Part shown: piece after piece, positions 1 through 64,000 of the stretch
Numbering within the stretch: position 1 is the first letter of the stretch
How the letters are laid out: each line of letters opens with the position of its first letter
IMG/VR virus record: IMGVR_UViG_3300024493_000316
Direction: 5' to 3' (one strand)
From: an uncultured virus (IMG/VR IMGVR_UViG_3300024493_000316)
Taxonomy: Duplodnaviria > Heunggongvirae > Uroviricota > Caudoviricetes
DNA: 64,000 bases
Notes under the pieces: model-generated
Told to the model about the DNA's origin: nothing
The model's input: only the letters and a program-made list of their open reading frames with translations
Database searches by the model: none
Translations under genes and position numbers: made by a program

Positions 1-846
1 ATGAACCCTTTGGTCATACGATTTTTGGAGATGCAGGCGGCGGAAAAAGGCGCGAGCCCCAACACCATCGCCGCATACATGCGCGACCTCGCCGAATTCG
101 AGAGGAGCCTCGGGCGGGCTCTCGAAACCGCGAGCTCGGACGACATACGCGCGTTCATGGCGAAGCGAGGATTTGCTTCACGCACAGGCGCGCGCCGCCT
201 CGCGGCCGTGCGCTCGTTCTTTAAGTTCGCGCACGAGGAACGGCTGATTTCCTCCAATCCGGCCGAAGGCGTGGAGCCGCCGAAGCTCGGCAAACAACTC
301 CCGAAATTCCTCTCCGTCGCCGACGTGGAGAAGATAATCGCCGCCGCCAAGAAGGACGCCCGCCTCGACTTCATGCTCGAGCTGCTCTACGCTACCGGCC
401 TTAGGGTCAGCGAGCTTGTGTCGCTGCCACTCAAAGCCGTGATAAAAACGGAATCGCTCGAAGTGATGGGGAAAGGCTCGAAGGAGCGCATGGTGCCGCT
501 CAACGGCCCCGCGCGGGAAAAGCTCTCGAGCTATCTCAAGTCGCGCAAGCCCGCCGGCTCGAAGTGGCTGTTTCCCAGCTACGGCGCGTCGGGACATCTT
601 ACGCGCGACGGATTTTTCAAGCTGGTGAAAAACGCGGCGGCTGCGGCCGGCATATCGCCCGAGCTCGTTTCCCCGCACACTTTCCGCCACTCGTTCGCGT
701 CGCATCTGCTCGCGAACGGCGCGGACCTGCGCTCCATACAAGCCATGCTCGGCCACAGCGACATCTCGACCACGCAGATCTACACGCATATCCAGGCGGA
801 CAAACTTGCGGGCGCTATGAAAGCCCACCCTTTAGCTTCGCAATGA
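1..846 (+). CDS. xerD: Site-specific tyrosine recombinase XerD (XerC/D family)
   Basis: LYATGLRVSEL, GKGSKER, HTFRHSFASHLL, LGHSDISTTQIYTH tyrosine-recombinase motifs; N-terminal 'SPNTIAAYMRDL' is XerD-like. Confidence 0.85.
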   Translation: MNPLVIRFLEMQAAEKGASPNTIAAYMRDLAEFERSLGRALETASSDDIRAFMAKRGFASRTGARRLAAVRSFFKFAHEERLISSNPAEGVEPPKLGKQLPKFLSVADVEKIIAAAKKDARLDFMLELLYATGLRVSELVSLPLKAVIKTESLEVMGKGSKERMVPLNGPAREKLSSYLKSRKPAGSKWLFPSYGASGHLTRDGFFKLVKNAAAAAGISPELVSPHTFRHSFASHLLANGADLRSIQAMLGHSDISTTQIYTHIQADKLAGAMKAHPLASQ

Positions 847-2593
847 ATTTATCGAGCGGCATGCTCTCTTCGGTTTCGCCGCCGAGCGAGCGGACGGAGA
901 CGAGGCCGCTATCTGCCTCCTTCCTTCCCACGACCGCGATGTAGGGCACTTTTTTCAACGAATGCTCGCGCACCTTGTATCCGATTTTATCCGAGCGCAC
1001 GTCGAGCTCGGCGCGGATTCCCATCGTTCGCAGCCGAGCCAGCACTTCGCGGGCGTACTTTTCCGCCTCCTCGGAAATGCTCGCGACCACCGCCTGCACG
1101 GGCGAGAGCCACAGCGGCAAACGTCCGGCCGTGTGCTCTATCAGTATGCCCATGAATCGCTCCAAGCTGCCGAAAAGCGCGCGGTGGAGCATTACGGGGC
1201 GCTGCTTTTCGCCCTTGGCGTCGACGTAGGAAATCCCGAAACGCTCGGGCAGGTTCATGTCGAGCTGCAGCGTGCCGCACTGCCAGTCGCGGCCCAGGCT
1301 GTCGGTCAGCACGAACTCCAGCTTGGGGCCGTAGAGCGCGCCCTCGCCCGGGAAAATCGTATATTCGTAGCCGTTATTCTTGAGGGCGTCGCCCAGGGCC
1401 CGTTCCGATATATCCCAAATCTCGTCCGAGCCCAAGCGCTTCTCCGGCCGCGTCGAGAGCTTTATGCGGACTTTGCCGAAGCCGAAGTCCTTGTAAATAT
1501 CCATGATGAGTTTCACGACCTTGACGGACTCCGCCTCGAGCTGCTCGGGCGTGCAGAAAATATGCGCGTCGTCCTGCGTGAACTCGCGCACGCGCATCAA
1601 TCCGAACAGGGCGCCGCTCGCCTCGAATCTATCGACCTTGCCGAACTCCGCCACCTTCAAGGGCAGGTCGCGGTAGCTTTTTATCCCCTGCTTGAAGTAG
1701 AGCATGCCGCCCGGGCAGTTCACGGGCTTGACCGCGAACTCCGTGTCGTCCTCAAGCACCTTCGCGTAATACATATGCTGCGAGAACTTGTCCCAATGGC
1801 CGGAGGTTTCCCACATCTTGCGCGAGCACACCGACGGCGTGTTGATTTCTATGTAGCCCTCGGCGTCCTGCCGCGCGCGCATGTAGTCCACGAGCGAGCG
1901 GAACATGCTCCAGCCGTTCGGGTGCCAGAACACTCCGCCCGGCGCGAACTCGGGCTCGAAGTGGAACAAGTCCATTTCCTTGCCTAATTTGCGGTGGTCG
2001 CGCTTCGCGGCCTCTTCGAGCATTTTCAGGTACGCTTCAAGCGCCGCCTTCGTAGAAAACGCGGTGCCGTAGATACGGGTCAGCATGTCGTTCTTGCTGT
2101 TGCCGCGCCAGTACGCGCCCGCGAGCGAGAGCAATTTCACCGCACGCGCGTCCAGGTATCCCGTGGTCGGCAGGTGCGGGCCGCGGCACAAGTCCACGAA
2201 CTCGCCCATGCGGTAAACGCTTAATGTTTTCTCGCCCTGCTCGTGCAGATCCTTTATCAGCTCAAGTTTATACTTGCGGCCGGCGAAGAGCTTCTTGGCC
2301 GCCGCGATGGATAAATCCTCGCGCGCGATGGGCAGCTTCGCCTCGATGATCTCGCGCATTCTCGCTTCCAGATTGGGGAAAACCTCGGGCGAGATGGGCT
2401 TCGGGAAGGCGATGTCGTAGTAGAATCCGTCGTCGGTCGAGGGGCCTATGGCGAGCTCGGCGCCAGGGAACTCCTTCATTACAGCGTAGGCCAGCACGTG
2501 CGCGGCCGTGTGGCGGAGGATCGGCAGCAGCCCTGCGTCGTCCTTCTCGAACTCTTTTACGCCGCCGTCCGGCATGGTGATTTTTATCGACAT
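815..2593 (-). CDS. thrS: Threonine--tRNA ligase (TGS domain largely missing)
   Basis: RHTAAH, DLCRGPH, RDHRKLG, KPVNCP, RVREFTQDDAH, GTLQLD, HRALFGSLERF motifs. Confidence 0.97.
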   Translation of the reverse strand: MSIKITMPDGGVKEFEKDDAGLLPILRHTAAHVLAYAVMKEFPGAELAIGPSTDDGFYYDIAFPKPISPEVFPNLEARMREIIEAKLPIAREDLSIAAAKKLFAGRKYKLELIKDLHEQGEKTLSVYRMGEFVDLCRGPHLPTTGYLDARAVKLLSLAGAYWRGNSKNDMLTRIYGTAFSTKAALEAYLKMLEEAAKRDHRKLGKEMDLFHFEPEFAPGGVFWHPNGWSMFRSLVDYMRARQDAEGYIEINTPSVCSRKMWETSGHWDKFSQHMYYAKVLEDDTEFAVKPVNCPGGMLYFKQGIKSYRDLPLKVAEFGKVDRFEASGALFGLMRVREFTQDDAHIFCTPEQLEAESVKVVKLIMDIYKDFGFGKVRIKLSTRPEKRLGSDEIWDISERALGDALKNNGYEYTIFPGEGALYGPKLEFVLTDSLGRDWQCGTLQLDMNLPERFGISYVDAKGEKQRPVMLHRALFGSLERFMGILIEHTAGRLPLWLSPVQAVVASISEEAEKYAREVLARLRTMGIRAELDVRSDKIGYKVREHSLKKVPYIAVVGRKEADSGLVSVRSLGGETEESMPLDKFIAKLKGGLS

Positions 2594-2610
2594 TTCATCA
2601 GCTCCGTGTT

Positions 2611-3213
2611 TTATCTATCCGCCAAATCTTTCAGCTTTTTTCCGTTGAACGTGAAATACTGCGCGCCCTGGTATGCGCCGCTCGTGTTCAGCCGTCCCTT
2701 CTGCTCGAAGATTTTATAAACCAGCGGGGAGAGCTTGAAAACCTCTCCGCCATATTCGACTTCCCTTTCGCCGACGACTTTCGCGACAATCGATTTGTCG
2801 TGGGTGAAGACTATCCTGTCGCCGTTCTTCAATCCCTTCCTATAAAAACTGAAACGCTCGCCCTGCTGCCTGATCTTGGCGATTTCCTCGAAATCCTTTT
2901 CCTTGTTTATCTCGACGGGATATATGACTTTGCCCTCGAACGACGACAACAGCTGCCTTGCCAGGACCATATCGAGCGCGAACAGCTCGCTGTCCGCTAC
3001 CCGGTGCTTTCCGAATATCTCCTTCAAGAGGCTTTCCTTGGCCTCATAACCCTCGACCTCGATCGCGAAAAACCTCTTCAGGCCGACGACGTTGTAATAG
3101 CCGTTCGCCTCGAGAACCCGCATCCTCTCCTTATAGTTATCGGTTCCGGCGCTTCCGATTTTGATCAGGCCGGAAACAGCGGTGGTCATTATGTAGACTA
3201 TGCCTTTTGCCAT
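2611..3213 (-). CDS. GIY-YIG (T5orf172-like) domain protein
   Basis: N-terminal GIVYIM...GLIKIG, then R..L, E..L, and ELF pattern. Confidence 0.7.
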   Translation of the reverse strand: MAKGIVYIMTTAVSGLIKIGSAGTDNYKERMRVLEANGYYNVVGLKRFFAIEVEGYEAKESLLKEIFGKHRVADSELFALDMVLARQLLSSFEGKVIYPVEINKEKDFEEIAKIRQQGERFSFYRKGLKNGDRIVFTHDKSIVAKVVGEREVEYGGEVFKLSPLVYKIFEQKGRLNTSGAYQGAQYFTFNGKKLKDLADR

Positions 3214-3319
3214 GCTTCACCTCTCGTTTTCTTGGCGTGCCCTAGACGGCCTAGAAGGCCGCCGCCAATGGCGATTTTACTAGGCGGGGGGCGGCTTTGC
3301 AAGCACTAAATTCGATGGT

Positions 3320-6300
3320 TTGTCATTTGGGTTTCGCTATAGGGCACATTACACCTCACGCCCGGATGTTCCAAGCCATAGGAAACTATACGCGTGGATA
3401 AAGGGCGCGGTTTCGGTTTATTATATCCACGGGGGGAATATCATTAAAAATTTCGCGAAAATAGCGGTCCTCGCCGCCGCGCTTTGGGCCCCGCGGGTCG
3501 GCGCGCAGAGCGTCTATACCGCCAGCGATTTCATATCCGCGTGGAACGCCGGCTCCGGCTCCATAACCGCGGTCGGCGCGCCCGTCAACGCGGCCGGGGA
3601 CTACGGCATAACATTTCCCAGCGGCCAGAATCCGCTGAACGCGCTCTCTTCCGGCATTTCCATATCGGGCTACGGCGGCGCGCCGTTCGGCACCGCGCTC
3701 ACCCTGAACGGGGCGACGCTCGCCTTCGCGCCCAACTGGAACGACGGCATAAGCGTTTCCTTGTCCGGCCTCTCCATATACGGCGCGTCGAACGGGGCCG
3801 TCTCGCTCATTGGAAACGGAGTGGGCGCCCACAGCCTTTCCATCGACGGAGTCTTCTTCTACGGCAACAACAGCTCCGGAAACGGCGGTGCGGTGAACGT
3901 GCAGTCGCAGGTGCAGAGCACGCAGCCGAGCGACTACATCCTGACCGGGAACAACTTCTCGACCAACGCGGCGGGCTCGGGCGGAGCGGTCTATATGGTT
4001 TCCAACAACGCGCTCTTCAACAATCCTGGAGTGCCGCTGCAGTTCGAGGTGGCGGCGGGCCCCGGCGCCGGATACATAACCTATAACAGGGCCGACGCGG
4101 GCGACGGCGGAGGAATATACTTCATGGGGAACAACGCGGGAGGAGGCGCGTCCGGCAGCCTCTTCACGGCGTCCGGCTATACGTTCTACGCGAACTACGC
4201 GTCCAGCCTGGGCGGAGCCATATACAACGGAGTCCTGAACGGAAACGCGCCCGCCGCGAACGACTTCGTGATAACGGGCTCGACCTTCGCCAACAACCAG
4301 TCCGGGAACGGAGGCGGAGCCGTGGCGACAAGCATAAACGGCGGCAGCACGGACGTCGGCGTCTCGATAGACGGCAAGTTCTATTCCAACTCGGCCGCGA
4401 ACGGAGGCGGCGCCATCTACAACGCGGTCGGCGACCAGTACTCGCCGTACGGGGGCAGCATAACGTTCGACCTCTCCAATCCCGCGAACATATTCAACGG
4501 GAACAAGGCGACCGACGGCGGAGCGATCTACAACTATATAATGCCCGGCCAGTCGAACGTGGTCGTGAACCTGGGCGGACAGTTCACGGGCAACACCGCG
4601 ATAGGCCGCGGCGGAGCGCTCTACAACACCTCGGGCAACAACTATCCCGGAACCTCGGTCGTCAACGTGGCGGAAGGGACGCTGTTCTACGGGAACGGAG
4701 CGGCCTACGGCGGAGCCATATACAACGACGGGAACGGAGTGATCAACTTCAACACCGGAAGCTCGGACATAGTGTTCCTCAACAACTACTCGTCGGGAGC
4801 CGCGAACGGACCGGGAATATACCAGGGCTCCTCCACCGCGGTCATGAACATCGCCGGCACCGGCACCATGGACGTGAACGACGGAATAGCGGGCATAGGA
4901 ACGCTCAACCAGCATGCGGGCACCAACTTCAACCTGACCGGCTCGAGCCAGAGCACGGGCTTCACGGGTATATACAACAACGCCGCGGGCAGCGCGATAA
5001 ACGTGGACGGCCTGATGTTCGGTGGACAGAACAATTTCCATGGCGTGGGCAATATAAACAGCAGCCAGAACAGCTTCTATTTCAACGCGAACATGTTCTC
5101 TAATTCCCAGATGAACTTCACCTCGCTCTCGACCGGCAGGGTCTCCATAGGCCAGGCCGCGAACAGCATGTCGGCCGGCATAAACTTCTTAGGCGACGGC
5201 GCCACCATAGGATTTAATGCAATCTCCGGAGGCAGCGCCTCGTACCTCCTGCAAAACGACATAAGCAACGGGCAGTCGAACGCCATAATCTTCAACAACA
5301 GCGACATAACCTTCGGCGCCGCGTCGTACATGGGCGGCACGGGCTACGATTTCTACAACAACTCCGTGCTGGATTTGGCGAACTCGTCGCCGGCCTACCG
5401 GCAGTATAATTTCGCGAACCTGAGCGCGGATAGTTCCGTGCTGCTTTCGTTCAAGATAGGGAACAACCAGGGCTCGCTCATGTCCGACGCCATAAGCGTG
5501 GCGAACGGCGGAGGCACAATAGGGCTCGGCCTGGTCTATGTCAACGACGCGGACGGGCTTATCACCGGAACGCAGCAGGTCATCTACGGCTCGCCGCTCG
5601 CCTTCGCGAACGGGGAGACGCAGTATGTCGCGACCAGCCTCGGCACCTATTCCATCACCACCGAGAACGACTACTATGTCAACTTCTCGGGATTGGGCGG
5701 CGCGGGCGGAAGCGGCAACACGACGGTCTCGACCGATCCGGGAACCGGCGGCACGACCACGACCACGAACGACCCCGGGGCCGGAAGCACGACCACCACG
5801 ACCACGGATCCGGGCGGCGGCTCGACCACGACGATCACGGGCGGAGGCGGAGGCGACACGACCATCACGACCGGCCCGGACGGAAGCACGACGATCACGG
5901 GCGGCGACGGGGGCTCCGGCGGCTCCACGACCATACCTCCCGGAAGCTCCGGCTCCACGACCGCTGGCGACGGCTCTACCATAGACGTCTCGACCGACCC
6001 TTCGACGGGAAACACGACCACGACGATCACCCAGCCGGGCGGCGGAGGCAGCACGACCATTGTCACGGCCCCCAACGGAAGCACGACTGTCTACAACCCC
6101 GACGGCTCGACGGCTTCGACCACGGTGGGCCCGGGCGGAAACGCGACGGCCAGCACCACCACGACCCTCGCGCTCGACGACGTGAACATGATGGACGCCG
6201 CGGCCGCGGCAGTGTTCGGTACCGCCGCGCCCGCGTCGCGCGCGTTCCAGATAGGCTCGAACGAAGTATACAAGAACGCGTCCAGCCTGCACGACATGGC

Positions 6301-9073
6301 GGTCGGCAATTTCAGCGTGCACGGAGCGAATGTCGGCACCAAGACGTCGGTGCTTTCCGGCGTCAATATCTCGAGCCCGGGAACCGAGCAGTCGCTCTTC
6401 AACATAACCACGGACGGGACCTATTTCACGCTGCAGGATCTGACCATACAGGACTCCTATTCCGCGGCGGGCGGTTCGGTGATCAACATGGACAGCGCGA
6501 ATTCCACGGCGACGCTCGTCAATCTCCTTGTACAGAACAACAGCTCCATCGGGAACGGCGGAGCCGCGAACATAACGGCCGGCAATGTATCCAGCACGAA
6601 CATAGATTATATCAACAACTCGGCGACCGGGGACGGCGGCGCGATCTACAATTCCGGCAACATCACCAAGCACGGCGGCACGTTCATAGGCAACACCGCG
6701 GGCGGCAACGGCGGCGTGTTCTACAACGATTCCACCGACCCGTCGAACCCCACGACAGTATACAGCGGCACTTCCGACATGGTCTTCGCGAACAACGCCG
6801 CGGGCGGCCTGGGCGGGGCGATCTACAACGCCGGGTTCATGGACATAAGCGTGGCGCTCGGCGCGAACATGATATTCTCCGGCAACACCGCGGGCGGCGC
6901 CGCCAACGACATATACAACGCGGGCACCATAACCTTCACCTCGACCGGCGGCAGCCTCGTCATAAACGGAGGCATAGCCGGAACGGCGGACGCCCTTATC
7001 GCCAAGCACAGCCCCGCGACGTTCGTCCTGGCCCCGACCGCCGACAACTCGGGCTATCTCGGCACATTCCAGCAGACGAACGGCATAGTCGAGGCCTACG
7101 GCAGGTTCTTCGGCGGAACCAACATAATGGAGAGCGGCATACTCAACTGGCACGCCGGCGCCACGAAGGAGGACACGGCGACGCTTGCCGCCTCGGGCGG
7201 GACAATCAACGTCTACGGCACGCTCCGGCTCGGGAACGCGCTCGACGTGGTGAGCCCGTACGCGACGCTAACGCTCCAGGGCGGGAGCCTCGTCGACGTC
7301 GCGGGCGGAACCATCTTCATCGGCCCGCACGACACCTTCCTGTGGCCGGACGGAACCTACGGCGCGTCCCAGATGAGCGACGGCCATATCGTGTTCGAGG
7401 GGCAGGGCCTGTCGGTCTATTCGGGCGGATACCGCCAGACCGGCGGCGTCATACATTTCCAGAACAGCGCGTCCGTGCACATATCGGATAACGCCCCGGG
7501 CGGAGGGATTACCGGCGGCGACGTCGCGATCTCGAACGCCTCGGTCTTCGTGCGGGGAGTCGACCTCGACATAGGGCCGGGCGGCGCGCCTTCGCCCGCG
7601 GGGCAGTCGCTCTTCATGGCTTTCGCGGCCCCGCTGCCGGCGATACCCACGACCGGCTCGCTCGCCATGGGCGACAACGCCCTCCTAAGCATGGTGGACG
7701 GAGCCCTGCAGACCCATAAGATGGCCGGCGACTTCGCGCTTTACGCCATACTCGACAATACCGATATGACGACGGTGGATTTCGCGGTCGACGTGGACGC
7801 GCGCCTCGGCGCTTCGGACATCGTCGTCTTCGGCGGCGACGTCGCCGCGCCGGGCACCACGGTAATACTCGGCAACGGGCAGCCGAGCGCCGATCCGGGA
7901 TACATATCCGACATCACGGCGATCGGCGGAGCGGTGGTGCTCTCGGGGATAAACCTGATAAACGCGCCCATAGACCCCGTGGTGCCGTTCAGGATAATGG
8001 AGGCGGCGGCGTTCGACCCGAACGTGATGTTCGCGACCTCCATACAGGAATACGACACGCCCCTGGGCGCCTATTCGGTGTCCTCGCTGGGCGAGGGAAT
8101 GTACGAGCTGAGGCTCGAGAGTATAAGCCCGGTGGCCATGCGCGGCGCGGTCTCCGGCCTACTCAACTACCAGGGCCAGGGCCTGATGGCGGGAAGCGTC
8201 TTCGACCGCCTATATGTCGACGGCATAACCGAGAGGCTGCCCGAGGACAGGTGCGACTGCTTCCTCGACGGCTACAAGTTCGACCCCGGCGTGCGGTTCG
8301 GCGAGGGCAGATGGGCCACCGCCTACGGCCTCTCGGAAAAGCGCAGGTTCACCGAGGGGATCTCGGCGGACGGAAGCAGCTTCGGCGCGGCCGCCGGATA
8401 CGACTTCAGGCCCTCGCGCTTCCGGGGCGGGCTCGAGTTCATGCCCGGAGTGTTCCTCGCGTACACCGGCAACTTCTACGACTACGGCGGGCTCGACATA
8501 AGGCAGAACGGGCTCTCGGCCGGCGCCATGGGCTCGCTCGGATACGGCGGCTGGCTGGCCTCGGCCATGGCGTTCGGAGGGCTGTACGAGAACGCGACCA
8601 TGATCGGCGGCGAGGGCGACAGGGATACGAACGACTTTTTCGGCGGGGCCGCGCGCGGAGCGTACAACTTCTCGCTCGGCAGGTTCGTTGGCGGTCCGTC
8701 GCTGACCGCCATATGGGCGTCGTATGCCAGGCAGAGCTGGCATTCCAGCTACGGCGACATGGATATTTCCGCCGACAGGTTCGACGGCACCACGCTGATC
8801 CCCGCCATAGGATTGACATACCTCGGCGAACGCGGCTGGAGCACGCGCGCGAACGTGGCGTATGTCGAGAACTACGTGCCTGTTGTCGCGGGCACGGCCG
8901 GAAACATAGCCCTGCCCGGGGTCGGCTTCAAGGGCGGCTACCTGGAGTGCGCGCTCGGCGTGGCGCGCGAATTGGAAAACTCCCGCGTGAGCTTCGACCT
9001 CATCGGGCTCTCCGGCGAAGGGGCCCAGGGGCTTGGCGCGAAAATCGGATTCGTCTTAAGGAGTCTGCCATGA
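3320..9073 (+). CDS. Pmp-like autotransporter adhesin (GGAI/FxxN repeats, T/G-rich linker, C-terminal beta-barrel); true start probably near 3440-3443
   Basis: Many GGAIYN/FxxN repeats; signal-peptide-like KNFAKIAVLAAALWAPRVGA; C-terminal ~290 aa with alternating aromatic/hydrophobic beta-strands. Confidence 0.85.
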   Translation: MSFGFRYRAHYTSRPDVPSHRKLYAWIKGAVSVYYIHGGNIIKNFAKIAVLAAALWAPRVGAQSVYTASDFISAWNAGSGSITAVGAPVNAAGDYGITFPSGQNPLNALSSGISISGYGGAPFGTALTLNGATLAFAPNWNDGISVSLSGLSIYGASNGAVSLIGNGVGAHSLSIDGVFFYGNNSSGNGGAVNVQSQVQSTQPSDYILTGNNFSTNAAGSGGAVYMVSNNALFNNPGVPLQFEVAAGPGAGYITYNRADAGDGGGIYFMGNNAGGGASGSLFTASGYTFYANYASSLGGAIYNGVLNGNAPAANDFVITGSTFANNQSGNGGGAVATSINGGSTDVGVSIDGKFYSNSAANGGGAIYNAVGDQYSPYGGSITFDLSNPANIFNGNKATDGGAIYNYIMPGQSNVVVNLGGQFTGNTAIGRGGALYNTSGNNYPGTSVVNVAEGTLFYGNGAAYGGAIYNDGNGVINFNTGSSDIVFLNNYSSGAANGPGIYQGSSTAVMNIAGTGTMDVNDGIAGIGTLNQHAGTNFNLTGSSQSTGFTGIYNNAAGSAINVDGLMFGGQNNFHGVGNINSSQNSFYFNANMFSNSQMNFTSLSTGRVSIGQAANSMSAGINFLGDGATIGFNAISGGSASYLLQNDISNGQSNAIIFNNSDITFGAASYMGGTGYDFYNNSVLDLANSSPAYRQYNFANLSADSSVLLSFKIGNNQGSLMSDAISVANGGGTIGLGLVYVNDADGLITGTQQVIYGSPLAFANGETQYVATSLGTYSITTENDYYVNFSGLGGAGGSGNTTVSTDPGTGGTTTTTNDPGAGSTTTTTTDPGGGSTTTITGGGGGDTTITTGPDGSTTITGGDGGSGGSTTIPPGSSGSTTAGDGSTIDVSTDPSTGNTTTTITQPGGGGSTTIVTAPNGSTTVYNPDGSTASTTVGPGGNATASTTTTLALDDVNMMDAAAAAVFGTAAPASRAFQIGSNEVYKNASSLHDMAVGNFSVHGANVGTKTSVLSGVNISSPGTEQSLFNITTDGTYFTLQDLTIQDSYSAAGGSVINMDSANSTATLVNLLVQNNSSIGNGGAANITAGNVSSTNIDYINNSATGDGGAIYNSGNITKHGGTFIGNTAGGNGGVFYNDSTDPSNPTTVYSGTSDMVFANNAAGGLGGAIYNAGFMDISVALGANMIFSGNTAGGAANDIYNAGTITFTSTGGSLVINGGIAGTADALIAKHSPATFVLAPTADNSGYLGTFQQTNGIVEAYGRFFGGTNIMESGILNWHAGATKEDTATLAASGGTINVYGTLRLGNALDVVSPYATLTLQGGSLVDVAGGTIFIGPHDTFLWPDGTYGASQMSDGHIVFEGQGLSVYSGGYRQTGGVIHFQNSASVHISDNAPGGGITGGDVAISNASVFVRGVDLDIGPGGAPSPAGQSLFMAFAAPLPAIPTTGSLAMGDNALLSMVDGALQTHKMAGDFALYAILDNTDMTTVDFAVDVDARLGASDIVVFGGDVAAPGTTVILGNGQPSADPGYISDITAIGGAVVLSGINLINAPIDPVVPFRIMEAAAFDPNVMFATSIQEYDTPLGAYSVSSLGEGMYELRLESISPVAMRGAVSGLLNYQGQGLMAGSVFDRLYVDGITERLPEDRCDCFLDGYKFDPGVRFGEGRWATAYGLSEKRRFTEGISADGSSFGAAAGYDFRPSRFRGGLEFMPGVFLAYTGNFYDYGGLDIRQNGLSAGAMGSLGYGGWLASAMAFGGLYENATMIGGEGDRDTNDFFGGAARGAYNFSLGRFVGGPSLTAIWASYARQSWHSSYGDMDISADRFDGTTLIPAIGLTYLGERGWSTRANVAYVENYVPVVAGTAGNIALPGVGFKGGYLECALGVARELENSRVSFDLIGLSGEGAQGLGAKIGFVLRSLP
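5695..6170 (+). repeat. Low-complexity Thr/Gly/Pro repeats (TTTT.DPG.GG units) within the autotransporter
   Basis: Recurrent acgaccacg/gatccggg units encoding STTTTTDPGGG-type repeats. Confidence 0.85.
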
Positions 9074-9486
9074 GAAAAATCCTGCTGCCGCTTCTGCTGT
9101 TCGCTTGCGCCGCCGAAAGGGAGGCGCCGAAGAAGAGCCTCGGCATGTTCGTGCTCCTCGAGCGCGAAATCATCGTGGAGAAGTTCGTCTTCGACTCCGC
9201 CGAAGTGCCGCGCGGCGAAGTCGAGGCCGTGGCCGCGGCCGCCCTGAAGGTCGGGAAGGCCAGCAAGCGGTACGTGGTGCACCTTGTCGGATACACAGAC
9301 GACTACGGCTCGGATCTATTGAATAGGCGCCTCGGCATGATGCGCGCGGAGGCCGTGGCGGACATAATGGTCCTGAACGGGATAGAGCGCGACAGGATAA
9401 TCGTGGAGAGCCGCGGCAAGGACCGCACCTTCGACGACTATTCGCTCGACCGCCGCGTCGAGATGGAAGTCCTCTGCGGCAATTGA
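9070..9486 (+). CDS. OmpA-family peptidoglycan-binding lipoprotein
   Basis: ATGA-coupled to the autotransporter stop; MRKILLPLLLFAC lipobox; GYTDDYGS..LN..LG..RA.AV and RRVE OmpA_C motifs. Confidence 0.85.
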   Translation: MRKILLPLLLFACAAEREAPKKSLGMFVLLEREIIVEKFVFDSAEVPRGEVEAVAAAALKVGKASKRYVVHLVGYTDDYGSDLLNRRLGMMRAEAVADIMVLNGIERDRIIVESRGKDRTFDDYSLDRRVEMEVLCGN

Positions 9487-9606
9487 GCGCCCGGGCTCAG
9501 GTGGAGGGTTTCAGCGCCGTGCGAAATCGAATCTTGACGGTTATTTCTTGAAACATAGCGCTGCATGCCCGCGCCACGAAGGCAGGTGCCTGGCTACATA
9601 ATTTCA

Positions 9607-10107
9607 CTATTGTAAGAATTTTAAGTATATAAATACAGATGCGCCCACGCCCAATACAAAACCTATCGATAAAGCTATTGGTATCGACCATCTGTTCGCG
9701 AAATGGCATTTAAATATACCGCATTCAATAGAACAATCCATGGATCCGGTATAAGCAATAAACACATTGCCAGCCCCTTTACCGTCCAACTGGAAAATAT
9801 CAGAAGGCCAAATTGCGACTAGCTTATTTTTATATTTATTAAATGACTTAAGAGGTTGCCAATTTATTTCATCTTTTGCGTCTTTGGATTTTTTCGGCAC
9901 TTTATAAATATTCGAAAATAATGGCGCATTGTCAAAACTACATTGGATGGAGCCAAAAAATATAACGTATTTATATTTTTTTAATTTGGCCCTATACTTT
10001 ACGAGGGATTTGGTTTCCTTTAACACATCATCAGCCCATATAACCTTACAATCGGATATTTTTATTCCATGTTTGGCAAGCACATTTCCAAGTCGTTCTT
10101 TTGACAT
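9607..10107 (-). CDS. Hypothetical low-GC protein with C-terminal TM helix
   Basis: 166-aa ORF with GAGGAG RBS; AT-rich relative to flanks; hydrophobic C-terminus. Confidence 0.6.
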   Translation of the reverse strand: MSKERLGNVLAKHGIKISDCKVIWADDVLKETKSLVKYRAKLKKYKYVIFFGSIQCSFDNAPLFSNIYKVPKKSKDAKDEINWQPLKSFNKYKNKLVAIWPSDIFQLDGKGAGNVFIAYTGSMDCSIECGIFKCHFANRWSIPIALSIGFVLGVGASVFIYLKFLQ

Positions 10108-10207
10108 AATATCTCCTCAAAAAACTTTGGCGCGCCCGAGTGGACGCTTTCCGAACTCATCATAAAGCCCAAATCCTCGAATTTCAAGCACAAAACTGGA
10201 ATTTCGA

Positions 10208-10486
10208 ATGGAGAAAAGCGGCATGACTTGGCTCGACACAGACCATTTTGTCGGCGGCACCCTGGTGCACGCTCGCCTTTATCAAGGCATGGATCGGGAG
10301 GATCTGGCCGAAGCCGCCGGCATTCCTTTCCAGCGGATAGTCAAGTTCGAGCGCGGGGACGCCGCGCCCACCAAGGCCGAGGAGCAAAAGCTCGCCGACG
10401 CGCTCGACGTCCTGCCAGGATTTTTCTATCAAGTGAACGAGAATCCGCCCCAGCCGGAGGACGTGCATATACACATAAGGAAGTAG
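10208..10486 (+). CDS. XRE-family HTH transcriptional regulator
   Basis: ARLYQGMDREDLAEAAGIPFQRIVKFERG...LADALDV HTH_3 pattern. Confidence 0.8.
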   Translation: MEKSGMTWLDTDHFVGGTLVHARLYQGMDREDLAEAAGIPFQRIVKFERGDAAPTKAEEQKLADALDVLPGFFYQVNENPPQPEDVHIHIRK

Positions 10487-10853
10487 CCCAATATAAATAC
10501 GCTACGGAGGCCGGAGCGTTGGGTAGGTTCAGCGATGTCTTGTCTTTTGTTTTTGTTAAACGCAAACAACTGCCCCTATTATACTCCGATTCGCGGCGCG
10601 GCGCAAGTCCGAATACATATAAAGTTTATGCCTATCAGCTCATTATGTTAAAAAAATGAGGAAAATTTAACTTATCGGCTCATTTTGAGCCGGCTGGTAA
10701 AGGCGGTTAGAATAACGGGCGGGCGGCGCAGGTTTGCAAAATTGGTATTATACTTGCAAAAAAACATAAAGCATACTGATAAAAACGCAAAAAGTCGCGG
10801 GCGGTGGCGGATTTCTGCGGACTTAGCGGGGCAAAAATAATTGAAAAAAGTGC

Positions 10854-10888
10854 TTGACTTCTTATTGTTATTACTCTACAATAACAAT
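10854..10888 (+). promoter_or_regulatory. Sigma70 promoter and palindromic operator of the brnTA operon
   Basis: TTGACT(10854)-17 nt-TACAAT(10877); perfect inverted repeat attgttatt(10864-10872)/aataacaat(10880-10888). Confidence 0.7.
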
Positions 10889-11185
10889 ATGACGAACGAA
10901 ACGAACGAAAAATATTCTTGGGATCCCGAAAAGCGGGAGCGGAACATAAGGGATCGTGGGCTGGATATAGTTAGGCTTGCCGATGGAGTTTTCGGCGATC
11001 CTAACGTGGCTCTTGAGGTTGATCCAAAGCCGAATGACGACAACGAAGTGCGTTTTCTGGCGTTCGGGTTAGTGGACGGCGAGAGGCTCTGCCTATGCTA
11101 CACGCCACGCGAGGATAAGTTGCACCTCATAACGATTTTCAAACTTCGAGAAAGAACATGGAGAAAACATTATGGCAAAAATTGA
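10889..11185 (+). CDS. brnT: BrnT-family toxin
   Basis: YSWDPEKRERNIRDRGL..., E.RF.A.G, YTPR...LITI pattern; overlaps antitoxin gene. Confidence 0.8.
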   Translation: MTNETNEKYSWDPEKRERNIRDRGLDIVRLADGVFGDPNVALEVDPKPNDDNEVRFLAFGLVDGERLCLCYTPREDKLHLITIFKLRERTWRKHYGKN

Positions 11186-11513
11186 AACAATGACTAGCCA
11201 AGAAATACGGGAAAAATATGGCACCCCGGAGGAAAAGGCTATAACGAAAAAAATGCTGAAGGACGCGCCGGAATTCGATGAAGTCCCTTTCAAGGGCAAG
11301 CGGATTGGCCGAGGTTTTGCGGCGTTCAAGGAATATATCAACCGCAAGGGGCGGCCTAAGGCCGAAGACCCAAAGGTCGGTATAGCAATTCGGATTCCTC
11401 TTTCCAAAGCGGCATGGCTACGCGAAACCGGCCCTGGCTGGCAAACGCGTGCGGGCGAGCTTATAGTCGAAGCAGTCGAACGCGAAGCGCCAGAACTCCG
11501 CCGTCAAGCATAA
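11172..11513 (+). CDS. brnA: BrnA-family antitoxin
   Basis: GRPKAEDPKVGIAIRI...W.RETGPGWQTR RHH motif. Confidence 0.85.
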   Translation: MAKIETMTSQEIREKYGTPEEKAITKKMLKDAPEFDEVPFKGKRIGRGFAAFKEYINRKGRPKAEDPKVGIAIRIPLSKAAWLRETGPGWQTRAGELIVEAVEREAPELRRQA

Positions 11514-11522
11514 AAAAAGACC

Positions 11523-11556
11523 CGCCCCCTGCTTTCACACAGGGGGCGTTTTTGTT
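11523..11556 (+). terminator. Rho-independent terminator
   Basis: cgccccctg-ctttcaca-cagggggcg followed by T-rich tract, A-tract upstream. Confidence 0.7.
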
Positions 11557-11613
11557 TGACTTCTGTCCTATCCGTTTGTATCATAACCCAGACATAAGCA
11601 AAGGATTACCACC

Positions 11614-11808
11614 ATGACAGCAGCAAAGCTACAACTCAATATCGGCGTTGACACACTACTGGATTGCCTCACGCAAGGCATGAAAGACCTTGACGATGGC
11701 CGCGACTTGGGTAAGAATCCCAGCGGGGTCTATGCCGTCCGCGCAATGGAGCTGCTCTGCCAATATGCCAAGGAAAACGGCGGCTTCATCGAGCATAAGG
11801 ACGACTAG
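11614..11808 (+). CDS. Hypothetical protein
   Basis: 64-aa ORF with AAGGA RBS. Confidence 0.45.
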   Translation: MTAAKLQLNIGVDTLLDCLTQGMKDLDDGRDLGKNPSGVYAVRAMELLCQYAKENGGFIEHKDD

Positions 11809-12221
11809 TCAACCCATTTGCCGGTCTTGACGATCTTCTCGGCCTGCGCCAGCGTGAAGCCGAAGCGGAACAGGGAGGCGTTCTCGTCCTCGACATAGTG
11901 GCTTTCGCGCACGCCGCCCGCGCCCTCCTCCTCGGACACGAGGGCAAGGCCGTCCTCTATCTCCACCCGCGAGGTTTTCGCGCCCTTGACCCAGCTCTTG
12001 CCGTCTTTGGCATACTCATACAGGCCGTCCTCCTCCACGACATACTTCGTGTCATCGCCGACCTTGTATTCCGTGCCGACCTCGACCGGCTCCGCGTCCT
12101 GCTTCCACATGAAGCGGTTTTCGATTAGGTTCTTGATAGTGTCGAGAGCCTCTGCTTTCATCGGGCAGGCCTCCATAGACAGGCAGTTCTTGAAGTCTTG
12201 CTTTGTTTGGTATGTAGCCAT
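11805..12221 (-). CDS. Phage hypothetical protein (possible fibre-associated chaperone)
   Basis: GGAGG RBS before ATG 12221; acidic; C-terminal EDENASLFRFGFT. Confidence 0.6.
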   Translation of the reverse strand: MATYQTKQDFKNCLSMEACPMKAEALDTIKNLIENRFMWKQDAEPVEVGTEYKVGDDTKYVVEEDGLYEYAKDGKSWVKGAKTSRVEIEDGLALVSEEEGAGGVRESHYVEDENASLFRFGFTLAQAEKIVKTGKWVD

Positions 12222-12312
12222 AATAGCCTCCTTTTTTGGGGTTAAAAACATGATTACTTTGCGAATTTCATTTACAACGAAATTCACAACGAAAATATTA
12301 AAATCGTAAAGT

Positions 12313-12687
12313 TCAAGTGAAAGAGTAGAAGTATCGCCCGTCGCGTTGGACTTTCTCGATCGTGGCTTCCAAGGGCAGCTCGTCCTTGCACTCCTCCAGC
12401 TGCTTCAACAGCACTACGGAGCCGGAGAACGACACATAACGCTCGCCCTCAAACTCATACTGGATCGTGAGGCAGTCGCCGCTCTTGTCGGCGTATTTGC
12501 TCTTTTTGACGCGATAGGCCAAGACGAATATCGGCTTGCCGATAATCTCCTCGATTTTCTTCTTCTTGCCGTCAAGGGTTGGTGCGCCCTTATAGACATC
12601 TCTGAACCGCTTGCGAGGCCTGCCGTCAGAGTTGTCCGGCGGCGGCGGGGGCGAACTTGCGTTCGAGTCTTTTTCGAAGTCCGACAT
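12313..12687 (-). CDS. Small protein overlapping the DGR RT 3' end (candidate non-Avd accessory factor)
   Basis: 124 aa, GGAGG RBS, 62-bp overlap with RT; beta-strand-like pattern, not the helical Avd pattern. Confidence 0.65.
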   Translation of the reverse strand: MSDFEKDSNASSPPPPPDNSDGRPRKRFRDVYKGAPTLDGKKKKIEEIIGKPIFVLAYRVKKSKYADKSGDCLTIQYEFEGERYVSFSGSVVLLKQLEECKDELPLEATIEKVQRDGRYFYSFT

Positions 12688-13705
12688 TTTTACATTCCTC
12701 CATGAGTTCGTCCAGTTTGATTGAAACGGAAAGGTTGCGGGTGTTCGCGGGTTTCAGCCAGCCGTAGGTAGAGCCGATTGACGAGCGAAAGGTGTCAAAA
12801 GAGATTTTGCCCGCCTCATACTGGCGGGGCAGCCTCTTTATGCGGCGTATGACCCGCCGCGCGGTGGATTTGCGGAGCAGGACATAGCTCTTTCCGTTCC
12901 GGCGAAAATGCCGGTAGCCGAGGAAATCCACCCCTTGATACACGGGGAAGACATCGCACTTCGAGAACTTGAGTTTGAGGTGGTCTTGCAGGAACTCCCT
13001 CATGCGCCGCGCCGCCTCGTGCAGCTCGGCCTTGTTGTCCGAAAACAGGCAGAAATCATCACAATAGCGCACATACGCGCTCACTTTCAGCTCGTCCAGC
13101 ACGAAGCGGTCAAGCTCGTTCAGATACAGGTTGCCGAACCATTGGCTCGTGTAGTTGCCGATAGGCACATTCTTACCTCCGGGGAACGAGGACACGATGT
13201 CGCGCATGAGCCACAGCACATCGGGGTCTTTGATTTTCCGCTCGATTATCCGCATGAGAACCTCTTGGTCGATCGAGGGGTAGAACTTCGAGATGTCGCA
13301 CTTCAAGCAGTAGTCGTAGCGCATGACGAGATCCATTGTCCTCGCGCTTCCGGCCTTGCCGCCTTTGCCGACCCTGCAAGCGTAGGAGTGGTCATAGAAC
13401 ATACCCTCCCAGATAGGCGACACGACATTCATAAGCGCGTGCTGGATTATGCGGTCGGGAAAGAACGGCAAAACATAGATGAGCCGTTCTTTCGGCTCAT
13501 AGACCTTTTTCGTGCAGTAGGGAGAAGTCTTGTAGGTCTTGGATATTAGGAGCTGGCGGCAATGCTCCAGCTTGCCCTCTTTGTCGGTTAGGAAGCGTAT
13601 GACATTGTGCTTGCTCTTTTTGCCGAGCATGGCTTTATGAAGAGCAATCTCGAAGTTTTCCTTAGAGATTATCCGCTCCCATAACCGGCCATGTCGTTTC
13701 GCCAT
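12626..13705 (-). CDS. DGR reverse transcriptase
   Basis: YEPKER, DRIIQHA, KCDISKFYPSI, VPIGNYTSQWFGNLYL (DGR SQ motif), YVRYCDDF, GVDFLGY; adjacent TR/VR. Confidence 0.97.
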   Translation of the reverse strand: MAKRHGRLWERIISKENFEIALHKAMLGKKSKHNVIRFLTDKEGKLEHCRQLLISKTYKTSPYCTKKVYEPKERLIYVLPFFPDRIIQHALMNVVSPIWEGMFYDHSYACRVGKGGKAGSARTMDLVMRYDYCLKCDISKFYPSIDQEVLMRIIERKIKDPDVLWLMRDIVSSFPGGKNVPIGNYTSQWFGNLYLNELDRFVLDELKVSAYVRYCDDFCLFSDNKAELHEAARRMREFLQDHLKLKFSKCDVFPVYQGVDFLGYRHFRRNGKSYVLLRKSTARRVIRRIKRLPRQYEAGKISFDTFRSSIGSTYGWLKPANTRNLSVSIKLDELMEECKNVGLRKRLERKFAPAAAGQL

Positions 13706-13842
13706 TTTTTGTTGGGGTTCAAACTTTCGGTTGCCCTACTAGCTCAAACCCCACTCCTTTTCGTGTTCTGCCTCCGCCTTGCGGCTTCGACATGGATTTG
13801 CGTTCAGCCGTGGAGTTAGGAAAGCTCTTTATTCTCCTCGTA
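13706..13842 (-). ncRNA. DGR spacer RNA (3' part of the TR transcript)
   Basis: Non-coding TR-RT interval with stems ggggtttgagct/agtttgaacccc around AGTAG..GAA and a gcc-GCAA-ggc hairpin. Confidence 0.6.
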
Positions 13843-13955
13843 TCGCCCCGCGCGTGCCGATATTCGTATTCACGTGGACACGCAAATTGTTAGCATTGAA
13901 GCAGCGAGAGCCGCAATTCGACCCATTGTCCCAATTGCCTCCTGCCAGCAACGCA
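13843..13955 (-). repeat. DGR template repeat (TR), 113 bp
   Basis: Aligns to VR with all mismatches at TR adenines; reads ALLAGGNWDNGSNCGSRCFNANNLRVHVNTNIGTRGA with 8 AAY codons. Confidence 0.97.
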
Positions 13956-14059
13956 GGAACGGCGCGGCGCGGGATTAAACGCATACCCCGTTTGCTCTCG
14001 CAAACTTTATGGATTCTACCCTATTTCAAGGACTTTTTCCACAAAAAAATATAACCGAT

Positions 14060-14113
14060 TCGCGCTTCGCGCGAGGGCTATCGCCCCACCCCAGCCCTCC
14101 CCAAAGGGGAGGG
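14060..14113 (-). promoter_or_regulatory. Two GC-rich DNA hairpins downstream of VR (DGR homing cruciform candidates)
   Basis: Coding strand: ccctcccc-ttt-ggggaggg (14095-14113) and tcgcgc-GAA-gcgcga (14060-14074). Confidence 0.75.
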
Positions 14114-14144
14114 AGCGTGTTGCGCCCATGCGCCCCTGCGAGCA

Positions 14145-15443
14145 TTACGGTAAGCGCACTCCACGGCTCGCCCCGCGCGCGCCGACAACCGTATACACGC
14201 GGACACGCAAAAAGTAAGCACAGAAGCANNCACGCAAAACGTAAGCATAGAAGCAGCGAGAGCCGCAAAACGACCCATCGCCCCAAGAGCCCCCCGCCAG
14301 CAACGCATAGGTTTCGCCATATAACTGGCCTTTGCCTCCAAGCTGGCTTTTCTGATGGTGGTTGTTAGTGTCCCCAATGCTTAGAGGGTCATACTCGGCA
14401 GCCGCACCTGCTTGTCCAGACCAGTTGCGTATTGTGGAGTTTCCGCTCGCACAAGAGGATTTGACCCATGTCCACCATACTCCGGCAGGGTCTTCTATGA
14501 AGAACTTGCTTATCATGCGGTTGCCATTCGTAGCTGTATGCCCGCCCGCCGTATTTGGGCTTGCGTTGCCTTGGATATTGACCTCCTGCGGGCAACCTTC
14601 CATTGCGGCGGAGAACTGGTCGCTGTCGAGCAGCTCAAGGCCGGCATTTGACAGATAATCTTGGCACTCGCCATATTGCTTTGACACTTGAACCGTATTC
14701 CCGAATTTTGACACATACTTATTGCCTTCAAGCGAGGAGAAGTATATCCCTACGAAGGTGTCGAGGAAATCAACAAAGGCCATACCGGGAGTGCCGAAGC
14801 CAGCCGCAGGGAAAAACTTGCGCGTTTGTATTGAGTTCGGGATTATATCCCCATAGTTGAACCCCGCCGCAGGGTGCGCCACGGATCCAACGACGCTTCC
14901 CGTGCTGTTCTGCATTTGCGTATTGCTGACGCTCTGGCAAAGGGTATGCACCATTCCTATGCAATACGAGTCCGCAGTCGTGTAGCCGGTTGGCGCGACC
15001 GCGTTGACATCGGACACCAGCGCAAACGAAGTTCCAGTCCACACCACATAGATGTAGATGTCCTTGCCTTGCGGCCAAGCCGTAGTGCCTACATAGATCG
15101 CCTGCGCGTCTATCTCTGTATCTTGATTGACATTAAAACGCTTGTGATCCGCGTCCGCAAACGAGATTGCCTTGGAAATAGGGTTGATGATGAGCTTGCG
15201 CCGGTTGGCCGAGCCTGCCACGGGCTTGATATAGTCCGGCACGCTCGCCATGAGGTCGCGCATGAGCCACGGAAGTGCGTTTGCAGCGTCTTCCCTCATC
15301 ATAGGATAGCCGCCGTCTTTCAATCCGTCATGCAAGACAATGGTCTTTTTATCCGTGTCAACGGTCGTTTCCCAAGGCTGGTCGCCGTGGAAGCTCTCGT
15401 GTTCGAGGGTTGTGCCGTATCGCCTTTGGACTGATTCTGCCAT
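14145..15443 (-). CDS. DGR target: major tropism determinant-like receptor-binding protein (Mtd N-terminal domain, C-terminal CLec-fold)
   Basis: N-terminal VDTDKKTIVLHDGLKDGGYP; C-terminal ED..G..W.W and LLAGGSW...CGSR; VR at the 3' end. Confidence 0.9.
   Translation of the reverse strand: MAESVQRRYGTTLEHESFHGDQPWETTVDTDKKTIVLHDGLKDGGYPMMREDAANALPWLMRDLMASVPDYIKPVAGSANRRKLIINPISKAISFADADHKRFNVNQDTEIDAQAIYVGTTAWPQGKDIYIYVVWTGTSFALVSDVNAVAPTGYTTADSYCIGMVHTLCQSVSNTQMQNSTGSVVGSVAHPAAGFNYGDIIPNSIQTRKFFPAAGFGTPGMAFVDFLDTFVGIYFSSLEGNKYVSKFGNTVQVSKQYGECQDYLSNAGLELLDSDQFSAAMEGCPQEVNIQGNASPNTAGGHTATNGNRMISKFFIEDPAGVWWTWVKSSCASGNSTIRNWSGQAGAAAEYDPLSIGDTNNHHQKSQLGGKGQLYGETYALLAGGSWGDGSFCGSRCFYAYVLRXCFCAYFLRVRVYTVVGARGASRGVRLP
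14168..14307 (-). repeat. DGR variable repeat (VR), with NN gap and a 25-bp allele duplication
   Basis: 113-bp TR homology plus 27 nt (NN at 14229-14230 and a second copy at 14231-14255). Confidence 0.95.
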
Positions 15444-15464
15444 GATGTTCTCCTGTTTTTAGGG

Positions 15465-15920
15465 TTAAAAGGGTTGAAAAATTCGGGTTGTGCGGGATTT
15501 CGGGTCGCCGGTTTCACTCCAGCCCCCGCGATCGAGATGAACCCAGCCGCTTGTCGGCTTCTTGTTCGGGGCGCAGGTGTGCGTGTAGAGCGGGCATTCC
15601 ATATACAGGTCGCACTCGGCCAGCCACGCTAGGTTGTTCATCACCCACCGTGCGAACGCCCCGTCCGTGTCCTGTATATCCATGCCAAGGGCAAAGTGGT
15701 GCGGCGAGTTGGTCGCCCCGCCCGCAGGCTGCACGCCGGACGGATCGCGCCATAGGCAGTTGCAGATGAGGGGCTTCGGGTATCGCTCCACGAACTTGTT
15801 GACCCGCCTTTGGGTTTCCTCCAAGTTCGCCATAGTCTTGGCCGGTATCTTGGCCGCGTCGTGATAAGTGCCAGCCGCGCGGTCTTTGATTAGGCACTCG
15901 CGCAAAGAAAAGTTTGCCAT
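15465..15920 (-). CDS. Endolysin, peptidase M15-like
   Basis: R...GATNSPH...GMDI and GWVHLD Zn-peptidase motifs; AGGAG RBS. Confidence 0.75.
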   Translation of the reverse strand: MANFSLRECLIKDRAAGTYHDAAKIPAKTMANLEETQRRVNKFVERYPKPLICNCLWRDPSGVQPAGGATNSPHHFALGMDIQDTDGAFARWVMNNLAWLAECDLYMECPLYTHTCAPNKKPTSGWVHLDRGGWSETGDPKSRTTRIFQPF

Positions 15921-15922
15921 GA

Positions 15923-16387
15923 TTATCTCCTGTTTTTGATGTAAAGGTATGCACCGGCGGCCAGAGCCAGCCCGATGAGGACAAGCCACACGATCCACAT
16001 TCCGCTTTTGGTCGTAAGTTCCGCCTCCTGCTTCAACTCCGGCTCGGCGGTAATGACAGGCTTGACCTCCGCCTCGACCCGCGCGTCCGTCTTGACTATG
16101 TTGTTGTCGCCTTGAAGCGTGGTCTGGTGGATAGTTATGACGCGGTTGTCGGTAATCTGTATTACCGGCATTTCGGCCTTAGGCTCGACCTTGCCCCCGC
16201 AGCCCCAGAGCGCAAACAGCGCACCCAGCGCAAGCAGGACAATTAAAACCTTTCGCCCCTGGCTCCGCAGCCGCAGTCGGCGCGGCCTGCTGGCCTCGAT
16301 TTTCGCCTTTACAACAGCCTTTCCCCGCCGCATGGCCGCCGCAATTATGCCGACAACCATCGCCGCAAAAATCAGTTTCTGTATCAT
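15923..16387 (-). CDS. Putative spanin (lipobox plus C-terminal TM)
   Basis: LLALGALFALWGC lipobox-like segment; C-terminal WIVWLVLIGLALAAGAYLY TM; next to endolysin. Confidence 0.55.
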   Translation of the reverse strand: MIQKLIFAAMVVGIIAAAMRRGKAVVKAKIEASRPRRLRLRSQGRKVLIVLLALGALFALWGCGGKVEPKAEMPVIQITDNRVITIHQTTLQGDNNIVKTDARVEAEVKPVITAEPELKQEAELTTKSGMWIVWLVLIGLALAAGAYLYIKNRR

Positions 16388-16724
16388 TTTTTGACCCCTT
16401 TCGTTGTTCCAGTTCGTCTAATATCGCCGCGTCTATGTCTTGCAGTTGCAGGCTCGCCGTGGCAATTCTCTTTTGGTCGTGTTCCTTGAACCCGTCGCAT
16501 AGTTCTCTCGTGTAGTATTCCTTGTCGTTCCGCAGATGTAGCAGGACGCGCTTCATTGCCGTTCCTTGGCGTTGCGAACCTTGATAAGCTCGGTTTCGCG
16601 GTCGCAAAGGATTTTGTATTTTTCATGCCAAAAGCGGTCGCGCGGCTCTTTATACATCGCGTCTATCAAAGCCTGTATCTCTTTCAGAGTGGCTCCGGCT
16701 GGTATCTGATACATTTTGCTTGCC

Positions 16725-17438
16725 TCATTTAATCTCTATCCCGTTGAAGTGCTGGCCGGTGAGCTGGCCGTTCAGATGTAGGTAGTCGCGCACCATTTTC
16801 GAGTATTGCAGGGTTGCGAACAGGAACCACACCTGTATGAAGTCGTATGGCCGCACGCAGGTGTTTATCGCGTCCTCGAAGAAGTTGTTATAGACGCAGA
16901 TTTTCTGATGAAGAGTCTGTATCACATACTCTATCTTTTCTTTCGCCCAGCCCTGCGTGGCAAGCTCCGCCCGAATGGTATCCCGAAACTGCTGCCGGAA
17001 CAGGTCGAACCGGCGCAGGTGTTCGGCTTTTTCCTTGAAGAGCTTCCAGTTCTTTTTCTGCGGGTCTTGCTGGTCGAGATAAAACTGATTTATCGCGTTA
17101 TACAGCCCGCTAAAATAGTGCTTCGAGAGGTCAACATAGAGCGCGTTCCGGCCTATGTCGGCCACATAACATTCCTCCTGCGCCTTGAAAAGTATCCCAT
17201 ACATATTTTGCAAGAGGTGCCGCTCCTGCGCCTCCATGTTCTCGTATTTCGACTTGCCGAAAAGTTTGAGTATCCTGTTCAACTGGTCGGGAAAGTATTT
17301 GTTGCCCACGACAAGGAACCCGATTACAAAGCCCACGACCGCAATGCCTATAGCGTATGGATTGCCGCCGAGCAGCGCTTCCAAGAATACCTTGCCGAGA
17401 TTTACGCCCTCGACCTGCGCCTGATCTGCGATTACCAT
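16725..17438 (-). CDS. Membrane-anchored phage protein (possible holin/lysis regulator)
   Basis: Single N-terminal TM plus large soluble domain, located in the lysis region. Confidence 0.45.
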   Translation of the reverse strand: MVIADQAQVEGVNLGKVFLEALLGGNPYAIGIAVVGFVIGFLVVGNKYFPDQLNRILKLFGKSKYENMEAQERHLLQNMYGILFKAQEECYVADIGRNALYVDLSKHYFSGLYNAINQFYLDQQDPQKKNWKLFKEKAEHLRRFDLFRQQFRDTIRAELATQGWAKEKIEYVIQTLHQKICVYNNFFEDAINTCVRPYDFIQVWFLFATLQYSKMVRDYLHLNGQLTGQHFNGIEIK

Positions 17439-17467
17439 TTTTTACCCCTTGTTTTTATGGTGATGTC

Positions 17468-17683
17468 TTATAGATATATTTTCTCAAACAGCTCGTCGCG
17501 GAACTCCTCCGCTTCCTTTCTGCTGTCAAACTCTGCTGTCTTGCGGACAACCTTGCCGAAGGTGCTTTCGTCCCAGCATTGGTGCCACTTGCCCCCGTCC
17601 ATGCGCCTATAAAAAGGCGGCTCGTCCGTTCTCTCAAAATTCGGATAGAAGCACGGATTACACACATGAACTATTCTAGCCAT
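17468..17683 (-). CDS. Hypothetical protein
   Basis: GAGGGGG RBS before ATG 17683. Confidence 0.5.
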   Translation of the reverse strand: MARIVHVCNPCFYPNFERTDEPPFYRRMDGGKWHQCWDESTFGKVVRKTAEFDSRKEAEEFRDELFEKIYL

Positions 17684-17702
17684 AACGCCCCCTCGCTTTG
17701 CC

Positions 17703-19262
17703 TTATACCTTGGTGTATTCGACCCACACTTGATACGGCCCGCTCCTAGTGGCGGAGGTATCACTCGTTACCATGTTAAGATTGTTGGTCGCACCTATAT
17801 ATATACAAGAATTGTGCTTATATGTGTTGGCACCGCTGGAATCATCATAGAAGCCGTTGACCGAGAACCTATTTGTCCCATCTGACCAATAGCCGCCACA
17901 CGCTACAATGCTACTTATGCCCGAATTTATCAAAGGCGTTTGGACGAGAGCGCCTGCCGTCCCTGTGATATTGCCCGAAAACGCCCGCCTGTAAATCGGC
18001 TTGCCGTCTACCCAAGTTTTGCCCGTGTATCGTTCAGTCGTTGAATAACTAACATCGGGTGAATTAAGAACCCAGCCCAGCGTTTCCCAACCGTCACCTG
18101 CGATATTTGTAGTAATGGTCCAAGTTCCCCGTTGGTATGGTGAACCACCTGTTGACCCATAACGAACTGTCACAAGCGAATATATGCCAATTCGTGTGAC
18201 GGTCACTATCGCAGACGAACCTGTATTATAAGGTGTCCAATCGGTCAAAGTAGCATAGGTCGCAGGTGCAACTATGAAACTTACACTTTGTCCGTTTGAA
18301 AGCGTGGGAAAAATTGCGAGAACAGCTTGCAATAGGGTTGTAAACCCATGTCCTTCGAAGTCGTATATGCCGAGTGTATTATCTGCGGTGTCGGCTTTCG
18401 TGCCTTGTGCGATGCTTGCGTACTCACTCGGCAGTTTGCCGCCCAGCTTCGCGCTGTCGGCGGCTTGTGCGGTCGCGTCCAGCTTGCCGTTTATCTTTGC
18501 CAGAAGCGCGGTCGCAAGCTCGGTTTCCGTTATCGTTCCGGCTTTCAAGGTCGCGTTGATGACATTCCCCGCTCCGATTGACACCTGTATGTGGGTGCCG
18601 TTAGAGCCGTTATAGACATCTATGAGGTCGGCTACCGACACGCGGATTTCGCTGTCGTCCTCTTTGGTGAGGATTATTTCCTTTGTGTCGGGGTCATAAT
18701 CGAGGTCTTTGGCGAGGGATTCGAGCGGCAGGTCAACTTCCAGCGTCGAGCCGTCGTGCGCCGTGAAAGTTAGGACGAAGCTCTCATCGTCCCACTCCGG
18801 CAGCCCCACAAGGTTGTCGAGTATCGCCAGAATGCTTGGGTGCGCTTCCTCGTCCGCGTTATGCTCCTCGAAAGCCTCCTCGACTGCCGTGCGCGGGGTG
18901 TATTCCTCGTCGTTTTCAAGGTCGCTGACTTTGGTAGGCAGGTCGGCTTTGAGGGCGAGCAAGTCCTTGTCCGCATTATACTGCGGGTCGGTTTCACCCT
19001 GCAATGCGGTATCGGCTTTTGCCTTGATAGCCGCTATAATCCGCAGGAGAGGAAGCTCCTCGTAGGTCAACTCCATGAAAGTCCGCACGCCGTCGCCTAT
19101 CTTTGTCAAGCGTGTTCCGGCGGGCAGGACGATACCGCCCACCTCCGTGTCCGCGTCCAGCTCCTCGTAGCACTTCAACCCCTGCTTGATTACATCAACG
19201 GAATCCGTCCAGTATGCGGTGGTGTGGATATTCCTGCGGTTTCTTATGTTTCTCACTGTCAT
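17703..19262 (-). CDS. Tail fibre protein
   Basis: Mtd/hyaluronidase-like N-terminal KIGDG; HNAD..AH; ADSAKLGGK; C-terminal YSTTE..TGKTWVDGKPIYRR...VEYTK. Confidence 0.8.
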   Translation of the reverse strand: MTVRNIRNRRNIHTTAYWTDSVDVIKQGLKCYEELDADTEVGGIVLPAGTRLTKIGDGVRTFMELTYEELPLLRIIAAIKAKADTALQGETDPQYNADKDLLALKADLPTKVSDLENDEEYTPRTAVEEAFEEHNADEEAHPSILAILDNLVGLPEWDDESFVLTFTAHDGSTLEVDLPLESLAKDLDYDPDTKEIILTKEDDSEIRVSVADLIDVYNGSNGTHIQVSIGAGNVINATLKAGTITETELATALLAKINGKLDATAQAADSAKLGGKLPSEYASIAQGTKADTADNTLGIYDFEGHGFTTLLQAVLAIFPTLSNGQSVSFIVAPATYATLTDWTPYNTGSSAIVTVTRIGIYSLVTVRYGSTGGSPYQRGTWTITTNIAGDGWETLGWVLNSPDVSYSTTERYTGKTWVDGKPIYRRAFSGNITGTAGALVQTPLINSGISSIVACGGYWSDGTNRFSVNGFYDDSSGANTYKHNSCIYIGATNNLNMVTSDTSATRSGPYQVWVEYTKV

Positions 19263-19266
19263 TTTT

Positions 19267-20763
19267 TTATCCTAGGTTGTCGGTTTCTGTTTCGGCGGTG
19301 TCGTAGTCAATGTCATCGGTTTCGGTTTCCTGCAAATCAAGCTCTATGTCATCATGTTCCACCTCGCTCACATCATCGGGATAGATAACGGTCTGCGTGC
19401 CTGCGGCCATAAGCTCCCAGTTGTCGGGGTCGGTATAATCCCGCCCTACCAGCTGATAGCTATCCCATGAACGCGGCGCGGTCTTGAAAGTTATGCATAG
19501 CCCCTCGAACACATCATCGGGGTCGAGCAGAGCGATAGCGTCAACGAGTTCGAGATCTCCCGATCTCGGATTGTCATGGCTGACATTTATCCACGGCTTC
19601 GTCTGGGGTGCCGGTGGCTCGACCGAGCCGCCGCCGGAGCCGCCGATAGGCTGCCATATCCGCGTATTCACGACCGGAGTAAAGTTCTCTTGGCTGTTGC
19701 GGCGGGTGCAAGACCAAATCCCCCAGCTGCCCTCATAGAGCTTGCAAACCTCATCGCCTTTGGTATACTGCTTTGACACCCACCCCTCATCGTAGGGGAG
19801 CCAGTTCTGGCCGCCTGCGGTGTCATCGGACAGGGTTGCGCCGTCCGAAGTGTGCGCCCGATAGCAGATGAACGCCGAGCCGGTTTCGGGGTCGGCCACA
19901 ATGTCGTTTGGCTCATAGTCCGTGCCGTCCGCGTAGGCCTCTATCGCTTGGACGAGCCGCCAGTATTGAATGTCGAGGAACTCCGAGAAGTCGGGCATTT
20001 CCCCTGCGGGCAGCTTCGGAACTACCAGCCGGTAGAGCCTTGCGTCCACGACAACGGGGTCGAACATGGTAAAGCTCTTGTCGGGATCGAAGTCCGGCAG
20101 TTTTCCTTTGCCCGCGCCGCCGACCGCCACAAGCTCGCCAAGGGCGTTGAATACTATGCTCGTGCCGTCAACCTTTGCGGAAATCTTCCCGCCGTCAACG
20201 CTTATGCCTTCTCCGCCCTCATAAATCCGCCCCTCTCCGGCCAGCGTGCCGATATAGGCAACCCGCACCGTGCTATCGCCGAGAGATACTATCTGGCCGA
20301 CATACCATAGGCTTTCGGGGTTTAGGGAAATGATGAGGTCGTTGTTCTGCAACCCGCGCTGATAGGGATTGCCTATCGTGTTGCGGGGTAAATCCGTTTG
20401 CTCCTCTTTATCTATCTCGGCGGAGGAGGTATAGATCGAGTAGCCGTCCTCGCCGCTCTCGCCCTTGTCGCCCATAATCATGGCGATCGCGCCTTGCCAC
20501 TCTCCCTCGATGTAGGCAAACAGGTCGCCAGCAACTATGCAAAAAGGCATATAATCCGGCGAGGTCGGGTCGAGCCGGTCGGGGTGTTCCTCAAAGAAAG
20601 CGTCCCTCTCGGCCTCGGTTGCGAACTTCTGGTCGTCCGGCACAAAGTTGCCCCGCCCCAGCGCCGTGCCTTGCCACATAAGCGGACGCTCCGGGTCAAA
20701 GTTCTTGACTATCAGATACCGATGATTGTGGTGCTGGGAGATTTCGATTTCGTTGTATTTCAT
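19267..20763 (-). CDS. Tail-associated protein with collagen-like stretch and carbohydrate-binding-like repeats
   Basis: GDKGESGEDG; repeated Y..ND.V...F.C..AHTS...W modules. Confidence 0.6.
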   Translation of the reverse strand: MKYNEIEISQHHNHRYLIVKNFDPERPLMWQGTALGRGNFVPDDQKFATEAERDAFFEEHPDRLDPTSPDYMPFCIVAGDLFAYIEGEWQGAIAMIMGDKGESGEDGYSIYTSSAEIDKEEQTDLPRNTIGNPYQRGLQNNDLIISLNPESLWYVGQIVSLGDSTVRVAYIGTLAGEGRIYEGGEGISVDGGKISAKVDGTSIVFNALGELVAVGGAGKGKLPDFDPDKSFTMFDPVVVDARLYRLVVPKLPAGEMPDFSEFLDIQYWRLVQAIEAYADGTDYEPNDIVADPETGSAFICYRAHTSDGATLSDDTAGGQNWLPYDEGWVSKQYTKGDEVCKLYEGSWGIWSCTRRNSQENFTPVVNTRIWQPIGGSGGGSVEPPAPQTKPWINVSHDNPRSGDLELVDAIALLDPDDVFEGLCITFKTAPRSWDSYQLVGRDYTDPDNWELMAAGTQTVIYPDDVSEVEHDDIELDLQETETDDIDYDTAETETDNLG

Positions 20764-22586
20764 GTCACCAAGCTCCCCGGCACTTTAATCCAGCGCCCGC
20801 TCATGTGGTCGAGGTTTCCAAGAGAATACATCTCGGTCGCCGGATCGGTTATCCGGCCATAGCTCGACAAGTTCGCGGCCTCCGTTATCCGGCCATAGCT
20901 CTTGTCGTTCGAGCGGTCGCGCGGCAGGCAGAAGTAGGTCGAGAAGTCGTATGAGTTCGTGATTGTGATTGTGTCGTAGGGCGCGGGAAACCCTTGCGAT
21001 TCCGCAAAGTCCTCCAACTGCGCCGCCGTGAGCGTGGCTGTGCCGAAAGCATTGTAGAGCCGTCTTATGCTCCCGCCGCCGCCCGCGCCATAGACAGCAG
21101 ATATTACTGGCAGGAGCGGGTTTGTATAGTCAATCTTTATGCCCGTTCCGGCAACAAGCCGCCTTTGCAGGGTAGCGACAACGCTATCAAGCTCTTTTAG
21201 CGTGATTACCGCAGAGTATTCACCCCAGCCCGGACGCTTGATTGAAACATCGCCGTCGGCAACGGCAAATTCTACCACGCCTTGCGCGCTGATGTGCCGA
21301 AGCATATGTCCGTAAAGCTGGGAAGCCTCGTCCAGCAGTCCTATGACATAGGAATATGAGCCGACTACTTCTCCCTCTTCGTCATACTCGTTATGGGCGA
21401 TCGTGAGGGAACTGGGGTTGTTTGATACGATAGTTTCCTTGCGCGGCGCGGCCTCGTCATCGACAACGCGCTTCAGCACGAATTGCGATGTCCGCTCGTT
21501 CACAAAGTCCTTGATTTTTCTTAGCGAGAGCGCGGGGGCGAGGTTTAGCCCGCCGAGCTTCTGAACCGAGCCGTTGACAATATCGCACAGCGGCGCCAAG
21601 GCTATGCCAGTCCAGTCGTCATCGGTAAAATACCTGTATGTGTTGTTGGCAAGGTCAGCCCATAGTCCACCCTCGGACGGGGATATTTCGGAGATGTCGT
21701 TCAGCTCGGAGTAAATCAGCGTATGATCGACCGCGAGTAGGTTGTTGTTGATGTCAACGAAAATCCTATAACTCTTTTCCTCGTCGTAGTCCGGAATCTC
21801 GAACTCGGCGGGCGGGAGTATCTGCTTGATGTTCGCCGCGCGGCCAACGGTATCAAGGCCGTTCGTAATCATTAGGTTTATGTTGGCGACGGTCGTAAGC
21901 GTTCCGTCCTCGAAAGAGAACGGATCCTCTTGCGCGGTGTCGATTATACCACCGAGGAGCAGCTTTGGCTCGATGAAATCGCGCTTATCCAGCTCGCCCT
22001 GCACCCATTCGGTATTCGCGGCAAGGTCGGAGCGATCGCCGGATAGCGGGGTTTCGGATATGTGCGGCGTCTTGAAAGTGGGGTTTTCCTGGTTCTGCTG
22101 GACGAGGACATACGGCGACCATCCGCCGTCGTAGGCCAGCCGAAACCACACTTTATCGTTCTGGTTCTGCGGCGAGAACACCTTTTGATAGACGAGGTTT
22201 TCCTCCTCGACCGCCACGACCTCCACGACCCAAGTTATCGGTATTGCGACAACCGCCGGCTGGTTCTTATCTATGCTTGAGCCGATTTTTACGAAATACC
22301 GCCCCGTGGTGGTTATGTCATTGAGGTCGGTATCGTCCTCTTTTTGATAGCTTTCATACTTGTGGTCGATTATCTCTTGGCCTGCTTCCGACAGGTTCGA
22401 TAGGTCGGTGTTCGCCATGCCGTTCTGCGCGAGCCAAGAGCGGAAAGTCAAAATGTCGGTCTGATATGTCCGGCGCTTATGCGACGATCCCGCCTGCGTG
22501 TCGAGCGGAATGACGAGGTTCAAAAGCTCGTCAATCTGATCTGGCGTGAGCAGCGCAGATAAATCTCTAATGCGTAATTCAGCCAT
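20760..22586 (-). CDS. Tail fibre protein (module 2)
   Basis: NTDLSNLS, DLNDITTTGRYF...W.R...WS.Y knob-like motif, ANTEWV; follows wedge paralog. Confidence 0.75.
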   Translation of the reverse strand: MAELRIRDLSALLTPDQIDELLNLVIPLDTQAGSSHKRRTYQTDILTFRSWLAQNGMANTDLSNLSEAGQEIIDHKYESYQKEDDTDLNDITTTGRYFVKIGSSIDKNQPAVVAIPITWVVEVVAVEEENLVYQKVFSPQNQNDKVWFRLAYDGGWSPYVLVQQNQENPTFKTPHISETPLSGDRSDLAANTEWVQGELDKRDFIEPKLLLGGIIDTAQEDPFSFEDGTLTTVANINLMITNGLDTVGRAANIKQILPPAEFEIPDYDEEKSYRIFVDINNNLLAVDHTLIYSELNDISEISPSEGGLWADLANNTYRYFTDDDWTGIALAPLCDIVNGSVQKLGGLNLAPALSLRKIKDFVNERTSQFVLKRVVDDEAAPRKETIVSNNPSSLTIAHNEYDEEGEVVGSYSYVIGLLDEASQLYGHMLRHISAQGVVEFAVADGDVSIKRPGWGEYSAVITLKELDSVVATLQRRLVAGTGIKIDYTNPLLPVISAVYGAGGGGSIRRLYNAFGTATLTAAQLEDFAESQGFPAPYDTITITNSYDFSTYFCLPRDRSNDKSYGRITEAANLSSYGRITDPATEMYSLGNLDHMSGRWIKVPGSLVT

Positions 22587-23138
22587 TTATTCCTCTATTG
22601 TCATTGCTACATAGCACCCTTGAAATACTATGCGGTTAAAAATCCATCTTAGTTGCTCGCGCGTGAGCCGCACACGGCTATCGTCGAACACTATCCGGTC
22701 AGAGCTATACTCCCCGTCGCCAAGGACATAGTTCCTCTGGTCGGGCTGTTTTGGATTGTCGGTGTTCCTTTCAACGAACCAGTAATACGCATTTGTTCCT
22801 ATAATCCTTATGTAGATGTGGAGCGCGTCGGGCGCGGTGTAGGTAAATTTGACCTCGCTCTCGCCGAGCAGCTCCTGTATCAGATCGTAGATGAGATCGA
22901 TTGACTGCAGGTTCTCGTTAAGAGCCTCGAACAGGTAGAAAACATCTTTGTAGGTTCCCCAGTCAAGAAACGACGCCAGCGGGTCTAGCCTGTTCGACCA
23001 TAGGATTTTACCCAAATCAGCCGATCGGTAGGCATTCTCGAACCACTCGTCTATGTTGTCGTTCAGTCCGTCAACGAGAGCCTTTCCGATGTTGAAAAAC
23101 TTGACCTCATCGGGGTCATTGTTAAACATCTGCACCAT
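22587..23138 (-). CDS. Baseplate wedge / fibre-attachment protein, paralog 2
   Basis: N-terminus clearly paralogous to 26186-26725. Confidence 0.6.
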   Translation of the reverse strand: MVQMFNNDPDEVKFFNIGKALVDGLNDNIDEWFENAYRSADLGKILWSNRLDPLASFLDWGTYKDVFYLFEALNENLQSIDLIYDLIQELLGESEVKFTYTAPDALHIYIRIIGTNAYYWFVERNTDNPKQPDQRNYVLGDGEYSSDRIVFDDSRVRLTREQLRWIFNRIVFQGCYVAMTIEE

Positions 23139-23147
23139 GACAGGCTC

Positions 23148-23963
23148 CTATAGTCGGACGGGGCATTTACGGGTTCCGTCCCCCTTTTTAATAGCTTCGA
23201 GGTCGTCCTCAAATATGTTCCCCAGCCGGCACGATTTTCCGAACCACGAGCAGAATCCCTGCAGGTCGCCATTCGGCTGCACGTCGAAGCCTATGCGGAA
23301 GCACGGCTTGTCGTAGCATTGCGTCATGTCGAACAGCTCCTCTTTCGGTAGGCTGGCCGCCGCGCCTATCGGCACGACAATCAAGTTCGGGATATACTGG
23401 ACGCGCTCCGCGCCGTAGATCTCGACCAGCCGCGCGAGGATAGGGTTCGTATTCAAGTTTTTCGGGTTGGTTTCTTGATTGTAGGTGTAGGCGGTCAAGA
23501 AGCCCGTCAGCGTGTCCTTATACCGCTCCTGTCGGTCGATGAGGTGCAGTATCGTTTCGAGCTTGACGTGTTCTTGGTGGTATTTATCGATTGAGATCGT
23601 TATCAGCGCGGGCTTGATTTTGTCGTAGAGGTAGTCGATTTTCGCGTCATCGTCGCCAAAAAAGCCAGAGGTGGCAATGCAGGTGTAAAGGCCGCGCGCT
23701 TTCGCCTCGTCCACATACTTTTTCAAGGTCTGCGGGTGCGCCATAGGCTCGCCGCCGTGAAAGTCCACTTTCCAGTCGCGCGGGAGGCGATCGAGTATCT
23801 TGCAAAACTGCTCGAACGGAAATTGCCGCTTGTCCTTTTGCCCCGCGTAGTAGCAATGCCGGCACTTGAGTGGGCAGTCGCTCGTTATCGAAAACGAGGC
23901 TACCTTGCGCGCGTAGGTGTAGGTGGAAAGGATATGTTTTGCGTCTTCTGGTCGTCCAAGCAT
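23148..23963 (-). CDS. Radical SAM protein with SPASM/twitch-like C-terminus
   Basis: CPLKCRHC, GGEP, ISID, C-terminal C...PNGDL..C...LGNI. Confidence 0.85.
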   Translation of the reverse strand: MLGRPEDAKHILSTYTYARKVASFSITSDCPLKCRHCYYAGQKDKRQFPFEQFCKILDRLPRDWKVDFHGGEPMAHPQTLKKYVDEAKARGLYTCIATSGFFGDDDAKIDYLYDKIKPALITISIDKYHQEHVKLETILHLIDRQERYKDTLTGFLTAYTYNQETNPKNLNTNPILARLVEIYGAERVQYIPNLIVVPIGAAASLPKEELFDMTQCYDKPCFRIGFDVQPNGDLQGFCSWFGKSCRLGNIFEDDLEAIKKGDGTRKCPVRL

Positions 23964-23966
23964 TTT

Positions 23967-24821
23967 TTACCCCAAGTAGATGTCCTCAAAAGTTAGTCTT
24001 ATGCGACCGGCGGTGCCTGCGTTCACATTCCCGTTCGAGCGGGTTTCGGCGTAAACCGTTCCGTATCTGGTCGCGCCGGCGTAGGCATACCCGCCGCCGC
24101 CGACCCCATAGTTATCAAACCTGCCGGAGTTGGAGCTTGGCATGGAGGTGGAAACATTGTCGCCGCTATCCCTGCTTGATGTTTGCCCGCTCACGCCGAC
24201 CAAGTTTTGGCTGGGCGCGGTAAAGTCGAACTTGAAAAGCCCCTCCCTGTCTGGACTTATCACGGCCACGCCGCCGCCGTTCGTGCCGTTGCCGCCTCTT
24301 ATCCGAACAAGGTCAACGATATTGCCGTCCTGCCCGCGCCGCCCCTGCAGTATCATGTCGCCGCCGGAGTTGGAGCCGCGAGAGTCGCTCGTTTCGGTGT
24401 TGAACCCTACGCCGCCCCTGCCGCTTTTCGACCAGTCGCCGGCGCCGCCAGGCGATCCTCCAACAACCCGAAAATAGTTCTTTTGTCCTAGGTTATCGTA
24501 TGGGTATAGGATTATTGACCCCTGTAGATACGCTCCGGTGCCGCCCTGCGTCACGCGCGCGGTATCGTGTTCCGAATACATTATGAAAGGAAGCCAGTTG
24601 AAGCCCCACTCCATATAGGCGTGGCTGCGCGAAGTGGCAAAGCCGGACGATCCAGCTCCGATACCCCTCAAAAAGCAGATGATAGGGTAGTCGTTGGCTT
24701 GGCCTCGGTTCTCGCATATCACACGCCAGTCAACAGTATTACTCGTTTCGAAAATTACCTCTTGCGTCGCAAACGCCAGCAGTCGGTAGTCGTATTCGTT
24801 CGAAAAAATCGGTAGAGGCAT
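23967..24821 (-). CDS. Glycine-rich tail fibre-associated protein
   Basis: Gly/Ser-rich GGxGG repeats ending AGTAGRIRL; in fibre module. Confidence 0.6.
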   Translation of the reverse strand: MPLPIFSNEYDYRLLAFATQEVIFETSNTVDWRVICENRGQANDYPIICFLRGIGAGSSGFATSRSHAYMEWGFNWLPFIMYSEHDTARVTQGGTGAYLQGSIILYPYDNLGQKNYFRVVGGSPGGAGDWSKSGRGGVGFNTETSDSRGSNSGGDMILQGRRGQDGNIVDLVRIRGGNGTNGGGVAVISPDREGLFKFDFTAPSQNLVGVSGQTSSRDSGDNVSTSMPSSNSGRFDNYGVGGGGYAYAGATRYGTVYAETRSNGNVNAGTAGRIRLTFEDIYLG

Positions 24822-26186
24822 TTACGCCCCCTTTCTCAACAGCCCCACAGACCATACGGACTGTTGCGGTATGAACTCGTAGAGTATGTTGAAATTCCTC
24901 CACGGCTGCACCTCTGGCCGAACAGTCGAGGCCGTGCCGAAGTAGCGTGTGGTGCCATAGTCGTTTATCCGGAATCCGTTAGGATTGCTGACCTGTATAA
25001 GGACTTGGTTCAATTCCGTGCCGTTTTTATACGGGGTTGGGAGCGACAGGTTCACATCGCCGATCAAGGTCATTTTGTAAATCTTGCCCGCGACAAGCCC
25101 GCTTACCGATCCCGACACATTGCCGAGGTCGGTAGTCGAGAAAAACGCCGACTTCGCGTCCTTTATGTCTTGCTCGTTCGCATTCGACCAGTCGCGCTTG
25201 ATAAACTTCCCGTTCGGGCTAAGCTGGTTCGGCGGTATTTTGGTGCCGGCGAGCCATTCCATAAGATTGTCATAGTCAACCTTGTCGAGGTTGCCGAAGT
25301 CATATTCCATGACGCGACCGGAGTTTATGACGAATGTCACGATGTCGAGTATGGCTTGGTCGGTTATGTTTGATAGGTTCTTGCGGAGCAAGCCCTCGTT
25401 GTTCGTGCCGGCGCCGGAGGTAATCTTTGTTATGATGTTGACCTTGCAACCCGTGCCGGAGCCGCCCGTAGGAGTGAGGGGATTATTCAGCGCGGGATCG
25501 GCGGTATATGAGCCGGCGGTTATGGCGTAAATCCTGCGTATATCCCCCGCCGCTCCAACGCTGCCAACTCGGAAAGTTGACTTCGTTCCCACTCCGGGGA
25601 TTGTCAGCTCGTCGCCGATTTTGTAGTCCTGTCCAGCGTCGGCGAGGTTGACCTGCATGACGACATAGGTCGAGGCAGACAAAGACTGCGCCGCGAGCCA
25701 GTTCATTACCGTCTGGCGGTTTATCGTGCTGACATTGCTCCAATCAACGGAGGCAAGCCCTTTCGAGAGCAGATAGGTAACGAGGGCGAACATAGAGGCG
25801 CCGTGCGTGGAAACCTCGTCGTCAACAGGGAATCTATGCGAATCCTGCAACGCTCCCATGACAAGCGGGAGATCCCAGATATGCAATCTGGGCGCTTCCG
25901 GCACTTCCTCGCTCGCAAAGGTCGTGAGGTTCAGCGTCAAGCCTGTGCCGGAGCCGCCCTCCGCCGCCTTGTTATCGCCGCCTATGTTTTCCGTGTATTG
26001 CCCTGCGGTCAAAAGGGCGACCTGCAAAACCTCCCCCGCGCCGCCGACCGAGGTTATTGCGATTGACGCGCGCGCCCCCATGTCGCCGGTTGCCCCAGGG
26101 ATCGAAACTATATCGCCGGACTTATAGCCGCTACCTGCGGCGTTTATCAAGCCGGAGATAAGATAATATGTATTTATAGTCGCCAT
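24822..26186 (-). CDS. Tail fibre protein (module 1) with two GxxY..GD beta-domains
   Basis: TAATG-coupled to wedge gene; repeated DWSN/NLSN motifs; two ~80-aa repeats ending GGSGTG. Confidence 0.7.
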   Translation of the reverse strand: MATINTYYLISGLINAAGSGYKSGDIVSIPGATGDMGARASIAITSVGGAGEVLQVALLTAGQYTENIGGDNKAAEGGSGTGLTLNLTTFASEEVPEAPRLHIWDLPLVMGALQDSHRFPVDDEVSTHGASMFALVTYLLSKGLASVDWSNVSTINRQTVMNWLAAQSLSASTYVVMQVNLADAGQDYKIGDELTIPGVGTKSTFRVGSVGAAGDIRRIYAITAGSYTADPALNNPLTPTGGSGTGCKVNIITKITSGAGTNNEGLLRKNLSNITDQAILDIVTFVINSGRVMEYDFGNLDKVDYDNLMEWLAGTKIPPNQLSPNGKFIKRDWSNANEQDIKDAKSAFFSTTDLGNVSGSVSGLVAGKIYKMTLIGDVNLSLPTPYKNGTELNQVLIQVSNPNGFRINDYGTTRYFGTASTVRPEVQPWRNFNILYEFIPQQSVWSVGLLRKGA

Positions 26187-26725
26187 TATTCGCTCACATA
26201 GGTTGAAAAGATGTAGCACCCGTGATAGGTGGTTTTCCGTAAAAGTTTCAGCAGGCCGTTTATCGACAGCAGATCCTCGATGAACCTACGAAAGAGGATT
26301 TTCCGCGAGCGGAGGCCTATTTTTCCGTGCATTTGCCGCGCCTCCTCATAATCGGGCTGCGCGCGCCAGTAGGCCTCTTGGGTGTTTCCTTCGCCCACGA
26401 TAATCTGGACGTTGACCGCGCAGACCCCCGTGTAGATAATCCTCACAGGCAGGGCGTAGAGCATGGCTACGAGGTTCAGTATCCCGTCAACGCCCCATTC
26501 CTCAAGGTATTCCTCTATGAAGCCGTAGGAGGCCAAGAACAGGTTGCGGTTCAGAAGCTCCTGGTTCTCAAACAGGTTGTTGTCGAACAGGATACGCCCT
26601 AGGTCAACGGAGTGGTAGGCATTCGAGAACCAGTCGTTGATGTCGGCGTTCATACCCTCGACCAACTTCGCCCCGATGTTGTAGAACTTGAGTTCGTCCT
26701 CCGATCCATCGAAAAGCTGTGCCAT
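26186..26725 (-). CDS. Baseplate wedge / fibre-attachment protein, paralog 1
   Basis: Position after baseplate J-like gene; paralog at 22587-23138. Confidence 0.6.
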   Translation of the reverse strand: MAQLFDGSEDELKFYNIGAKLVEGMNADINDWFSNAYHSVDLGRILFDNNLFENQELLNRNLFLASYGFIEEYLEEWGVDGILNLVAMLYALPVRIIYTGVCAVNVQIIVGEGNTQEAYWRAQPDYEEARQMHGKIGLRSRKILFRRFIEDLLSINGLLKLLRKTTYHGCYIFSTYVSE

Positions 26726-26727
26726 AG

Positions 26728-27852
26728 TTATTCCTCATTGACGAACGCCACGTTTATGCTGTCTATGTCCGGCGGGAGGGTTTTCTCGTCGAACAGAGCC
26801 GTTCTTATGCCTCCTTTGGTCTGCGAGGCCGTCGAGCCGCCCTGCGCCGAGCGCGCTTGGTCTGGCTGGTTCTGCCAGCCGCCGTCATCGCCCCATTCGA
26901 TTATGACTTTTGAGGCGAACGGCAGGTCGCGACCAACCTGCAGGAGCTGTGTAGGCTCGAAGTTCATGCCAAGCTTCATATCCCGCGCGAAATTTTCGAG
27001 GAATTTCATCTTGATTTCCTCGCCCGTCATGATGTATTCGTTGGTGTTTTTCGAGATCACGACCGTTATGTTGGTCGGTATCTCCTCGCCGGTTTTAGCC
27101 CGCACCCCGATTTGCACCTTGAAAGGCAGGTGGAAGCCGTAGTCGAAGCTCTGGCCATTGACGCCTTGGTGCGTGCCTTTCGTGAAAAGTTGCGAGGCGG
27201 CCACCTCCTGCCAGAAATTCTCTGCGCCGGTTGTTCCGGGCTGGGTGGAAGCGCTTGAGGTATGAGCCTGTATGCAAGTGAAGTAGCCGGAATTAAACAC
27301 CACATTCTTCTCGTCGTAGTGTATCCCTGCGCCGCTCCATTCGCCTTTGTAGTTCCGGCCAGGATTAGAGTCAACCGAACGGAAATAGTAGAGCGCCGCG
27401 CCGAGGAACCGGTGCATATATTCGAACACAAGCTCCGACTTTTTTGGGTATTCTCTATCCATAGGGTCGAGATCGACCGCAAGGTCAACGCAGCCGGCGT
27501 GAAGCTCGTCCTCGATCGGGCGGAACGAAGCGTCGGCCTCTATCTCGGATTCCGGCAGGCTTAGGTAGGTCATAAAGCCGTCATAGGTGCCGCGCGAGTT
27601 GAGAATTTTCTGGTTCGACACGCGGAAATACTCAATCAGCTTCGCGGTCAGCTCGGCAAAATTCGCCTCGGCCTGCATGACGAGCTGCTTGGCGCCGTAG
27701 TTATATTTGGCGTAGTTGCTCCCCACATATTGCGCGACAGTCAGAGGGGCTTTAAGAGCGCCCTTGAACTGCTCGTTGAATGCCGCAGTCAATACCGCGT
27801 CCACTTCTTCGTTAGTGCGCGGAATATATCCGCCGTGTAAGCTCCAGCTCAT
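26728..27852 (-). CDS. Baseplate J-like protein with inserted carbohydrate-binding-like module
   Basis: Synteny and size; GT..G motif; internal W....Y....V.F....F.C.QAHTS....P.....W insert. Confidence 0.6.
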   Translation of the reverse strand: MSWSLHGGYIPRTNEEVDAVLTAAFNEQFKGALKAPLTVAQYVGSNYAKYNYGAKQLVMQAEANFAELTAKLIEYFRVSNQKILNSRGTYDGFMTYLSLPESEIEADASFRPIEDELHAGCVDLAVDLDPMDREYPKKSELVFEYMHRFLGAALYYFRSVDSNPGRNYKGEWSGAGIHYDEKNVVFNSGYFTCIQAHTSSASTQPGTTGAENFWQEVAASQLFTKGTHQGVNGQSFDYGFHLPFKVQIGVRAKTGEEIPTNITVVISKNTNEYIMTGEEIKMKFLENFARDMKLGMNFEPTQLLQVGRDLPFASKVIIEWGDDGGWQNQPDQARSAQGGSTASQTKGGIRTALFDEKTLPPDIDSINVAFVNEE

Positions 27853-27853
27853 C

Positions 27854-28132
27854 TTATACTCCTATCTTGAGGTCGGTCGAGAAGCGGTCAACGGACTCCT
27901 CGACGATCCTGTTTTGAACCGAATGTGAAACGAGGACGTCGCGTATGTGCGCCAGCCACACAGAGTCTTGAAACTCCTGCGGCGAGAACATGAACGTCTT
28001 GTAGTCAAGCCCTACGCCCTCCGCGTAGCAAAGCTCGCCCTTTTGCTTTTTCATGATGTTGGCGGCTTTGTAGGCGTCCGTATCCCCATGCTCCGGCAGG
28101 CCGGTTCTCTCGTTGATGTAGATGTCGATCAT
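27854..28132 (-). CDS. Baseplate protein (gp25/gp46-like)
   Basis: 92 aa; GE..Y...GLDY pattern; synteny. Confidence 0.5.
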   Translation of the reverse strand: MIDIYINERTGLPEHGDTDAYKAANIMKKQKGELCYAEGVGLDYKTFMFSPQEFQDSVWLAHIRDVLVSHSVQNRIVEESVDRFSTDLKIGV

Positions 28133-28470
28133 TTCAGCATTTCCATGAGGGTTTTAACTTGCGTTAGCGCAGCCGTAGCGTCCGCTACCAGCACGGCGTT
28201 GCCAGGGCCGGGAGAGGCGAGTCCAGCGAACAAAGTCGGCGCGTTCGTTATGAGGCTTTGAAGCAGGCTGGATAACAGATCCAGCGTCTTTTCAAGGTCT
28301 TCGTAAGCGGACGGGATATAGACAAAATTCTCGCCGTCAGCTATAAGCCAGCCGGACGAGGCTCCGATTCCCGCGCCGAGTATCTTAGCCGTCGTGAATA
28401 CCCACGGCTTGCCGTCCTCCATCGTGGCCGTCACGACCTTAGCAACGCATTTTGCGGGGTAGATTTTCAT
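28129..28470 (-). CDS. Putative baseplate spike protein
   Basis: Synteny; translationally coupled. Confidence 0.4.
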   Translation of the reverse strand: MKIYPAKCVAKVVTATMEDGKPWVFTTAKILGAGIGASSGWLIADGENFVYIPSAYEDLEKTLDLLSSLLQSLITNAPTLFAGLASPGPGNAVLVADATAALTQVKTLMEMLK

Positions 28471-29075
28471 ATCACGACCATCTTGGCTTTTTGCTTGTTG
28501 AGGTAGAGCTTCTTGTCCTTGAGGTCTATATTGCCCTCGTAGCTCACAAGGCGCGTTCCTGTTGCCTTATCCCATATCGCGTAGCATTGCGGCAGGTAGT
28601 TGAAAATGTAGTCGCCGTCGCCGGTGTAGGAGCATTGGCTCAAGACCGAGGTTCGCGGTATGAATGTTCCCAGATACGGCGAGTAAGTAAGGCTGTTCTT
28701 TTCCAGCAAATCTGCCTTGTTCTCTGATTGGAACTCCGCCGTGCCGACCACCGTAGCAAGCCTCTTGAACTTCGGCATAGCTGTTATTGCAGGCGAGAAA
28801 AGCGGCTTCCCTATGCCAGTTGTGGTGGGGAACATATCTTTCCCCTCCAGCTTTGACAGAAGCGGGGCGAAAGTCAGAATACCGCCGTCCGAGTAAAGGT
28901 TTCTGTCAACATTATCGCTCACGGCCAGAAGCCCCAGTCGCGCGACAAGCTCGCTCCAGTCTTTCGGGCTTTCCTTATCCTCCAACCGAAAGGCGTAATA
29001 TCCCCTGTCAACGAAAACTCTCAATCGAACCTCCTCATGTAATAAACGGAGGTGTCGTCCACCCTTATCCCCCAA
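28467..29075 (-). CDS. Putative baseplate hub-region protein (start possibly TTG 29024)
   Basis: Synteny only. Confidence 0.4.
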   Translation of the reverse strand: MGDKGGRHLRLLHEEVRLRVFVDRGYYAFRLEDKESPKDWSELVARLGLLAVSDNVDRNLYSDGGILTFAPLLSKLEGKDMFPTTTGIGKPLFSPAITAMPKFKRLATVVGTAEFQSENKADLLEKNSLTYSPYLGTFIPRTSVLSQCSYTGDGDYIFNYLPQCYAIWDKATGTRLVSYEGNIDLKDKKLYLNKQKAKMVVI

Positions 29076-29272
29076 TTGCCGTCCACGCTTTTCTTGAACG
29101 GCTGCTCGTTGCAGTAGAGAATCTCGTCATCTACAAACACGATGACATAGCGGTTTTTCATCAAGCGAAACTGCTTGACGCCCACGTTCTCGATCGCATA
29201 GTTGCGGAAAATATCCACCCGCCCGCGCTCGTTGATTTCCGCGATGTCGCATATTTTGAACTCATGCCACAT
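29021..29272 (-). CDS. Small baseplate protein
   Basis: Synteny; beta-rich 83 aa. Confidence 0.45.
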   Translation of the reverse strand: MWHEFKICDIAEINERGRVDIFRNYAIENVGVKQFRLMKNRYVIVFVDDEILYCNEQPFKKSVDGNWGIRVDDTSVYYMRRFD

Positions 29273-29275
29273 TTC

Positions 29276-29875
29276 TCAAGTTCCTATCGCTGTTGGATAC
29301 ATGGTGACGCTCGCTATGCTAGAAATAGGATCGCCGTAAGGGTTATCGGACAAAACTATCGTGATAATCCGCAGGTCTGACTTTGCGTCCGTGGTTTCGT
29401 TCCAGTTGAGGAGGAAAGCCTCCGGCATGACGATGTTGTCGTAAAACAGCGCGATCTTGTATTTCCCCACAAAGGAGGTTATGTCGGCTATGCTTGAGCT
29501 TCCGAGCTTGTTATACTGCCCCGCGACCGCCTTTATCACGAAAGGCAGGAGAAGCGCGATCGAGTTGATAAGCTGGTCGTCTTTTTGCGCCGTGATCGTG
29601 AGCGTGACCTCGTTCGCCAATATCTGCTGCTTTGGCTTGCCGCCCTCGTGCTTATAGCTAAGATTGACCTTGCGCGCGCAGCTCGTATTCATTCTCGAAT
29701 TTGAGTTATTGAGCGTGAACCATATCGGAATAAGGCTTGCCGCGCTCAAAAGCCCGTCCGTCGTTTTCAAGGCCGTAAGGACATCAAGCGGGTTGTCGAT
29801 GAAGTCGTCAACGGAGGCCTTAGACAGGGCTACTCCGTTATAGAACACAAAAAGAGGGTATTTGCCACCTAACAT
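29276..29875 (-). CDS. Putative distal tail / tube initiator protein
   Basis: Immediately after tape measure; TAATG coupling. Confidence 0.45.
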   Translation of the reverse strand: MLGGKYPLFVFYNGVALSKASVDDFIDNPLDVLTALKTTDGLLSAASLIPIWFTLNNSNSRMNTSCARKVNLSYKHEGGKPKQQILANEVTLTITAQKDDQLINSIALLLPFVIKAVAGQYNKLGSSSIADITSFVGKYKIALFYDNIVMPEAFLLNWNETTDAKSDLRIITIVLSDNPYGDPISSIASVTMYPTAIGT

Positions 29876-31284
29876 TATCGGCCTCCACTTACAGCCGCCT
29901 GCCGCGCTACGGAATCGCTTGCTTGTTGTTTTTCGGCGAGCTTCAACAATCTTTCAAACTCGTCCTCGTCCTCATCATCTGGCGCCCAATCCCAGAAGCT
30001 ATCGCTCCACCCATGTCTGTCTTTTGCCAGCTTTCGTATTTTTTTGAAGTCGCCGCCGGTTTCTTTCATAAGCCCCTCGAACACTTGGCGACCATGACCC
30101 CGCTTGGAAATATCATCTTGCTGCTTGTTGATGTCGTTTATCTCTTGCGTAAAATTCTGGCTGGCGACTTCGAGATTATCCAAGTGCGCTTTTGCAAGGT
30201 TAAACTGCTGTTGCAAGGCTTTTTCTGTGGTCTTGAAATCAGTTTTTTGGGCTTTGATGTTTTCGGATACCGCGTCTTTCGACATAAGCCCAGCGGTCAC
30301 GTTAAACTGGCGCGCGCGTTCCTTGGCCTGCTCCTGCTCGTTGAAGTTGTTTATTCCAGCGACTTTCCGCACATTCTCCGCACTCTTTGCTATATCGCCG
30401 GCGTAAGCGTCTTGCAGGTCGCGCAGAACGTCGGTCGAACCAGCTTTGGAAGCGCCGAATAGGGTGGAACCCATAGTGCCGCGAAAGCCAGTCCTGCGAA
30501 GTTCCCGCATATCGCCGGACTTTAAGGCGTTGACAAGCATGGTGTTCAGAATGTCAAGCTCGTTCTTGCCTTGGTATTTGCCGTCCTCGGTGTTCGCCTC
30601 CCTCGACAGGTTCGAGAGGATCGTGTCAAGGTTCTTGACGCCCTTGCCTGTCAAGACTTCATAGAGAGCGGTGGCTTTTTTGAGATCGCCGCCGGTAAAG
30701 GTCGTCATGTCGCTTATGGTGGAGGCGCGCGACATGGCTTTTTCTTGCTCGTTCCATGCTTTCTCGTAGGCGCCCGTCGCTTTCCGCAAGGCTTCCGTGT
30801 TGGCTTCGATGTAGGAGTTCAAGGCTCCGACTGCGCCGCCGACCGCCGCGCCGACAGCCGCTCCAATCGGCCCTGCGACCATGCCGGCCATTGCCCCCAT
30901 TGCCGCGCCTTGGATAGCTCCGATAGTCGTCTTCTCATTTACAGACTGGGTATATCTGCCGCCCGCAGTAGAAACCGTGTTGTAAAGTCTGGTTGCACCG
31001 CTGACACCTATCATTCCGACTAGGCCGGAAACGAATTTGCCCTGTGGGGTTTTGGAAAACGTCTGCGCTTCCCTACCCATAGTTTTGAAAGTATTTCTCG
31101 CCGCTTGCTGGGCTGCCTTGCCAGTCTGCTCGATCTTTTTCTTTATCGTATCGACCTTTTTCTCGGCCTCGCTCGTCAGCTTGAAAATCCCAGAGCCATA
31201 TTTCTTATCGACATCGGACTGCATTTTCGCAAGGTCTTCATCGCTGACCTTGAATTTTATCGGAACTATGAACGCACCAGGCAT
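29875..31284 (-). CDS. Tape measure protein (short, 469 aa)
   Basis: Helical Ala/Lys-rich sequence with GAAMGAMAG...GPIGAAVGAAVGG stretch; follows chaperone. Confidence 0.75.
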   Translation of the reverse strand: MPGAFIVPIKFKVSDEDLAKMQSDVDKKYGSGIFKLTSEAEKKVDTIKKKIEQTGKAAQQAARNTFKTMGREAQTFSKTPQGKFVSGLVGMIGVSGATRLYNTVSTAGGRYTQSVNEKTTIGAIQGAAMGAMAGMVAGPIGAAVGAAVGGAVGALNSYIEANTEALRKATGAYEKAWNEQEKAMSRASTISDMTTFTGGDLKKATALYEVLTGKGVKNLDTILSNLSREANTEDGKYQGKNELDILNTMLVNALKSGDMRELRRTGFRGTMGSTLFGASKAGSTDVLRDLQDAYAGDIAKSAENVRKVAGINNFNEQEQAKERARQFNVTAGLMSKDAVSENIKAQKTDFKTTEKALQQQFNLAKAHLDNLEVASQNFTQEINDINKQQDDISKRGHGRQVFEGLMKETGGDFKKIRKLAKDRHGWSDSFWDWAPDDEDEDEFERLLKLAEKQQASDSVARQAAVSGGR

Positions 31285-31420
31285 GGTTATCCGCCGCTTT
31301 TGTTATGCACTACTTTGTTGAAATACGAGTTGAGAGCCTCCTCAAGCGTAAAATCGCTCCGATACTTCAATATCTCGCCGAATATGTCGGCAAGCTCTAC
31401 GGAGAACGGCTTGAGATTTT

Positions 31421-31819
31421 TTAGCTCTTCACTGCTGATAAGAAAGGGCTGGATTTAATAACCGCCATGCAGACGTCGATCATATACGGCACGAGCTTCG
31501 GAAACTCGTGGTTGTGTATGTTTTCTGCGGTTATGTTGACCCCCTCATCGTCGAGGACGAAAAAGAGGAGCGCATACATATCGTCTGCGGAAAGCTGGGT
31601 GCCGGAGTAGAAAGACATCAAGAGGGCTTGCTTCATCTTGTCCTCGTCGAGCGAGGTAAAGCCTTTCATGAAGTTTTCATATTTTTCAAGGAGCGTGCGC
31701 CCCTCGAGAACCTTTTCATCGACAACATTGCCGAACGATGTGAACACCGACCACACCAGCAGGAACGTGACCTGCAGGGCGCGACCGGATTCCAGCCCTT
31801 TCAATTTCCCAACTTTCAT
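31421..31819 (-). CDS. Tail assembly chaperone (G); -1 frameshift gives GT ending at 31287
   Basis: Between tube and tape measure; in-frame slippery C CCT TTC. Confidence 0.7.
   Translation of the reverse strand: MKVGKLKGLESGRALQVTFLLVWSVFTSFGNVVDEKVLEGRTLLEKYENFMKGFTSLDEDKMKQALLMSFYSGTQLSADDMYALLFFVLDDEGVNITAENIHNHEFPKLVPYMIDVCMAVIKSSPFLSAVKS
31442..31448 (-). other. Programmed -1 ribosomal frameshift site CCCTTTC
   Basis: X XXY YYZ heptamer; -1 frame open to TAA at 31287-31289. Confidence 0.75.
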
Positions 31820-31829
31820 AGCTTACTCC

Positions 31830-32300
31830 TTACTTTAGGTCTTTGTATTCTTCTTCCGGATCAGCCTCGACATTCTCTTTCGCGCGGGGCGAGGCTACGG
31901 CAAGAGTAAAGCTCAACGACCCCGAACCCTCCGTGACTGAAGTCTGGTGCGGGCGCTCCTGTATCACAGCGTTCGGGAACGAGATATAATCCTTTGTTCC
32001 TTTACGCTTGATCGTCACGTTTATCCGCTCCCTGTCCGCGCCGCTTTGCAGGTAAATCGCCACGAGCTTGTTATACAGGGCGATCGAGCAGTAGAAGACT
32101 TCAATGCTGGCCGTGTCCGGATTGGTCGTGTTGTCGGAGAACGCTATCCCGTCCGAATCCTCGTCGGTGGGAGCCTTGAGCAGGGAGTTAGTCCTGCCAA
32201 AGGTCTTTGTGATAGCGTTGCACCCCTTTAGAATGTAAGTGCTTGCGCCGATGCCGACCGTTACCTCGACATCGTTCATTGAATTGGCTATTTGTTTCAT
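31830..32300 (-). CDS. Tail tube protein
   Basis: 156 aa, beta-rich, directly after sheath. Confidence 0.65.
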   Translation of the reverse strand: MKQIANSMNDVEVTVGIGASTYILKGCNAITKTFGRTNSLLKAPTDEDSDGIAFSDNTTNPDTASIEVFYCSIALYNKLVAIYLQSGADRERINVTIKRKGTKDYISFPNAVIQERPHQTSVTEGSGSLSFTLAVASPRAKENVEADPEEEYKDLK

Positions 32301-32310
32301 ATCGGCCTCC

Positions 32311-33504
32311 TTATCCTTCTATGCCTTGGGTTATATGGGTTGGTATTCGCCAAGTGGCTTTGACCTCGGTTATGCCTATCTCGCCGTTCATCAAGAAGTT
32401 GTCGGCAGTCGGCTCAATGCTGACGAACGCACGCCGTATCAGTTTTGTGGAGATAAACGTCCGCTGTATCCTGTCATCGAGGTAAATCTGAATGTCGGCA
32501 GCTTGGTCTATGCCATGATCCGGCTCGTTGAGCTTGATATATTGGTGCGCCCAGCTTTGAACCCGAAGCGTGAAAAGCTCATACACATACGGGGCGTGAA
32601 TGGCATGGCCGCCGGCGACAAAGAACAGGTTTTCGTTGCCGAACTGGTCGCTTGTGCCTGTGAACGACACCCGATCCGCGAACAGAGCCTCGAAGTCGCC
32701 GCTTGATATTATGCCCGTGCTGACAGGCATATCAAGGTATTGAAGCGAAGTCCACCTGCCGGTCGCGCCGTTGGAAAGCAACCTGCCGAGCTTGAAAGCA
32801 AGGCTATAGCCTGTGGGTTTCTGTCCGGCTGGCACATTTTCGAACTCGGCGCAGTGGTTCTTTTTGGCCGCCCATCTCTTCGCTTTCTCGCGGTCGGAGA
32901 ATGTGGCAAAAAGCACACCGCCGAAGCCCCAAGTATCGGTATCGTCCAGCTCGTCGTTGAAAGCCGGGTCGAAGTTTATCGAGAAGAAGCCGCCTTTTGA
33001 GTTCTGAACTATGGTCTTAGCCTCGGCGAGGTCATCAACAGGCAGGACAAACAGCCGTTTCATGCCGCCGTCTATCGAGCCTTTGAGTTGCGAGTCTGCC
33101 AAGTCCTCGAAAGACGGTGTGTCGTTGACCTCGACTATGCTCGCGGTATTCTCGCCCGTGAGGTTGAGGGTCAACCCTGTGCCGCTTCCGCCTGTGGCCG
33201 CAGCGCCCGTGCCGGAGGGGTCAGATTCGAAAACGCCCGGACTGGTTATCGAAATCGCTGTAGGAACGCCATCGGCGTCCACTCCGTCAATCGTGAACTC
33301 GGCGCTGCCGCACGCGACCACATCGCCCTGTTCGTAGTCCTCGCCGGGCTCGTTGATTTCCACCGCCGACACCTGCCAAGTTTTCTTTTTCTTGGGAACG
33401 ACGGCCAGCGCTAGGGTAAGATAAGCCTCGCTCGCGGACGGGGCGGAGGCTGTTATGCTGACTGGCATAACATATTCGAGAAATGGATCACGAAATTTAT
33501 CCAT
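32311..33504 (-). CDS. Tail sheath protein with inserted beta-domain
   Basis: Size, synteny and sheath-like C-terminus; insert shared with fibre 24822-26186. Confidence 0.65.
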   Translation of the reverse strand: MDKFRDPFLEYVMPVSITASAPSASEAYLTLALAVVPKKKKTWQVSAVEINEPGEDYEQGDVVACGSAEFTIDGVDADGVPTAISITSPGVFESDPSGTGAAATGGSGTGLTLNLTGENTASIVEVNDTPSFEDLADSQLKGSIDGGMKRLFVLPVDDLAEAKTIVQNSKGGFFSINFDPAFNDELDDTDTWGFGGVLFATFSDREKAKRWAAKKNHCAEFENVPAGQKPTGYSLAFKLGRLLSNGATGRWTSLQYLDMPVSTGIISSGDFEALFADRVSFTGTSDQFGNENLFFVAGGHAIHAPYVYELFTLRVQSWAHQYIKLNEPDHGIDQAADIQIYLDDRIQRTFISTKLIRRAFVSIEPTADNFLMNGEIGITEVKATWRIPTHITQGIEG

Positions 33505-33537
33505 GATTTTGCTCCTTGTTGGTTTGATTTTGGATAG

Positions 33538-33954
33538 CTATATTGAAATCTTATGAAGGGTTATCTCCCCCATCTGCGTCTTGTTGGGCGACGGGTTCCA
33601 CTCCGTTGAAAACAGATAGCGGAAGTCGCAAAACACTTTCTTGAAAAACCTATCGTAGGACTTGAAGTGTATCTCTTTCTCGTTTCCTACCAGACAAAAG
33701 CGGCCTTTTGCGCTATTAGACGCAAGGTTGTATCTCTCATGCAGGTAGCCGGCGGCGAGATTATCCTCGGCGGCGACTATCGAGATCGAGCCTCCTACCC
33801 GAAACAGGGCTTTGCCCGATCCAAAAACCGGCTTGTCATCGACCACGCTGTAAAACAGCGCGTCATGCTCCGCGCCGAACTCGGCGCTGCCGACCAAGAC
33901 CCTTTCGATTTGGAATATCTCCCGCAGGTCATTTTCGAGTTGTGTCTTATACAT
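33538..33954 (-). CDS. Putative tail completion protein
   Basis: Synteny. Confidence 0.45.
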   Translation of the reverse strand: MYKTQLENDLREIFQIERVLVGSAEFGAEHDALFYSVVDDKPVFGSGKALFRVGGSISIVAAEDNLAAGYLHERYNLASNSAKGRFCLVGNEKEIHFKSYDRFFKKVFCDFRYLFSTEWNPSPNKTQMGEITLHKISI

Positions 33955-34429
33955 TCTTTTTCACGACCCTTGCGCTTATGGCTCTCATTAGCTGCCATGT
34001 GTCTTTCAGCAGGTAGTCAAAGCCTTTTTCTTTAATTGTTGAAGGAGAGTTGCGCCCGTATTCGTGCCGCATAATCGGGTTCAGAATAAGGGCTTTGAGC
34101 GCGTTCTCGATCTGTATGGTCGAGTATTCGTTCGCCTCCATGTTCCAAATGATGAACTTTATGACCTCGCCGATTTCGTTCTCGTCCATGTTGTTGACGG
34201 GATCGGTAAGCCAATGGAACCTATCCTCCAAGTAGCGGGCGATGTCGGTCAGCGTTTCTGGGCTATCCGACTCCCCTTTGACATGGCTCCGGCCATCGGC
34301 GGTCAGACCTTTCTTGCGGTCGGGTATCTGTTTCGGGGCGTCCTCGAAAATACCCACAGACATATCATAGCTGTCGATTTCCCTGCGGATAAACTCGGCA
34401 AGTTCCGATATAGGCCTGTCGCGGTTCAA
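33947..34429 (-). CDS. Neck / virion morphogenesis protein
   Basis: VGIF...NSPSTIKEKGFD..L.DT.QL..AI motif typical of myovirus neck proteins. Confidence 0.65.
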   Translation of the reverse strand: MNRDRPISELAEFIRREIDSYDMSVGIFEDAPKQIPDRKKGLTADGRSHVKGESDSPETLTDIARYLEDRFHWLTDPVNNMDENEIGEVIKFIIWNMEANEYSTIQIENALKALILNPIMRHEYGRNSPSTIKEKGFDYLLKDTWQLMRAISARVVKKNV

Positions 34430-34698
34430 TCAATTACTCCACCTATTAAAATGTTGCTTTCGTTTTGTTTGAGATCGCTCGACAACTTGTAGTTATCAAG
34501 CAGGGCTTCCGCCGCCAGCTTGTCAAACGCAAGCTGTGGCGACTTGCGGGCGTTTAGGACATAAGTCAAAGCCTTGTAAATGCCCTCGATCGTGTAGGTC
34601 GTAGGCAAGACTTGCTTTTCCGCGCTCGTCAAGTATGGCTGTCCGCAGACCGCCATGATTTGATTGGCTTTCGCCGTAATGGGATTTGTTTCAACCAT
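34426..34698 (-). CDS. Putative head-tail adaptor
   Basis: Synteny; GGAGG RBS. Confidence 0.45.
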   Translation of the reverse strand: MVETNPITAKANQIMAVCGQPYLTSAEKQVLPTTYTIEGIYKALTYVLNARKSPQLAFDKLAAEALLDNYKLSSDLKQNESNILIGGVID

Positions 34699-34711
34699 AC
34701 CAGCCTCCTAT

Positions 34712-34740
34712 AAAAAAAGGGGAGTTGCCTCCCCTTTTTT
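34712..34740 (-). terminator. Rho-independent terminator after the capsid gene
   Basis: aaaaaaggggag-loop-ctcccctttttt. Confidence 0.8.
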
Positions 34741-34748
34741 GAGATAGC

Positions 34749-35660
34749 TCACGAGAAGCTGATAGGCTGCAGGACGATACCGGCCTCTTTGGTCGGATGA
34801 ACGGCAACGGAGCCAGTCTTCATCTTGAACCACGAGTATTCGTTCTCGTCGTTGTGGCCGCTCTTTTCGAACTGCGGCAGGATCACAGCGTCGGTGCGGA
34901 CAAAATCGTTCGCCACGAACACTATGCCGTTAGCAGACGGCAGAACTTTCGACTTCGAGCGCTTGATGTATCTATCGGCAATAGCGAGGCTAGGAAGCTC
35001 GACAAAGCCGATACCAATGCTGCTCATGACATTGGCCGCGACATCAAACACCGTGCGGTCGGTGTTGGGGTTGTCCGTATCAAAGAGTTCGGACAACGCA
35101 GAACCCCACCAGTAGGCGGTGACAGAGCGCGCGCCGTTGCTGTTTTTGAAGACATGGGCAACGGACTTATACATTTCTTTCAACGCTTTGACTTTGGCCG
35201 AGAAATCGCCAGTCATGTTAACCGCGTCGAGATTCTTGTAGTAAGGATTGCCGCTTGCGCTCCTCGTCGAGATCAAGCCGTTGTTGTAGGCTGTGCCGAG
35301 AATGGTGTTCGAGTCGAACATTACCGAAAGCTCATACACAGCGTCATCAATGACGTTCTGATCGTTCGTGTTGGACTGGTGATCGGACACATGGTAGTCG
35401 ATACCCATGAGGTAAGGACGATATGTGAACTTCTTTTCACCGGCGGTTATGACCGGAATTTCGCTCATCTCCGGGTGGATTAAATCCGGGATTACGCTAT
35501 CGCGGTCGAGATCCACTTGCGTAAAATCGATTTTACTCGTGTTTTTATACTCGTGGAAATTGGGCGCTTTCAACTGCCCGATTATGAGAGGATATTGAAA
35601 GGTCGTCCCAGAGAGTATCTGGTCTTTGCTTTTATCCCCAAGTCTTACACTGGTTGACAT
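34749..35660 (-). CDS. Major capsid protein
   Basis: 303 aa; D...I.G....N.GL pattern; strong RBS; followed by terminator; head-module position. Confidence 0.7.
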   Translation of the reverse strand: MSTSVRLGDKSKDQILSGTTFQYPLIIGQLKAPNFHEYKNTSKIDFTQVDLDRDSVIPDLIHPEMSEIPVITAGEKKFTYRPYLMGIDYHVSDHQSNTNDQNVIDDAVYELSVMFDSNTILGTAYNNGLISTRSASGNPYYKNLDAVNMTGDFSAKVKALKEMYKSVAHVFKNSNGARSVTAYWWGSALSELFDTDNPNTDRTVFDVAANVMSSIGIGFVELPSLAIADRYIKRSKSKVLPSANGIVFVANDFVRTDAVILPQFEKSGHNDENEYSWFKMKTGSVAVHPTKEAGIVLQPISFS

Positions 35661-35706
35661 AGTTTGCTCCTTTGTCTTTTATTGGTTTGGGTTTATAGCT
35701 GTATTT

Positions 35707-35976
35707 TTACTTGCGCCCTGGACGGCCTTTGCCAAATCCCCCCTGCGTCGCGTTGGACGGGGAAGCTGGCTGTTCCGGCTGGGCGGGTTTCTCTGGTTCG
35801 GCACCAGCGGCGGAAGCGGAAGTTTCGGGTTTCCCCTGCGCTTCCTCTCCCTCCGGCGCGGGCGGGGTCGTGGAAGATTCCGGCTTTTCCGGCTCGCTCC
35901 CATTCCCCTGCGTCGCGTTGGACGGGGAAGCTGGCTTCTGCTTCCCTCTATATACGCCGTATTTCAGTCCTGGCAT
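35707..35976 (-). CDS. Small Pro/Ala/Glu-rich disordered head-module protein
   Basis: AAGGAGG RBS; internal 32-bp direct repeat (35740-35771, 35905-35936) encoding PASPSNATQG. Confidence 0.55.
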   Translation of the reverse strand: MPGLKYGVYRGKQKPASPSNATQGNGSEPEKPESSTTPPAPEGEEAQGKPETSASAAGAEPEKPAQPEQPASPSNATQGGFGKGRPGRK

Positions 35977-35986
35977 GGTAGCCTCC

Positions 35987-36421
35987 TTACAGCAATACTT
36001 TGACTTTGATGCACGGAACATCGTTTCTGGGCGTCGCCTCGCCGATGGTGACTTCGCCGTCAGCATGGTTCGCGTCCTCCTCGAATGTTCCGATAGCAAC
36101 GCCAGTCGTGTTGTTGTCGGTTACCCTGCCGTCAGCGGCAACGAAAGCTTCCTTGCCGAGCAGACCGGACGCGGCAATGCCCGTCGCCGTCTGAACGCCG
36201 CAGATACCATGCGTCACGCCGACACCTTTCGGAACGGTTCCGCAATGACCCGCGACGCCGAACGCCGGCTCGCCGGCAGTATCGTAAATCGCGACAGAGT
36301 CATCGCTCGCCCGCTTTACGACCCGCCCTTCGGGTATGGGCGTTCCGCCGTTGGCGCCGGAAAGCCACTTAGAGTAGGCAACATTATCGTTGCCCTTGTA
36401 TAGATGAAGACCAAGTTTCAT
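35987..36421 (-). CDS. Head decoration/cement protein
   Basis: Gly/Ala/Val-rich 144 aa between scaffold and capsid. Confidence 0.55.
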   Translation of the reverse strand: MKLGLHLYKGNDNVAYSKWLSGANGGTPIPEGRVVKRASDDSVAIYDTAGEPAFGVAGHCGTVPKGVGVTHGICGVQTATGIAASGLLGKEAFVAADGRVTDNNTTGVAIGTFEEDANHADGEVTIGEATPRNDVPCIKVKVLL

Positions 36422-36475
36422 GGTTATTCTCCTTTGTTGGTTTGATTTCGATTAGCTTTATTTGAACTGTGCTCT

Positions 36476-37195
36476 CTAGCGGACAGGCTTCCTTACGAAA
36501 TCCTTGTATCCGTCTTTCGAGTAGTCGAGGAATCGCTTGTTATATTCTTTCTGCCCGTCGCTTCCAGAGCCGAACTGGTCGCCCTCTTTTTCCTTTTGGA
36601 GAGCCTCGGCCTTGAGCTTCTGCTTGAACGCGGCCTTGCCGACCTCAATGATGTCGTAGAACTTGCCAGACTGCTTGATTTTCTCAACAGTCGAGAGTTT
36701 GGAATACTCGTTTGCCATGTTCTTGTGTTTTTCCGGCAAGAGATCAAGGTTGTCTTGGAGCTTGATGAAAGCGTCGATAACGGTCTTGCGCTTTTCATTC
36801 GCCCTCTGCAGCTCGTCGCCGCCATTGCTCGCGTCGATGTTTTGGAGGGCTTCGGGGAGGGTATCCGCGAACATACCAGTGCATTCCTTTATGGTATCCA
36901 TGATATTATCGTTGAAGCGAACCGTGCTGGCTATTTCCTCCTCGCGGGCTTTAGCTTCGGCCTCGGCCTTGCGTTTGGCTTCGATCTCAGCGTTGTAGTC
37001 GCGGGGATCGCCGTCTTTTCCCTTGCCGTCGCCTTTGTCGCCGGCGCCGCCAGGTTTTCCATTGCCGTCGCCGCCGCCTTTGTTGCCGTCATCGCCCTTT
37101 TTGTCGGAAAGTCCTTTTAGGGCTTCAGCAATAGGGTTCAGCGCGGAGCCGATCATATCGCCGATTTCTTTTTTGTCGTCTGCTTCAAGTGCCAT
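36476..37195 (-). CDS. Capsid scaffolding protein
   Basis: Charged, helical, low-complexity N-terminus; position upstream of capsid. Confidence 0.6.
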   Translation of the reverse strand: MALEADDKKEIGDMIGSALNPIAEALKGLSDKKGDDGNKGGGDGNGKPGGAGDKGDGKGKDGDPRDYNAEIEAKRKAEAEAKAREEEIASTVRFNDNIMDTIKECTGMFADTLPEALQNIDASNGGDELQRANEKRKTVIDAFIKLQDNLDLLPEKHKNMANEYSKLSTVEKIKQSGKFYDIIEVGKAAFKQKLKAEALQKEKEGDQFGSGSDGQKEYNKRFLDYSKDGYKDFVRKPVR

Positions 37196-37238
37196 AGTTT
37201 TACTCCTTAGTTTTATTTAGGTTGAAAATTAGCTATAT

Positions 37239-37829
37239 TTAATTTGCGTGGTATTCGGAGGCTAGGACTGCGCCGCATTTGCAGCCGTAGTCCTCGAGCC
37301 AGCCGAGTTCCAGCATTTCCCGCTTGGTGAACGTCTGCCCGTAGTGGAGCATATGTTCGTCGCGCGGGTATTTTGAGGACGAGGGGAGCCAGACAAGAAG
37401 CTCGTCGTCCGAAAACTGCTCGATAAAGTTCAGCTTCGCGTCGTATGTCAAGGCCATAAGTAGCCGCGCGCGGAGGAGCTTGCCCCCGTTCATGGCCTCG
37501 TCCGTGGCCTCTTGGTCGCCCATTCCCTCCGCCCGAAGCTCCATATACTTGTCGTTGTAGAAGTCCAGCGTTTTGTAGAGGGTTTCATCTATGGCCGCGC
37601 CGCGCAGGACGCGGTTCATCAAAAGCTGCTTCAAAACCACACTCGCGTTGAACGTGTCGGGGTTCATCAGAGCCTTATCCAACATGGCGCGCGGAATGGT
37701 CGCAAGGAACAGGTCGTAGTTGAACTCCGCGTGCAATGGCGCGTAGGGGTCGAAAACGACAAACGGCGCAAGCCCCAGAGAGGAGGTCTTATGGTCTATA
37801 CTCCCCAGCGGGGTATTTACGCCTATCAT
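37239..37829 (-). CDS. Minor head morphogenesis protein (Mu gpF-like)
   Basis: W..S....R..H....G...GCKC motif. Confidence 0.7.
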   Translation of the reverse strand: MIGVNTPLGSIDHKTSSLGLAPFVVFDPYAPLHAEFNYDLFLATIPRAMLDKALMNPDTFNASVVLKQLLMNRVLRGAAIDETLYKTLDFYNDKYMELRAEGMGDQEATDEAMNGGKLLRARLLMALTYDAKLNFIEQFSDDELLVWLPSSSKYPRDEHMLHYGQTFTKREMLELGWLEDYGCKCGAVLASEYHAN

Positions 37830-37924
37830 CGGTCGTTCCTAGAGTGTTGCGTATTTGCTGTTTGGGTGGGTAGCTAGGTAGTTTGTTTGTTGCTCTGCAG
37901 ACAAGCCTCTCCACCATTCAAGGT

Positions 37925-39061
37925 TTAGATTGCCCCCCCCCCGCTAGGTTCAGCATTTCCGCCATTTTCCGAGGGATTTAGCCTCGTGTATAACACCGGC
38001 GCCGGCGTAGGCTTCGGCTTGTCGGCAAGAATAGGAATGTCTTCCTTTTCCTTATCCATCTCCACCTTTTCTTTGTCCGTGACCTCCATATTCAAGAGGC
38101 GGTTGGCGAACATACGCTTCTCATACTTCGAGAGGAGATCGCTGTTCTCGACAGCGATGAGCGCGCCGGAGTAGGAGGTTATCGCGCGCCACATCTGGGA
38201 AACGAAGTGAACTTCAATCCCGTAGAGCTTGTCCGCGACCGGCTTGAAAATCGTGTTGAAAAAGATTTTCGTGCCTTTCTCGATCATCGAGAGGTCAGCG
38301 TCGCCGACAACGCTCATGCCGGAGGTCAGCTTGCCGTTGAAAAACGAGATCGGATATCCGAAAAAGGCCGACAACTCGGCATATATGCTATCGGACGAGG
38401 CTTGGCTGGCCGTGGTATCGACCTTTGGCAGCTCCGTGGTGTCCTCGCTGTCGTAATACACGGGCTTGCCTTTCAGCATTCCCTTTACGACTTCCTTGAT
38501 CTGGTTTATGACTGACGGCAGCTCTTTTCTGCTGATAATCTTGCGTAAGTCCTTTATCTTGAACTGGAGCGCGGAGGCGACGCCCATCTGCGAGTTATTG
38601 GCCGCCTGCACCCCATAGACTTGCGCCATGTAGAACTTGATGAGGTCGGTCTTTGTGAACTTCTTGAAATTCACGAGGATTCCAACATCGGACTTGCCGT
38701 TCTTTTCGTAGTCCTCCTCGATCTGTTTTCGCTCTTTGGTCGTGGCATTCCGCACAAGCCCGCCGTCATACACAAGGTATAGTATCGACTTTTCCATCAT
38801 CGCCCAGGCAAGGCGGGAAATGAGGCCGTGTTGCGGCATGGAGGCCTCGGCGCTGTCGAACAGGCTCTTTTCCACATCTTCTTTTGTTATGGGCGAGCAG
38901 TAGTCATAGCAGAGGGTCAGAATCTTGATGTAAAGCTCGACCGTCTTGAACCTTACAAAATCCTCGCGCGGGATCGCAAGCGCGAACGGGCTGTCGAACT
39001 CGGTTGTTTCCGCGCGCGGCTGGTCGTTCGTAAAAAATCCATTGAAAACGCGATCGGACAT
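37925..39061 (-). CDS. Portal protein
   Basis: Follows terminase; G.P.S.F.G....G motif. Confidence 0.65.
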   Translation of the reverse strand: MSDRVFNGFFTNDQPRAETTEFDSPFALAIPREDFVRFKTVELYIKILTLCYDYCSPITKEDVEKSLFDSAEASMPQHGLISRLAWAMMEKSILYLVYDGGLVRNATTKERKQIEEDYEKNGKSDVGILVNFKKFTKTDLIKFYMAQVYGVQAANNSQMGVASALQFKIKDLRKIISRKELPSVINQIKEVVKGMLKGKPVYYDSEDTTELPKVDTTASQASSDSIYAELSAFFGYPISFFNGKLTSGMSVVGDADLSMIEKGTKIFFNTIFKPVADKLYGIEVHFVSQMWRAITSYSGALIAVENSDLLSKYEKRMFANRLLNMEVTDKEKVEMDKEKEDIPILADKPKPTPAPVLYTRLNPSENGGNAEPSGGGAI

Positions 39062-39294
39062 TACTTATCCTTTATCTTTTCGAACGAGAGGAGCATATGG
39101 TTGATTTCCTCCTCCGAAACTTTCTTGCCAAAAAACACGATACGGAACATCGCCGCGTTCAGACCTATCAGTAGGTCGATTTTCTCGCGGGTTTTGAGGT
39201 TTTCCGCCTCTTTCTCGGCTATGGTTCTTTTAAGGTTGCTGACGCGGACATCGTTGATCCACTTCTTCAGCCGCCGTTTGAGTTTTTTCCACAT
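39061..39294 (-). CDS. Hypothetical protein
   Basis: 77-aa ORF coupled to portal. Confidence 0.5.
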   Translation of the reverse strand: MWKKLKRRLKKWINDVRVSNLKRTIAEKEAENLKTREKIDLLIGLNAAMFRIVFFGKKVSEEEINHMLLSFEKIKDK

Positions 39295-39304
39295 GGTTGT
39301 ATTC

Positions 39305-40612
39305 CTATTCGTCCACTCTCCACTTGTCCTCGTCCATTGGCAGGTGTCCGGTATTCAGCATTAGCGCGGCCAGCGCGTCTATGCCGTCGTCATGCTTCGC
39401 TTTGTAGGCATACTTCCGAACATTGGAGCGGTAGATTTCGTTTGCCTCGACCAGCCGGCCTACGACTGACTGCGCGTATCCTTTGCTCTCCAAAAATTCC
39501 GGCGTGAGCTTGAAAAGGCGGATATAGTCCGTCTTATCCGCCATCTGGATTATTCTCTGGTGCTTCGTAGAAGCCTTGGTGCAATAACCCGTGGCCGGAA
39601 TGCCAGCGTCGCGCAGGTCGATTTCCGCTTTTGCCCCCACGCCGTTCGTTTCCACGAACACCCTGTTGCAAGGGAAAAGCGTTAGGATTATTTTCATATC
39701 GGGAACGAGATCCCAGTAGGCCTCCTCGAACATGAACCCGACGCTGATATGGCACCGCGAGAGCGGATCAACCCCGCCGAGGACTATTGCGGTGTAGTCG
39801 CCCTTGCCCGCCGAGGGGTCTATATCCATATCGTTCGAGGGGGTAAAATACTCACACTCTTGCACGGTCAAGAACGACATCGCGGCGTCCGCCATGACAT
39901 TCAAGAAGTAGGAAGCCTGTATCTTCCTCTCGCTCGTGGTCTGCCGGAGGACGGATAGATCGTGATCGCGGCTAGGAACGCTTCCCCACGGGAGCGCAAG
40001 CTCCTTGACCCGCCCGCGCAACTTGCCATAGTAGAGGTCAAGGTTCGATACCGGCTGCCCCGCTAGGACAATGTTTGTAGTGAGCTGAACCAGCTCGTCG
40101 TAGCATTCCTCGACCGAGCGGCGCTCCGCCTCCGACCATGCGTCCAGAGGGCCGACCATATCGTCGCCCCATATCAGCTTGGGGTGGTGGGAGCGGAAGC
40201 CTTTTGACCCGACCGGCAAGGTTAGAACATTCGGCTCGCCGTGATTGTTGCCCTTGACCCGCAGGCCGCTCATATAGCTGCCACGGACTTTGACTCCGTT
40301 CGCCTCCAGGCACGCCGTTATGAGGGAGGCGTCCTTTTCGATACCGGATTTCGACTTGCCCGTGATTATGCAAGTGAACAAAGGATCGCGGTATATGAGC
40401 CAAGCGATAATCTCGGCGTAGGTGTAGGACTTGCCGATACCGCGCGCGCCCATACACATACGCGGCTGTCGGTTGTCCGTTATAAACGGCAAGATGTCGC
40501 ACAAGCCCTCTATCGGCGGGTCGTATGGCGTGCGGGCGACGAACTCCTCGAACGATAGCTTATGGCTTACATCGTCGTCAAACTTAAATCTGACTTTTAG
40601 CTTAAAGGGCAT
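39305..40612 (-). CDS. Terminase large subunit
   Basis: GARGIGKS Walker A, WGDD Walker B, DPS..GDYTA, ETNG, HDDGIDA nuclease motifs. Confidence 0.85.
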   Translation of the reverse strand: MPFKLKVRFKFDDDVSHKLSFEEFVARTPYDPPIEGLCDILPFITDNRQPRMCMGARGIGKSYTYAEIIAWLIYRDPLFTCIITGKSKSGIEKDASLITACLEANGVKVRGSYMSGLRVKGNNHGEPNVLTLPVGSKGFRSHHPKLIWGDDMVGPLDAWSEAERRSVEECYDELVQLTTNIVLAGQPVSNLDLYYGKLRGRVKELALPWGSVPSRDHDLSVLRQTTSERKIQASYFLNVMADAAMSFLTVQECEYFTPSNDMDIDPSAGKGDYTAIVLGGVDPLSRCHISVGFMFEEAYWDLVPDMKIILTLFPCNRVFVETNGVGAKAEIDLRDAGIPATGYCTKASTKHQRIIQMADKTDYIRLFKLTPEFLESKGYAQSVVGRLVEANEIYRSNVRKYAYKAKHDDGIDALAALMLNTGHLPMDEDKWRVDE

Positions 40613-40613
40613 T

Positions 40614-41024
40614 TCAATCTGCCCCTTTGAAAAGATTCCCCAAAAGGGATACCACCTCGATTATTTCGTCATTCTCTAGCTCTGGGAGCCTATCTTTTAA
40701 CTCTTGCGCGGCGGCGTGGGTCAAGTCGCGGAAAACCTGCACGACGTCGCTGTCCGAGGCCGGCGCGCCCTTTTTCAAGGGCTTATGCGTGTCCTCTTTA
40801 TCCTTTTCGATGTTCTTGCGGCTCTCGCCGATCTTCTTTACCAGCGCCGGCAGCGCATTACCGACCGCGATAAGCTCGGTGCCGGTTTCGATCTCGTTCT
40901 TATACTTGGCAAGCGTCTTGGACGAAATGCCTAGCTTGGCCTGTATGTCGCCGAAGCTGACGCCTTGCCGGAGCAACTCCCTAATCTCTGGGAGCAATTC
41001 CTCTCTTTTGGATTTGTTTGCCAT
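40614..41024 (-). CDS. HTH protein, probable terminase small subunit
   Basis: N-terminal HTH (GVSFGDIQAKLGISSKTL); immediately upstream of TerL. Confidence 0.6.
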   Translation of the reverse strand: MANKSKREELLPEIRELLRQGVSFGDIQAKLGISSKTLAKYKNEIETGTELIAVGNALPALVKKIGESRKNIEKDKEDTHKPLKKGAPASDSDVVQVFRDLTHAAAQELKDRLPELENDEIIEVVSLLGNLFKGAD

Positions 41025-41127
41025 GTGATACTAGCTTTATTTGTGCTTCGCGCGCTCACTTTCCTTTGGCACTTTCCTTTACTTTCCTTTGGAACATTTT
41101 GATTTTAGGGAGTTGTCTGAAAACTAC

Positions 41128-41391
41128 TTATAAGGTAATGCGGATTCTGCGTGTGCGCTTTTTGGGTTTCTTGCTCTCGCCGATGAACTGGGCTATGGTA
41201 TCAAAAGCCCTTACATCGCCGTCTGCGATGGCCTTTGCCATGAGGGTGTAGGCCATAGCGATCTTGTTGCTGATTTCCTTGCCGGAGAGTTCTGGGAATA
41301 TCGCGCGGATTTTGGCCTCGACCTTTGGGGTCGTCCGGCTCTCAAGAAGCTCGGCAAAAATCTCTCTGAACTGCTTGCTGTCGTTTGTCAT
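41128..41391 (-). CDS. Phage protein (small-terminase-like KA..GD..A motif)
   Basis: LMAKAIADGDVRAFDTI...GE. Confidence 0.5.
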   Translation of the reverse strand: MTNDSKQFREIFAELLESRTTPKVEAKIRAIFPELSGKEISNKIAMAYTLMAKAIADGDVRAFDTIAQFIGESKKPKKRTRRIRITL

Positions 41392-41447
41392 TGCCTATCA
41401 TGCCGTTCCCCCTCGGTTTGTGGGCGGGGGTGGCCGGATAGCCGATC

Positions 41448-41699
41448 TCAACAGAATTTTGCCCTAAGTAGCTCTACCGCCCGCGTTTCTAGGGCTACGG
41501 GGTCTTTCCCGATCTGCTTGTAGAATGCAGGGGAAAGAATTGCCGAGGCCGCCTCCTTTGCGGCTTCGGTCGCCTCGCTCCGGTCAAAGAACCTAGAGGC
41601 CAGCATTACTGCTTTCCTCTCATTGCCGCCGGCGAGGAACGCGCGGAGCTTGTCCGCCTTTGATTGTATTCCTTTTTCCTTTCCAATAAGTCCGTTCAT
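41448..41699 (-). CDS. Hypothetical protein
   Basis: AAGGAG RBS. Confidence 0.55.
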   Translation of the reverse strand: MNGLIGKEKGIQSKADKLRAFLAGGNERKAVMLASRFFDRSEATEAAKEAASAILSPAFYKQIGKDPVALETRAVELLRAKFC

Positions 41700-41754
41700 C
41701 ACAAACTCCTTTTTTCGTCCAACACCTGCCATATTAAGGTAAGAGTTGTGTCGT

Positions 41755-43134
41755 TCAAGGAGTTTCTTCGCTTTCTTCCAAGAATTCTTTTATCTCGACA
41801 TTCCCCAGCTTTTCTGCGGCTTTACGGGCATCGCCTTTCAAGAAAACAAGCACATTCTGGTGAACTTTGCAAACTTTCCGGCTGGAGCGGAACATATTAC
41901 CGACCCGAAGCGCGGAAGTGCCGATCGCCGTTTCGAGGACTATTTCGTTATAGTAGGCGAACCCGGCGTCCATAAACGCCTTTATCGTGTCGCCGAGGAA
42001 ATTATAGTAGTTGCCGCCCTTGGCGCGCACCTCGCCGACAACCCACACCGCAAAGGTGTCATCTTTCATCTTTGCGTAGGTCTTGGCGATTATGGAGCGG
42101 TAGATCTCCAAGAACCGGCCATATTCCATATTCGACAGGTCGTCGGGGTCATCGCTATACACCTCTAAGTCCGCATAGGGCGGGCAGGAAAGCACCATGT
42201 CATACGCCGCGTCCTCAAGGGTGTCAAGGATCTCGTTGCTATCGCCGCAGAGCCAGTTCGGTATGTTGTCCGGCATAATCTTGGCGGCGTTCTCGAAATT
42301 AGCCTCTATCTGCTCCTTGCGGAGGTCTATGCCGGTGTATCGGCGGCCAAGATGGTGCGCTACTATGCCGCGAACAGAGCCGCCGGCGAAAGGATCAAGT
42401 ATGTGGTATCCGTCTTTGGCAAACCACGAGTAGGCCACCTCGCATAAAACTGGATCGAACAGGGAGGTTTGTGGGATAATCCCCGACTTGTCGAGGTATT
42501 TTTCCTCAAACTCCTTGTTATCGACCTCTCTGCCGAGCCGCGCCTCAAGCGCGTTCTTCTGCTCGTAGTAGTCCGGTATGGAGCCGGACAGAGAGGTTAT
42601 CAACAGGGCGTCGTCGCGGCCTTTCTCGCTCTCGATCCCCAAATCTATCCACGCCCGCTTGCGATCCTGCCATTCGCCGGATTTGGCATTGAGGACGGAG
42701 AAAGGAGGAATGAGATACTTCTCGGAGAGAACCCCAGCTTTATGGGGTTCGGAAAGGCCGTCCTCAATGTCAATTCCCATGTCTTGGAGTTCGGAAACAT
42801 CAAAATCCTCATGCAAGAGGTCTAGATCGAACTCCGAGCTATCGGACGCCGCGTTATCGGCCACCGCCAACTTGCGGCGCTTCTCGTCGGCGGTGGCAAG
42901 GTCTGTGCGCTTGACTACCACAAGCTCCGAACCGTCAGTTTCAACGATACGGGTGGGGATTCCGAGCTTTTTTGCCTGCTCGAAAACTCCATTACCGCAA
43001 ACGACACCGTTTTCCTTGTCGATAACTATCGACCGACCGGCGCCAAGCTCCTGCAGGCTCTTGTTGATGAGCGCCTTATTGCAGTCATCGTGCTTGCGAT
43101 AATTCCTGCTGTCTAGGCGAATGTTATCTTCCAT
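41755..43134 (-). CDS. ParB-like N-terminal domain fused to amino-DNA methyltransferase
   Basis: N.RKH...SIVID....CGNG, ADN; DPFAGGS motif I and SCPPY motif IV. Confidence 0.8.
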   Translation of the reverse strand: MEDNIRLDSRNYRKHDDCNKALINKSLQELGAGRSIVIDKENGVVCGNGVFEQAKKLGIPTRIVETDGSELVVVKRTDLATADEKRRKLAVADNAASDSSEFDLDLLHEDFDVSELQDMGIDIEDGLSEPHKAGVLSEKYLIPPFSVLNAKSGEWQDRKRAWIDLGIESEKGRDDALLITSLSGSIPDYYEQKNALEARLGREVDNKEFEEKYLDKSGIIPQTSLFDPVLCEVAYSWFAKDGYHILDPFAGGSVRGIVAHHLGRRYTGIDLRKEQIEANFENAAKIMPDNIPNWLCGDSNEILDTLEDAAYDMVLSCPPYADLEVYSDDPDDLSNMEYGRFLEIYRSIIAKTYAKMKDDTFAVWVVGEVRAKGGNYYNFLGDTIKAFMDAGFAYYNEIVLETAIGTSALRVGNMFRSSRKVCKVHQNVLVFLKGDARKAAEKLGNVEIKEFLEESEETP

Positions 43135-43164
43135 TTGAAGTCCTTTTCACCCCTCAGCGAAAAA

Positions 43165-43440
43165 CTAACTATGTTGCTGCCCCTCCTCCTCGTCGGGCAT
43201 TTCCACCACCCAGCCGTCATCGGTCGGGTTGCGCTTGATCTCGTGTTCGGTCTTGTTGCGATCGTTCCATACATACAGGCGCGCGTCCAGAAAGTCCTCC
43301 TTGATGAGCTTGAAGCACTCCCAGGCTTTTGTTATGGTAACCCAGAAAAGCCGCGTGTTGACTTTCTTGTTATACTTCGTGTAGTAGTAGATCGTATAAA
43401 TCCACTTGCTGCCGTTCTCTATAAACTTCTTTTGCACCAT
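43165..43440 (-). CDS. Hypothetical protein
   Basis: ORF in operon orientation. Confidence 0.45.
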   Translation of the reverse strand: MVQKKFIENGSKWIYTIYYYTKYNKKVNTRLFWVTITKAWECFKLIKEDFLDARLYVWNDRNKTEHEIKRNPTDDGWVVEMPDEEEGQQHS

Positions 43441-43493
43441 AGCAATACTCAAAATTGTGGGAGGGGGAAGTCGGACGGACAAACCCCCATAAG

Positions 43494-43568
43494 TGGTTGA
43501 GCCGCGAGGACTTGAACCTCAAATCCAGCAGTATCAGAGCTGTGTGATAACCATTTCACCACGGCTCA
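43494..43568 (-). tRNA. tRNA-Ile(GAT), atypical U31-U39
   Basis: TGAGCCG/CGGCTCA acceptor stem, GTGA/TCAC D-stem, CT-GAT-AC loop, TTCAAGT T-loop, encoded ACCA. Confidence 0.75.
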
Positions 43569-43571
43569 GTT

Positions 43572-43646
43572 TGGTAGCGGGGGCGGGAATTGAACCCGCT
43601 ATCTCCGACTTATGAGGCCGGTGAGATACCGTTTCTCCACCCCGCA
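43572..43646 (-). tRNA. tRNA-Met(CAT), initiator-like
   Basis: Cloverleaf with CT-CAT-AA loop, U1-U72 mismatch, A11:U24, encoded ACCA. Confidence 0.85.
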
Positions 43647-43775
43647 ATAGGAAAACCGCCCGAACTGCCTTTTTTCTGCTGGAGGGCAAAATGTGGGGAG
43701 AGTCCGGGCGGTTTTTGTGGAGTTGGGAGAGAAAAGCTCACTTGCGTGAGTGAAAAAATCCCAATTCTATCAAGA

Positions 43776-43804
43776 ACTATAACAGAAAAATCCGTAAAAT
43801 GCAA
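43776..43804 (-). promoter_or_regulatory. Sigma70 promoter upstream of tRNAs and late genes
   Basis: TTGCAT-17 nt-TATAGT with extended TG; overlaps AAAATCCGTAAAA repeats. Confidence 0.6.
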
Positions 43805-43832
43805 AAGCAAAAATCCGTAAAATCCGTAAAAA

Positions 43833-44060
43833 TTAAAAGCCGAATTTCTTTCTATGGCGAAGCTCATAGAATTGCTCTATTGAAGCTGCTAGGGTTGAGG
43901 CTTTCATTATCGCTCTATCGAGCGCCCGCTTCAACTGCCTAGCGTCCTTTCTGATACATGGCGGCATGGCTTTCGTTGATTCGACGATATCCGCATATGT
44001 CTTAGCCGCCGTCACACAATCGTGAAGTAAATTTGCGTAGTCGCTGGTATATTGTGCCAT
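43833..44060 (-). CDS. Hypothetical protein
   Basis: AAGGAG RBS. Confidence 0.5.
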   Translation of the reverse strand: MAQYTSDYANLLHDCVTAAKTYADIVESTKAMPPCIRKDARQLKRALDRAIMKASTLAASIEQFYELRHRKKFGF

Positions 44061-44064
44061 TTCA

Positions 44065-44682
44065 TCACTCCTTTACATCTTTTTCGAGGTATTCCCTCAT
44101 ATTTTTAACCTCGACTCTCCTCGACAAGTCGGCATAGTCGGAGGCCATGCGCGCCTGAACATCGCTCATATATGCGGTGGGTTCGTCCGTGAGTTTTTTT
44201 GCTTTCAAGACCATGCAGACGGAGTTGCTTGGCATACCCCGTTCGTCAAAGTCCACCAAGAAAAGGCCGTAAGGCAGATTATGTTCGCGGATATAGTCGC
44301 GGATAAACTCCCAAAGAGGCGGCGGGGCGCAATACGAGAAGTAGTTGGGTTTGTGGTAGCGTATCATGGGATACTTTGCCTCGTCCGCGTTTTCGGCCTC
44401 GTTTGTGCCGGCATAGCGGGCGTGCTTGCCAGCCTTGTGTGTGAAGTCTTTAAGGAAGTCTTGCTTTGTAATTTTGATTTCGATCTCATGTAGCTCGTGC
44501 AATGGGGAGCCAGGAGTGCTTGGGTTAAAGACGCTTTGTATAACGGCGAAATCTGCTATGTAGCCTTGCATTTGTAGCTCGGTGCAAAACATACTGGAAC
44601 TACGCCTTGCAAATCTCCAGTAGCACATCAAGGCAGCCTTGATATTGTCCGAGGTGTAGTGTTCGCGGTATCCCTCACTCAT
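44065..44682 (-). CDS. PD-(D/E)xK nuclease-like protein (MmcB-like)
   Basis: ADF...EIEIKITKQDF..D..K...PNYFSY. Confidence 0.6.
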   Translation of the reverse strand: MSEGYREHYTSDNIKAALMCYWRFARRSSSMFCTELQMQGYIADFAVIQSVFNPSTPGSPLHELHEIEIKITKQDFLKDFTHKAGKHARYAGTNEAENADEAKYPMIRYHKPNYFSYCAPPPLWEFIRDYIREHNLPYGLFLVDFDERGMPSNSVCMVLKAKKLTDEPTAYMSDVQARMASDYADLSRRVEVKNMREYLEKDVKE

Positions 44683-45079
44683 CTGTCCGGCCTTTATTAT
44701 TGCCACTATCTCCCCCTTGCTTAGGCCAGTATTCCAGCATATCCATAGTGTGGAAAGGCGAAACCCAGCCAGGGCGCTTTTTGATATGCTGGTATAGGCG
44801 CTCATTCATGAAAGAACAGATCCGCGCCGGCTTGTTCTGTTTTGCCGCTTCCCGCTCCAACGCCCGCATAAACAGCTCGAAATGCCCGTTATGCTGCTCC
44901 TCGTTCAGTATCATGAGAATATCGAGCTTGCCCCGGATATACAGGCCGCTGATAGTGCCGAACTCATAACTGCAAGCGTCCTCGGTGCGCGGCCAGAAGA
45001 AGTCGTAGATGAACCTTAAGCCTGCTTTCTGTGGACGCCAGCACTTGTCGTAAAAGGTTATGGCTGTGGGGTTATTCAT
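44675..45079 (-). CDS. Hypothetical protein (possibly GNAT-like)
   Basis: Coupled ORF; HNGHF..FM..LE pattern. Confidence 0.45.
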   Translation of the reverse strand: MNNPTAITFYDKCWRPQKAGLRFIYDFFWPRTEDACSYEFGTISGLYIRGKLDILMILNEEQHNGHFELFMRALEREAAKQNKPARICSFMNERLYQHIKKRPGWVSPFHTMDMLEYWPKQGGDSGNNKGRTDE

Positions 45080-45494
45080 TTTTGATATACGCCTTTCTTT
45101 CGAGCCAAAGGATATATTCGCGGGCTTTCTTGATTATAGGCGCGTCCAACTTTTCGAGCCAAAGGATATATTCGCGGGCTTTCTTGATTATAGGCGCGTC
45201 CAACTTTTCGAGCCATGCGAAGATTTCCTTGCGGTTTTCATTCCTTTCGATCTTCTCCTGCGTAGCTTTCTCCCACCTTTTTTCAGCCATATTCCAATTT
45301 TCTATTGCCTTTTCTGGCGAATCCCCGAACATCACGCCGGCGCAACGCAGTCCAGGCCGCCGGCTACCCTCAACACAGCCCACAGAAAACCGCATAAACC
45401 CGTCGCCGCCGTGGTCATGCACTACCAATCCCCCGCCGCACCTGGCGCAGGTGCCGGTCTTTACGATGGTGGCTGTCGTTGTAGTCTTTGTCAT
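45072..45494 (-). CDS. Zn-finger (Lar-like) protein with 18-aa tandem duplication
   Basis: CxxC...C....C...AIENWN; WLEKLDAPIIKKAREYIL twice. Confidence 0.55.
   Translation of the reverse strand: MTKTTTTATIVKTGTCARCGGGLVVHDHGGDGFMRFSVGCVEGSRRPGLRCAGVMFGDSPEKAIENWNMAEKRWEKATQEKIERNENRKEIFAWLEKLDAPIIKKAREYILWLEKLDAPIIKKAREYILWLERKAYIKNE
45098..45215. repeat. Perfect 54-bp tandem repeat (2.2 copies)
   Basis: 45098-45151 = 45152-45205, partial copy 45206-45215. Confidence 0.95.
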
Positions 45495-46621
45495 AGCATT
45501 CTCCCTTGCATTCCTTTAAGCCGCCTGCGGGCGATTTCTGCGTATTCGGGATTGAGTTCTATCAGCATGGCATTTCGGCCATTCTGATTGGCAACGAGCG
45601 CCGTGGTGCCGGCGCCGCCAAATGGATCGAGAATTACCCCCCCCCACGGACACCCCGCCAAAATGCACGGCTTGACCAGCTTCGGCGGGAATGTGGCAAA
45701 GTGCGCTTCCCTATAGCCAACTGTTGAAATATCCCACACATCTCGTTTCCGGCGTTTCATAAGGGGGTTAGGTTTGTTGCCGTGGGTTTCGTTTCCGGCC
45801 TGCGCGGAATTGTCAAAGCTCTGCCTGCCCGTGTATGCCCCGCCGCCGCGAAAGGTTTTCCGCAATCCTTTATTCGGACGCGCCGTGCCTTTACTCCCGC
45901 GCGGGGCTTCTGGATCGCCGTTGACGCAATCCTCCATGATTGCTTTGTAGTCAAAATAGTATTTCGGTTGCTTGGCGAGCAGAAAAATATACTCGTGCGC
46001 CCTAACAAGCCTATCTTCAACAGATTCCGGCATAGGGTTAGGTTTTTTCCAAACTATATCGTTTCGCAACCACCAGCCGTCGGCCTGCAGAGCGAGGGCA
46101 AGGCGCCACGGCATACCCACGAGGTCTTTTGGCTTCAACCCCTCGACCACAGTCGAATATGGCTTGTCGCGGAATGTGCGGTCATCGTTCTTTATGTCGG
46201 CGGCGGCGCGGCCATTCGGCGCAGTCGCGTAGCAGTCGCCATAGTTCAGCCAAAAGGTGCCGGTGGGCTTTAGAACCCGCCGGACTTCTCGGAATACTTC
46301 CAGCAAAACGTCGATATGCTCCGAGGGAGTAGGCTCCATGCCTATCTGTGCGTCAACTCGGCGCGCGCCGCACTTCCGGCATTTGGAGCAGTCATCGCCG
46401 CGCAACGGACTGGCACACCTAGCATTCCGCCGTTTTTCGTCCTTGAAGTCATAGGCTATCGTATGCTCGCAGGACGGATCGCCGCCCTCCCACCTCGCCG
46501 TGCCATAGTCGCGCAGCCCCCAATACGGCGGGCTGGTTATCACGCAATCGACAGAATCCGCAGGCATTTTGCGGAGTTCCGTGAGAGCGTCGCCTACTAT
46601 TATGCGGGTTTCGGGTATCAT
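45491..46621 (-). CDS. DNA N4-cytosine/N6-adenine methyltransferase (beta class)
   Basis: TSPPY, VLKPTG, W.KPNPMPES, HFATFP, DPFGGAGTT. Confidence 0.92.
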   Translation of the reverse strand: MIPETRIIVGDALTELRKMPADSVDCVITSPPYWGLRDYGTARWEGGDPSCEHTIAYDFKDEKRRNARCASPLRGDDCSKCRKCGARRVDAQIGMEPTPSEHIDVLLEVFREVRRVLKPTGTFWLNYGDCYATAPNGRAAADIKNDDRTFRDKPYSTVVEGLKPKDLVGMPWRLALALQADGWWLRNDIVWKKPNPMPESVEDRLVRAHEYIFLLAKQPKYYFDYKAIMEDCVNGDPEAPRGSKGTARPNKGLRKTFRGGGAYTGRQSFDNSAQAGNETHGNKPNPLMKRRKRDVWDISTVGYREAHFATFPPKLVKPCILAGCPWGGVILDPFGGAGTTALVANQNGRNAMLIELNPEYAEIARRRLKGMQGRML

Positions 46622-46816
46622 TCACGCTCCATGCTTTCTGCCAAACTCGCACATACCATCGACAACCTTTGACAATATCGCGCCGGCACGAATAAGCTCG
46701 TTGTGAAGTTTTTGGTCGGTAAGGGGGTTCTTACACCCCTTATCGGCGCAAAGTTTTATCGCCAGCCGTTCAAGCTGGAGGAAAGTTTCAATAGGACAGC
46801 GGACTTCTTCATTCAT
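46622..46816 (-). CDS. Hypothetical protein
   Basis: ORF in operon orientation. Confidence 0.45.
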   Translation of the reverse strand: MNEEVRCPIETFLQLERLAIKLCADKGCKNPLTDQKLHNELIRAGAILSKVVDGMCEFGRKHGA

Positions 46817-47002
46817 TTTTTACATCTCCCTTATTGTTTCCACCCTGCCAAAGCCTCGGCCACATCACTTTCGTCTATGTCGCACCCCTGCGCGGCGGCA
46901 GCGTCCACGATCCGTGCAAAAAGCATTTCCGTTGACATATCGGGATCTTCGTCCTCGATCTGGGTGTATAGCCGCCGTATAAGCCCTTTGTAATTCGCCA
47001 TT

Positions 47003-47593
47003 TTAGTAAGTCCCCTCACAAACTTGGTAGCAGGTTATTCCCAGCTCACGCCACATATCGCAGACCTGCTTCCTGTCCTCGAAAACGCAAAGTATGCGGT
47101 CAAGGCCATACGCTTCGCCCATTTCGCGCTTGACGACATAATCCTCGCGGTGGTCGCCGTCAGCTCGCATATAGATTTTGCCGCAGTTCGCTCCATGCCT
47201 AGCCAGCCACTTCACAGTTTTTGACCTTGCTGATTCTGGACGGCCAGTAAAGAAAACTATTCGTTCTTGATTGTCCCCGGAGCAATGACAGGTGTGGGAG
47301 AGCATATGCAAAAGCAGAATATTATCCATTATGGGGTCGTCCTTATCTATCGCGTCATAGAAGCCGTTCCAGTCTAGTGGCTTTTTACAGACTAGCTTCT
47401 CGCGTGTGTTGTCGTAGGAAAACCCATACATTATGAAGTCATCTGGGAGTTTTGACAGGTCTATATCCGTTCGGTTGTTTATCCCAAGTCGAAGCAACTC
47501 CTCCCTGTCTATTGTAGGGGCTTTGATAAAATGTAGTCGGTGCGAGCAGTCCGCCAGCACGCCGTCAATGTCGAATACTATGGTGTCTTTCAT
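47003..47593 (-). CDS. HAD phosphatase (T4 PNK 3'-phosphatase-like)
   Basis: FDIDGVL, TGRPE, MR..GD.R.D..VK, FEDR. Confidence 0.85.
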   Translation of the reverse strand: MKDTIVFDIDGVLADCSHRLHFIKAPTIDREELLRLGINNRTDIDLSKLPDDFIMYGFSYDNTREKLVCKKPLDWNGFYDAIDKDDPIMDNILLLHMLSHTCHCSGDNQERIVFFTGRPESARSKTVKWLARHGANCGKIYMRADGDHREDYVVKREMGEAYGLDRILCVFEDRKQVCDMWRELGITCYQVCEGTY

Positions 47594-48054
47594 GGGGTTT
47601 CTCCTTTGAGTTTTTTGATTTCATCAATGGCAAGTTTAGCGGGGCTATCAATAGTTGCAAATTTGCTCTTGATAAATTTCTCGGAGAAACTGACATAAAA
47701 ATTCAGAGCATTTTCTGCCACTTCAAGACACTTTCGTAGTATATCCTTATCCTCATCTAACTGATTTGATTCCCGACTATCAAACGCCTCGTTTGCTTCG
47801 TCTTCGCTCAACCCTGTATCCATGAGAGCCTCTAACACTGGACAGGTTGCCACCTGTAAAATAATAATATCCACACATTCAGACATCGACTTTCTATTGC
47901 AGTCCTCGGCCTTAGATAATGTGCCTTGCACCCCATATTGCTCTTTACGCCATGCCTCATATTCGTCTTTTGGCATAAACTTTGTGATAAACCCGTCCGA
48001 TATACTGGAAAAGCAAGCCCATTTGTTTTTGTATTCTACATTATACCTAGGCAT
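47590..48054 (-). CDS. Hypothetical protein
   Basis: Coupled ORF, low GC. Confidence 0.55.
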   Translation of the reverse strand: MPRYNVEYKNKWACFSSISDGFITKFMPKDEYEAWRKEQYGVQGTLSKAEDCNRKSMSECVDIIILQVATCPVLEALMDTGLSEDEANEAFDSRESNQLDEDKDILRKCLEVAENALNFYVSFSEKFIKSKFATIDSPAKLAIDEIKKLKGETP

Positions 48055-48382
48055 TTTCTTCTCCGTTCAGCAGGTTTTCGATTTCATCAAGGGCAGCGGC
48101 GCGCGTAAGTAGGTATTTGAACCCGTCAGCATAGCCTCCGTCTTTTTTAGCAGGCTCTAACTTGGCTATAATGCTTTTTATACCGTCTAACATCTCGCCC
48201 CTGCGCTCATAGCCGGTGCGAAGATCGTCGATATAGCACCATTCATCATAATTGAACACCACGCAGCCCGACACATCGGGGTTATAGACCCGCAGTTCAA
48301 CACAGGCGTTTTTCCCGTTCCTTATTGCTAGAACTTGCCTATTTATTTCCGGTAATTCCGTAGAGTTGTGCCATATAGTCAT
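48047..48382 (-). CDS. Hypothetical protein (DUF551-like N-terminus)
   Basis: WH....LP.....VL...W.YI pattern. Confidence 0.5.
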   Translation of the reverse strand: MTIWHNSTELPEINRQVLAIRNGKNACVELRVYNPDVSGCVVFNYDEWCYIDDLRTGYERRGEMLDGIKSIIAKLEPAKKDGGYADGFKYLLTRAAALDEIENLLNGEENA

Positions 48383-48831
48383 GTTGGTTTCCTTTTCTTT
48401 GTCCGCTCCATAGCTTCATCGAGTTTTTGCTGATAATTTAATATGATTGTCGCAATTTCATCGCACCTACTTCTATCTCGGGCATACAAATAAGGGTTGC
48501 CGGGATAAGAAAACTCGAATAGATACTCTATGATTTTTTGTCTGTCTTTTTTGTTCATTGCTTTATCCCCTCAATTATTTTGTAAGCCGTTTTATAAGCC
48601 GATTGAGCTTTTCGATCGCTTTGTCAATGGATTTGCAGGCGTAGAAATACTCATTGCCGAACTTATCTTTAATTTGTTGGCCGCCTGCTTGAAAGCCGTT
48701 TCTTGTCCAGTCAACGCCCTTAAAACATCTGATAATTAGTTTTGCGAGTCTTTGCTTTCTCCAGCGGGATAAGGAAAGCTGTGGTAGCCAAAATTCTCTT
48801 AATGTCATTCTAGGCATATCATTCCCCCTTT

Positions 48832-49053
48832 TTATTTTTTCAACATTACGACGCCGGCTACCACAACCTTGTCGAAGCACTCTTTGCAAAAATCGTATTT
48901 TTTCCCGCCGGCTTCATAATCCAGTTTATGCTCCTCCTCTTCACGGATTCCTCCACCCATGGAGCCATAATAAGGTTTGAAGACGAGTTCCTTGCCGCAA
49001 ATGTCGCAATAGATTTTCCAAACTTTCGTTTCAACAGCTACTTTTTTTTGCAT
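48832..49053 (-). CDS. Small Zn-finger protein
   Basis: CDICG...FCKEC. Confidence 0.55.
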   Translation of the reverse strand: MQKKVAVETKVWKIYCDICGKELVFKPYYGSMGGGIREEEEHKLDYEAGGKKYDFCKECFDKVVVAGVVMLKK

Positions 49054-49493
49054 TTCTGTTCTCCTTGTTGGTTGATCTGCGCGAGGTATTTCCTAGCAAG
49101 TTTGCGATCTTTCTCCTTGTCTTCTTCCGACAGGTCTTTGTATTCGGTTTTAGCTTGCCGATCCCAGCGCGCAATGTTTTCCGGCGTGCTGTTATCGCGC
49201 TGGTGTATATACCAGCCAGCCCAGAGCATATGGAGAAAGGCAGACAACAACTCCAAATCCTGCTCCAACTGCTTATCTGCCGATTGTTTTGTTTTTATGA
49301 TTTCTGTTTCCGGCTCGCGGGCGGTTAGCTCAAAATAATCACAGTCGTCATACCACAACTCCATGTGGTCGCCACCCTCAATATAGTCCATTTTGTCGCC
49401 GTCGATTGCGATTATGGTCGCATAGAAGTGATCGCCGTTCTTGATATGGACTTCATAGACTTTGCCGACTTGAACTTCAGACATCTGTATCAT
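49038..49493 (-). CDS. Hypothetical phage protein
   Basis: RW.RQ..T.Y..LSE.DKEKDR motif. Confidence 0.55.
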   Translation of the reverse strand: MIQMSEVQVGKVYEVHIKNGDHFYATIIAIDGDKMDYIEGGDHMELWYDDCDYFELTAREPETEIIKTKQSADKQLEQDLELLSAFLHMLWAGWYIHQRDNSTPENIARWDRQAKTEYKDLSEEDKEKDRKLARKYLAQINQQGEQKCKKK

Positions 49494-49786
49494 TTCATTT
49501 CCTCCACTTGTTTAAGGGCTTTTTGTGCCCTGCCGCCACGATCCGCCACATATGCAGATTCCGAGGTTTCTTGCTCGTATTCTGACGGCTCGTGAGTGGC
49601 ATAGAACATCAAGGCTTCTCTATAAATATCCAGCTTATCCTCTAGCTTTTTATCGTCCACATAGACATTGAAGAGATTCCTGCAATGGCTGCAGATGAAT
49701 TTACGGCTAAGCAGGGGTATCCCATTATCGCAACGATGTTCTCCCATATCCGCATGACATTTAGGACATTTTGTAAGCTGTATCAT
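49490..49786 (-). CDS. Zn-ribbon protein
   Basis: CPKC...CSHC. Confidence 0.5.
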   Translation of the reverse strand: MIQLTKCPKCHADMGEHRCDNGIPLLSRKFICSHCRNLFNVYVDDKKLEDKLDIYREALMFYATHEPSEYEQETSESAYVADRGGRAQKALKQVEEMK

Positions 49787-50112
49787 TTTGCCCCTCCCGA
49801 CTTTTTAGCTTCCTCTGCGGCTTCCTTTACATAGGCTTGCCAAGCTATCTCTGCGACCCTGCCGACTTTTTCGATTTCCTTTGTGAGCCGAGCAAGCCCC
49901 TTGTCGTAATGCTCTTTTACAGGGGGCTGGCCGTGGGTGTAAGGGCTGGCCGCGATTGAAAATGAGAACTTGGTGAGCCATTGCATAATTTGCTCTCCGT
50001 TCAGTTTTGCCTCTACCGCGTAGGCAACCGCCGCATTGCATAGGGCAATCCCCATGAAATACCCTTTGTCTTTTTCGGACTCCGGTTGGCCGAATATTGC
50101 GAATCCTTGCAT
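49783..50112 (-). CDS. Hypothetical protein
   Basis: AGGAG RBS, coupled. Confidence 0.5.
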   Translation of the reverse strand: MQGFAIFGQPESEKDKGYFMGIALCNAAVAYAVEAKLNGEQIMQWLTKFSFSIAASPYTHGQPPVKEHYDKGLARLTKEIEKVGRVAEIAWQAYVKEAAEEAKKSGGAK

Positions 50113-50114
50113 GG

Positions 50115-50876
50115 CTATTCTCCTATTCTCATCGGCATTACGATCGCCAGATCCCGACTGCCCTCATGGTAGATGTGGAGAGGGTTCTCGTTCTTCAGCT
50201 CCTCCTGCCGCACGCAAATGACTTTCTGATCGTTAAAAAAGTCAAGGACGACCTCCATGAACTTCGCGTCGTATTTGCCTTTGTAGTTGAATTTGCCATG
50301 CGCGCGGAAGGCCTTTGCGCTTTTGTCTTGGCTGGGAATGAGGTCGCCGTTGAAAAGCGAGGTAAAGGTTAGGTAGTAGTCCTCCGCGCTTTTTCCACGC
50401 CAAATGACCGTCTGGAAGTCCTGTAGCTTTTTCTCGCTCTCGGCTTCAGCGTATCCCATAATGGTCTTATTCATTCTGGCCAGCGCGTGCCAGTCCTCGG
50501 CAAAGACGACCTCCAGCTTGGTTTCCGGCTTTTCGTCTGGCTTTATTTGGATAGACGGGTGTATGACTTTCTCGCAGTCGGGGAAGACTCCGAACTTGTC
50601 CTCATCGGTTCCGAGAAACTCTATCGAGCTACGATTTACGTCGTAGAACCCTGGCTTGAGCGGCAACTCTTTCCGCAATAAAACGCACCCGTTCGTGGCA
50701 TATAGCATTCCATCTCTGGCGTAGGCATTATGCAAAAAGAACCTTTTGCCGCCATCTTTGCGGGATAGCCTTAGCAACTCCTCGAATGCCCTGGCTTCGC
50801 CTTTTTGGAGGCAATGCGCTCCTGCCCGCGCAGTTTCGAGCAGATACTCGCTCGGAATTATCACTACATCTTTCAT
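50115..50876 (-). CDS. Divergent beta-sliding-clamp-like protein
   Basis: YATNG, FPD..KVI, C-terminal AIVMPMR. Confidence 0.5.
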   Translation of the reverse strand: MKDVVIIPSEYLLETARAGAHCLQKGEARAFEELLRLSRKDGGKRFFLHNAYARDGMLYATNGCVLLRKELPLKPGFYDVNRSSIEFLGTDEDKFGVFPDCEKVIHPSIQIKPDEKPETKLEVVFAEDWHALARMNKTIMGYAEAESEKKLQDFQTVIWRGKSAEDYYLTFTSLFNGDLIPSQDKSAKAFRAHGKFNYKGKYDAKFMEVVLDFFNDQKVICVRQEELKNENPLHIYHEGSRDLAIVMPMRIGE

Positions 50877-51406
50877 TTGTTGGCTCCTTTCTTGTTTGTG
50901 ATTTTCGGCGCGGCCTCCGGCTTGAAGGCCTCCTCGTTAAAGGTCAGCACGCCGTTCTCATCGGCGCTGAAAACAAAGTCGTTCAAGTCGGCGTTCATGT
51001 CTAAGAGCTTGTTTAGCCGTTCTGGGGCGAGAACCGAGTATTGCCAGCCGGTTTCCCTGTTCCAGACCCTTGCCGAACCGCCGAACTTGTATTTGTTGCA
51101 AAAGGCTTCAAACCACTGATAAAATCCGGCAAAGAATTTGCCAGCCAGCTTCGCGGCTTTAGCGTTGCGGCGGACAGGCTCGCGCAGTCCGTTGACAGCT
51201 TCTTGAGCGAGGGGGAAACGCCCCCACCGGAACACGCCAGACAACCCAGAAAACAGCCAAAGCCTAAGGCTCCAAAAGAAGTGAAGCGTCGGGGCAGAAA
51301 GCCAAGAGAGGTTGCCCCTGCCACAGAGGAAACCGCCCCCGCCAAGCGGCGCGGTCGGCCACCCAAGAACGCCGACACAAGACTCGATAAAAAAGGGTGT
51401 ATTCAT
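50873..51406 (-). CDS. Gene with apparently inverted internal segment (AT-hook protein in the flipped state)
   Basis: GAGGAG RBS and ATGA coupling; residues ~8-96 look antisense while the + strand encodes KRRGRKPR and KRRGRPPK. Confidence 0.6.
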   Translation of the reverse strand: MNTPFFIESCVGVLGWPTAPLGGGGFLCGRGNLSWLSAPTLHFFWSLRLWLFSGLSGVFRWGRFPLAQEAVNGLREPVRRNAKAAKLAGKFFAGFYQWFEAFCNKYKFGGSARVWNRETGWQYSVLAPERLNKLLDMNADLNDFVFSADENGVLTFNEEAFKPEAAPKITNKKGANK

Positions 51407-51500
51407 TTCTTCTCCTCTGGTTTTTGGTTAGCTGGATTTTTAAGGTCGCCGTCCAGCGCGACGTCGTTTATTATTTTTCTAGGTTCAACCTTAAAACTTG

Positions 51501-52118
51501 TCATGCACGTTCTCCCTCCAAGCCCCAGCGCCGCAAGTGAAACGCTAAGGTGCTACGGCAGATTTTGTATTTTTTTGCGATGTGCGTCTTTGACCTGCCT
51601 GCGGCAAGCGATTTACAGATTCCGTCCTTATGAGGGTCGATTTTATAGAAAGCACTCTTTGCCCCTACAGGCCGGCCAAGTATCACGCCCTCGGCTTTCT
51701 TGCGCGCGAGTGCTTCCTTTGTCCGTTCGCTTATCATCTTGCGCTCGATCTCGGCGGCGAGGCCGAAAGCAAAGGCAAGCACCTTTGACTGGATATTGTC
51801 GCCCAGCTCGTAGCCGTCTTTGTGGGTATAGACCTTGACACCGGACTTCATACAATGCTCCAAAATCCGCATTACCATAAACAGGGTGCGGCCAAGGCGC
51901 GAGATTTCGCCGGCAATAAGGACATCGCCCTCGCGCAGGGTTTTAAGCAGCTTTCCGAGGTGGCGTTTTTCCGGCTCCACGCCGCCGGACACATTATCGT
52001 CCGCAATATACTGGTCTATGACTAGCCCGCGCCGCTCGGCCTCGCGGACAACGCCGAGCTTCTGGTTCTCGACATCTTGGCCGCCGGTTGATACTCGCAA
52101 ATAGCCATAGACCGACAT
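51501..52118 (-). CDS. Serine recombinase (resolvase/invertase, Mpi-like)
   Basis: YGYLRVST..Q...Q, SG, EISRLGR, AEIER.MISERTKEAL, LGRP, C-terminal HTH. Confidence 0.92.
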   Translation of the reverse strand: MSVYGYLRVSTGGQDVENQKLGVVREAERRGLVIDQYIADDNVSGGVEPEKRHLGKLLKTLREGDVLIAGEISRLGRTLFMVMRILEHCMKSGVKVYTHKDGYELGDNIQSKVLAFAFGLAAEIERKMISERTKEALARKKAEGVILGRPVGAKSAFYKIDPHKDGICKSLAAGRSKTHIAKKYKICRSTLAFHLRRWGLEGERA

Positions 52119-52350
52119 TAGACCGCTCCCCCTTTTTTGGCCTCTAACCGCCTCTTTGATTTCGATTCTGGTATAAAGCCACAACGCCTACACTCTATCC
52201 AGCGAACATCATCACCGAAAAAGCCCTCGCCAGTTAGACGTTCCCACTTATGCCCGAATGTCTTGCAAATACCACGCCGGAACTCCCGAATGAGGAAATC
52301 CTCAAGCGTTGCGACTTCGTAGGCGAGCCAGCTTATACCGTTTGACAACC

Positions 52351-53151
52351 TCATTCCGCGCCCTCCCACTTGACATTGTATAAGTCCGCCTTTTTCTCTT
52401 CCGGCAGAGGCTCTATATCCGGCGCGGCCTCACGCAGATCGCGCTTGATATAGAATTTTTTGGAACGCCCGCGCAGGATAGCAACGGCGTGGCTAAGAAA
52501 ATCCGTCCAGTCGATAGACTTGTCGAGGTCTTGAAAATGATTGACCTTGCCTACCTTATAGACATCAATGTAGTCTAAAGTTTGCCGCATAAGGTTCAAG
52601 GACTGCTCCGGCTTTATGACTGGCTCGAACGAAGCGAAAGTCTGTATTCCGGCTTCATGTAGAGCCTTCAACGCGGCGAGGCGGTCGCTGACGGGCGCAG
52701 CTCCCGGCTCCCATTCGAGGGAGTCCTCGTCATTGTCGAAAGTCAGCGTTGCCCCGACCTGTATGGCATTGCCGAACTTTTGGAACAAGGGCAAGTGGTG
52801 CAGACAGGCAGTCCCACCTTTTGTGAGAATGGCGCAAGGAACTTGGAATTGCAGGAACAGGTTCAGAATGTCCGTTATCGCCATGTTGTTGTCCGCCGCG
52901 TCGCAATAGACATCGCCGATGAACGATAGAAGCACCTGTTGCTTTATCTGGGGGCTACGGCGTAGCTCGGCGGCCAGCTTTTCGACTATGTTCTCGCGCG
53001 GCATAGGCTTGCCGGTGTATTCTGCGAGGGTTTTCCTAATCGCCGCCGCCGCATAGCAATACTTGCACCCATGCGAGCATTGCATATAGACGTTCAAGGC
53101 AAGCGGGCTATATTCCCGCGCACGACCTTTGGGTTCGTAAATCAAACTCAT
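52351..53151 (-). CDS. Radical SAM protein (SPL-like family)
   Basis: CSHGCKYCYA, ILTK, WEPGA....RL.AL..L...GI. Confidence 0.8.
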   Translation of the reverse strand: MSLIYEPKGRAREYSPLALNVYMQCSHGCKYCYAAAAIRKTLAEYTGKPMPRENIVEKLAAELRRSPQIKQQVLLSFIGDVYCDAADNNMAITDILNLFLQFQVPCAILTKGGTACLHHLPLFQKFGNAIQVGATLTFDNDEDSLEWEPGAAPVSDRLAALKALHEAGIQTFASFEPVIKPEQSLNLMRQTLDYIDVYKVGKVNHFQDLDKSIDWTDFLSHAVAILRGRSKKFYIKRDLREAAPDIEPLPEEKKADLYNVKWEGAE

Positions 53152-53459
53152 TTCGCCCCCGCAATCTCACAGGCCTCGGCGAGTTTTTTTAGTCCTATCT
53201 GATTGTTGACCGACTGGGCGATATAGCGGGCTTTATACAATTCGCCCTCCCACTTCGCACGGCTGGTTGTAGCGCGGATATAGTCGAGCGCAATCCAAGT
53301 TAGCATAAATACTGCGATTATATTCATTATGCTATTGAACTTCTCCCACCGCAATTTGCGCGCATAGAGCTTCATGATTTTGTCCTTGTTCTCTTCATAG
53401 AGCCTATCTACCAGCTTTTCGGTTTTGGTATCGGTTTGCTTTTTTGTTTCGTTTTTCAT
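53148..53459 (-). CDS. Hypothetical membrane protein
   Basis: One TM; coupled. Confidence 0.5.
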   Translation of the reverse strand: MKNETKKQTDTKTEKLVDRLYEENKDKIMKLYARKLRWEKFNSIMNIIAVFMLTWIALDYIRATTSRAKWEGELYKARYIAQSVNNQIGLKKLAEACEIAGAK

Positions 53460-53944
53460 CGTTTTTCTCCTTGTTTTTGTTGTTGTTTGATTATGTGCCG
53501 GATTATGGTCTGATACCCCTCTGTCAGAGCTTTCTCAACGCTACTTTTCGACATATTGAGTCGGTCGGCTATGGTCTTTACCCTGCACGGGCGCGACCGC
53601 GCGAAAAGGCACTTCCAACTCCGGATTCTTTCCGCTTCGCCCACAGGGAATAGAGGAACCCACTCCTCGACCACCATCTTGATTATTTTCCATTGATCCT
53701 CGGTAATCTTGATACTCGCCTCATCAAGGAACTTATCCCAGCTTTTCCAGCTTTCATCTTTGCCGTTTAGCTGCATAAGCCTCTTGGTCTTTTCAAGCAT
53801 ATGGCGATATACCCCCTCAAGGTTGTCGGGGCGCTCAAGCGGCGGCAACATCATCTCGGACAAAAACACCAGATGAATGCACTCGCGGATATACTCCTTT
53901 TGCGCCTTGTATTCCCACATCGAAAATTCGCTTAAATTCGTCAT
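53456..53944 (-). CDS. C-terminal HTH regulator (possible late antiterminator/activator)
   Basis: VKTIADRLNMSKSSV HTH; downstream of replication genes. Confidence 0.5.
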   Translation of the reverse strand: MTNLSEFSMWEYKAQKEYIRECIHLVFLSEMMLPPLERPDNLEGVYRHMLEKTKRLMQLNGKDESWKSWDKFLDEASIKITEDQWKIIKMVVEEWVPLFPVGEAERIRSWKCLFARSRPCRVKTIADRLNMSKSSVEKALTEGYQTIIRHIIKQQQKQGEKR

Positions 53945-54567
53945 ACCCCCTCCTTATTTTCTGCGGTCGGCAATAACTCTTGATTTTTGCGATCCCCAAA
54001 CTTACGCATAACTTCTTTCAACGAGATCAGCCCCCGGCGATTACTGCGATCGGAGATAGCGACCTGCTCCAGGACATTTTCGGAGGTGTAGAGGTCGCTC
54101 CAGATGATCTCCAGCTCTTTCATAACGGTCGATAGCGAGCGGGTATAGTCGTCGCGGTGGATAGACCAGTGTATTTCCTCAATCCCACCCAAGTGCTTGA
54201 GCGTCCTCAATCCGAGGTTGCCGATCTCCGCATATAAAGCTTCTTTATCCTCTTTTTCATACCATTTGGAGGATAGAAACTTATCAACGGCGTCCACGAA
54301 TTTTTGCAAGGACTGCGTTTTCCTCGCGTTGGCGATCTGCCAGTCCGAGGGGATTCCGAGCGCCTCGCGCCACTCGCCGAGCGTCGGGAACAGCTTACGG
54401 CGCGGCTCGGACAGGAACTTATTGGTGGCAACCAGCAAGTCCTCCTTGCTCCAGTCTTTAAGCTGGGAGTAGATTAGGACGGGATAGTCCGCTGGCACCT
54501 CGATCGAGAAGTTGACCGAAATCAGCTTGAGCGCCTGCGCGAGGTCAAGATTTGTGATTTTATCCAC
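53941..54567 (-). CDS. Putative helicase loader/inhibitor-type replication protein
   Basis: FPT..E motif; directly after replication initiator. Confidence 0.45.
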   Translation of the reverse strand: MDKITNLDLAQALKLISVNFSIEVPADYPVLIYSQLKDWSKEDLLVATNKFLSEPRRKLFPTLGEWREALGIPSDWQIANARKTQSLQKFVDAVDKFLSSKWYEKEDKEALYAEIGNLGLRTLKHLGGIEEIHWSIHRDDYTRSLSTVMKELEIIWSDLYTSENVLEQVAISDRSNRRGLISLKEVMRKFGDRKNQELLPTAENKEGV

Positions 54568-55333
54568 CTTGCCCTCCTGTCTTTTCGAGGAAGTCTTTCA
54601 AGACCTCGTTTGATTTGCCCGATGTTGTTTTTGGTCTGAACTCCGAGTATTTGACATTGAAGCGATCGTCGTTGAGCCATGCGGCGCAGCCTTTGCAGAA
54701 GCGCCCGCCCTCGGCATTAGCCTCCTCGCTCGCAGCATAGGCTTCACAGGCCGCCTGTATCTGCTCCGGCGTCGCGCGCTTTTCTCTGATAACCCGCTCG
54801 TATGCCTTGCGCGCTTTCTCCATGTTGCCTTTACGGACATTCGGGAAAGTCCTCCAGAACAGCGCAAACTGCTCCATGAAAGCCATGAGCTTGCCAACCT
54901 TGGCAGCGGTGGTTTCTTTGGAAGATAGTTCGTCAGAACTATCTTCTTTCTTTACATTATCCTTATCCTTATCATTAGGCTTATCTTTGCTTATCGCTGG
55001 GTTGTTGTCGGTTATGTTTCGGTTATCCTCGGTTATGTTTTCGCTTATGTCTGCCTTATGTGAGTAATAAGGGTTCGGTTGTCCTTTGGTAAAGTTTGGA
55101 TTACCGCCTTTCTTGCCGTTTTCAGCGTTTATCTGCTTGCGGTTTTCGATAGCGTCGAGCCGATTGTGGACATAGGCATAGGCGTTCATGATTTTCTGAT
55201 TGTCCGATAGCGGCTCTTGGCCGGTTTCGGCATACTCTATCAGCATACGGAAAAGTTGCCCCAACTCGGCGTCCGAGAGGAAGTTGAAAATATACTTATA
55301 GTCCGTATAGATTATGAGGGATTTATTTCTCAT
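54560..55333 (-). CDS. Replication initiator protein (DUF6291-like N-terminus)
   Basis: LSDAELGQLF..L..Y, NGKKGG, F..FW..FP....N..KA, WLN..RF. Confidence 0.75.
   Translation of the reverse strand: MRNKSLIIYTDYKYIFNFLSDAELGQLFRMLIEYAETGQEPLSDNQKIMNAYAYVHNRLDAIENRKQINAENGKKGGNPNFTKGQPNPYYSHKADISENITEDNRNITDNNPAISKDKPNDKDKDNVKKEDSSDELSSKETTAAKVGKLMAFMEQFALFWRTFPNVRKGNMEKARKAYERVIREKRATPEQIQAACEAYAASEEANAEGGRFCKGCAAWLNDDRFNVKYSEFRPKTTSGKSNEVLKDFLEKTGGQGG
54955..55060. repeat. Iteron-like repeats (cggttatgttt) inside rep gene; candidate origin
   Basis: Copies at 55009, 55020, 55030, 55042 with about 10-12 bp spacing. Confidence 0.5.
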
Positions 55334-55724
55334 TCTTGCTCCCTCTGGCCGCGCGCCCCTGCCGGATCGCCTCGTTGATAGCCTTTCTCGCGGACTTATA
55401 GTCGCCGCTGACGGCGAAAATCTGCAAGGCAAGCTCATCTGGCGCTAGGATAAAATGCTCGCCGAAGAATGCGCGCTCGTCGCCCCATTGGTCGTGAAGC
55501 TCCGAATGATGATGTCCGCAGAGCGGCAGCGTGAAGCGATCGTCGGATTTCGTTCCGGTTCCCTTTGACTTGCACTTCGGGATAGAGAACCTTTCCTCGC
55601 CGGCGCGCGCCGAGAGATACTTCGGATCGACCCTCAAGAGGTGGTGGTGCGTCGATACGCCCCTGCAGATCACGCAGGGGAGCGTGTCGATGAACTTTAA
55701 GTGCTTTGGATATTGTCCGTCCAT
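55323..55724 (-). CDS. DUF968 / HNH-like protein
   Basis: LPCVIC...HH...K.DD..TLPLC..HH.ELH. Confidence 0.75.
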   Translation of the reverse strand: MDGQYPKHLKFIDTLPCVICRGVSTHHHLLRVDPKYLSARAGEERFSIPKCKSKGTGTKSDDRFTLPLCGHHHSELHDQWGDERAFFGEHFILAPDELALQIFAVSGDYKSARKAINEAIRQGRAARGSKNEK

Positions 55725-55733
55725 TTTCCCTCC

Positions 55734-57353
55734 CTATGCGACCATTCGCATTTCCTCTCTCTTGAAATAGTTTGCCTTGACAAGCACCTCGGCCATAGGC
55801 GGGCAAACCGAATTGCCGCACAATCTGACCTGCGCCGTCTTTGTGAGCGGTTTCCCGTCCGCCCCTTTGTCGAAGTGGTAGTGCGGCGGGAATCCTTGGC
55901 AGGCGAACAGCTCTGCCGGCGTAAGCATACGGAGGCCGATGTCAACGATGACATACGGCTCGCCGTCAACATGAACCGTGACGAGGCCGAAACGATCCTT
56001 GCCGGTTATCGTATGCAAAGGCTCGTCCACCTTGAGGCCGTCTTTTTCGTTTCCGAAATACTTCACGAGGAAGCTATACACCGCCGCGAAATGCGTTCCC
56101 TGCGCGCTTATGGTCTGGAGCGGATCGTCGGGCATTTGCCCCAAGTTCGTGCCGCGTAGCTTTGTTATATGCGCGGCGACGAGCGCATTATGGTCTATGG
56201 CCGTGACGGTCGGGCATGGGTTCCGCGCGTCCGCGCCTACCACCCCGCCGTAATACTTCGCCAAGAATGCCGACACGAGCGCGGCGTGCTTTCCGCCGGC
56301 CAGGATAGTCCAAAGAGGTCGGTTTGGATCGGCGGCGCGCGGCTGGGTGCTATCCCCATCGCCATAACCCATTTGCGCGATAATCGGCGAAATCAGCATG
56401 GGATAACCCTTGCTTGTTATGGTATTCAGAGGTGTTTTGAGTTCCTGCCCACGACTGTCGGTGTAGCGCCATGCCAGAAATGATGGCGATACAAGCGCGT
56501 GGCCGTGCTTTGCCGTCATTGTTGGCATAGGCTCGTCCGTGGACTGGCCTCGGAAACCCTCGCCGGAGTGGTTGACCTGCACGATGAACGGGCGCGGGTT
56601 GTCGATGACAAACTTCTTCATACCCATTGCGATCCGGCGCATGGTGTTCTCGGAAAGCGGCTTCTTGCGCCCAAATATCGACGGGCATGGGAGCGAGAAG
56701 TCTATGCACTCCGCCGCCGTGCGGTAGGGGAGCAAGTCTTTTCCGTGCGTCTTTGTCGGCCAGACTATGGCCTCGCCGTCGCACCGCGCAATGAGGAACA
56801 GGCGCTTGCGGATCGTCGGCGCCCCGTAGTCGCAGGCGCGCAGCTCGCGCCACTCCACGGCGTAGCCCATTTTTTCCAGCTCGCCCACCCATGCGCGGAA
56901 AGTTTCGCCCTTGTAGGCTGGGTGCGGCTTGTTGTCCTTGTCGAGCCTGCCCCAAGTCTGGAACTCCTCGACATTCTCAAGGAAAATCACGCGCGGGCGC
57001 ACGAGCCTCGCCCATTTGACGACAACCCACGCCAGCGACCGGATTTTCTTTTCGACCGGCTTGCCGCCCTTGGCCTTGGAAAAGTGCTTGCAATCGGGCG
57101 ACGCCCAGAGCAGGCCTACCGGCTTGCCCTCGCAGACCGCGAGCGGGTCAACCTCGAACACGTCCGAGCAGAAGTGCCGCGTCTGCGGGTGGTTGGCTTG
57201 GTGTAGGCTGATGGCCTCTGGATCGTGGTTTATGGCAATGTCAACATACCGCTTCAACGCCATCTCGATCCCTGTGGACGCCCCGCCGCCTCCGGCGAAT
57301 AAGTCAACCACAAGCTCGCGGTGTATGGGGAGGATATATTGATTGCCCAGCAT
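55734..57353 (-). CDS. C5 cytosine DNA methyltransferase
   Basis: DLFAGGGG, SPDC, LENV, R.RLF, GNSV. Confidence 0.93.
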   Translation of the reverse strand: MLGNQYILPIHRELVVDLFAGGGGASTGIEMALKRYVDIAINHDPEAISLHQANHPQTRHFCSDVFEVDPLAVCEGKPVGLLWASPDCKHFSKAKGGKPVEKKIRSLAWVVVKWARLVRPRVIFLENVEEFQTWGRLDKDNKPHPAYKGETFRAWVGELEKMGYAVEWRELRACDYGAPTIRKRLFLIARCDGEAIVWPTKTHGKDLLPYRTAAECIDFSLPCPSIFGRKKPLSENTMRRIAMGMKKFVIDNPRPFIVQVNHSGEGFRGQSTDEPMPTMTAKHGHALVSPSFLAWRYTDSRGQELKTPLNTITSKGYPMLISPIIAQMGYGDGDSTQPRAADPNRPLWTILAGGKHAALVSAFLAKYYGGVVGADARNPCPTVTAIDHNALVAAHITKLRGTNLGQMPDDPLQTISAQGTHFAAVYSFLVKYFGNEKDGLKVDEPLHTITGKDRFGLVTVHVDGEPYVIVDIGLRMLTPAELFACQGFPPHYHFDKGADGKPLTKTAQVRLCGNSVCPPMAEVLVKANYFKREEMRMVA

Positions 57354-57589
57354 TATACCCCCAAGGCCGCACGATAGGTTTCTGTAAGCTCGTCCAGCTC
57401 GTTCCGGTCGGCCTCGTCCATTTTCTTGAGGCGGATAATCACGCGCATGATTTTCGGGTCATAGCCGTAATCCTTGGCCTCCTTGAATATCTCGCGCATA
57501 TCGGCGCGGAGGGCAGACATTTCCTCCTCTTGCCTCTCTACCCTGCTAATGAAGCTTTTTAGTTGCTCCGCATTGATGTTTTCTGCCAT
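57353..57589 (-). CDS. gapR: GapR (DUF2312) nucleoid-associated protein
   Basis: QLKSFISRVER.EEE...EAK..GYDPK. Confidence 0.88.
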   Translation of the reverse strand: MAENINAEQLKSFISRVERQEEEMSALRADMREIFKEAKDYGYDPKIMRVIIRLKKMDEADRNELDELTETYRAALGV

Positions 57590-57591
57590 TT

Positions 57592-57828
57592 TCAGCCTCC
57601 GTTGTTTTCGTGGATTATTAGTTTGACGCCAAGCTGTTCCGCGCTATCTAGAATCTCATGGAACCAGCCGTTAGGAATGATGTAAGGCTTGCCGGATTCG
57701 CGCTCTTTGCGAATCCAAGTGCAGATGGTGGTCGGCGGAATGCCAAGAAGACGCCCCATCTTTCGCTGGTTGCCTGCCGCTAGGATTTCTAGGGTTTCTC
57801 CAGCATAAAGGTATTTAGAATTTCTCAT
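57592..57828 (-). CDS. Cro-like HTH regulator
   Basis: GNQRKMGRLLGIPPTTICTW; divergent from cI. Confidence 0.7.
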   Translation of the reverse strand: MRNSKYLYAGETLEILAAGNQRKMGRLLGIPPTTICTWIRKERESGKPYIIPNGWFHEILDSAEQLGVKLIIHENNGG

Positions 57829-57849
57829 TCTCCAAACTCCACGAATCGT

Positions 57850-57938
57850 ATAATACTACATTCGTGCATAATAGTCAAGCAAAAAATGCACGAATTTCGT
57901 TTATTGACTTTTGGATACAAAAAATATACGATGTTCGT
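57850..57938. promoter_or_regulatory. Divergent PR/PRM promoters with operators
   Basis: - strand TTGACT(57878)-17-TATTAT; + strand TTGACT(57904)-17-TACGAT; ACGA-N3-TCGT at 57890 and 57928. Confidence 0.75.
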
Positions 57939-57958
57939 ATATTTTAAGGGTAAACAGA

Positions 57959-58402
57959 ATGAATAGATGGGATTGGTTAGAAAAAAGGTTGGCTGAATTA
58001 GGCTATAAAAAGAACTCTTTTGCCGCCGCGATTGGCTGGGAAAGTCAGCGCGTGTATGAGCTTTTTGGTGGTTCTACAAAGGCTATCCCTATCCGATATG
58101 TTCCGGCGGTCGTCAAGGTGTTAAATCTGGAATGGGAAAGCTTCCTAAGGTTCAATACTGGCAAGACTGACGAGCCGCCTAAGTTTCGCTTTGACGGAGC
58201 CGACACGGAAAAAGACTTATACACCCACTGCTTGCTTGAGATAGATCGGGCGGCAGAAAAGCATAAAGCGGATTTTACGCTAGAGGGGAAAATCAAACTA
58301 GCGTTTCTCGTGTTTGATAAGGTGCGCGTGCTTTCAGAGGAGGAGAGGGATAGCAATATCATCAACCTCGCCGATGTCTTGGTGGAATCCAAGGCAGCGT
58401 AA
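57959..58402 (+). CDS. CI-like repressor (HTH, no recognisable S24 domain)
   Basis: N-terminal XRE HTH; divergent from cro. Confidence 0.7.
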   Translation: MNRWDWLEKRLAELGYKKNSFAAAIGWESQRVYELFGGSTKAIPIRYVPAVVKVLNLEWESFLRFNTGKTDEPPKFRFDGADTEKDLYTHCLLEIDRAAEKHKADFTLEGKIKLAFLVFDKVRVLSEEERDSNIINLADVLVESKAA

Positions 58403-58420
58403 AATCTGAAAGGAACAAAA

Positions 58421-58642
58421 ATGCAGAAAATTGATGAAGAAATCGAGCAGCTATTCGCGCGCGAATTAAAGAAGCGTCCACCCAACCACTCCAAAAAACA
58501 CCCCGCAACCATACACGCAGGAAGCAACAGCTTGAACGTAGTCATCGGCGGCGACATCAATTTTATGAGATCCCACCCGATCCTACTGATATGCTCGGTA
58601 TTGACGATTTGTGCCGTTATCGCAATTTTTTTATCTCGCTAG
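58421..58642 (+). CDS. Small membrane protein
   Basis: C-terminal TM; follows cI. Confidence 0.5.
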   Translation: MQKIDEEIEQLFARELKKRPPNHSKKHPATIHAGSNSLNVVIGGDINFMRSHPILLICSVLTICAVIAIFLSR

Positions 58643-58703
58643 AAATCAAGCATACCGTCAGAGAAGTATCGGTGTGCGAGCAAATACTGCTAGGATTAAA
58701 AGG

Positions 58704-59285
58704 CTAATTCTTTTTGGTAAAGAAACTGCCCTCAATGGCAGGATTCGTCATGCCGGCGGGGATTATGAATGTGCCGCCCGTGGCCTTTATGTCGCCGCCC
58801 TTGCTATACCAGAGGTCGAGATAGCGTTGGACGTTATTGAACTCGCCGTTCTTGGCGAGCTTCAGATCGAGCCGCATATCGTCCGGCGCCTTGACTACCA
58901 GCTTTGCCACGCCGTAGTCCGTTAGAGCCTCGCCATGCTCGCCGGCGTATCGACCGAAAGCCTCCCCGGTGAAAGTGCCGGAAAAGGTCATACTGGCCGC
59001 TTCCGCCTGGCTCTTGTATTCCAGCCCATAGGTAAGCACATCACGCATGGCTCCGAAGCGGGCTGCAGCTCTAGTCGTGTCGAAGTTCCGGTCGGTATAA
59101 TCCTCGGTTATGGGCGAGAATATTTGGCCGACCTGCCACACCGACAAGTCATTATAGTTCAAGCGGACATCTCCGCCGGTCGCGGCCAAGGTTGTCTTAT
59201 ATTCAGCAAGAGGATCTCCGGTCGGCGGGTTTTTGCCGCCGATACTGCAGGCGGTTAAAAGCAACAAAAGCAAGGTTTTCCTCAT
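58704..59285 (-). CDS. Lipoprotein (cargo)
   Basis: MRKTLLLLLLTAC lipobox; beta-rich C-terminus. Confidence 0.7.
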   Translation of the reverse strand: MRKTLLLLLLTACSIGGKNPPTGDPLAEYKTTLAATGGDVRLNYNDLSVWQVGQIFSPITEDYTDRNFDTTRAAARFGAMRDVLTYGLEYKSQAEAASMTFSGTFTGEAFGRYAGEHGEALTDYGVAKLVVKAPDDMRLDLKLAKNGEFNNVQRYLDLWYSKGGDIKATGGTFIIPAGMTNPAIEGSFFTKKN

Positions 59286-59725
59286 TGTTGCGCTCCTTTC
59301 TTATCTGTTTTCATTGAAGCCTTGTCCTGCTCTGTCAGCCAGACAGACCTTTCGTTCCATACCTGCGCCGGAGCTTGGCCGAGCTGCCGGATAGTCTTTC
59401 TTGCCCCCATGGTATTGACATACGAATAAGTGCCTTTTTGCACCCAGCAGTTACCAGAAGTGGCGGAAAACATCATACCGTCGTATAGGTTGGAGTCTTT
59501 GCCTTTAATATAAACAGGCTCGTAGTCATACACGGACGAAAAGGTATGCGCGCCTGTGGCGTAGTTCGTCTGACCGACAGTCATATTCGCAATAACGCCG
59601 TCATCGAGGACTTGCACCACCTTCAAGCCGCCGTCGTATATGCAGTCGGGATTGGCTTTGTGTGTCCTGTCGTAGTGGCTGCAAGCGCCCGCGAGCAATA
59701 ACGATAGGATAAAAAACTTTTTCAT
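59282..59725 (-). CDS. Lipoprotein (cargo)
   Basis: MKKFFILSLLLAGAC lipobox; GTYSY.N..G..KTI. Confidence 0.7.
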   Translation of the reverse strand: MKKFFILSLLLAGACSHYDRTHKANPDCIYDGGLKVVQVLDDGVIANMTVGQTNYATGAHTFSSVYDYEPVYIKGKDSNLYDGMMFSATSGNCWVQKGTYSYVNTMGARKTIRQLGQAPAQVWNERSVWLTEQDKASMKTDKKGAQQ

Positions 59726-59898
59726 ACGGATAAGATAGCATACGATATTCGTTTATGTCAATCAAAAATAAACGGCGCGCGTTGCAGATTTTGCACCACC
59801 TGTTTTCCTAATAATTTCCCCGCTTTCCTATAAAACCTGCCTCGACACGGGGAAATAAGTGCGTAAAATCAATTACATTATGCGAAAACAAAAAATAT

Positions 59899-59949
59899 AC
59901 GAAATTCGTGTATTTTCTTATTGACTTTTATGCACGAATCTAGTATTAT
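59899..59949 (+). promoter_or_regulatory. PL-like promoter with operators
   Basis: TTGACT(59921)-17-TATTAT(59944), near-identical to PR; ACGAAATTCGT at 59899. Confidence 0.75.
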
Positions 59950-59979
59950 AGAAAGCGTTGATAAACCTTGGAGGGCAAA

Positions 59980-60195
59980 ATGAAACGAATGATGTATAAC
60001 TTCGGCGGCTGTTTGGGCTGCTTTGGATTCGGAGGATTTGTTGGGCTTCTGCTCATAGGCTTCCTCACATCTAACACCACATACGAGGAAAGGGAGTTCC
60101 TGCTTGAGTGCTGGAAAGTCCTTGGGGCGTGTTTTATGGTCGGGTTCGCGGGCGCGATGATTGCCTGCTCCAGCGCGGAGGTGGATCGTGTTTAG
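59980..60195 (+). CDS. Small membrane protein
   Basis: GGAGG RBS; two hydrophobic segments. Confidence 0.5.
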   Translation: MKRMMYNFGGCLGCFGFGGFVGLLLIGFLTSNTTYEEREFLLECWKVLGACFMVGFAGAMIACSSAEVDRV

Positions 60196-60368
60196 ACTGT
60201 TCCTCTCGAAAGCCGAGAAAGAAAAAAGCCTGCTCCGCAAGCTGTCCGACAGCTTGAACGCGAAAAAGGCCTCTATGGGTGTCTGCTACAACGCGCTGGA
60301 TCGGAAACCGCTCGACGCAAGCCGTGCGACTTTCCAGCGTATCAGCTTCAAGGGCGGGAGAGGTTGAC

Positions 60369-60812
60369 ATGATACCTTTCACAGGCAAAACCCAGCCGCA
60401 GGAAATAGCCGAGATGATGTCCTGCTTCACGGCGACAATCAAAAACGCAAAGGTCTATATTGTCGCGCGCGGGAGCAGCGTGCCGGAGGCTCCTACCTAT
60501 GTTTGGAGCTTTCGGCGCAACTGGTGGACGAATGACATTAAAAGCTGGCAGTTGCCGGTCTGGACTCCCTCGGTTCGCGCCGTCCGCAAACTACTCGCCG
60601 ATCGCCGGAACGAGGAGTTGAAAGTCTATATCTGGGATTTTAGCGCTAAACGGCTTTACCGGATTCCGCGCGTTGACCTATCCCATAACACCATAGTCTA
60701 TTGGGCGAAGAATGCTGCCGACCATGAAGACTTTGAAGCTCGTTGCGAAGCCGCCGGCTGTAAGTGGGTCGATGGCTACCGAGATTTAACCCCACTTATT
60801 AAAGGAGTATAA
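60369..60812 (+). CDS. Hypothetical protein
   Basis: GAGG RBS before ATG 60369. Confidence 0.55.
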   Translation: MIPFTGKTQPQEIAEMMSCFTATIKNAKVYIVARGSSVPEAPTYVWSFRRNWWTNDIKSWQLPVWTPSVRAVRKLLADRRNEELKVYIWDFSAKRLYRIPRVDLSHNTIVYWAKNAADHEDFEARCEAAGCKWVDGYRDLTPLIKGV

Positions 60813-60813
60813 A

Positions 60814-61944
60814 ATGGCTGAACTAACCGTATTCCAAAGACTAAGCGCCTCAACCGACCAGCTTATTGCGGTCGTCAAAGACGAACTCAACCTCAAGTGC
60901 TGCCTGCCGTTCGCCGTGCGCGCGGTGGACGCGCTCAAGGTTGTTGCGGCGAAAATTAAAACCGACGCGCAGGCAAAAAAGGTAGCAAACCGCTTCCTCG
61001 ATAACCTCCAAACCTTGACCGCTGGCGGCATACTCACGGAGGACTACGACCTCATTGACTTCGTGGAACGGGGCGGAACGGTCTGCATTTCTCCTCGGAT
61101 CGAGCTTTTGTTCCGCGCGGCGGCCAGAAAAGGCTACCGAATAGCCGAAACCACCATAGGCGTTCCAGCCGATGACCTCGGAATCTACTTCGAGGAGGCT
61201 ATCCTTGACGGGCGCCGCGCCTTTATCCTCAAAGACGACCGCAAGAACCTCGATCGCAAGATAACGGTCGATAGGATACTTGACGGCTATTTCTCACATT
61301 TCATCTGCCGACTAGTCGTGAGCGAGATCCAAAGCGGACGCATTCTGGCCGAACACGTCGAGGAGGTTTCCAACGCCGACATACTCGGCATGGCCAACTC
61401 CAGCGACAACGGAATTTTCAAGACCCGCTGGGAGGGCGAGCCAGGACATAAGAGAAAAGTCGTATCGAAAGAGAGGAACGAGGGGAGCTTCTGGCATAAC
61501 TGGACGACCTCTATGGTAAAGAAGTCCGTTATCCGGCGCGCGTTCAAAATCCTCAAAGAAACCTTGCCGGAACTCGAAAAGACGATGTTTGCCTTTGACA
61601 ATGATGAGGACATCAAGACCGAGCCGCGCCACGCCGAAGCCGATGTCAAGCAGATCGAGGCGCAGGTGGTGGCCGCCGTCGATGTCAACCTCGACGCGCT
61701 CACGCCGGCGCAGGAGGCCGCCGCCACCGAGATGTTCGAAATTTACAAGCAAAACCCCAAGGCCGCGACCGAGGACGCCAAGTCCATCGCCGAGGCGCTT
61801 GCGGGCGGAGCGGCCGCGCAACGCCTTATCAATGAGCGGTTCGCGGAAATCGTCAATATCCGCAAGAGTAGCAAGCTCAAGCAGAACGCCGAATTGTGGG
61901 CGAAACTCGCCCCCGTGTTCGGAAAGGTAGGCACGAATGCGTAA
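60814..61944 (+). CDS. RecT-like single-strand annealing protein
   Basis: W..W..SMVKKSVIRRAFK motif; next to YqaJ-like nuclease. Confidence 0.65.
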   Translation: MAELTVFQRLSASTDQLIAVVKDELNLKCCLPFAVRAVDALKVVAAKIKTDAQAKKVANRFLDNLQTLTAGGILTEDYDLIDFVERGGTVCISPRIELLFRAAARKGYRIAETTIGVPADDLGIYFEEAILDGRRAFILKDDRKNLDRKITVDRILDGYFSHFICRLVVSEIQSGRILAEHVEEVSNADILGMANSSDNGIFKTRWEGEPGHKRKVVSKERNEGSFWHNWTTSMVKKSVIRRAFKILKETLPELEKTMFAFDNDEDIKTEPRHAEADVKQIEAQVVAAVDVNLDALTPAQEAAATEMFEIYKQNPKAATEDAKSIAEALAGGAAAQRLINERFAEIVNIRKSSKLKQNAELWAKLAPVFGKVGTNA

Positions 61945-62968
61945 GATCAAGGTCAAGCAGGGTTCGTCCGCGTGGGAGCGGCTCCGCGAGCGGCGCATAG
62001 GTTCGAGCGAGGTTTTCGACATCGTGCGCTACTATGCGACCGACGAGGAGCTTCAGAACTGCGGCCTAAACGCCGAGGCTATCCATGAGGAAAAGCCGTT
62101 TGTGACGGTCTGGGCGCTTTATCATAAAATCATCGGCGACGAGGTGTGGTCGCCGGCAAGCCTTGACCCCGCGCTCGCAGAATACGGCCACGCTATGGAG
62201 CCTTATGGCCTTGATATTCTCAACGAGGGGCGCGAGAACAAGATCGAGGCGGGCGAGGTCTGGGTGGATACCCGTCTGATAGCCTCCCTCGACCTCACGG
62301 GGGTGGCGGAGGCCATAGATGAGCGCCCGTTCGACATCGGCGAGGGTTCAATAAAGGCCGGAATGTCCTTTATATGCGAGCAAAAGACCCGCTTGGCGAG
62401 CGAGGCAAAAAAGCCTTTCCCACTCAAATACCTCATACAGGCGCAGTTCCAAACCGCGTCAAAAAGCGCAGATTACTTCATTCTGCAGACTATGGTGCTT
62501 GAAAACGACACGCCTTTCGAGCGGGGCAAGATCGTGGCTATCGCCCACAGCCTTGCGAAGCTGAAAGAGTATCTTGGAAGTCGCGTGGCGATAAAGCACA
62601 CGACGATCGCCAACAATCCGGCGCTGGCGGCGCTGATAAAGCTATGCCTAAGCCGGTTCTTTGCCGATGTGGAAGCGCGCCACGAACCGAGGGCGTTCCT
62701 AGAAGCGGACGGCGCGAAAAACATCATACAGAGCATTCGTATCAATTCGTTCTATAACCCGAAAATGGAGCTTGACCTTGACCTCACGGCGTATCGCGCG
62801 GCGAAACAGGCCGCCGAGGACGCGGAGGCGGCGCGGATCACGGAGCTTCAAAAGATAATTGATGTGGCGCGCGCGAAAAACGCCTCAAAGTTCCGCTCCC
62901 CCGATGGCTGGACGGCCTCGTTCTCCGCCGCCGGAGCATTTCTAACAAAAGAGCCAAAGGAGGCCTAA
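61937..62968 (+). CDS. YqaJ-like recombination exonuclease
   Basis: QGS.AW...R...IGSSE, G..MEP, ASLD, EQK, Y..Q.Q.Q. Confidence 0.8.
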   Translation: MRKIKVKQGSSAWERLRERRIGSSEVFDIVRYYATDEELQNCGLNAEAIHEEKPFVTVWALYHKIIGDEVWSPASLDPALAEYGHAMEPYGLDILNEGRENKIEAGEVWVDTRLIASLDLTGVAEAIDERPFDIGEGSIKAGMSFICEQKTRLASEAKKPFPLKYLIQAQFQTASKSADYFILQTMVLENDTPFERGKIVAIAHSLAKLKEYLGSRVAIKHTTIANNPALAALIKLCLSRFFADVEARHEPRAFLEADGAKNIIQSIRINSFYNPKMELDLDLTAYRAAKQAAEDAEAARITELQKIIDVARAKNASKFRSPDGWTASFSAAGAFLTKEPKEA

Positions 62969-63346
62969 ATGTCAACACGAACAAACATTCAAATAAAGAG
63001 TAAAGAGGACGCGAAAATCTATGGCAAAGAGGAAGCCATAGTCATACATATCTATCATCATTGCGACGGGTATTTATCTGGAGTTGGCATTCAATTACTC
63101 AATATGCTTTCTAAAACCCAGAAATTCGATGATAGCAGTGATATTGCCAACAAATTGATAAAGGACAAAGAAGACGATAGTTTTGAGCTAACCTTGGGTT
63201 TGCATGGCGACGAGGAGTATTTTTACGAAATCGATGTAGATAACAAGACTTTTTCGGCCAGTCGCGACCACGGAGATCCCCTTTTTATATGCAAATACGA
63301 TGATCCGGAAGACATCAACCGCTGCCTAAAGATATGTGAGGATTAA
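62969..63346 (+). CDS. Conserved phage hypothetical protein
   Basis: MSTR..I...IY.H.DGY..GVG..L...D.EY.Y.ID. Confidence 0.65.
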   Translation: MSTRTNIQIKSKEDAKIYGKEEAIVIHIYHHCDGYLSGVGIQLLNMLSKTQKFDDSSDIANKLIKDKEDDSFELTLGLHGDEEYFYEIDVDNKTFSASRDHGDPLFICKYDDPEDINRCLKICED

Positions 63347-63841
63347 ATGCAAAAACAACAAAATACAACATTGCCCTATGAGCGGCTTATAGCGGAAGTA
63401 GATGAGTCAACGAAAAAAGCCTATCGGAATATGCGCTCTAAAATATGCAAAATAGCATGGGTATATAGAAAAGCGGCAAAAAATAATCCGCTTGGCAAAA
63501 CTTTTTTGATTGACGGCAAGTGCCTAACGGTCGTCAAGGCTACGCCATGCGAGCCTATCCCCGCTGACGGATTCCCGCTTTGGAATGTCGAAACCGATGA
63601 CGGAATGACGCTCGACGAATGGTATCCCGGCGAGGCTGAAATGAAAACGCGGGAAATAGCCATGCGCGCGGCGGCGGCCAGTATAAACGGACAAGCAGAG
63701 CCGTGTTTGGGCGAGGCTATACGAGAGGCAGAGGCTATGCTTCAACGCGACCTCAAAAAAGAGGAGCGCGCCACCATAGACAAGGCGGTCAAAGCTCTAG
63801 GCGTATTTTTCAAGGACTGGATAGAGGCGGAAAGTGATTAG
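63347..63841 (+). CDS. Hypothetical protein
   Basis: 164-aa coupled ORF. Confidence 0.5.
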   Translation: MQKQQNTTLPYERLIAEVDESTKKAYRNMRSKICKIAWVYRKAAKNNPLGKTFLIDGKCLTVVKATPCEPIPADGFPLWNVETDDGMTLDEWYPGEAEMKTREIAMRAAAASINGQAEPCLGEAIREAEAMLQRDLKKEERATIDKAVKALGVFFKDWIEAESD

Positions 63842-64000
63842 GCTCTACCCACATCAAGACCTCGCCGTTTCCCACGCGGTTCAAATGCTCGCCGAGCGGC
63901 ACAACTCTATGATTGTCGCCGGCACGGGCGCGGGCAAGACCATAATGCTCTCGGACACTATCCGGCGGTTCATCAACGGGTTCAAGACCGAGAACAACCG
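63834..64000 (+). CDS. SF2 (DEAD/DEAH-like) helicase, 5' partial
   Basis: GTG start; LYPHQ Q-motif and GTGAGKT Walker A. Confidence 0.75.
   Translation, partial: MIRLYPHQDLAVSHAVQMLAERHNSMIVAGTGAGKTIMLSDTIRRFINGFKTENN

Follow-up and report, generated by a model that had tools for sequence, protein, structure and literature searches.

The window, by which we mean the whole 64,000-nt stretch of DNA analysed here, carries a DGR on its minus strand, the strand of all the genes in this region and of every feature described below; the element comprises a target gene, a TR and a reverse transcriptase (RT). The first of these (14145..15443) encodes an Mtd-like phage tail protein with an assembled length of 432 aa and with matches to Pfam mtd_2nd (1.2e-07) and Mtd_N (2.6e-04) and to a PHROG tail protein (2.5e-18). 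The 3' end of this gene is the VR (14169..14307), in which the assembly has duplicated 27 nt in frame, with NN at 14230-14231; the two copies of this NN-joined block differ at adenine sites only. A repeat search and TR/VR comparison placed the TR at 13844..13955, and all 23 TR/VR differences (12/12 plus 11/11) lie at TR adenines, which identifies the element as a DGR. A 128-nt spacer separates the TR from the RT gene (12626..13705, 359 aa), whose product matches RVT_1 (1.2e-14) and PHROG reverse transcriptase (2e-112) and is homologous to BPP-1 Brt (38.6% identity over 264 aa, E 1e-49); from its sequence it appears to be a DGR-type reverse transcriptase adjoining the TR.

VR and TR share a 15-nt GC run, beyond which IMH and IMH* are identical at 7 of 11 positions. 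In the sense orientation the VR ends ...GGCGCGCGCGGGGCG and continues into AGCCGTGGAGT (14183-14169 and 14168-14158), and the TR ends ...GGCACGCGCGGGGCG and continues into ATACGAGGAGA (13858-13844 and 13843-13833). The first 11 nt of the IMH (14158..14168) code for Ser-Arg-Gly-Val near the C terminus of the tail protein, eight codons ahead of the stop, and the IMH* occupies 13833..13843. A search of the window for a second IMH-like site at ≤3 mismatches found none.

Two G+C-rich hairpins read from the sequence (14095-14113 and 14060-14074, together 14060..14113) stand 3' of the target gene and are followed by a T run at 14042-14054; neither was called in a terminator scan. They begin ~45 nt past the IMH 11-mer, whereas the BPP-1 inverted repeat adjoins the IMH. 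A promoter-like site at 14013..14041 (TGGAAA, 17 nt, TAGAAT), a consensus match only, would predict a TR RNA start near 14006.

For comparison we fetched 140 loci encoding RT relatives at 41-63% identity, giving 141 sequences with the window. The same layout of VR, short gap, TR, spacer of ~110-190 nt and RT is shared by 79 of the 141; those outside this set are loci whose fetched DNA held no TR/VR pair or whose spacer was shorter than 95 nt or longer than 260 nt. The TR/VR end and the primer motif described below could be anchored in 79 of 79, and a second VR was found in the fetched flanks of 0 of 79. Grouping at 80% identity over the TR 3' end plus spacer yielded 40 clusters, each represented by one sequence; one locus, L094, was left out because its VR end was not alignable. 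Positions are numbered from 0, the first base past the GC run.

RT-14 and RT-18 RNA motifs lie beside RT genes. The window spacer has a 3' stem-loop at 13714..13752, a covarying stem in RNAalifold, whose internal motif UAGUAG...CGAAAG resembles the UAGUAG...CGAA motif of these two families. No Rfam family reached threshold for the window spacer (26.1 bits for RT-14, RF02921, whose gathering score is 48.1; 16.9 bits for RT-18, RF03021, whose gathering score is 41.3), and none of 17 relatives scanned attained the gathering score of any RT family. Beside the RT lies a conserved accessory ORF of 124 aa (12313..12687), present by tblastn in 115 of the 140 fetched loci. It has no family match in Pfam, PHROG or NCBIfam and is not Avd by sequence; these databases gave no Avd match among the neighbouring ORFs tested, and tblastn with BPP-1 Avd reached at best E=2 in the window. 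The structure model of the ORF predicts an OB-like barrel at residues 46-124 (pLDDT 82), with middling SSB-like matches (Z 4-6.7) and nothing at E<=0.001 in Foldseek.

On the + strand, 13806-13816 (AGCCGTGGAGT) and 14158-14168 (ACTCCACGGCT) are exact reverse complements, as an earlier note on this DNA had reported and as an inverted-repeat search confirmed (11 nt, 100%, arms separated by 341 nt). Read with the element, ACTCCACGGCT stands in the spacer at 13816-13806 and begins 27 nt past the TR GC run, in agreement with the note's distance of about 27 nt downstream of the TR; we likewise reproduced its counts of 11/11 pairs with the IMH and 7/11 with the IMH*. Inverted repeats of this length can arise by chance: of 2000 dinucleotide-shuffled versions of the 901-nt region, 161 contained some exact 11-nt example, and a count over the entire window gave 27 exact 11-nt inverted pairs with arms <=600 nt apart. 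The complement of this particular IMH 11-mer, however, was rare when the 128-nt spacer was shuffled (2 of 20000), in line with the note's view that a chance 11-mer at this spot is unlikely, and motif and position are kept in 40 clusters; coincidence is thus so improbable as to be almost negligible.

The 11-mer (13806..13816, ACUCCACGGCU) is very probably the primer strand of the DGR RNA, since its covariation and the surrounding layout reproduce the published architecture of BPP-1. Run on the 40 cluster representatives, RNAalifold recovered, unguided, a helix that joins IMH* positions 3-6 to the 11-mer region and in which double changes are frequent (pair types CG:36/UA:4, AU:20/GC:13, GC:20/UA:14 and GC:27/AU:5). 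Across the full 10-pair IMH*:primer helix, 68.4% of cells in the 40 clusters are paired, compared with 30-40% for slid partners, and the covariation score is 0.396 against 0.171, a value of 0.396 being reached in 0 of 500 shuffles. A spacer strand thus pairs with the IMH* beside the first copied base, as in a BPP-1-type template:primer duplex. The spacer as a whole behaves as a conserved RNA: a C-U-G after the 11-mer (13807-13805: C, U, then G) is invariant in the 40 clusters, as is the TR G-A at the junction, and GGCAAAACAC and GUA vary little or not at all. In BPP-1, the template:primer duplex joins TR117-129 to Sp47-56 (bioRxiv 10.1101/2023.10.23.563531; PMC5703328) and priming occurs at Sp A56 (PMC5703328; Handa 2018, PMC6182149; bioRxiv 10.1101/2023.10.23.563531). 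By homology, C-U-G at 13807-13805 may be the counterpart of BPP-1 C55-A56-G57, and G13844 that of the first copied base, TR G117.

A second pairing follows directly. In BPP-1 the order is Sp47-56, two nucleotides, and then a stop duplex of Sp59-70 with RNA upstream of the TR (bioRxiv 10.1101/2023.10.23.563531). In the window, the candidate downstream arm of such a duplex (GAACGCAAAUCCAUGUC, 13789..13805) is predicted to pair with an upstream arm at 13976..13992 (RNAduplex -14.8 kcal/mol), and the same pairing of 13976-13992 with 13789-13805 is present in a single-sequence fold of the window. In the 8 loci printed, a strand starting 1 nt past the primer finds its partner in RNA located 3-20 nt upstream of the TR, and over the 40 clusters the duplex energy averaged -20.3 kcal/mol for matched arms against -13.3 kcal/mol for mismatched arms (p=2e-4); the arrangement is that of the cPRT stop duplex, in which a strand 1-2 nt past the primer pairs upstream of the TR. 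The earlier note had cast the spacer as a guide to VR DNA or mRNA; the role that can be demonstrated, from the covariation and the adjoining stop-duplex strand, is cis-priming on the IMH* and not that of a free-standing guide.

Window DNA occurs in termite-gut metagenomes, and a termite-gut metatranscriptome contig (X2) covers 13571-13966 only, at a word depth of 80.6 and with adapters at both ends; in that run the VR, the target gene and the remaining RT have no RNA cover, which is not evidence of silence. A second RNA run of the same study ends at 13573, and a DNA contig (X1) extends from 13300 to 14185, breaking inside the VR. X2 stops at 13966, short of the predicted upstream arm at 13976-13992, which counts against the stop-duplex model; these are assembled contigs, not reads, so their ends and levels are only hints, and neither joints nor RNA-cDNA junctions nor VR variation at read level are to be seen in them. 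Together with the NN-joined VR duplicate, the RNA and DNA contigs fit a TR-spacer RNA that is expressed and population-level variation of the VR.

We then compared how the primer pairs with VR and with TR, position by position. As fractions of the 40 clusters, it pairs with VR and TR, respectively, in 0.93 and 1.00 at position 0, 0.97 and 0.23 at position 1, 0.97 and 0.05 at position 2, 0.95 and 1.00 at position 3, 0.57 and 0.85 at position 4, 0.53 and 0.90 at position 5, 0.35 and 0.82 at position 6, and 0.30 and 0.62 at position 7; at positions 4-7, primer-VR pairing equals the rate of VR/TR identity there. Positions 1-2 contain 70 cells in which VR and TR are not the same; of these, the primer pairs with VR in 68, with TR in 1 and with neither in 1. 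Exceptions at these positions occur in 2 of the 40 clusters: L008 (three loci), whose primer at position 2 fits TR, and L069, whose VR carries C at position 1. Duplex energies gave a significant excess for the matched VR at positions 0-12. From the position-wise counts and the duplex energies, what is conserved is that the primer 3' end matches the IMH over 4 nt and has a fixed mismatch of 1-2 nt to the IMH*; only the four 3'-terminal bases of the primer are systematically complementary to VR, the remaining primer serving the IMH*.

The 11/11 match in the window can be read in the same terms. Positions 3, 4 and 6-9 of the 11-mer are common to IMH and IMH*, with which the primer must pair, so the match decomposes into the conserved 4-nt match, six IMH/IMH*-shared positions and extras at 5 and 10; 9 of the 11 matching positions are expected from the family rules, only positions 5 and 10 being additional. 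In the earlier note, the full 11-mer was the recognition element, and one could still suppose that, acting along its whole length, it directs the RNP to the VR as DNA or as mRNA, for example through an R-loop, independently of priming. The 11/11 match here, the 11 matches in the L046 cluster and a 9/9 match in BPP-1 speak for such a guide. The window and the L046 cluster are, however, the extremes of the distribution, with 11 contiguous VR matches each, and most of the 40 clusters have a run of 4-7 nt starting at the junction; moreover, the same bases covary with the IMH*, and the 11-mer sits where BPP-1 has its primer strand. Past position 3 the primer follows the TR: in the 179 cells at positions 4-10 where VR and TR differ, it pairs with TR in 105, with VR in 33 and with neither in 41, and in many relatives its total matches to TR exceed those to VR. 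An 11-nt guide is therefore not conserved, and we consider a dedicated guide very unlikely.

What survives of the note's proposal that the spacer tells VR from TR by pairing is the better fit to IMH than to IMH*, which is conserved next to the junction (the 68 of 70 cells) and recurs in BPP-1. Likewise, the spacer-IMH complementarity and covariation that the note would have looked for among relatives is found in part: positions 0-3 pair in 93-97% of clusters, but VR positions 8-24 show no locus-specific complementarity or matched excess (duplex energy, p=0.32), and there is one clear double change. That change is in L077/L089, where VR has AGTT, the primer AACU and TR AGAT; elsewhere the 4-nt match is mostly conservation of AGCC with GGCU. 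As covariation the 4-nt match is weak, because it is mostly conserved and overlaps a conserved Ser codon.

In the BPP-1 sequence, which we checked, Sp48-56 when reverse-complemented agrees with VR118-126 at 9/9 positions and with TR at 6/9. All five IMH/IMH* differences of BPP-1 lie under the primer, which fits the IMH at 3 of them and the IMH* at 0; the third pair is a mismatch at TR120 and a Watson-Crick match in VR, which corresponds to position 2 of the relatives.

The most serious competing explanation holds that the primer is selected solely for its pairing with the IMH* in priming and has no part in target choice, its match to the IMH coming from IMH/IMH* homology and a VR AGCC fixed by coding. 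This would fit the 7 of 11 window positions common to IMH and IMH*, the 105-to-33 preference for TR at positions 4-10, the missing matched excess at VR positions 8-24 and the reading of AGC as a Ser codon in the target frame; L008, too, works with only 2 contiguous VR matches, all 18 of its 18 TR/VR differences being at adenines. It leaves unexplained, however, why, in 38-39 of 40 clusters, the primer matches VR at positions 1-2 and mismatches its own template there, why BPP-1 combines the TR120 mismatch with a VR match, and why L077/L089 pair a synonymous change from AGC to AGT with G-to-A changes in the primer. We regard a mere by-product of priming as unlikely, if by a less wide margin than coincidence.

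Complementarity could also be a consequence of homing, the first IMH bases being copied from the primer RNA at integration. The VR matches are contiguous from the junction and VR follows primer variants (L059, L077), as such imprinting would predict. On the other hand, some loci have a VR position 0 that differs from the primer complement, and in BPP-1 the boundary of marker co-conversion lies at TR107-112, upstream of the first copied base (PMC5703328), so the BPP-1 IMH is not rewritten. We judge imprinting very unlikely indeed. In the representatives of L006, L028 and L065 the VR has C at position 0 where the TR has A, which fits mutagenesis at that position and conflicts with U:A as the priming pair.

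A more distant RT group of 11 loci, from which we excluded L108 (no motif) and L119 and L123 (doubtful repeats), has a spacer segment with locus-specific complementarity to the VR flank, and this segment lies immediately 5' of a motif that is conserved and AAGGCGGGG-like. The pairs include UUAUCAA with TTGATAA, GCAUCAA with TTGATGC, and CCAAGGCG with CGCCTTGG. Matched VR flanks averaged -16.6 kcal/mol against -14.5 kcal/mol for mismatched ones (p=0.007), and the TR flank gave p=0.009; this result is exploratory, because the segment was picked after the matches had been seen.

Taken together, these comparisons lead us to favour, with a probability of about 0.6, the reading that the 11-mer is the primer strand and that its IMH match helps to choose VR over TR; for the targeting role alone our estimate falls a little short of an even chance. 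Weighing against the favoured reading are the primer's preference for TR past position 3, the missing matched excess at VR positions 8-24, the exceptions L008 and L069, the weakness of the 4-nt match as covariation, the C at VR position 0 in L006, L028 and L065, the end of X2 short of the upstream arm, and the failure to find an Avd among the neighbouring ORFs tested. The mechanism we propose has four steps. With the backing of covariation, a transcript of TR plus spacer would fold so that the 11-mer lies back on the IMH* just 3' of the GC run. By comparison with BPP-1 C55-A56-G57, the invariant C-U-G would then be placed at the RT active site, and reverse transcription, primed in cis, would begin at the G that ends the GC run. 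The next spacer segment would pair with RNA upstream of the TR, as in the BPP-1 cPRT stop duplex, a step supported by the duplex energies. Finally, the primer RNA would remain covalently joined to the cDNA; the primer 3' end being colinear with the cDNA, the first VR IMH bases (AGCC...) can therefore pair with the primer, and the built-in mismatch of the IMH* at positions 1-2 would favour annealing of the RNA-cDNA at VR over TR. Three parts of this scheme are inferred: which nucleotide primes, that RNA and cDNA are linked, and any contact made with VR DNA.

More tentatively, and at rather less than even odds, the IMH may be defined by its complementarity to the 3' end of the cis-primer, with the second- and third-position mismatch of the IMH* acting as a conserved self/non-self discriminator; with the same reserve, this could hold for BPP-1 as well as for the lineage of the window and for a third RT lineage. 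Were it true, DGR retrohoming would be RNA-guided at the junction, and an element could be retargeted by changing primer and IMH together. The constraint at positions 1-2 beside the priming site would also provide a rule by which the IMH, and hence the true targets, could be predicted from spacer sequence.

These findings bear on how DGR cDNA finds VR and spares TR, and they reveal no new kind of system. Naorem et al. 2017 (PMC5703328, Discussion and Fig. 6C) noted that the BPP-1 primer has greater complementarity to IMH than it has to IMH*, and proposed that homing takes its direction from a cDNA-linked RNA primer that pairs with the DNA of the IMH, RNase H and Pol I then completing integration. 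The mechanism in the earlier note is thus a rediscovery, because primer-IMH pairing had already been proposed by these authors. Our literature search (subscription papers and supplements excluded) found only this 2017 proposal and no experimental test of primer-IMH pairing; the available text of Handa 2018 (PMC6182149) and of the 2024 preprint by Handa et al. (bioRxiv 10.1101/2023.10.23.563531) makes no mention of IMH, Wu 2018 surveyed the IMH and not the spacer, and a 2026 PLoS Genetics study (PMC12875486) still calls DGR integration mysterious. The 2017 idea rested on one element, and the asymmetry is now seen in a distant termite-gut phage DGR. The window element thus adds comparative support to the primer-IMH hypothesis, and what is new is the family-wide narrowing of the VR/TR asymmetry to positions 1-2.

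Among retroelements in general, group II introns pair their RNA with a DNA target through EBS-IBS contacts, and retron msr-msd RNAs are primed in cis from the template RNA. The window element differs from both in having no intron or ribozyme and in a pairing that spans at most 4-11 nt beside the cDNA, so these serve as analogies only. BPP-1 is the closer relative in architecture. In both elements a spacer strand folds back on the IMH* beside the first copied G, a conserved C-N-G stands at the priming site, and 1-2 nt past the primer a strand pairs upstream of the TR. The window element departs from BPP-1 in its RT, which is only 38.6% identical, and in that no Avd was found among the neighbouring ORFs tested; its junction pair is U:A where BPP-1 has A:U, making U the putative priming base; its IMH*-primer loop is 16 nt rather than ~50; and its upstream stop-duplex arm is non-coding, as no avd gene precedes the TR. 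As in the model of Naorem et al., the primer fits IMH better than IMH*, at 11 versus 7 of 11 positions here and 9 versus 6 of 9 in BPP-1, although across the 40 clusters it is only the four junction-proximal bases that keep this preference for the IMH.

The rule that the primer 11-mer of the spacer (13806-13816) pairs with VR and not with TR at positions 1-2 after the GC run is broken at L008, L009 and L084, three of the loci fetched as relatives of the window RT; all three carry a 41-nt spacer insertion between IMH* and the primer. Inside this insertion lies UCGGCU, the complement of VR AGCCGA, which may be an alternative pairing site or may match by chance.

At position 0, immediately past the GC run, the A of TR corresponds to C or T in the VR of L006, L028, L065/L067/L072 and L019/L036. 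The pattern resembles adenine mutagenesis at the expected partner of the priming U, and it is at odds with where cDNA synthesis is inferred to begin. Variation on the TR side was evident in X3, a DNA run from termite gut (depth 2.3), in which a variant alters IMH* positions 9-10 (13833-13834) together with two TR bases (13892 and 13907) and leaves the primer 11-mer unchanged.

A second DGR lineage, from MAGs of Enterousia and other Alphaproteobacteria (L099, L114, L115, L124, L125, L127, L128, L130, L134, L135 and L137), has a TR-to-RT distance of about 575 nt; here the VR flank, stop codons included, is complementary to a segment of the spacer about 95-127 nt after TR, and, measured against TR, the register seems to be offset by 2 nt.

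In the window VR, a 25-nt block is present as two in-frame copies (14204-14256), with NN (14230-14231) at their junction. All differences between the copies, and between either copy and TR, fall at TR adenine sites; the doubled block looks like two population variants of VR fused by the assembler, a merger that would make the 432-aa target ORF 9 codons too long. The DGR neighbourhood is, by its predicted genes, that of a phage: the target is a predicted tail protein and the ORF upstream of it (15465-15998, minus strand) is weakly endolysin-like (PHROG 894, 1.7e-04).

Overlapping the RT end is a 124-aa ORF (12313-12687, minus strand). Of the 140 loci fetched, 115 gave a tblastn match to it; the ORF follows RT in the window's lineage and occupies the TR-RT interval in the second lineage. 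Pfam, PHROG and NCBIfam gave no family for it; its predicted model has an OB-like barrel at residues 46-124 (pLDDT 82) with SSB-like structural matches (Z 4-6.7). Avd was not found among the neighbouring ORFs tested against the same three databases, nor in the window by tblastn with BPP-1 Avd, and the 124-aa product may therefore stand in for it.

One contig from an RNA library, flanked on either side by adapter sequence, spans 13571-13966: it takes in TR together with 11 nt upstream of it, the spacer, and the RT ORF as far as its nucleotide 135. In a second RNA run, coverage ends at 13573. The 5' end of the first contig misses the predicted upstream arm (13976-13992) of the stop-duplex analogue by 10 nt, which is about the point where BPP-1 cDNA halts ahead of its own stop duplex.

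Follow-up and report, generated by a model that had tools for sequence, protein, structure and literature searches.

An uncultured tailed phage carries a 177-codon gene, at 50873-51406 on the minus strand, that raises the question whether part of its coding sequence has been turned round in place and, if so, by what. The gene lies in a 64,000-nt stretch of DNA, here called the window. The initial annotation proposed that a coding piece is inverted within this gene and that a neighbouring serine recombinase flips it as a switch. The first of these proposals is supported by the strand skew of the piece, by silent differences between two motifs that it encodes, by the rarity of these motifs, and by the orientation of the locus in a second assembly. 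The second proposal is considered below, together with the other explanations of the locus.

The window is part of a phage. It contains genes for the terminase large subunit and for tail and head-decoration proteins. Other genes in the window encode several DNA methyltransferases, a replication initiator, a RecE-like nuclease, and a reverse transcriptase. According to the protein index record, the source contig has 149,693 bp (~150 kb), of which the window covers 64 kb. The only public run that contains this DNA (run X1), which is probably the window's own source, is a termite-gut metagenome. The gene belongs to a co-directional run of early genes on the minus strand, which goes from a radical-SAM gene through an 83-codon ORF, the recombinase gene, and gene 50873-51406 to a 253-codon gene:

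52351-53151, minus strand, radical-SAM protein, the upstream neighbour in the early-gene run.
Between the radical-SAM and recombinase genes, minus strand, 83-codon ORF, coupled (TAATG) to the recombinase gene.
51501-52118, minus strand, small serine recombinase of 205 residues, assigned to the Mpi master-invertase family by Pfam, PHROG, and NCBIfam matches.
Between the recombinase gene and gene 50873-51406, a gap of 94 nt.
50873-51406, minus strand, ORFan gene of 177 codons, from the ORF list and its translation.
50115-50876, minus strand, downstream gene of 253 codons and unknown function, translationally coupled via ATGA.

As it stands, gene 50873-51406 consists of six N-terminal codons, 90 recoded codons, and 81 C-terminal codons. 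A GAGGAG-type ribosome-binding site precedes the start codon (ATG, 51404-51406), and the stop codon overlaps the ATG of the next gene as ATGA at 50873-50876, in agreement with the initial description of a good ribosome-binding site and ATGA coupling. The C-terminal 81 codons have a codon score of +50.1 bits on the minus strand and contain no start codon of their own. The recoded middle of the present protein shows no recognisable feature with Pfam, PHROG, or AlphaFold2. Without an alignment, AlphaFold2 models the C-terminal part with a mean pLDDT of 58.6 and the complete protein in its present form with 43.6, values too poor for use. For the 253-codon gene, no Pfam family is found at E values up to 0.1, and the sole PHROG match is negligible (E = 0.096).

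The opposite strand of the recoded middle contains the following features:

51119-51388, plus strand, putatively inverted piece of 270 bp (266 bp between two AT pairs), recognised from translation, AT skew, and flip.
51284-51307, plus strand, AT-hook-like motif 1, KRRGRKPR, not reported by Pfam.
51344-51367, plus strand, AT-hook-like motif 2, KRRGRPPK, which scores 15.7 bits with Pfam AT_hook (PF02178), below the cut-off of 17.4.

The plus strand of the piece is read as 90 stop-free codons. They encode an amphipathic-looking stretch, which is a predicted helix, a Pro/Lys/Glu-rich linker, and then KRRGRKPR and KRRGRPPK, both of which are found on this strand at the positions given initially (51284 and 51344). 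An AT-hook is defined by an Arg-Gly-Arg-Pro core between basic residues, and AT-hook proteins are minor-groove binders of the HMGA type. The core is present in KRRGRPPK, whereas KRRGRKPR has Gly-Arg-Lys-Pro instead. The plus-strand product resembles AT-hook proteins in that two basic Gly-Arg-Pro or Gly-Arg-Lys-Pro motifs lie in a disordered Pro/Lys-rich linker. It differs from them in that neither motif reaches the Pfam gathering score, one being reported below threshold and the other not at all, and in that neither is encoded by the gene now.

Scripted flipping of 51119-51388 yields a frame of 177 codons that has no stop and is in frame on both sides, so the initial claim that inversion between the AT pairs gives one open frame is borne out. 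The 266-bp and 270-bp flips produce identical DNA, since AT is self-complementary. In the present orientation, the plus frame of the piece has no usable start or stop nearby. The only start is a TTG at 51041, and the frame runs for 265 codons, into the antisense of the recombinase gene. The plus frame is undecayed, which suits a recent event and equally suits a maintained reversible one.

One explanation of the locus involves no inversion. The present reading of the gene would be the true one, including its Gly/Leu/Phe/Trp-rich middle, and the hooks on the opposite strand would be a by-product. An open gene with a good ribosome-binding site and translational coupling is consistent with this explanation, and no homologue contradicts the present reading. 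As homologues are absent, the strand question is judged by intrinsic tests.

The comparison of the two hooks argues against the gene as it reads. They differ by five bases in their first five codons (CGT/CGG, CGG/CGC, GGC/GGT, and AGA/CGG), and all five differences are synonymous on the plus strand. On the minus strand, the same two stretches read SWLSAPTL and LGWPTAPL. All-silent differences indicate selection on the plus frame. In addition, a six-frame search of the window and of nine other phage loci (271,782 residues) finds the pattern RGR[KP]P at these two places only, so that it is missing from all other frames scanned.

The base composition points in the same direction. When read along the gene, the piece has an AT skew of -0.439, which is below that of all 377 coding-strand segments of 270 nt (mean +0.122, minimum -0.310). 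On the plus strand, it is +0.439, which is within the sense range, with 1.3% of the segments as high.

Codon usage, in contrast, is neutral between the strands: the piece scores +2.0 bits for the plus strand and -2.0 bits on the gene's strand. The sense-versus-antisense codon score of real 90-codon segments has a mean of 43.9, a standard deviation of 14.3, and a minimum of 4.9 (n = 313), and no true-gene segment scores as low as the piece in either direction. The piece is thus compositionally odd whichever strand is read. The fall from +50.1 bits in the C-terminal part to -2.0 bits in the middle counts against the gene as it reads, whereas the neutrality of the piece is consistent with it. The tryptophan content also favours the gene as it reads. 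The initial annotation took the W-rich middle as a mark of antisense sequence, but at least five Trp residues per 90 are found in 13 of 613 sense segments of this phage's real proteins and in 0 of 613 antisense segments, so this argument does not stand.

The intrinsic tests therefore disagree in part. We take the plus strand of 51119-51388 as the selected reading, and the gene very likely contains an inverted coding stretch; we consider it quite unlikely that no inversion took place. Read with the piece restored, the ancestral protein would have had ~177 residues, namely six N-terminal residues, the helix, a basic Pro/Lys/Glu linker with the two hooks, and an 81-residue C-terminal domain. In the present orientation, residues 7-96 would derive from the antisense strand, and the helix, both hooks, and presumably the function would be lost.

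The initial annotation suggested a search for full-length homologues of the flipped protein as a check. Protein searches find no homologue in any orientation among 1.84 billion representatives or in a 5.8-billion-protein index. In particular, phmmer with the whole protein against the 1.84 billion representatives recovers only the protein itself, and the index search with the C-terminal part recovers only the protein itself among 3 candidates. For the plus-strand piece, none of 1,627 candidates with lengths of 145-464 has E ≤ 0.01, and none of 7 candidates with lengths of 49-158 is a match. In the ESM Atlas, the best value is 0.82 for the plus-strand piece, which is below a meaningful level, and nothing is found for the C-terminal part. 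As there are no homologues, we infer the ancestral arrangement from this one sequence.

Searches for related DNA give a similar result. Blastn of 50100-52200 against phage records finds nothing. In viral contigs, the C-terminal part has 8 pattern matches and the replication protein has 3, none of them related, and the 253-residue neighbour has no pattern match. The genome contigs contain no match to the C-terminal part and no relative of the 253-residue neighbour. Among 13 viral-contig loci reached through the recombinase (9) or the radical-SAM neighbour (4), 0 of 13 has any gene related to this one or to its other neighbours. Metagenome contigs yield 4 loci, and the two inspected (L010 and L013) encode alpha/beta-hydrolases that share the peptide LAPERLNK and are spurious.

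The inverted arrangement could also be artefactual and have arisen during assembly or during sample preparation, for instance through an amplification chimera that is locally dominant. Inverted chimeras are typical of whole-genome amplification, and a single run, probably the window's source, holds this DNA. In Logan's separate assembly of that run, 50300-52200 is contained in one contig of 7,205 nt with a word depth of 50.3. This contig passes across both junctions in the window's orientation with 0 differences and no indels, joints, or loose ends. Two assemblers thus take the same path at ~50x without a branch, although both assemblies rest on the same reads and are not independent at the read level. 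Because there is no inverted repeat at the junctions, nothing is present to confuse or mislead an assembler, and because the orientation is set by junction-crossing reads, an assembly chimera is disfavoured. Moreover, two exactly reciprocal in-frame junctions would be unlike single template switches. We therefore regard an artefact of either kind as very unlikely. The initial annotation named a one-off event or an artefact as its fallback; the one-off event fits better than a switch, and an assembly artefact fits worse. Only one orientation is assembled at ~50x; the evidence consists of contigs, which drop rare variants, so a minority form may escape.

The two ends of the piece have a short sequence in common:

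51118-51124, plus strand, left junction, GATAAAA around the AT at 51119-51120.
51386-51392, plus strand, right junction, with GATAAAA surrounding the AT pair 51387-51388 in direct orientation relative to the left copy.

GATAAAA is thus present at both ends, at 51118 and 51386, as initially described, but the emphasis needs correction, since the two copies are direct and not inverted repeats. Recurrence of the same 7-mer 268 nt onward is found at 7 of 63,700 window positions. As the junction was partly placed by that repeat, an in-register identity of 7 nt may really have odds of about one in a few hundred. The 7-mer GATAAAA itself is frequent in the window, with 21 copies found and 9.8 expected.

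Seven-base direct repeats exactly at both ends are what would be seen if a foreign fragment of 261 bp had landed in antisense orientation, with GATAAAA as a 7-bp target-site duplication. However, excision of one repeat copy together with the insert would delete 268 bp, a length not divisible by 3, and would leave the ATG out of frame with the well-scoring C-terminal part. The piece also lacks terminal inverted repeats, no second copy of 51119-51388 is found in the window, and the collections searched hold no relative of the plus-strand protein. Such an insertion is therefore highly improbable.

For an inversion, the 7-nt direct repeat at the junctions is equivalent to an AT-centred palindrome at each restored breakpoint. 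In the restored arrangement, each breakpoint lies in its own small AT-centred palindrome, one with a GATC core and the other of the form T4-AT-A4. The latter is the palindromic junction that the flip was initially said to create. No further exact copy of the restored 10-bp palindrome is found. Beyond the AT, the two restored sites are unlike, which would be unusual for a single enzyme that binds as a dimer.

Inverted repeats at the junctions are at or below chance level, consistent with the initial remark that no long inverted repeats are visible. Within 25 nt on either side of the junctions, the best ungapped inverted match is 5 nt, which is equalled by 86% of 3,000 random pairs. The gapped inverted score is 15 at 30 nt on either side, reached by 94% of random pairs, and 25 at 60 nt, reached by 18%. 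A repeat scan of 50700-51800 finds no inverted pair at both junctions. An inverted match of 13 nt (51121-51133 and 51428-51440) is rejected as a site, as it is at chance level and the corresponding flip would put a stop before the hook frame.

The recombinase gene ends 112 nt from the right junction, close to the ~110 bp of the initial annotation. The protein matches Pfam Resolvase (PF00239, 110.1 bits, E = 1.2e-31) and the DNA invertases of phrog_125 (E = 2.1e-40), and its best family is NCBIfam NF009949, the master DNA invertase Mpi family (245.3 bits, E = 4.5e-73). The score does not reach the equivalog cut-off of 272, so the protein is a close relative and no certified equivalog. Its YLRVST and SRLGR correspond to YARVST and DRLGR of gamma-delta resolvase, with the catalytic Ser and Arg residues aligned. 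The best match among solved structures is Tn3 / gamma-delta resolvase (2e-13). The alignment to the resolvase DNA-binding domain reaches residue 192, and HTH_28 is matched with 22.3 bits, below the cut-off of 25. By these comparisons, the protein is predicted to be an intact invertase of the Mpi-family kind. It is the sole serine recombinase among 29 genes scanned, and under a purely random event its position next to the piece would be a coincidence of roughly a few per cent.

In the 64-kb window of the ~150-kb contig, no family of inverted repeats with a shared core, which would reveal the sites of this enzyme, is found. Any repeat-flanked substrate that the enzyme has in this phage would lie in the other ~86 kb of the contig. 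Nine related phage recombinases (51-73% identity) lie in unrelated gene contexts, and no site motif is shared by the inverted repeats near them. An inverted pair just after the conserved part of the recombinase at locus L009 is rejected as a site, as it lies in coding sequence. A candidate 10-nt core motif of Mpi sites occurs 5 times in the window with at most one mismatch (12.2 expected), and none of the copies is near gene 50873-51406.

Serine recombinases carry out a precise reciprocal exchange at a self-complementary 2-bp overlap. Dimeric recombinases bind palindromes, and the self-complementary overlap lets the ends rejoin either way. An AT overlap would leave the choice between inversion and resolution unfixed. 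We propose that the 270-bp stretch 51119-51388 of this ORFan early gene was turned round precisely and in frame, with the two AT dinucleotides as the points of breakage and rejoining. Given a precise reciprocal exchange at a self-complementary 2-bp overlap and an intact invertase 112 nt away, an off-target act of the adjacent Mpi-family invertase at pseudo-sites would be the likeliest maker of the inversion, although another break-and-rejoin route could also have produced it. Most likely, the event is a rare one that has become effectively fixed in this population. Joining in frame after a flip is a one-in-three event. The open frame would keep translation reaching the ATGA overlap, and hence would keep the next gene coupled, a possible reason for the survival of this inversion. 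We put at about an even chance this combined reading, that is, a real, precise, in-frame one-off inversion, effectively fixed in this population and possibly an off-target act of the adjacent invertase.

The alternative put forward initially is a programmed, reversible recoding switch, in which the adjacent Mpi-family invertase flips the 266-bp segment and the recoded form dominates the sample. The regions with promoters that Mpi flips are ~0.2 kb, and the segment is in that size range. The position of the invertase gene, 112 nt away on the same operon strand, the undecayed plus frame, the seemingly precise exchange at AT, and an in-register junction identity shared by so few window positions are all consistent with a switch. 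So is the open frame: both orientations are stop-free for 177 codons, as initially stated. However, a frame that is open both ways is expected by chance in 40% of cases, as 364 of 915 codon-aligned antisense segments of 90 codons are stop-free. The recoded form has no recognisable feature, no common site motif is found elsewhere in the window or beside the nine related recombinases, and the assembly, at 50x, shows one orientation without a joint or branch.

Invertons that lie inside genes and recode the protein have been described in Bacteroides thetaiotaomicron and other bacteria (Chanin et al., preprint PMC10028968). The present locus is like them in that a short segment inside a gene is reversed, the frame stays open, the protein is recoded rather than truncated, and a site-specific recombinase is the expected agent. 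In that preprint, the invertons have flanking inverted repeats (11 positions in thiC) and both orientations occur in one population. Neither is seen here, and the present host is a phage whereas those invertons are bacterial. With no inverted repeats and one orientation, the locus is not a canonical inverton. With repeats absent, a single orientation, no homologue, and a frame that is open both ways often enough by chance, the recombinase-driven switch of the initial annotation is unlikely.

Reversible flipping could also proceed without repeats, if the invertase used two unlike short palindromes that share only the AT overlap. It would then toggle an AT-hook protein, perhaps the enzyme's own architectural helper, between a form that binds DNA and a recoded one. 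We hold this to be quite doubtful.

The preferred reading, a one-off inversion, can be compared with better-known recombination systems. The regions inverted by Mpi are small, and Mpi sites are inverted repeats with a shared core. The enzyme here matches the family of Mpi, the master invertase of Bacteroides fragilis, far better than any other, but its score is under the cut-off of 272 and the candidate core is absent near the junctions. In Bacteroides fragilis, Mpi acts on at least thirteen invertible regions dispersed over the genome (PMC5903667).

A small serine recombinase beside the segment and a precise conservative exchange are also features of Hin/hix of Salmonella, Gin/gix of Mu, and Cin/cix of P1. 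Whereas the known phage Gin and Cin systems swap tail-fibre ends, the target here would be a putative DNA-binding protein, and, unlike in Hin, Gin, and Cin, there is no pair of like sites. Hin acts on two 26-bp sites, each bound by a dimer, together with a Fis-bound enhancer (PMC3798978).

One restored junction resembles the break in site I of Tn3 / gamma-delta. In site I, the break is made at the central AT of an A/T-rich palindrome. The other restored junction, in contrast, is not A/T-rich, the half-sites do not match each other, and no res-like set of three dimer sites is present here. Activated Tn3 resolvase mutants acting on pairs of site I give resolution and inversion at ~1:1 early in the reaction (PMC2602789).

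The kind of event is already known. If it was a one-off, an ORFan gene has undergone an ordinary structural mutation, and the value of the case is that of a worked example, in which a flipped coding piece is exposed by strand skew and by the pattern of silent sites without the help of a homologue. The inverton finders PhaseFinder, PhaVa, and DeepInverton start from inverted repeats. If the invertase made the inversion, repeat-based finders would systematically overlook inversions at pseudo-sites that have only the 2-bp overlap in common. A phage Mpi-family enzyme able to rearrange the genome that encodes it, whether deliberately or off-target, would also widen the presumed role of such enzymes. 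If reversible flipping proved true, a virus would possess an intragenic inverton that has no repeats and that no repeat-based finder could see.

Two weak signals lie at the left junction:

51096-51125, plus strand, weak promoter-like site with a TTGCCA-type -35, an 18-nt spacer, TG, and TAAAAT (9 of 12 consensus positions).
51126-51144, minus strand, weak hairpin of 8 pairs followed by ATTTTAT, terminator-like only in the present orientation.

The -10 box of the promoter-like site is made by the left junction, and the site is antisense to the gene and the recombinase. Promoter-like sites of this type number 2 (0.8 expected in shuffles), and hairpins with a U-rich tail number 5 (2.9 expected in shuffles). 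The Bacteroidetes-type -7 promoter motif is not enriched, with 22 found and 25.5 expected. Elsewhere in the window, only two stretches have striking repeats, 57838-57945 and 59740-59961, and both consist of operator palindromes within promoters around repressor-like genes.

When the left junction of the probably inverted piece (GATAAAA, window 51118-51124) is viewed in its surroundings (51096-51144), it forms an extended -10 promoter-like site, which lies antisense to the gene under study and faces the neighboring recombinase gene. On the strand of the gene, the same junction also gives rise to a hairpin resembling a terminator. The two features are each close to chance expectation. The plus-strand frame carrying the two AT-hook-like motifs (KRRGRKPR and KRRGRPPK) runs for 265 codons without a stop (51041-51838), crossing the intergenic gap and then the antisense of the C-terminal half of the recombinase gene. 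The stretches thus added are rich in Cys, Arg, and Ser and look like junk.

In L009, one of nine other phage loci holding a related recombinase (51% identity in this case), the gene immediately upstream of the recombinase (L009 3602-3994) encodes a 130-residue HTH-like protein. The tail of this protein is basic, contains GRPR, and is AT hook-like. This hints that DNA-binding proteins of this type may go along with such recombinases.

Elsewhere in the window, palindromic operators (ACGA-n3-TCGT) are repeated at 57838-57945 and 59740-59961, where they are overlapped with sigma-70-like TTGACT and TATAAT boxes. Mirrored promoter regions containing these operators flank both sides of a 2-kb block with the following genes:

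57592-57828, minus, and 57911-58402, plus: repressor-like HTH gene pair
58704-59285 and 59282-59725: pair of small genes whose products carry signal peptides of the lipoprotein type

The arrangement resembles that of a moron or an immunity region, rather than recombination sites.

Other genes of the window include three for DNA methyltransferases, one of which is fused to a ParB-like nuclease domain, and a long ORF on the strand opposite to the majority of genes, for which a PHROG search gives no match at E up to 1e-5:

41755-43134, 45491-46621, and 55734-57353: DNA methyltransferase genes
3320-9073, plus: 1,917-codon ORF

The region 12626-15443 is a diversity-generating retroelement, consisting of:

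12626-13705: reverse transcriptase (phrog_1423, 2e-112)
about 13879-13955: template repeat
about 14231-14307: variable repeat, at the 3' end of the tail-protein gene
14145-15443: tail-protein gene with the variable repeat

In the aligned core, all mismatches between the template and variable repeats fall at template adenines. Two N bases (14229-14230) border the variable repeat.
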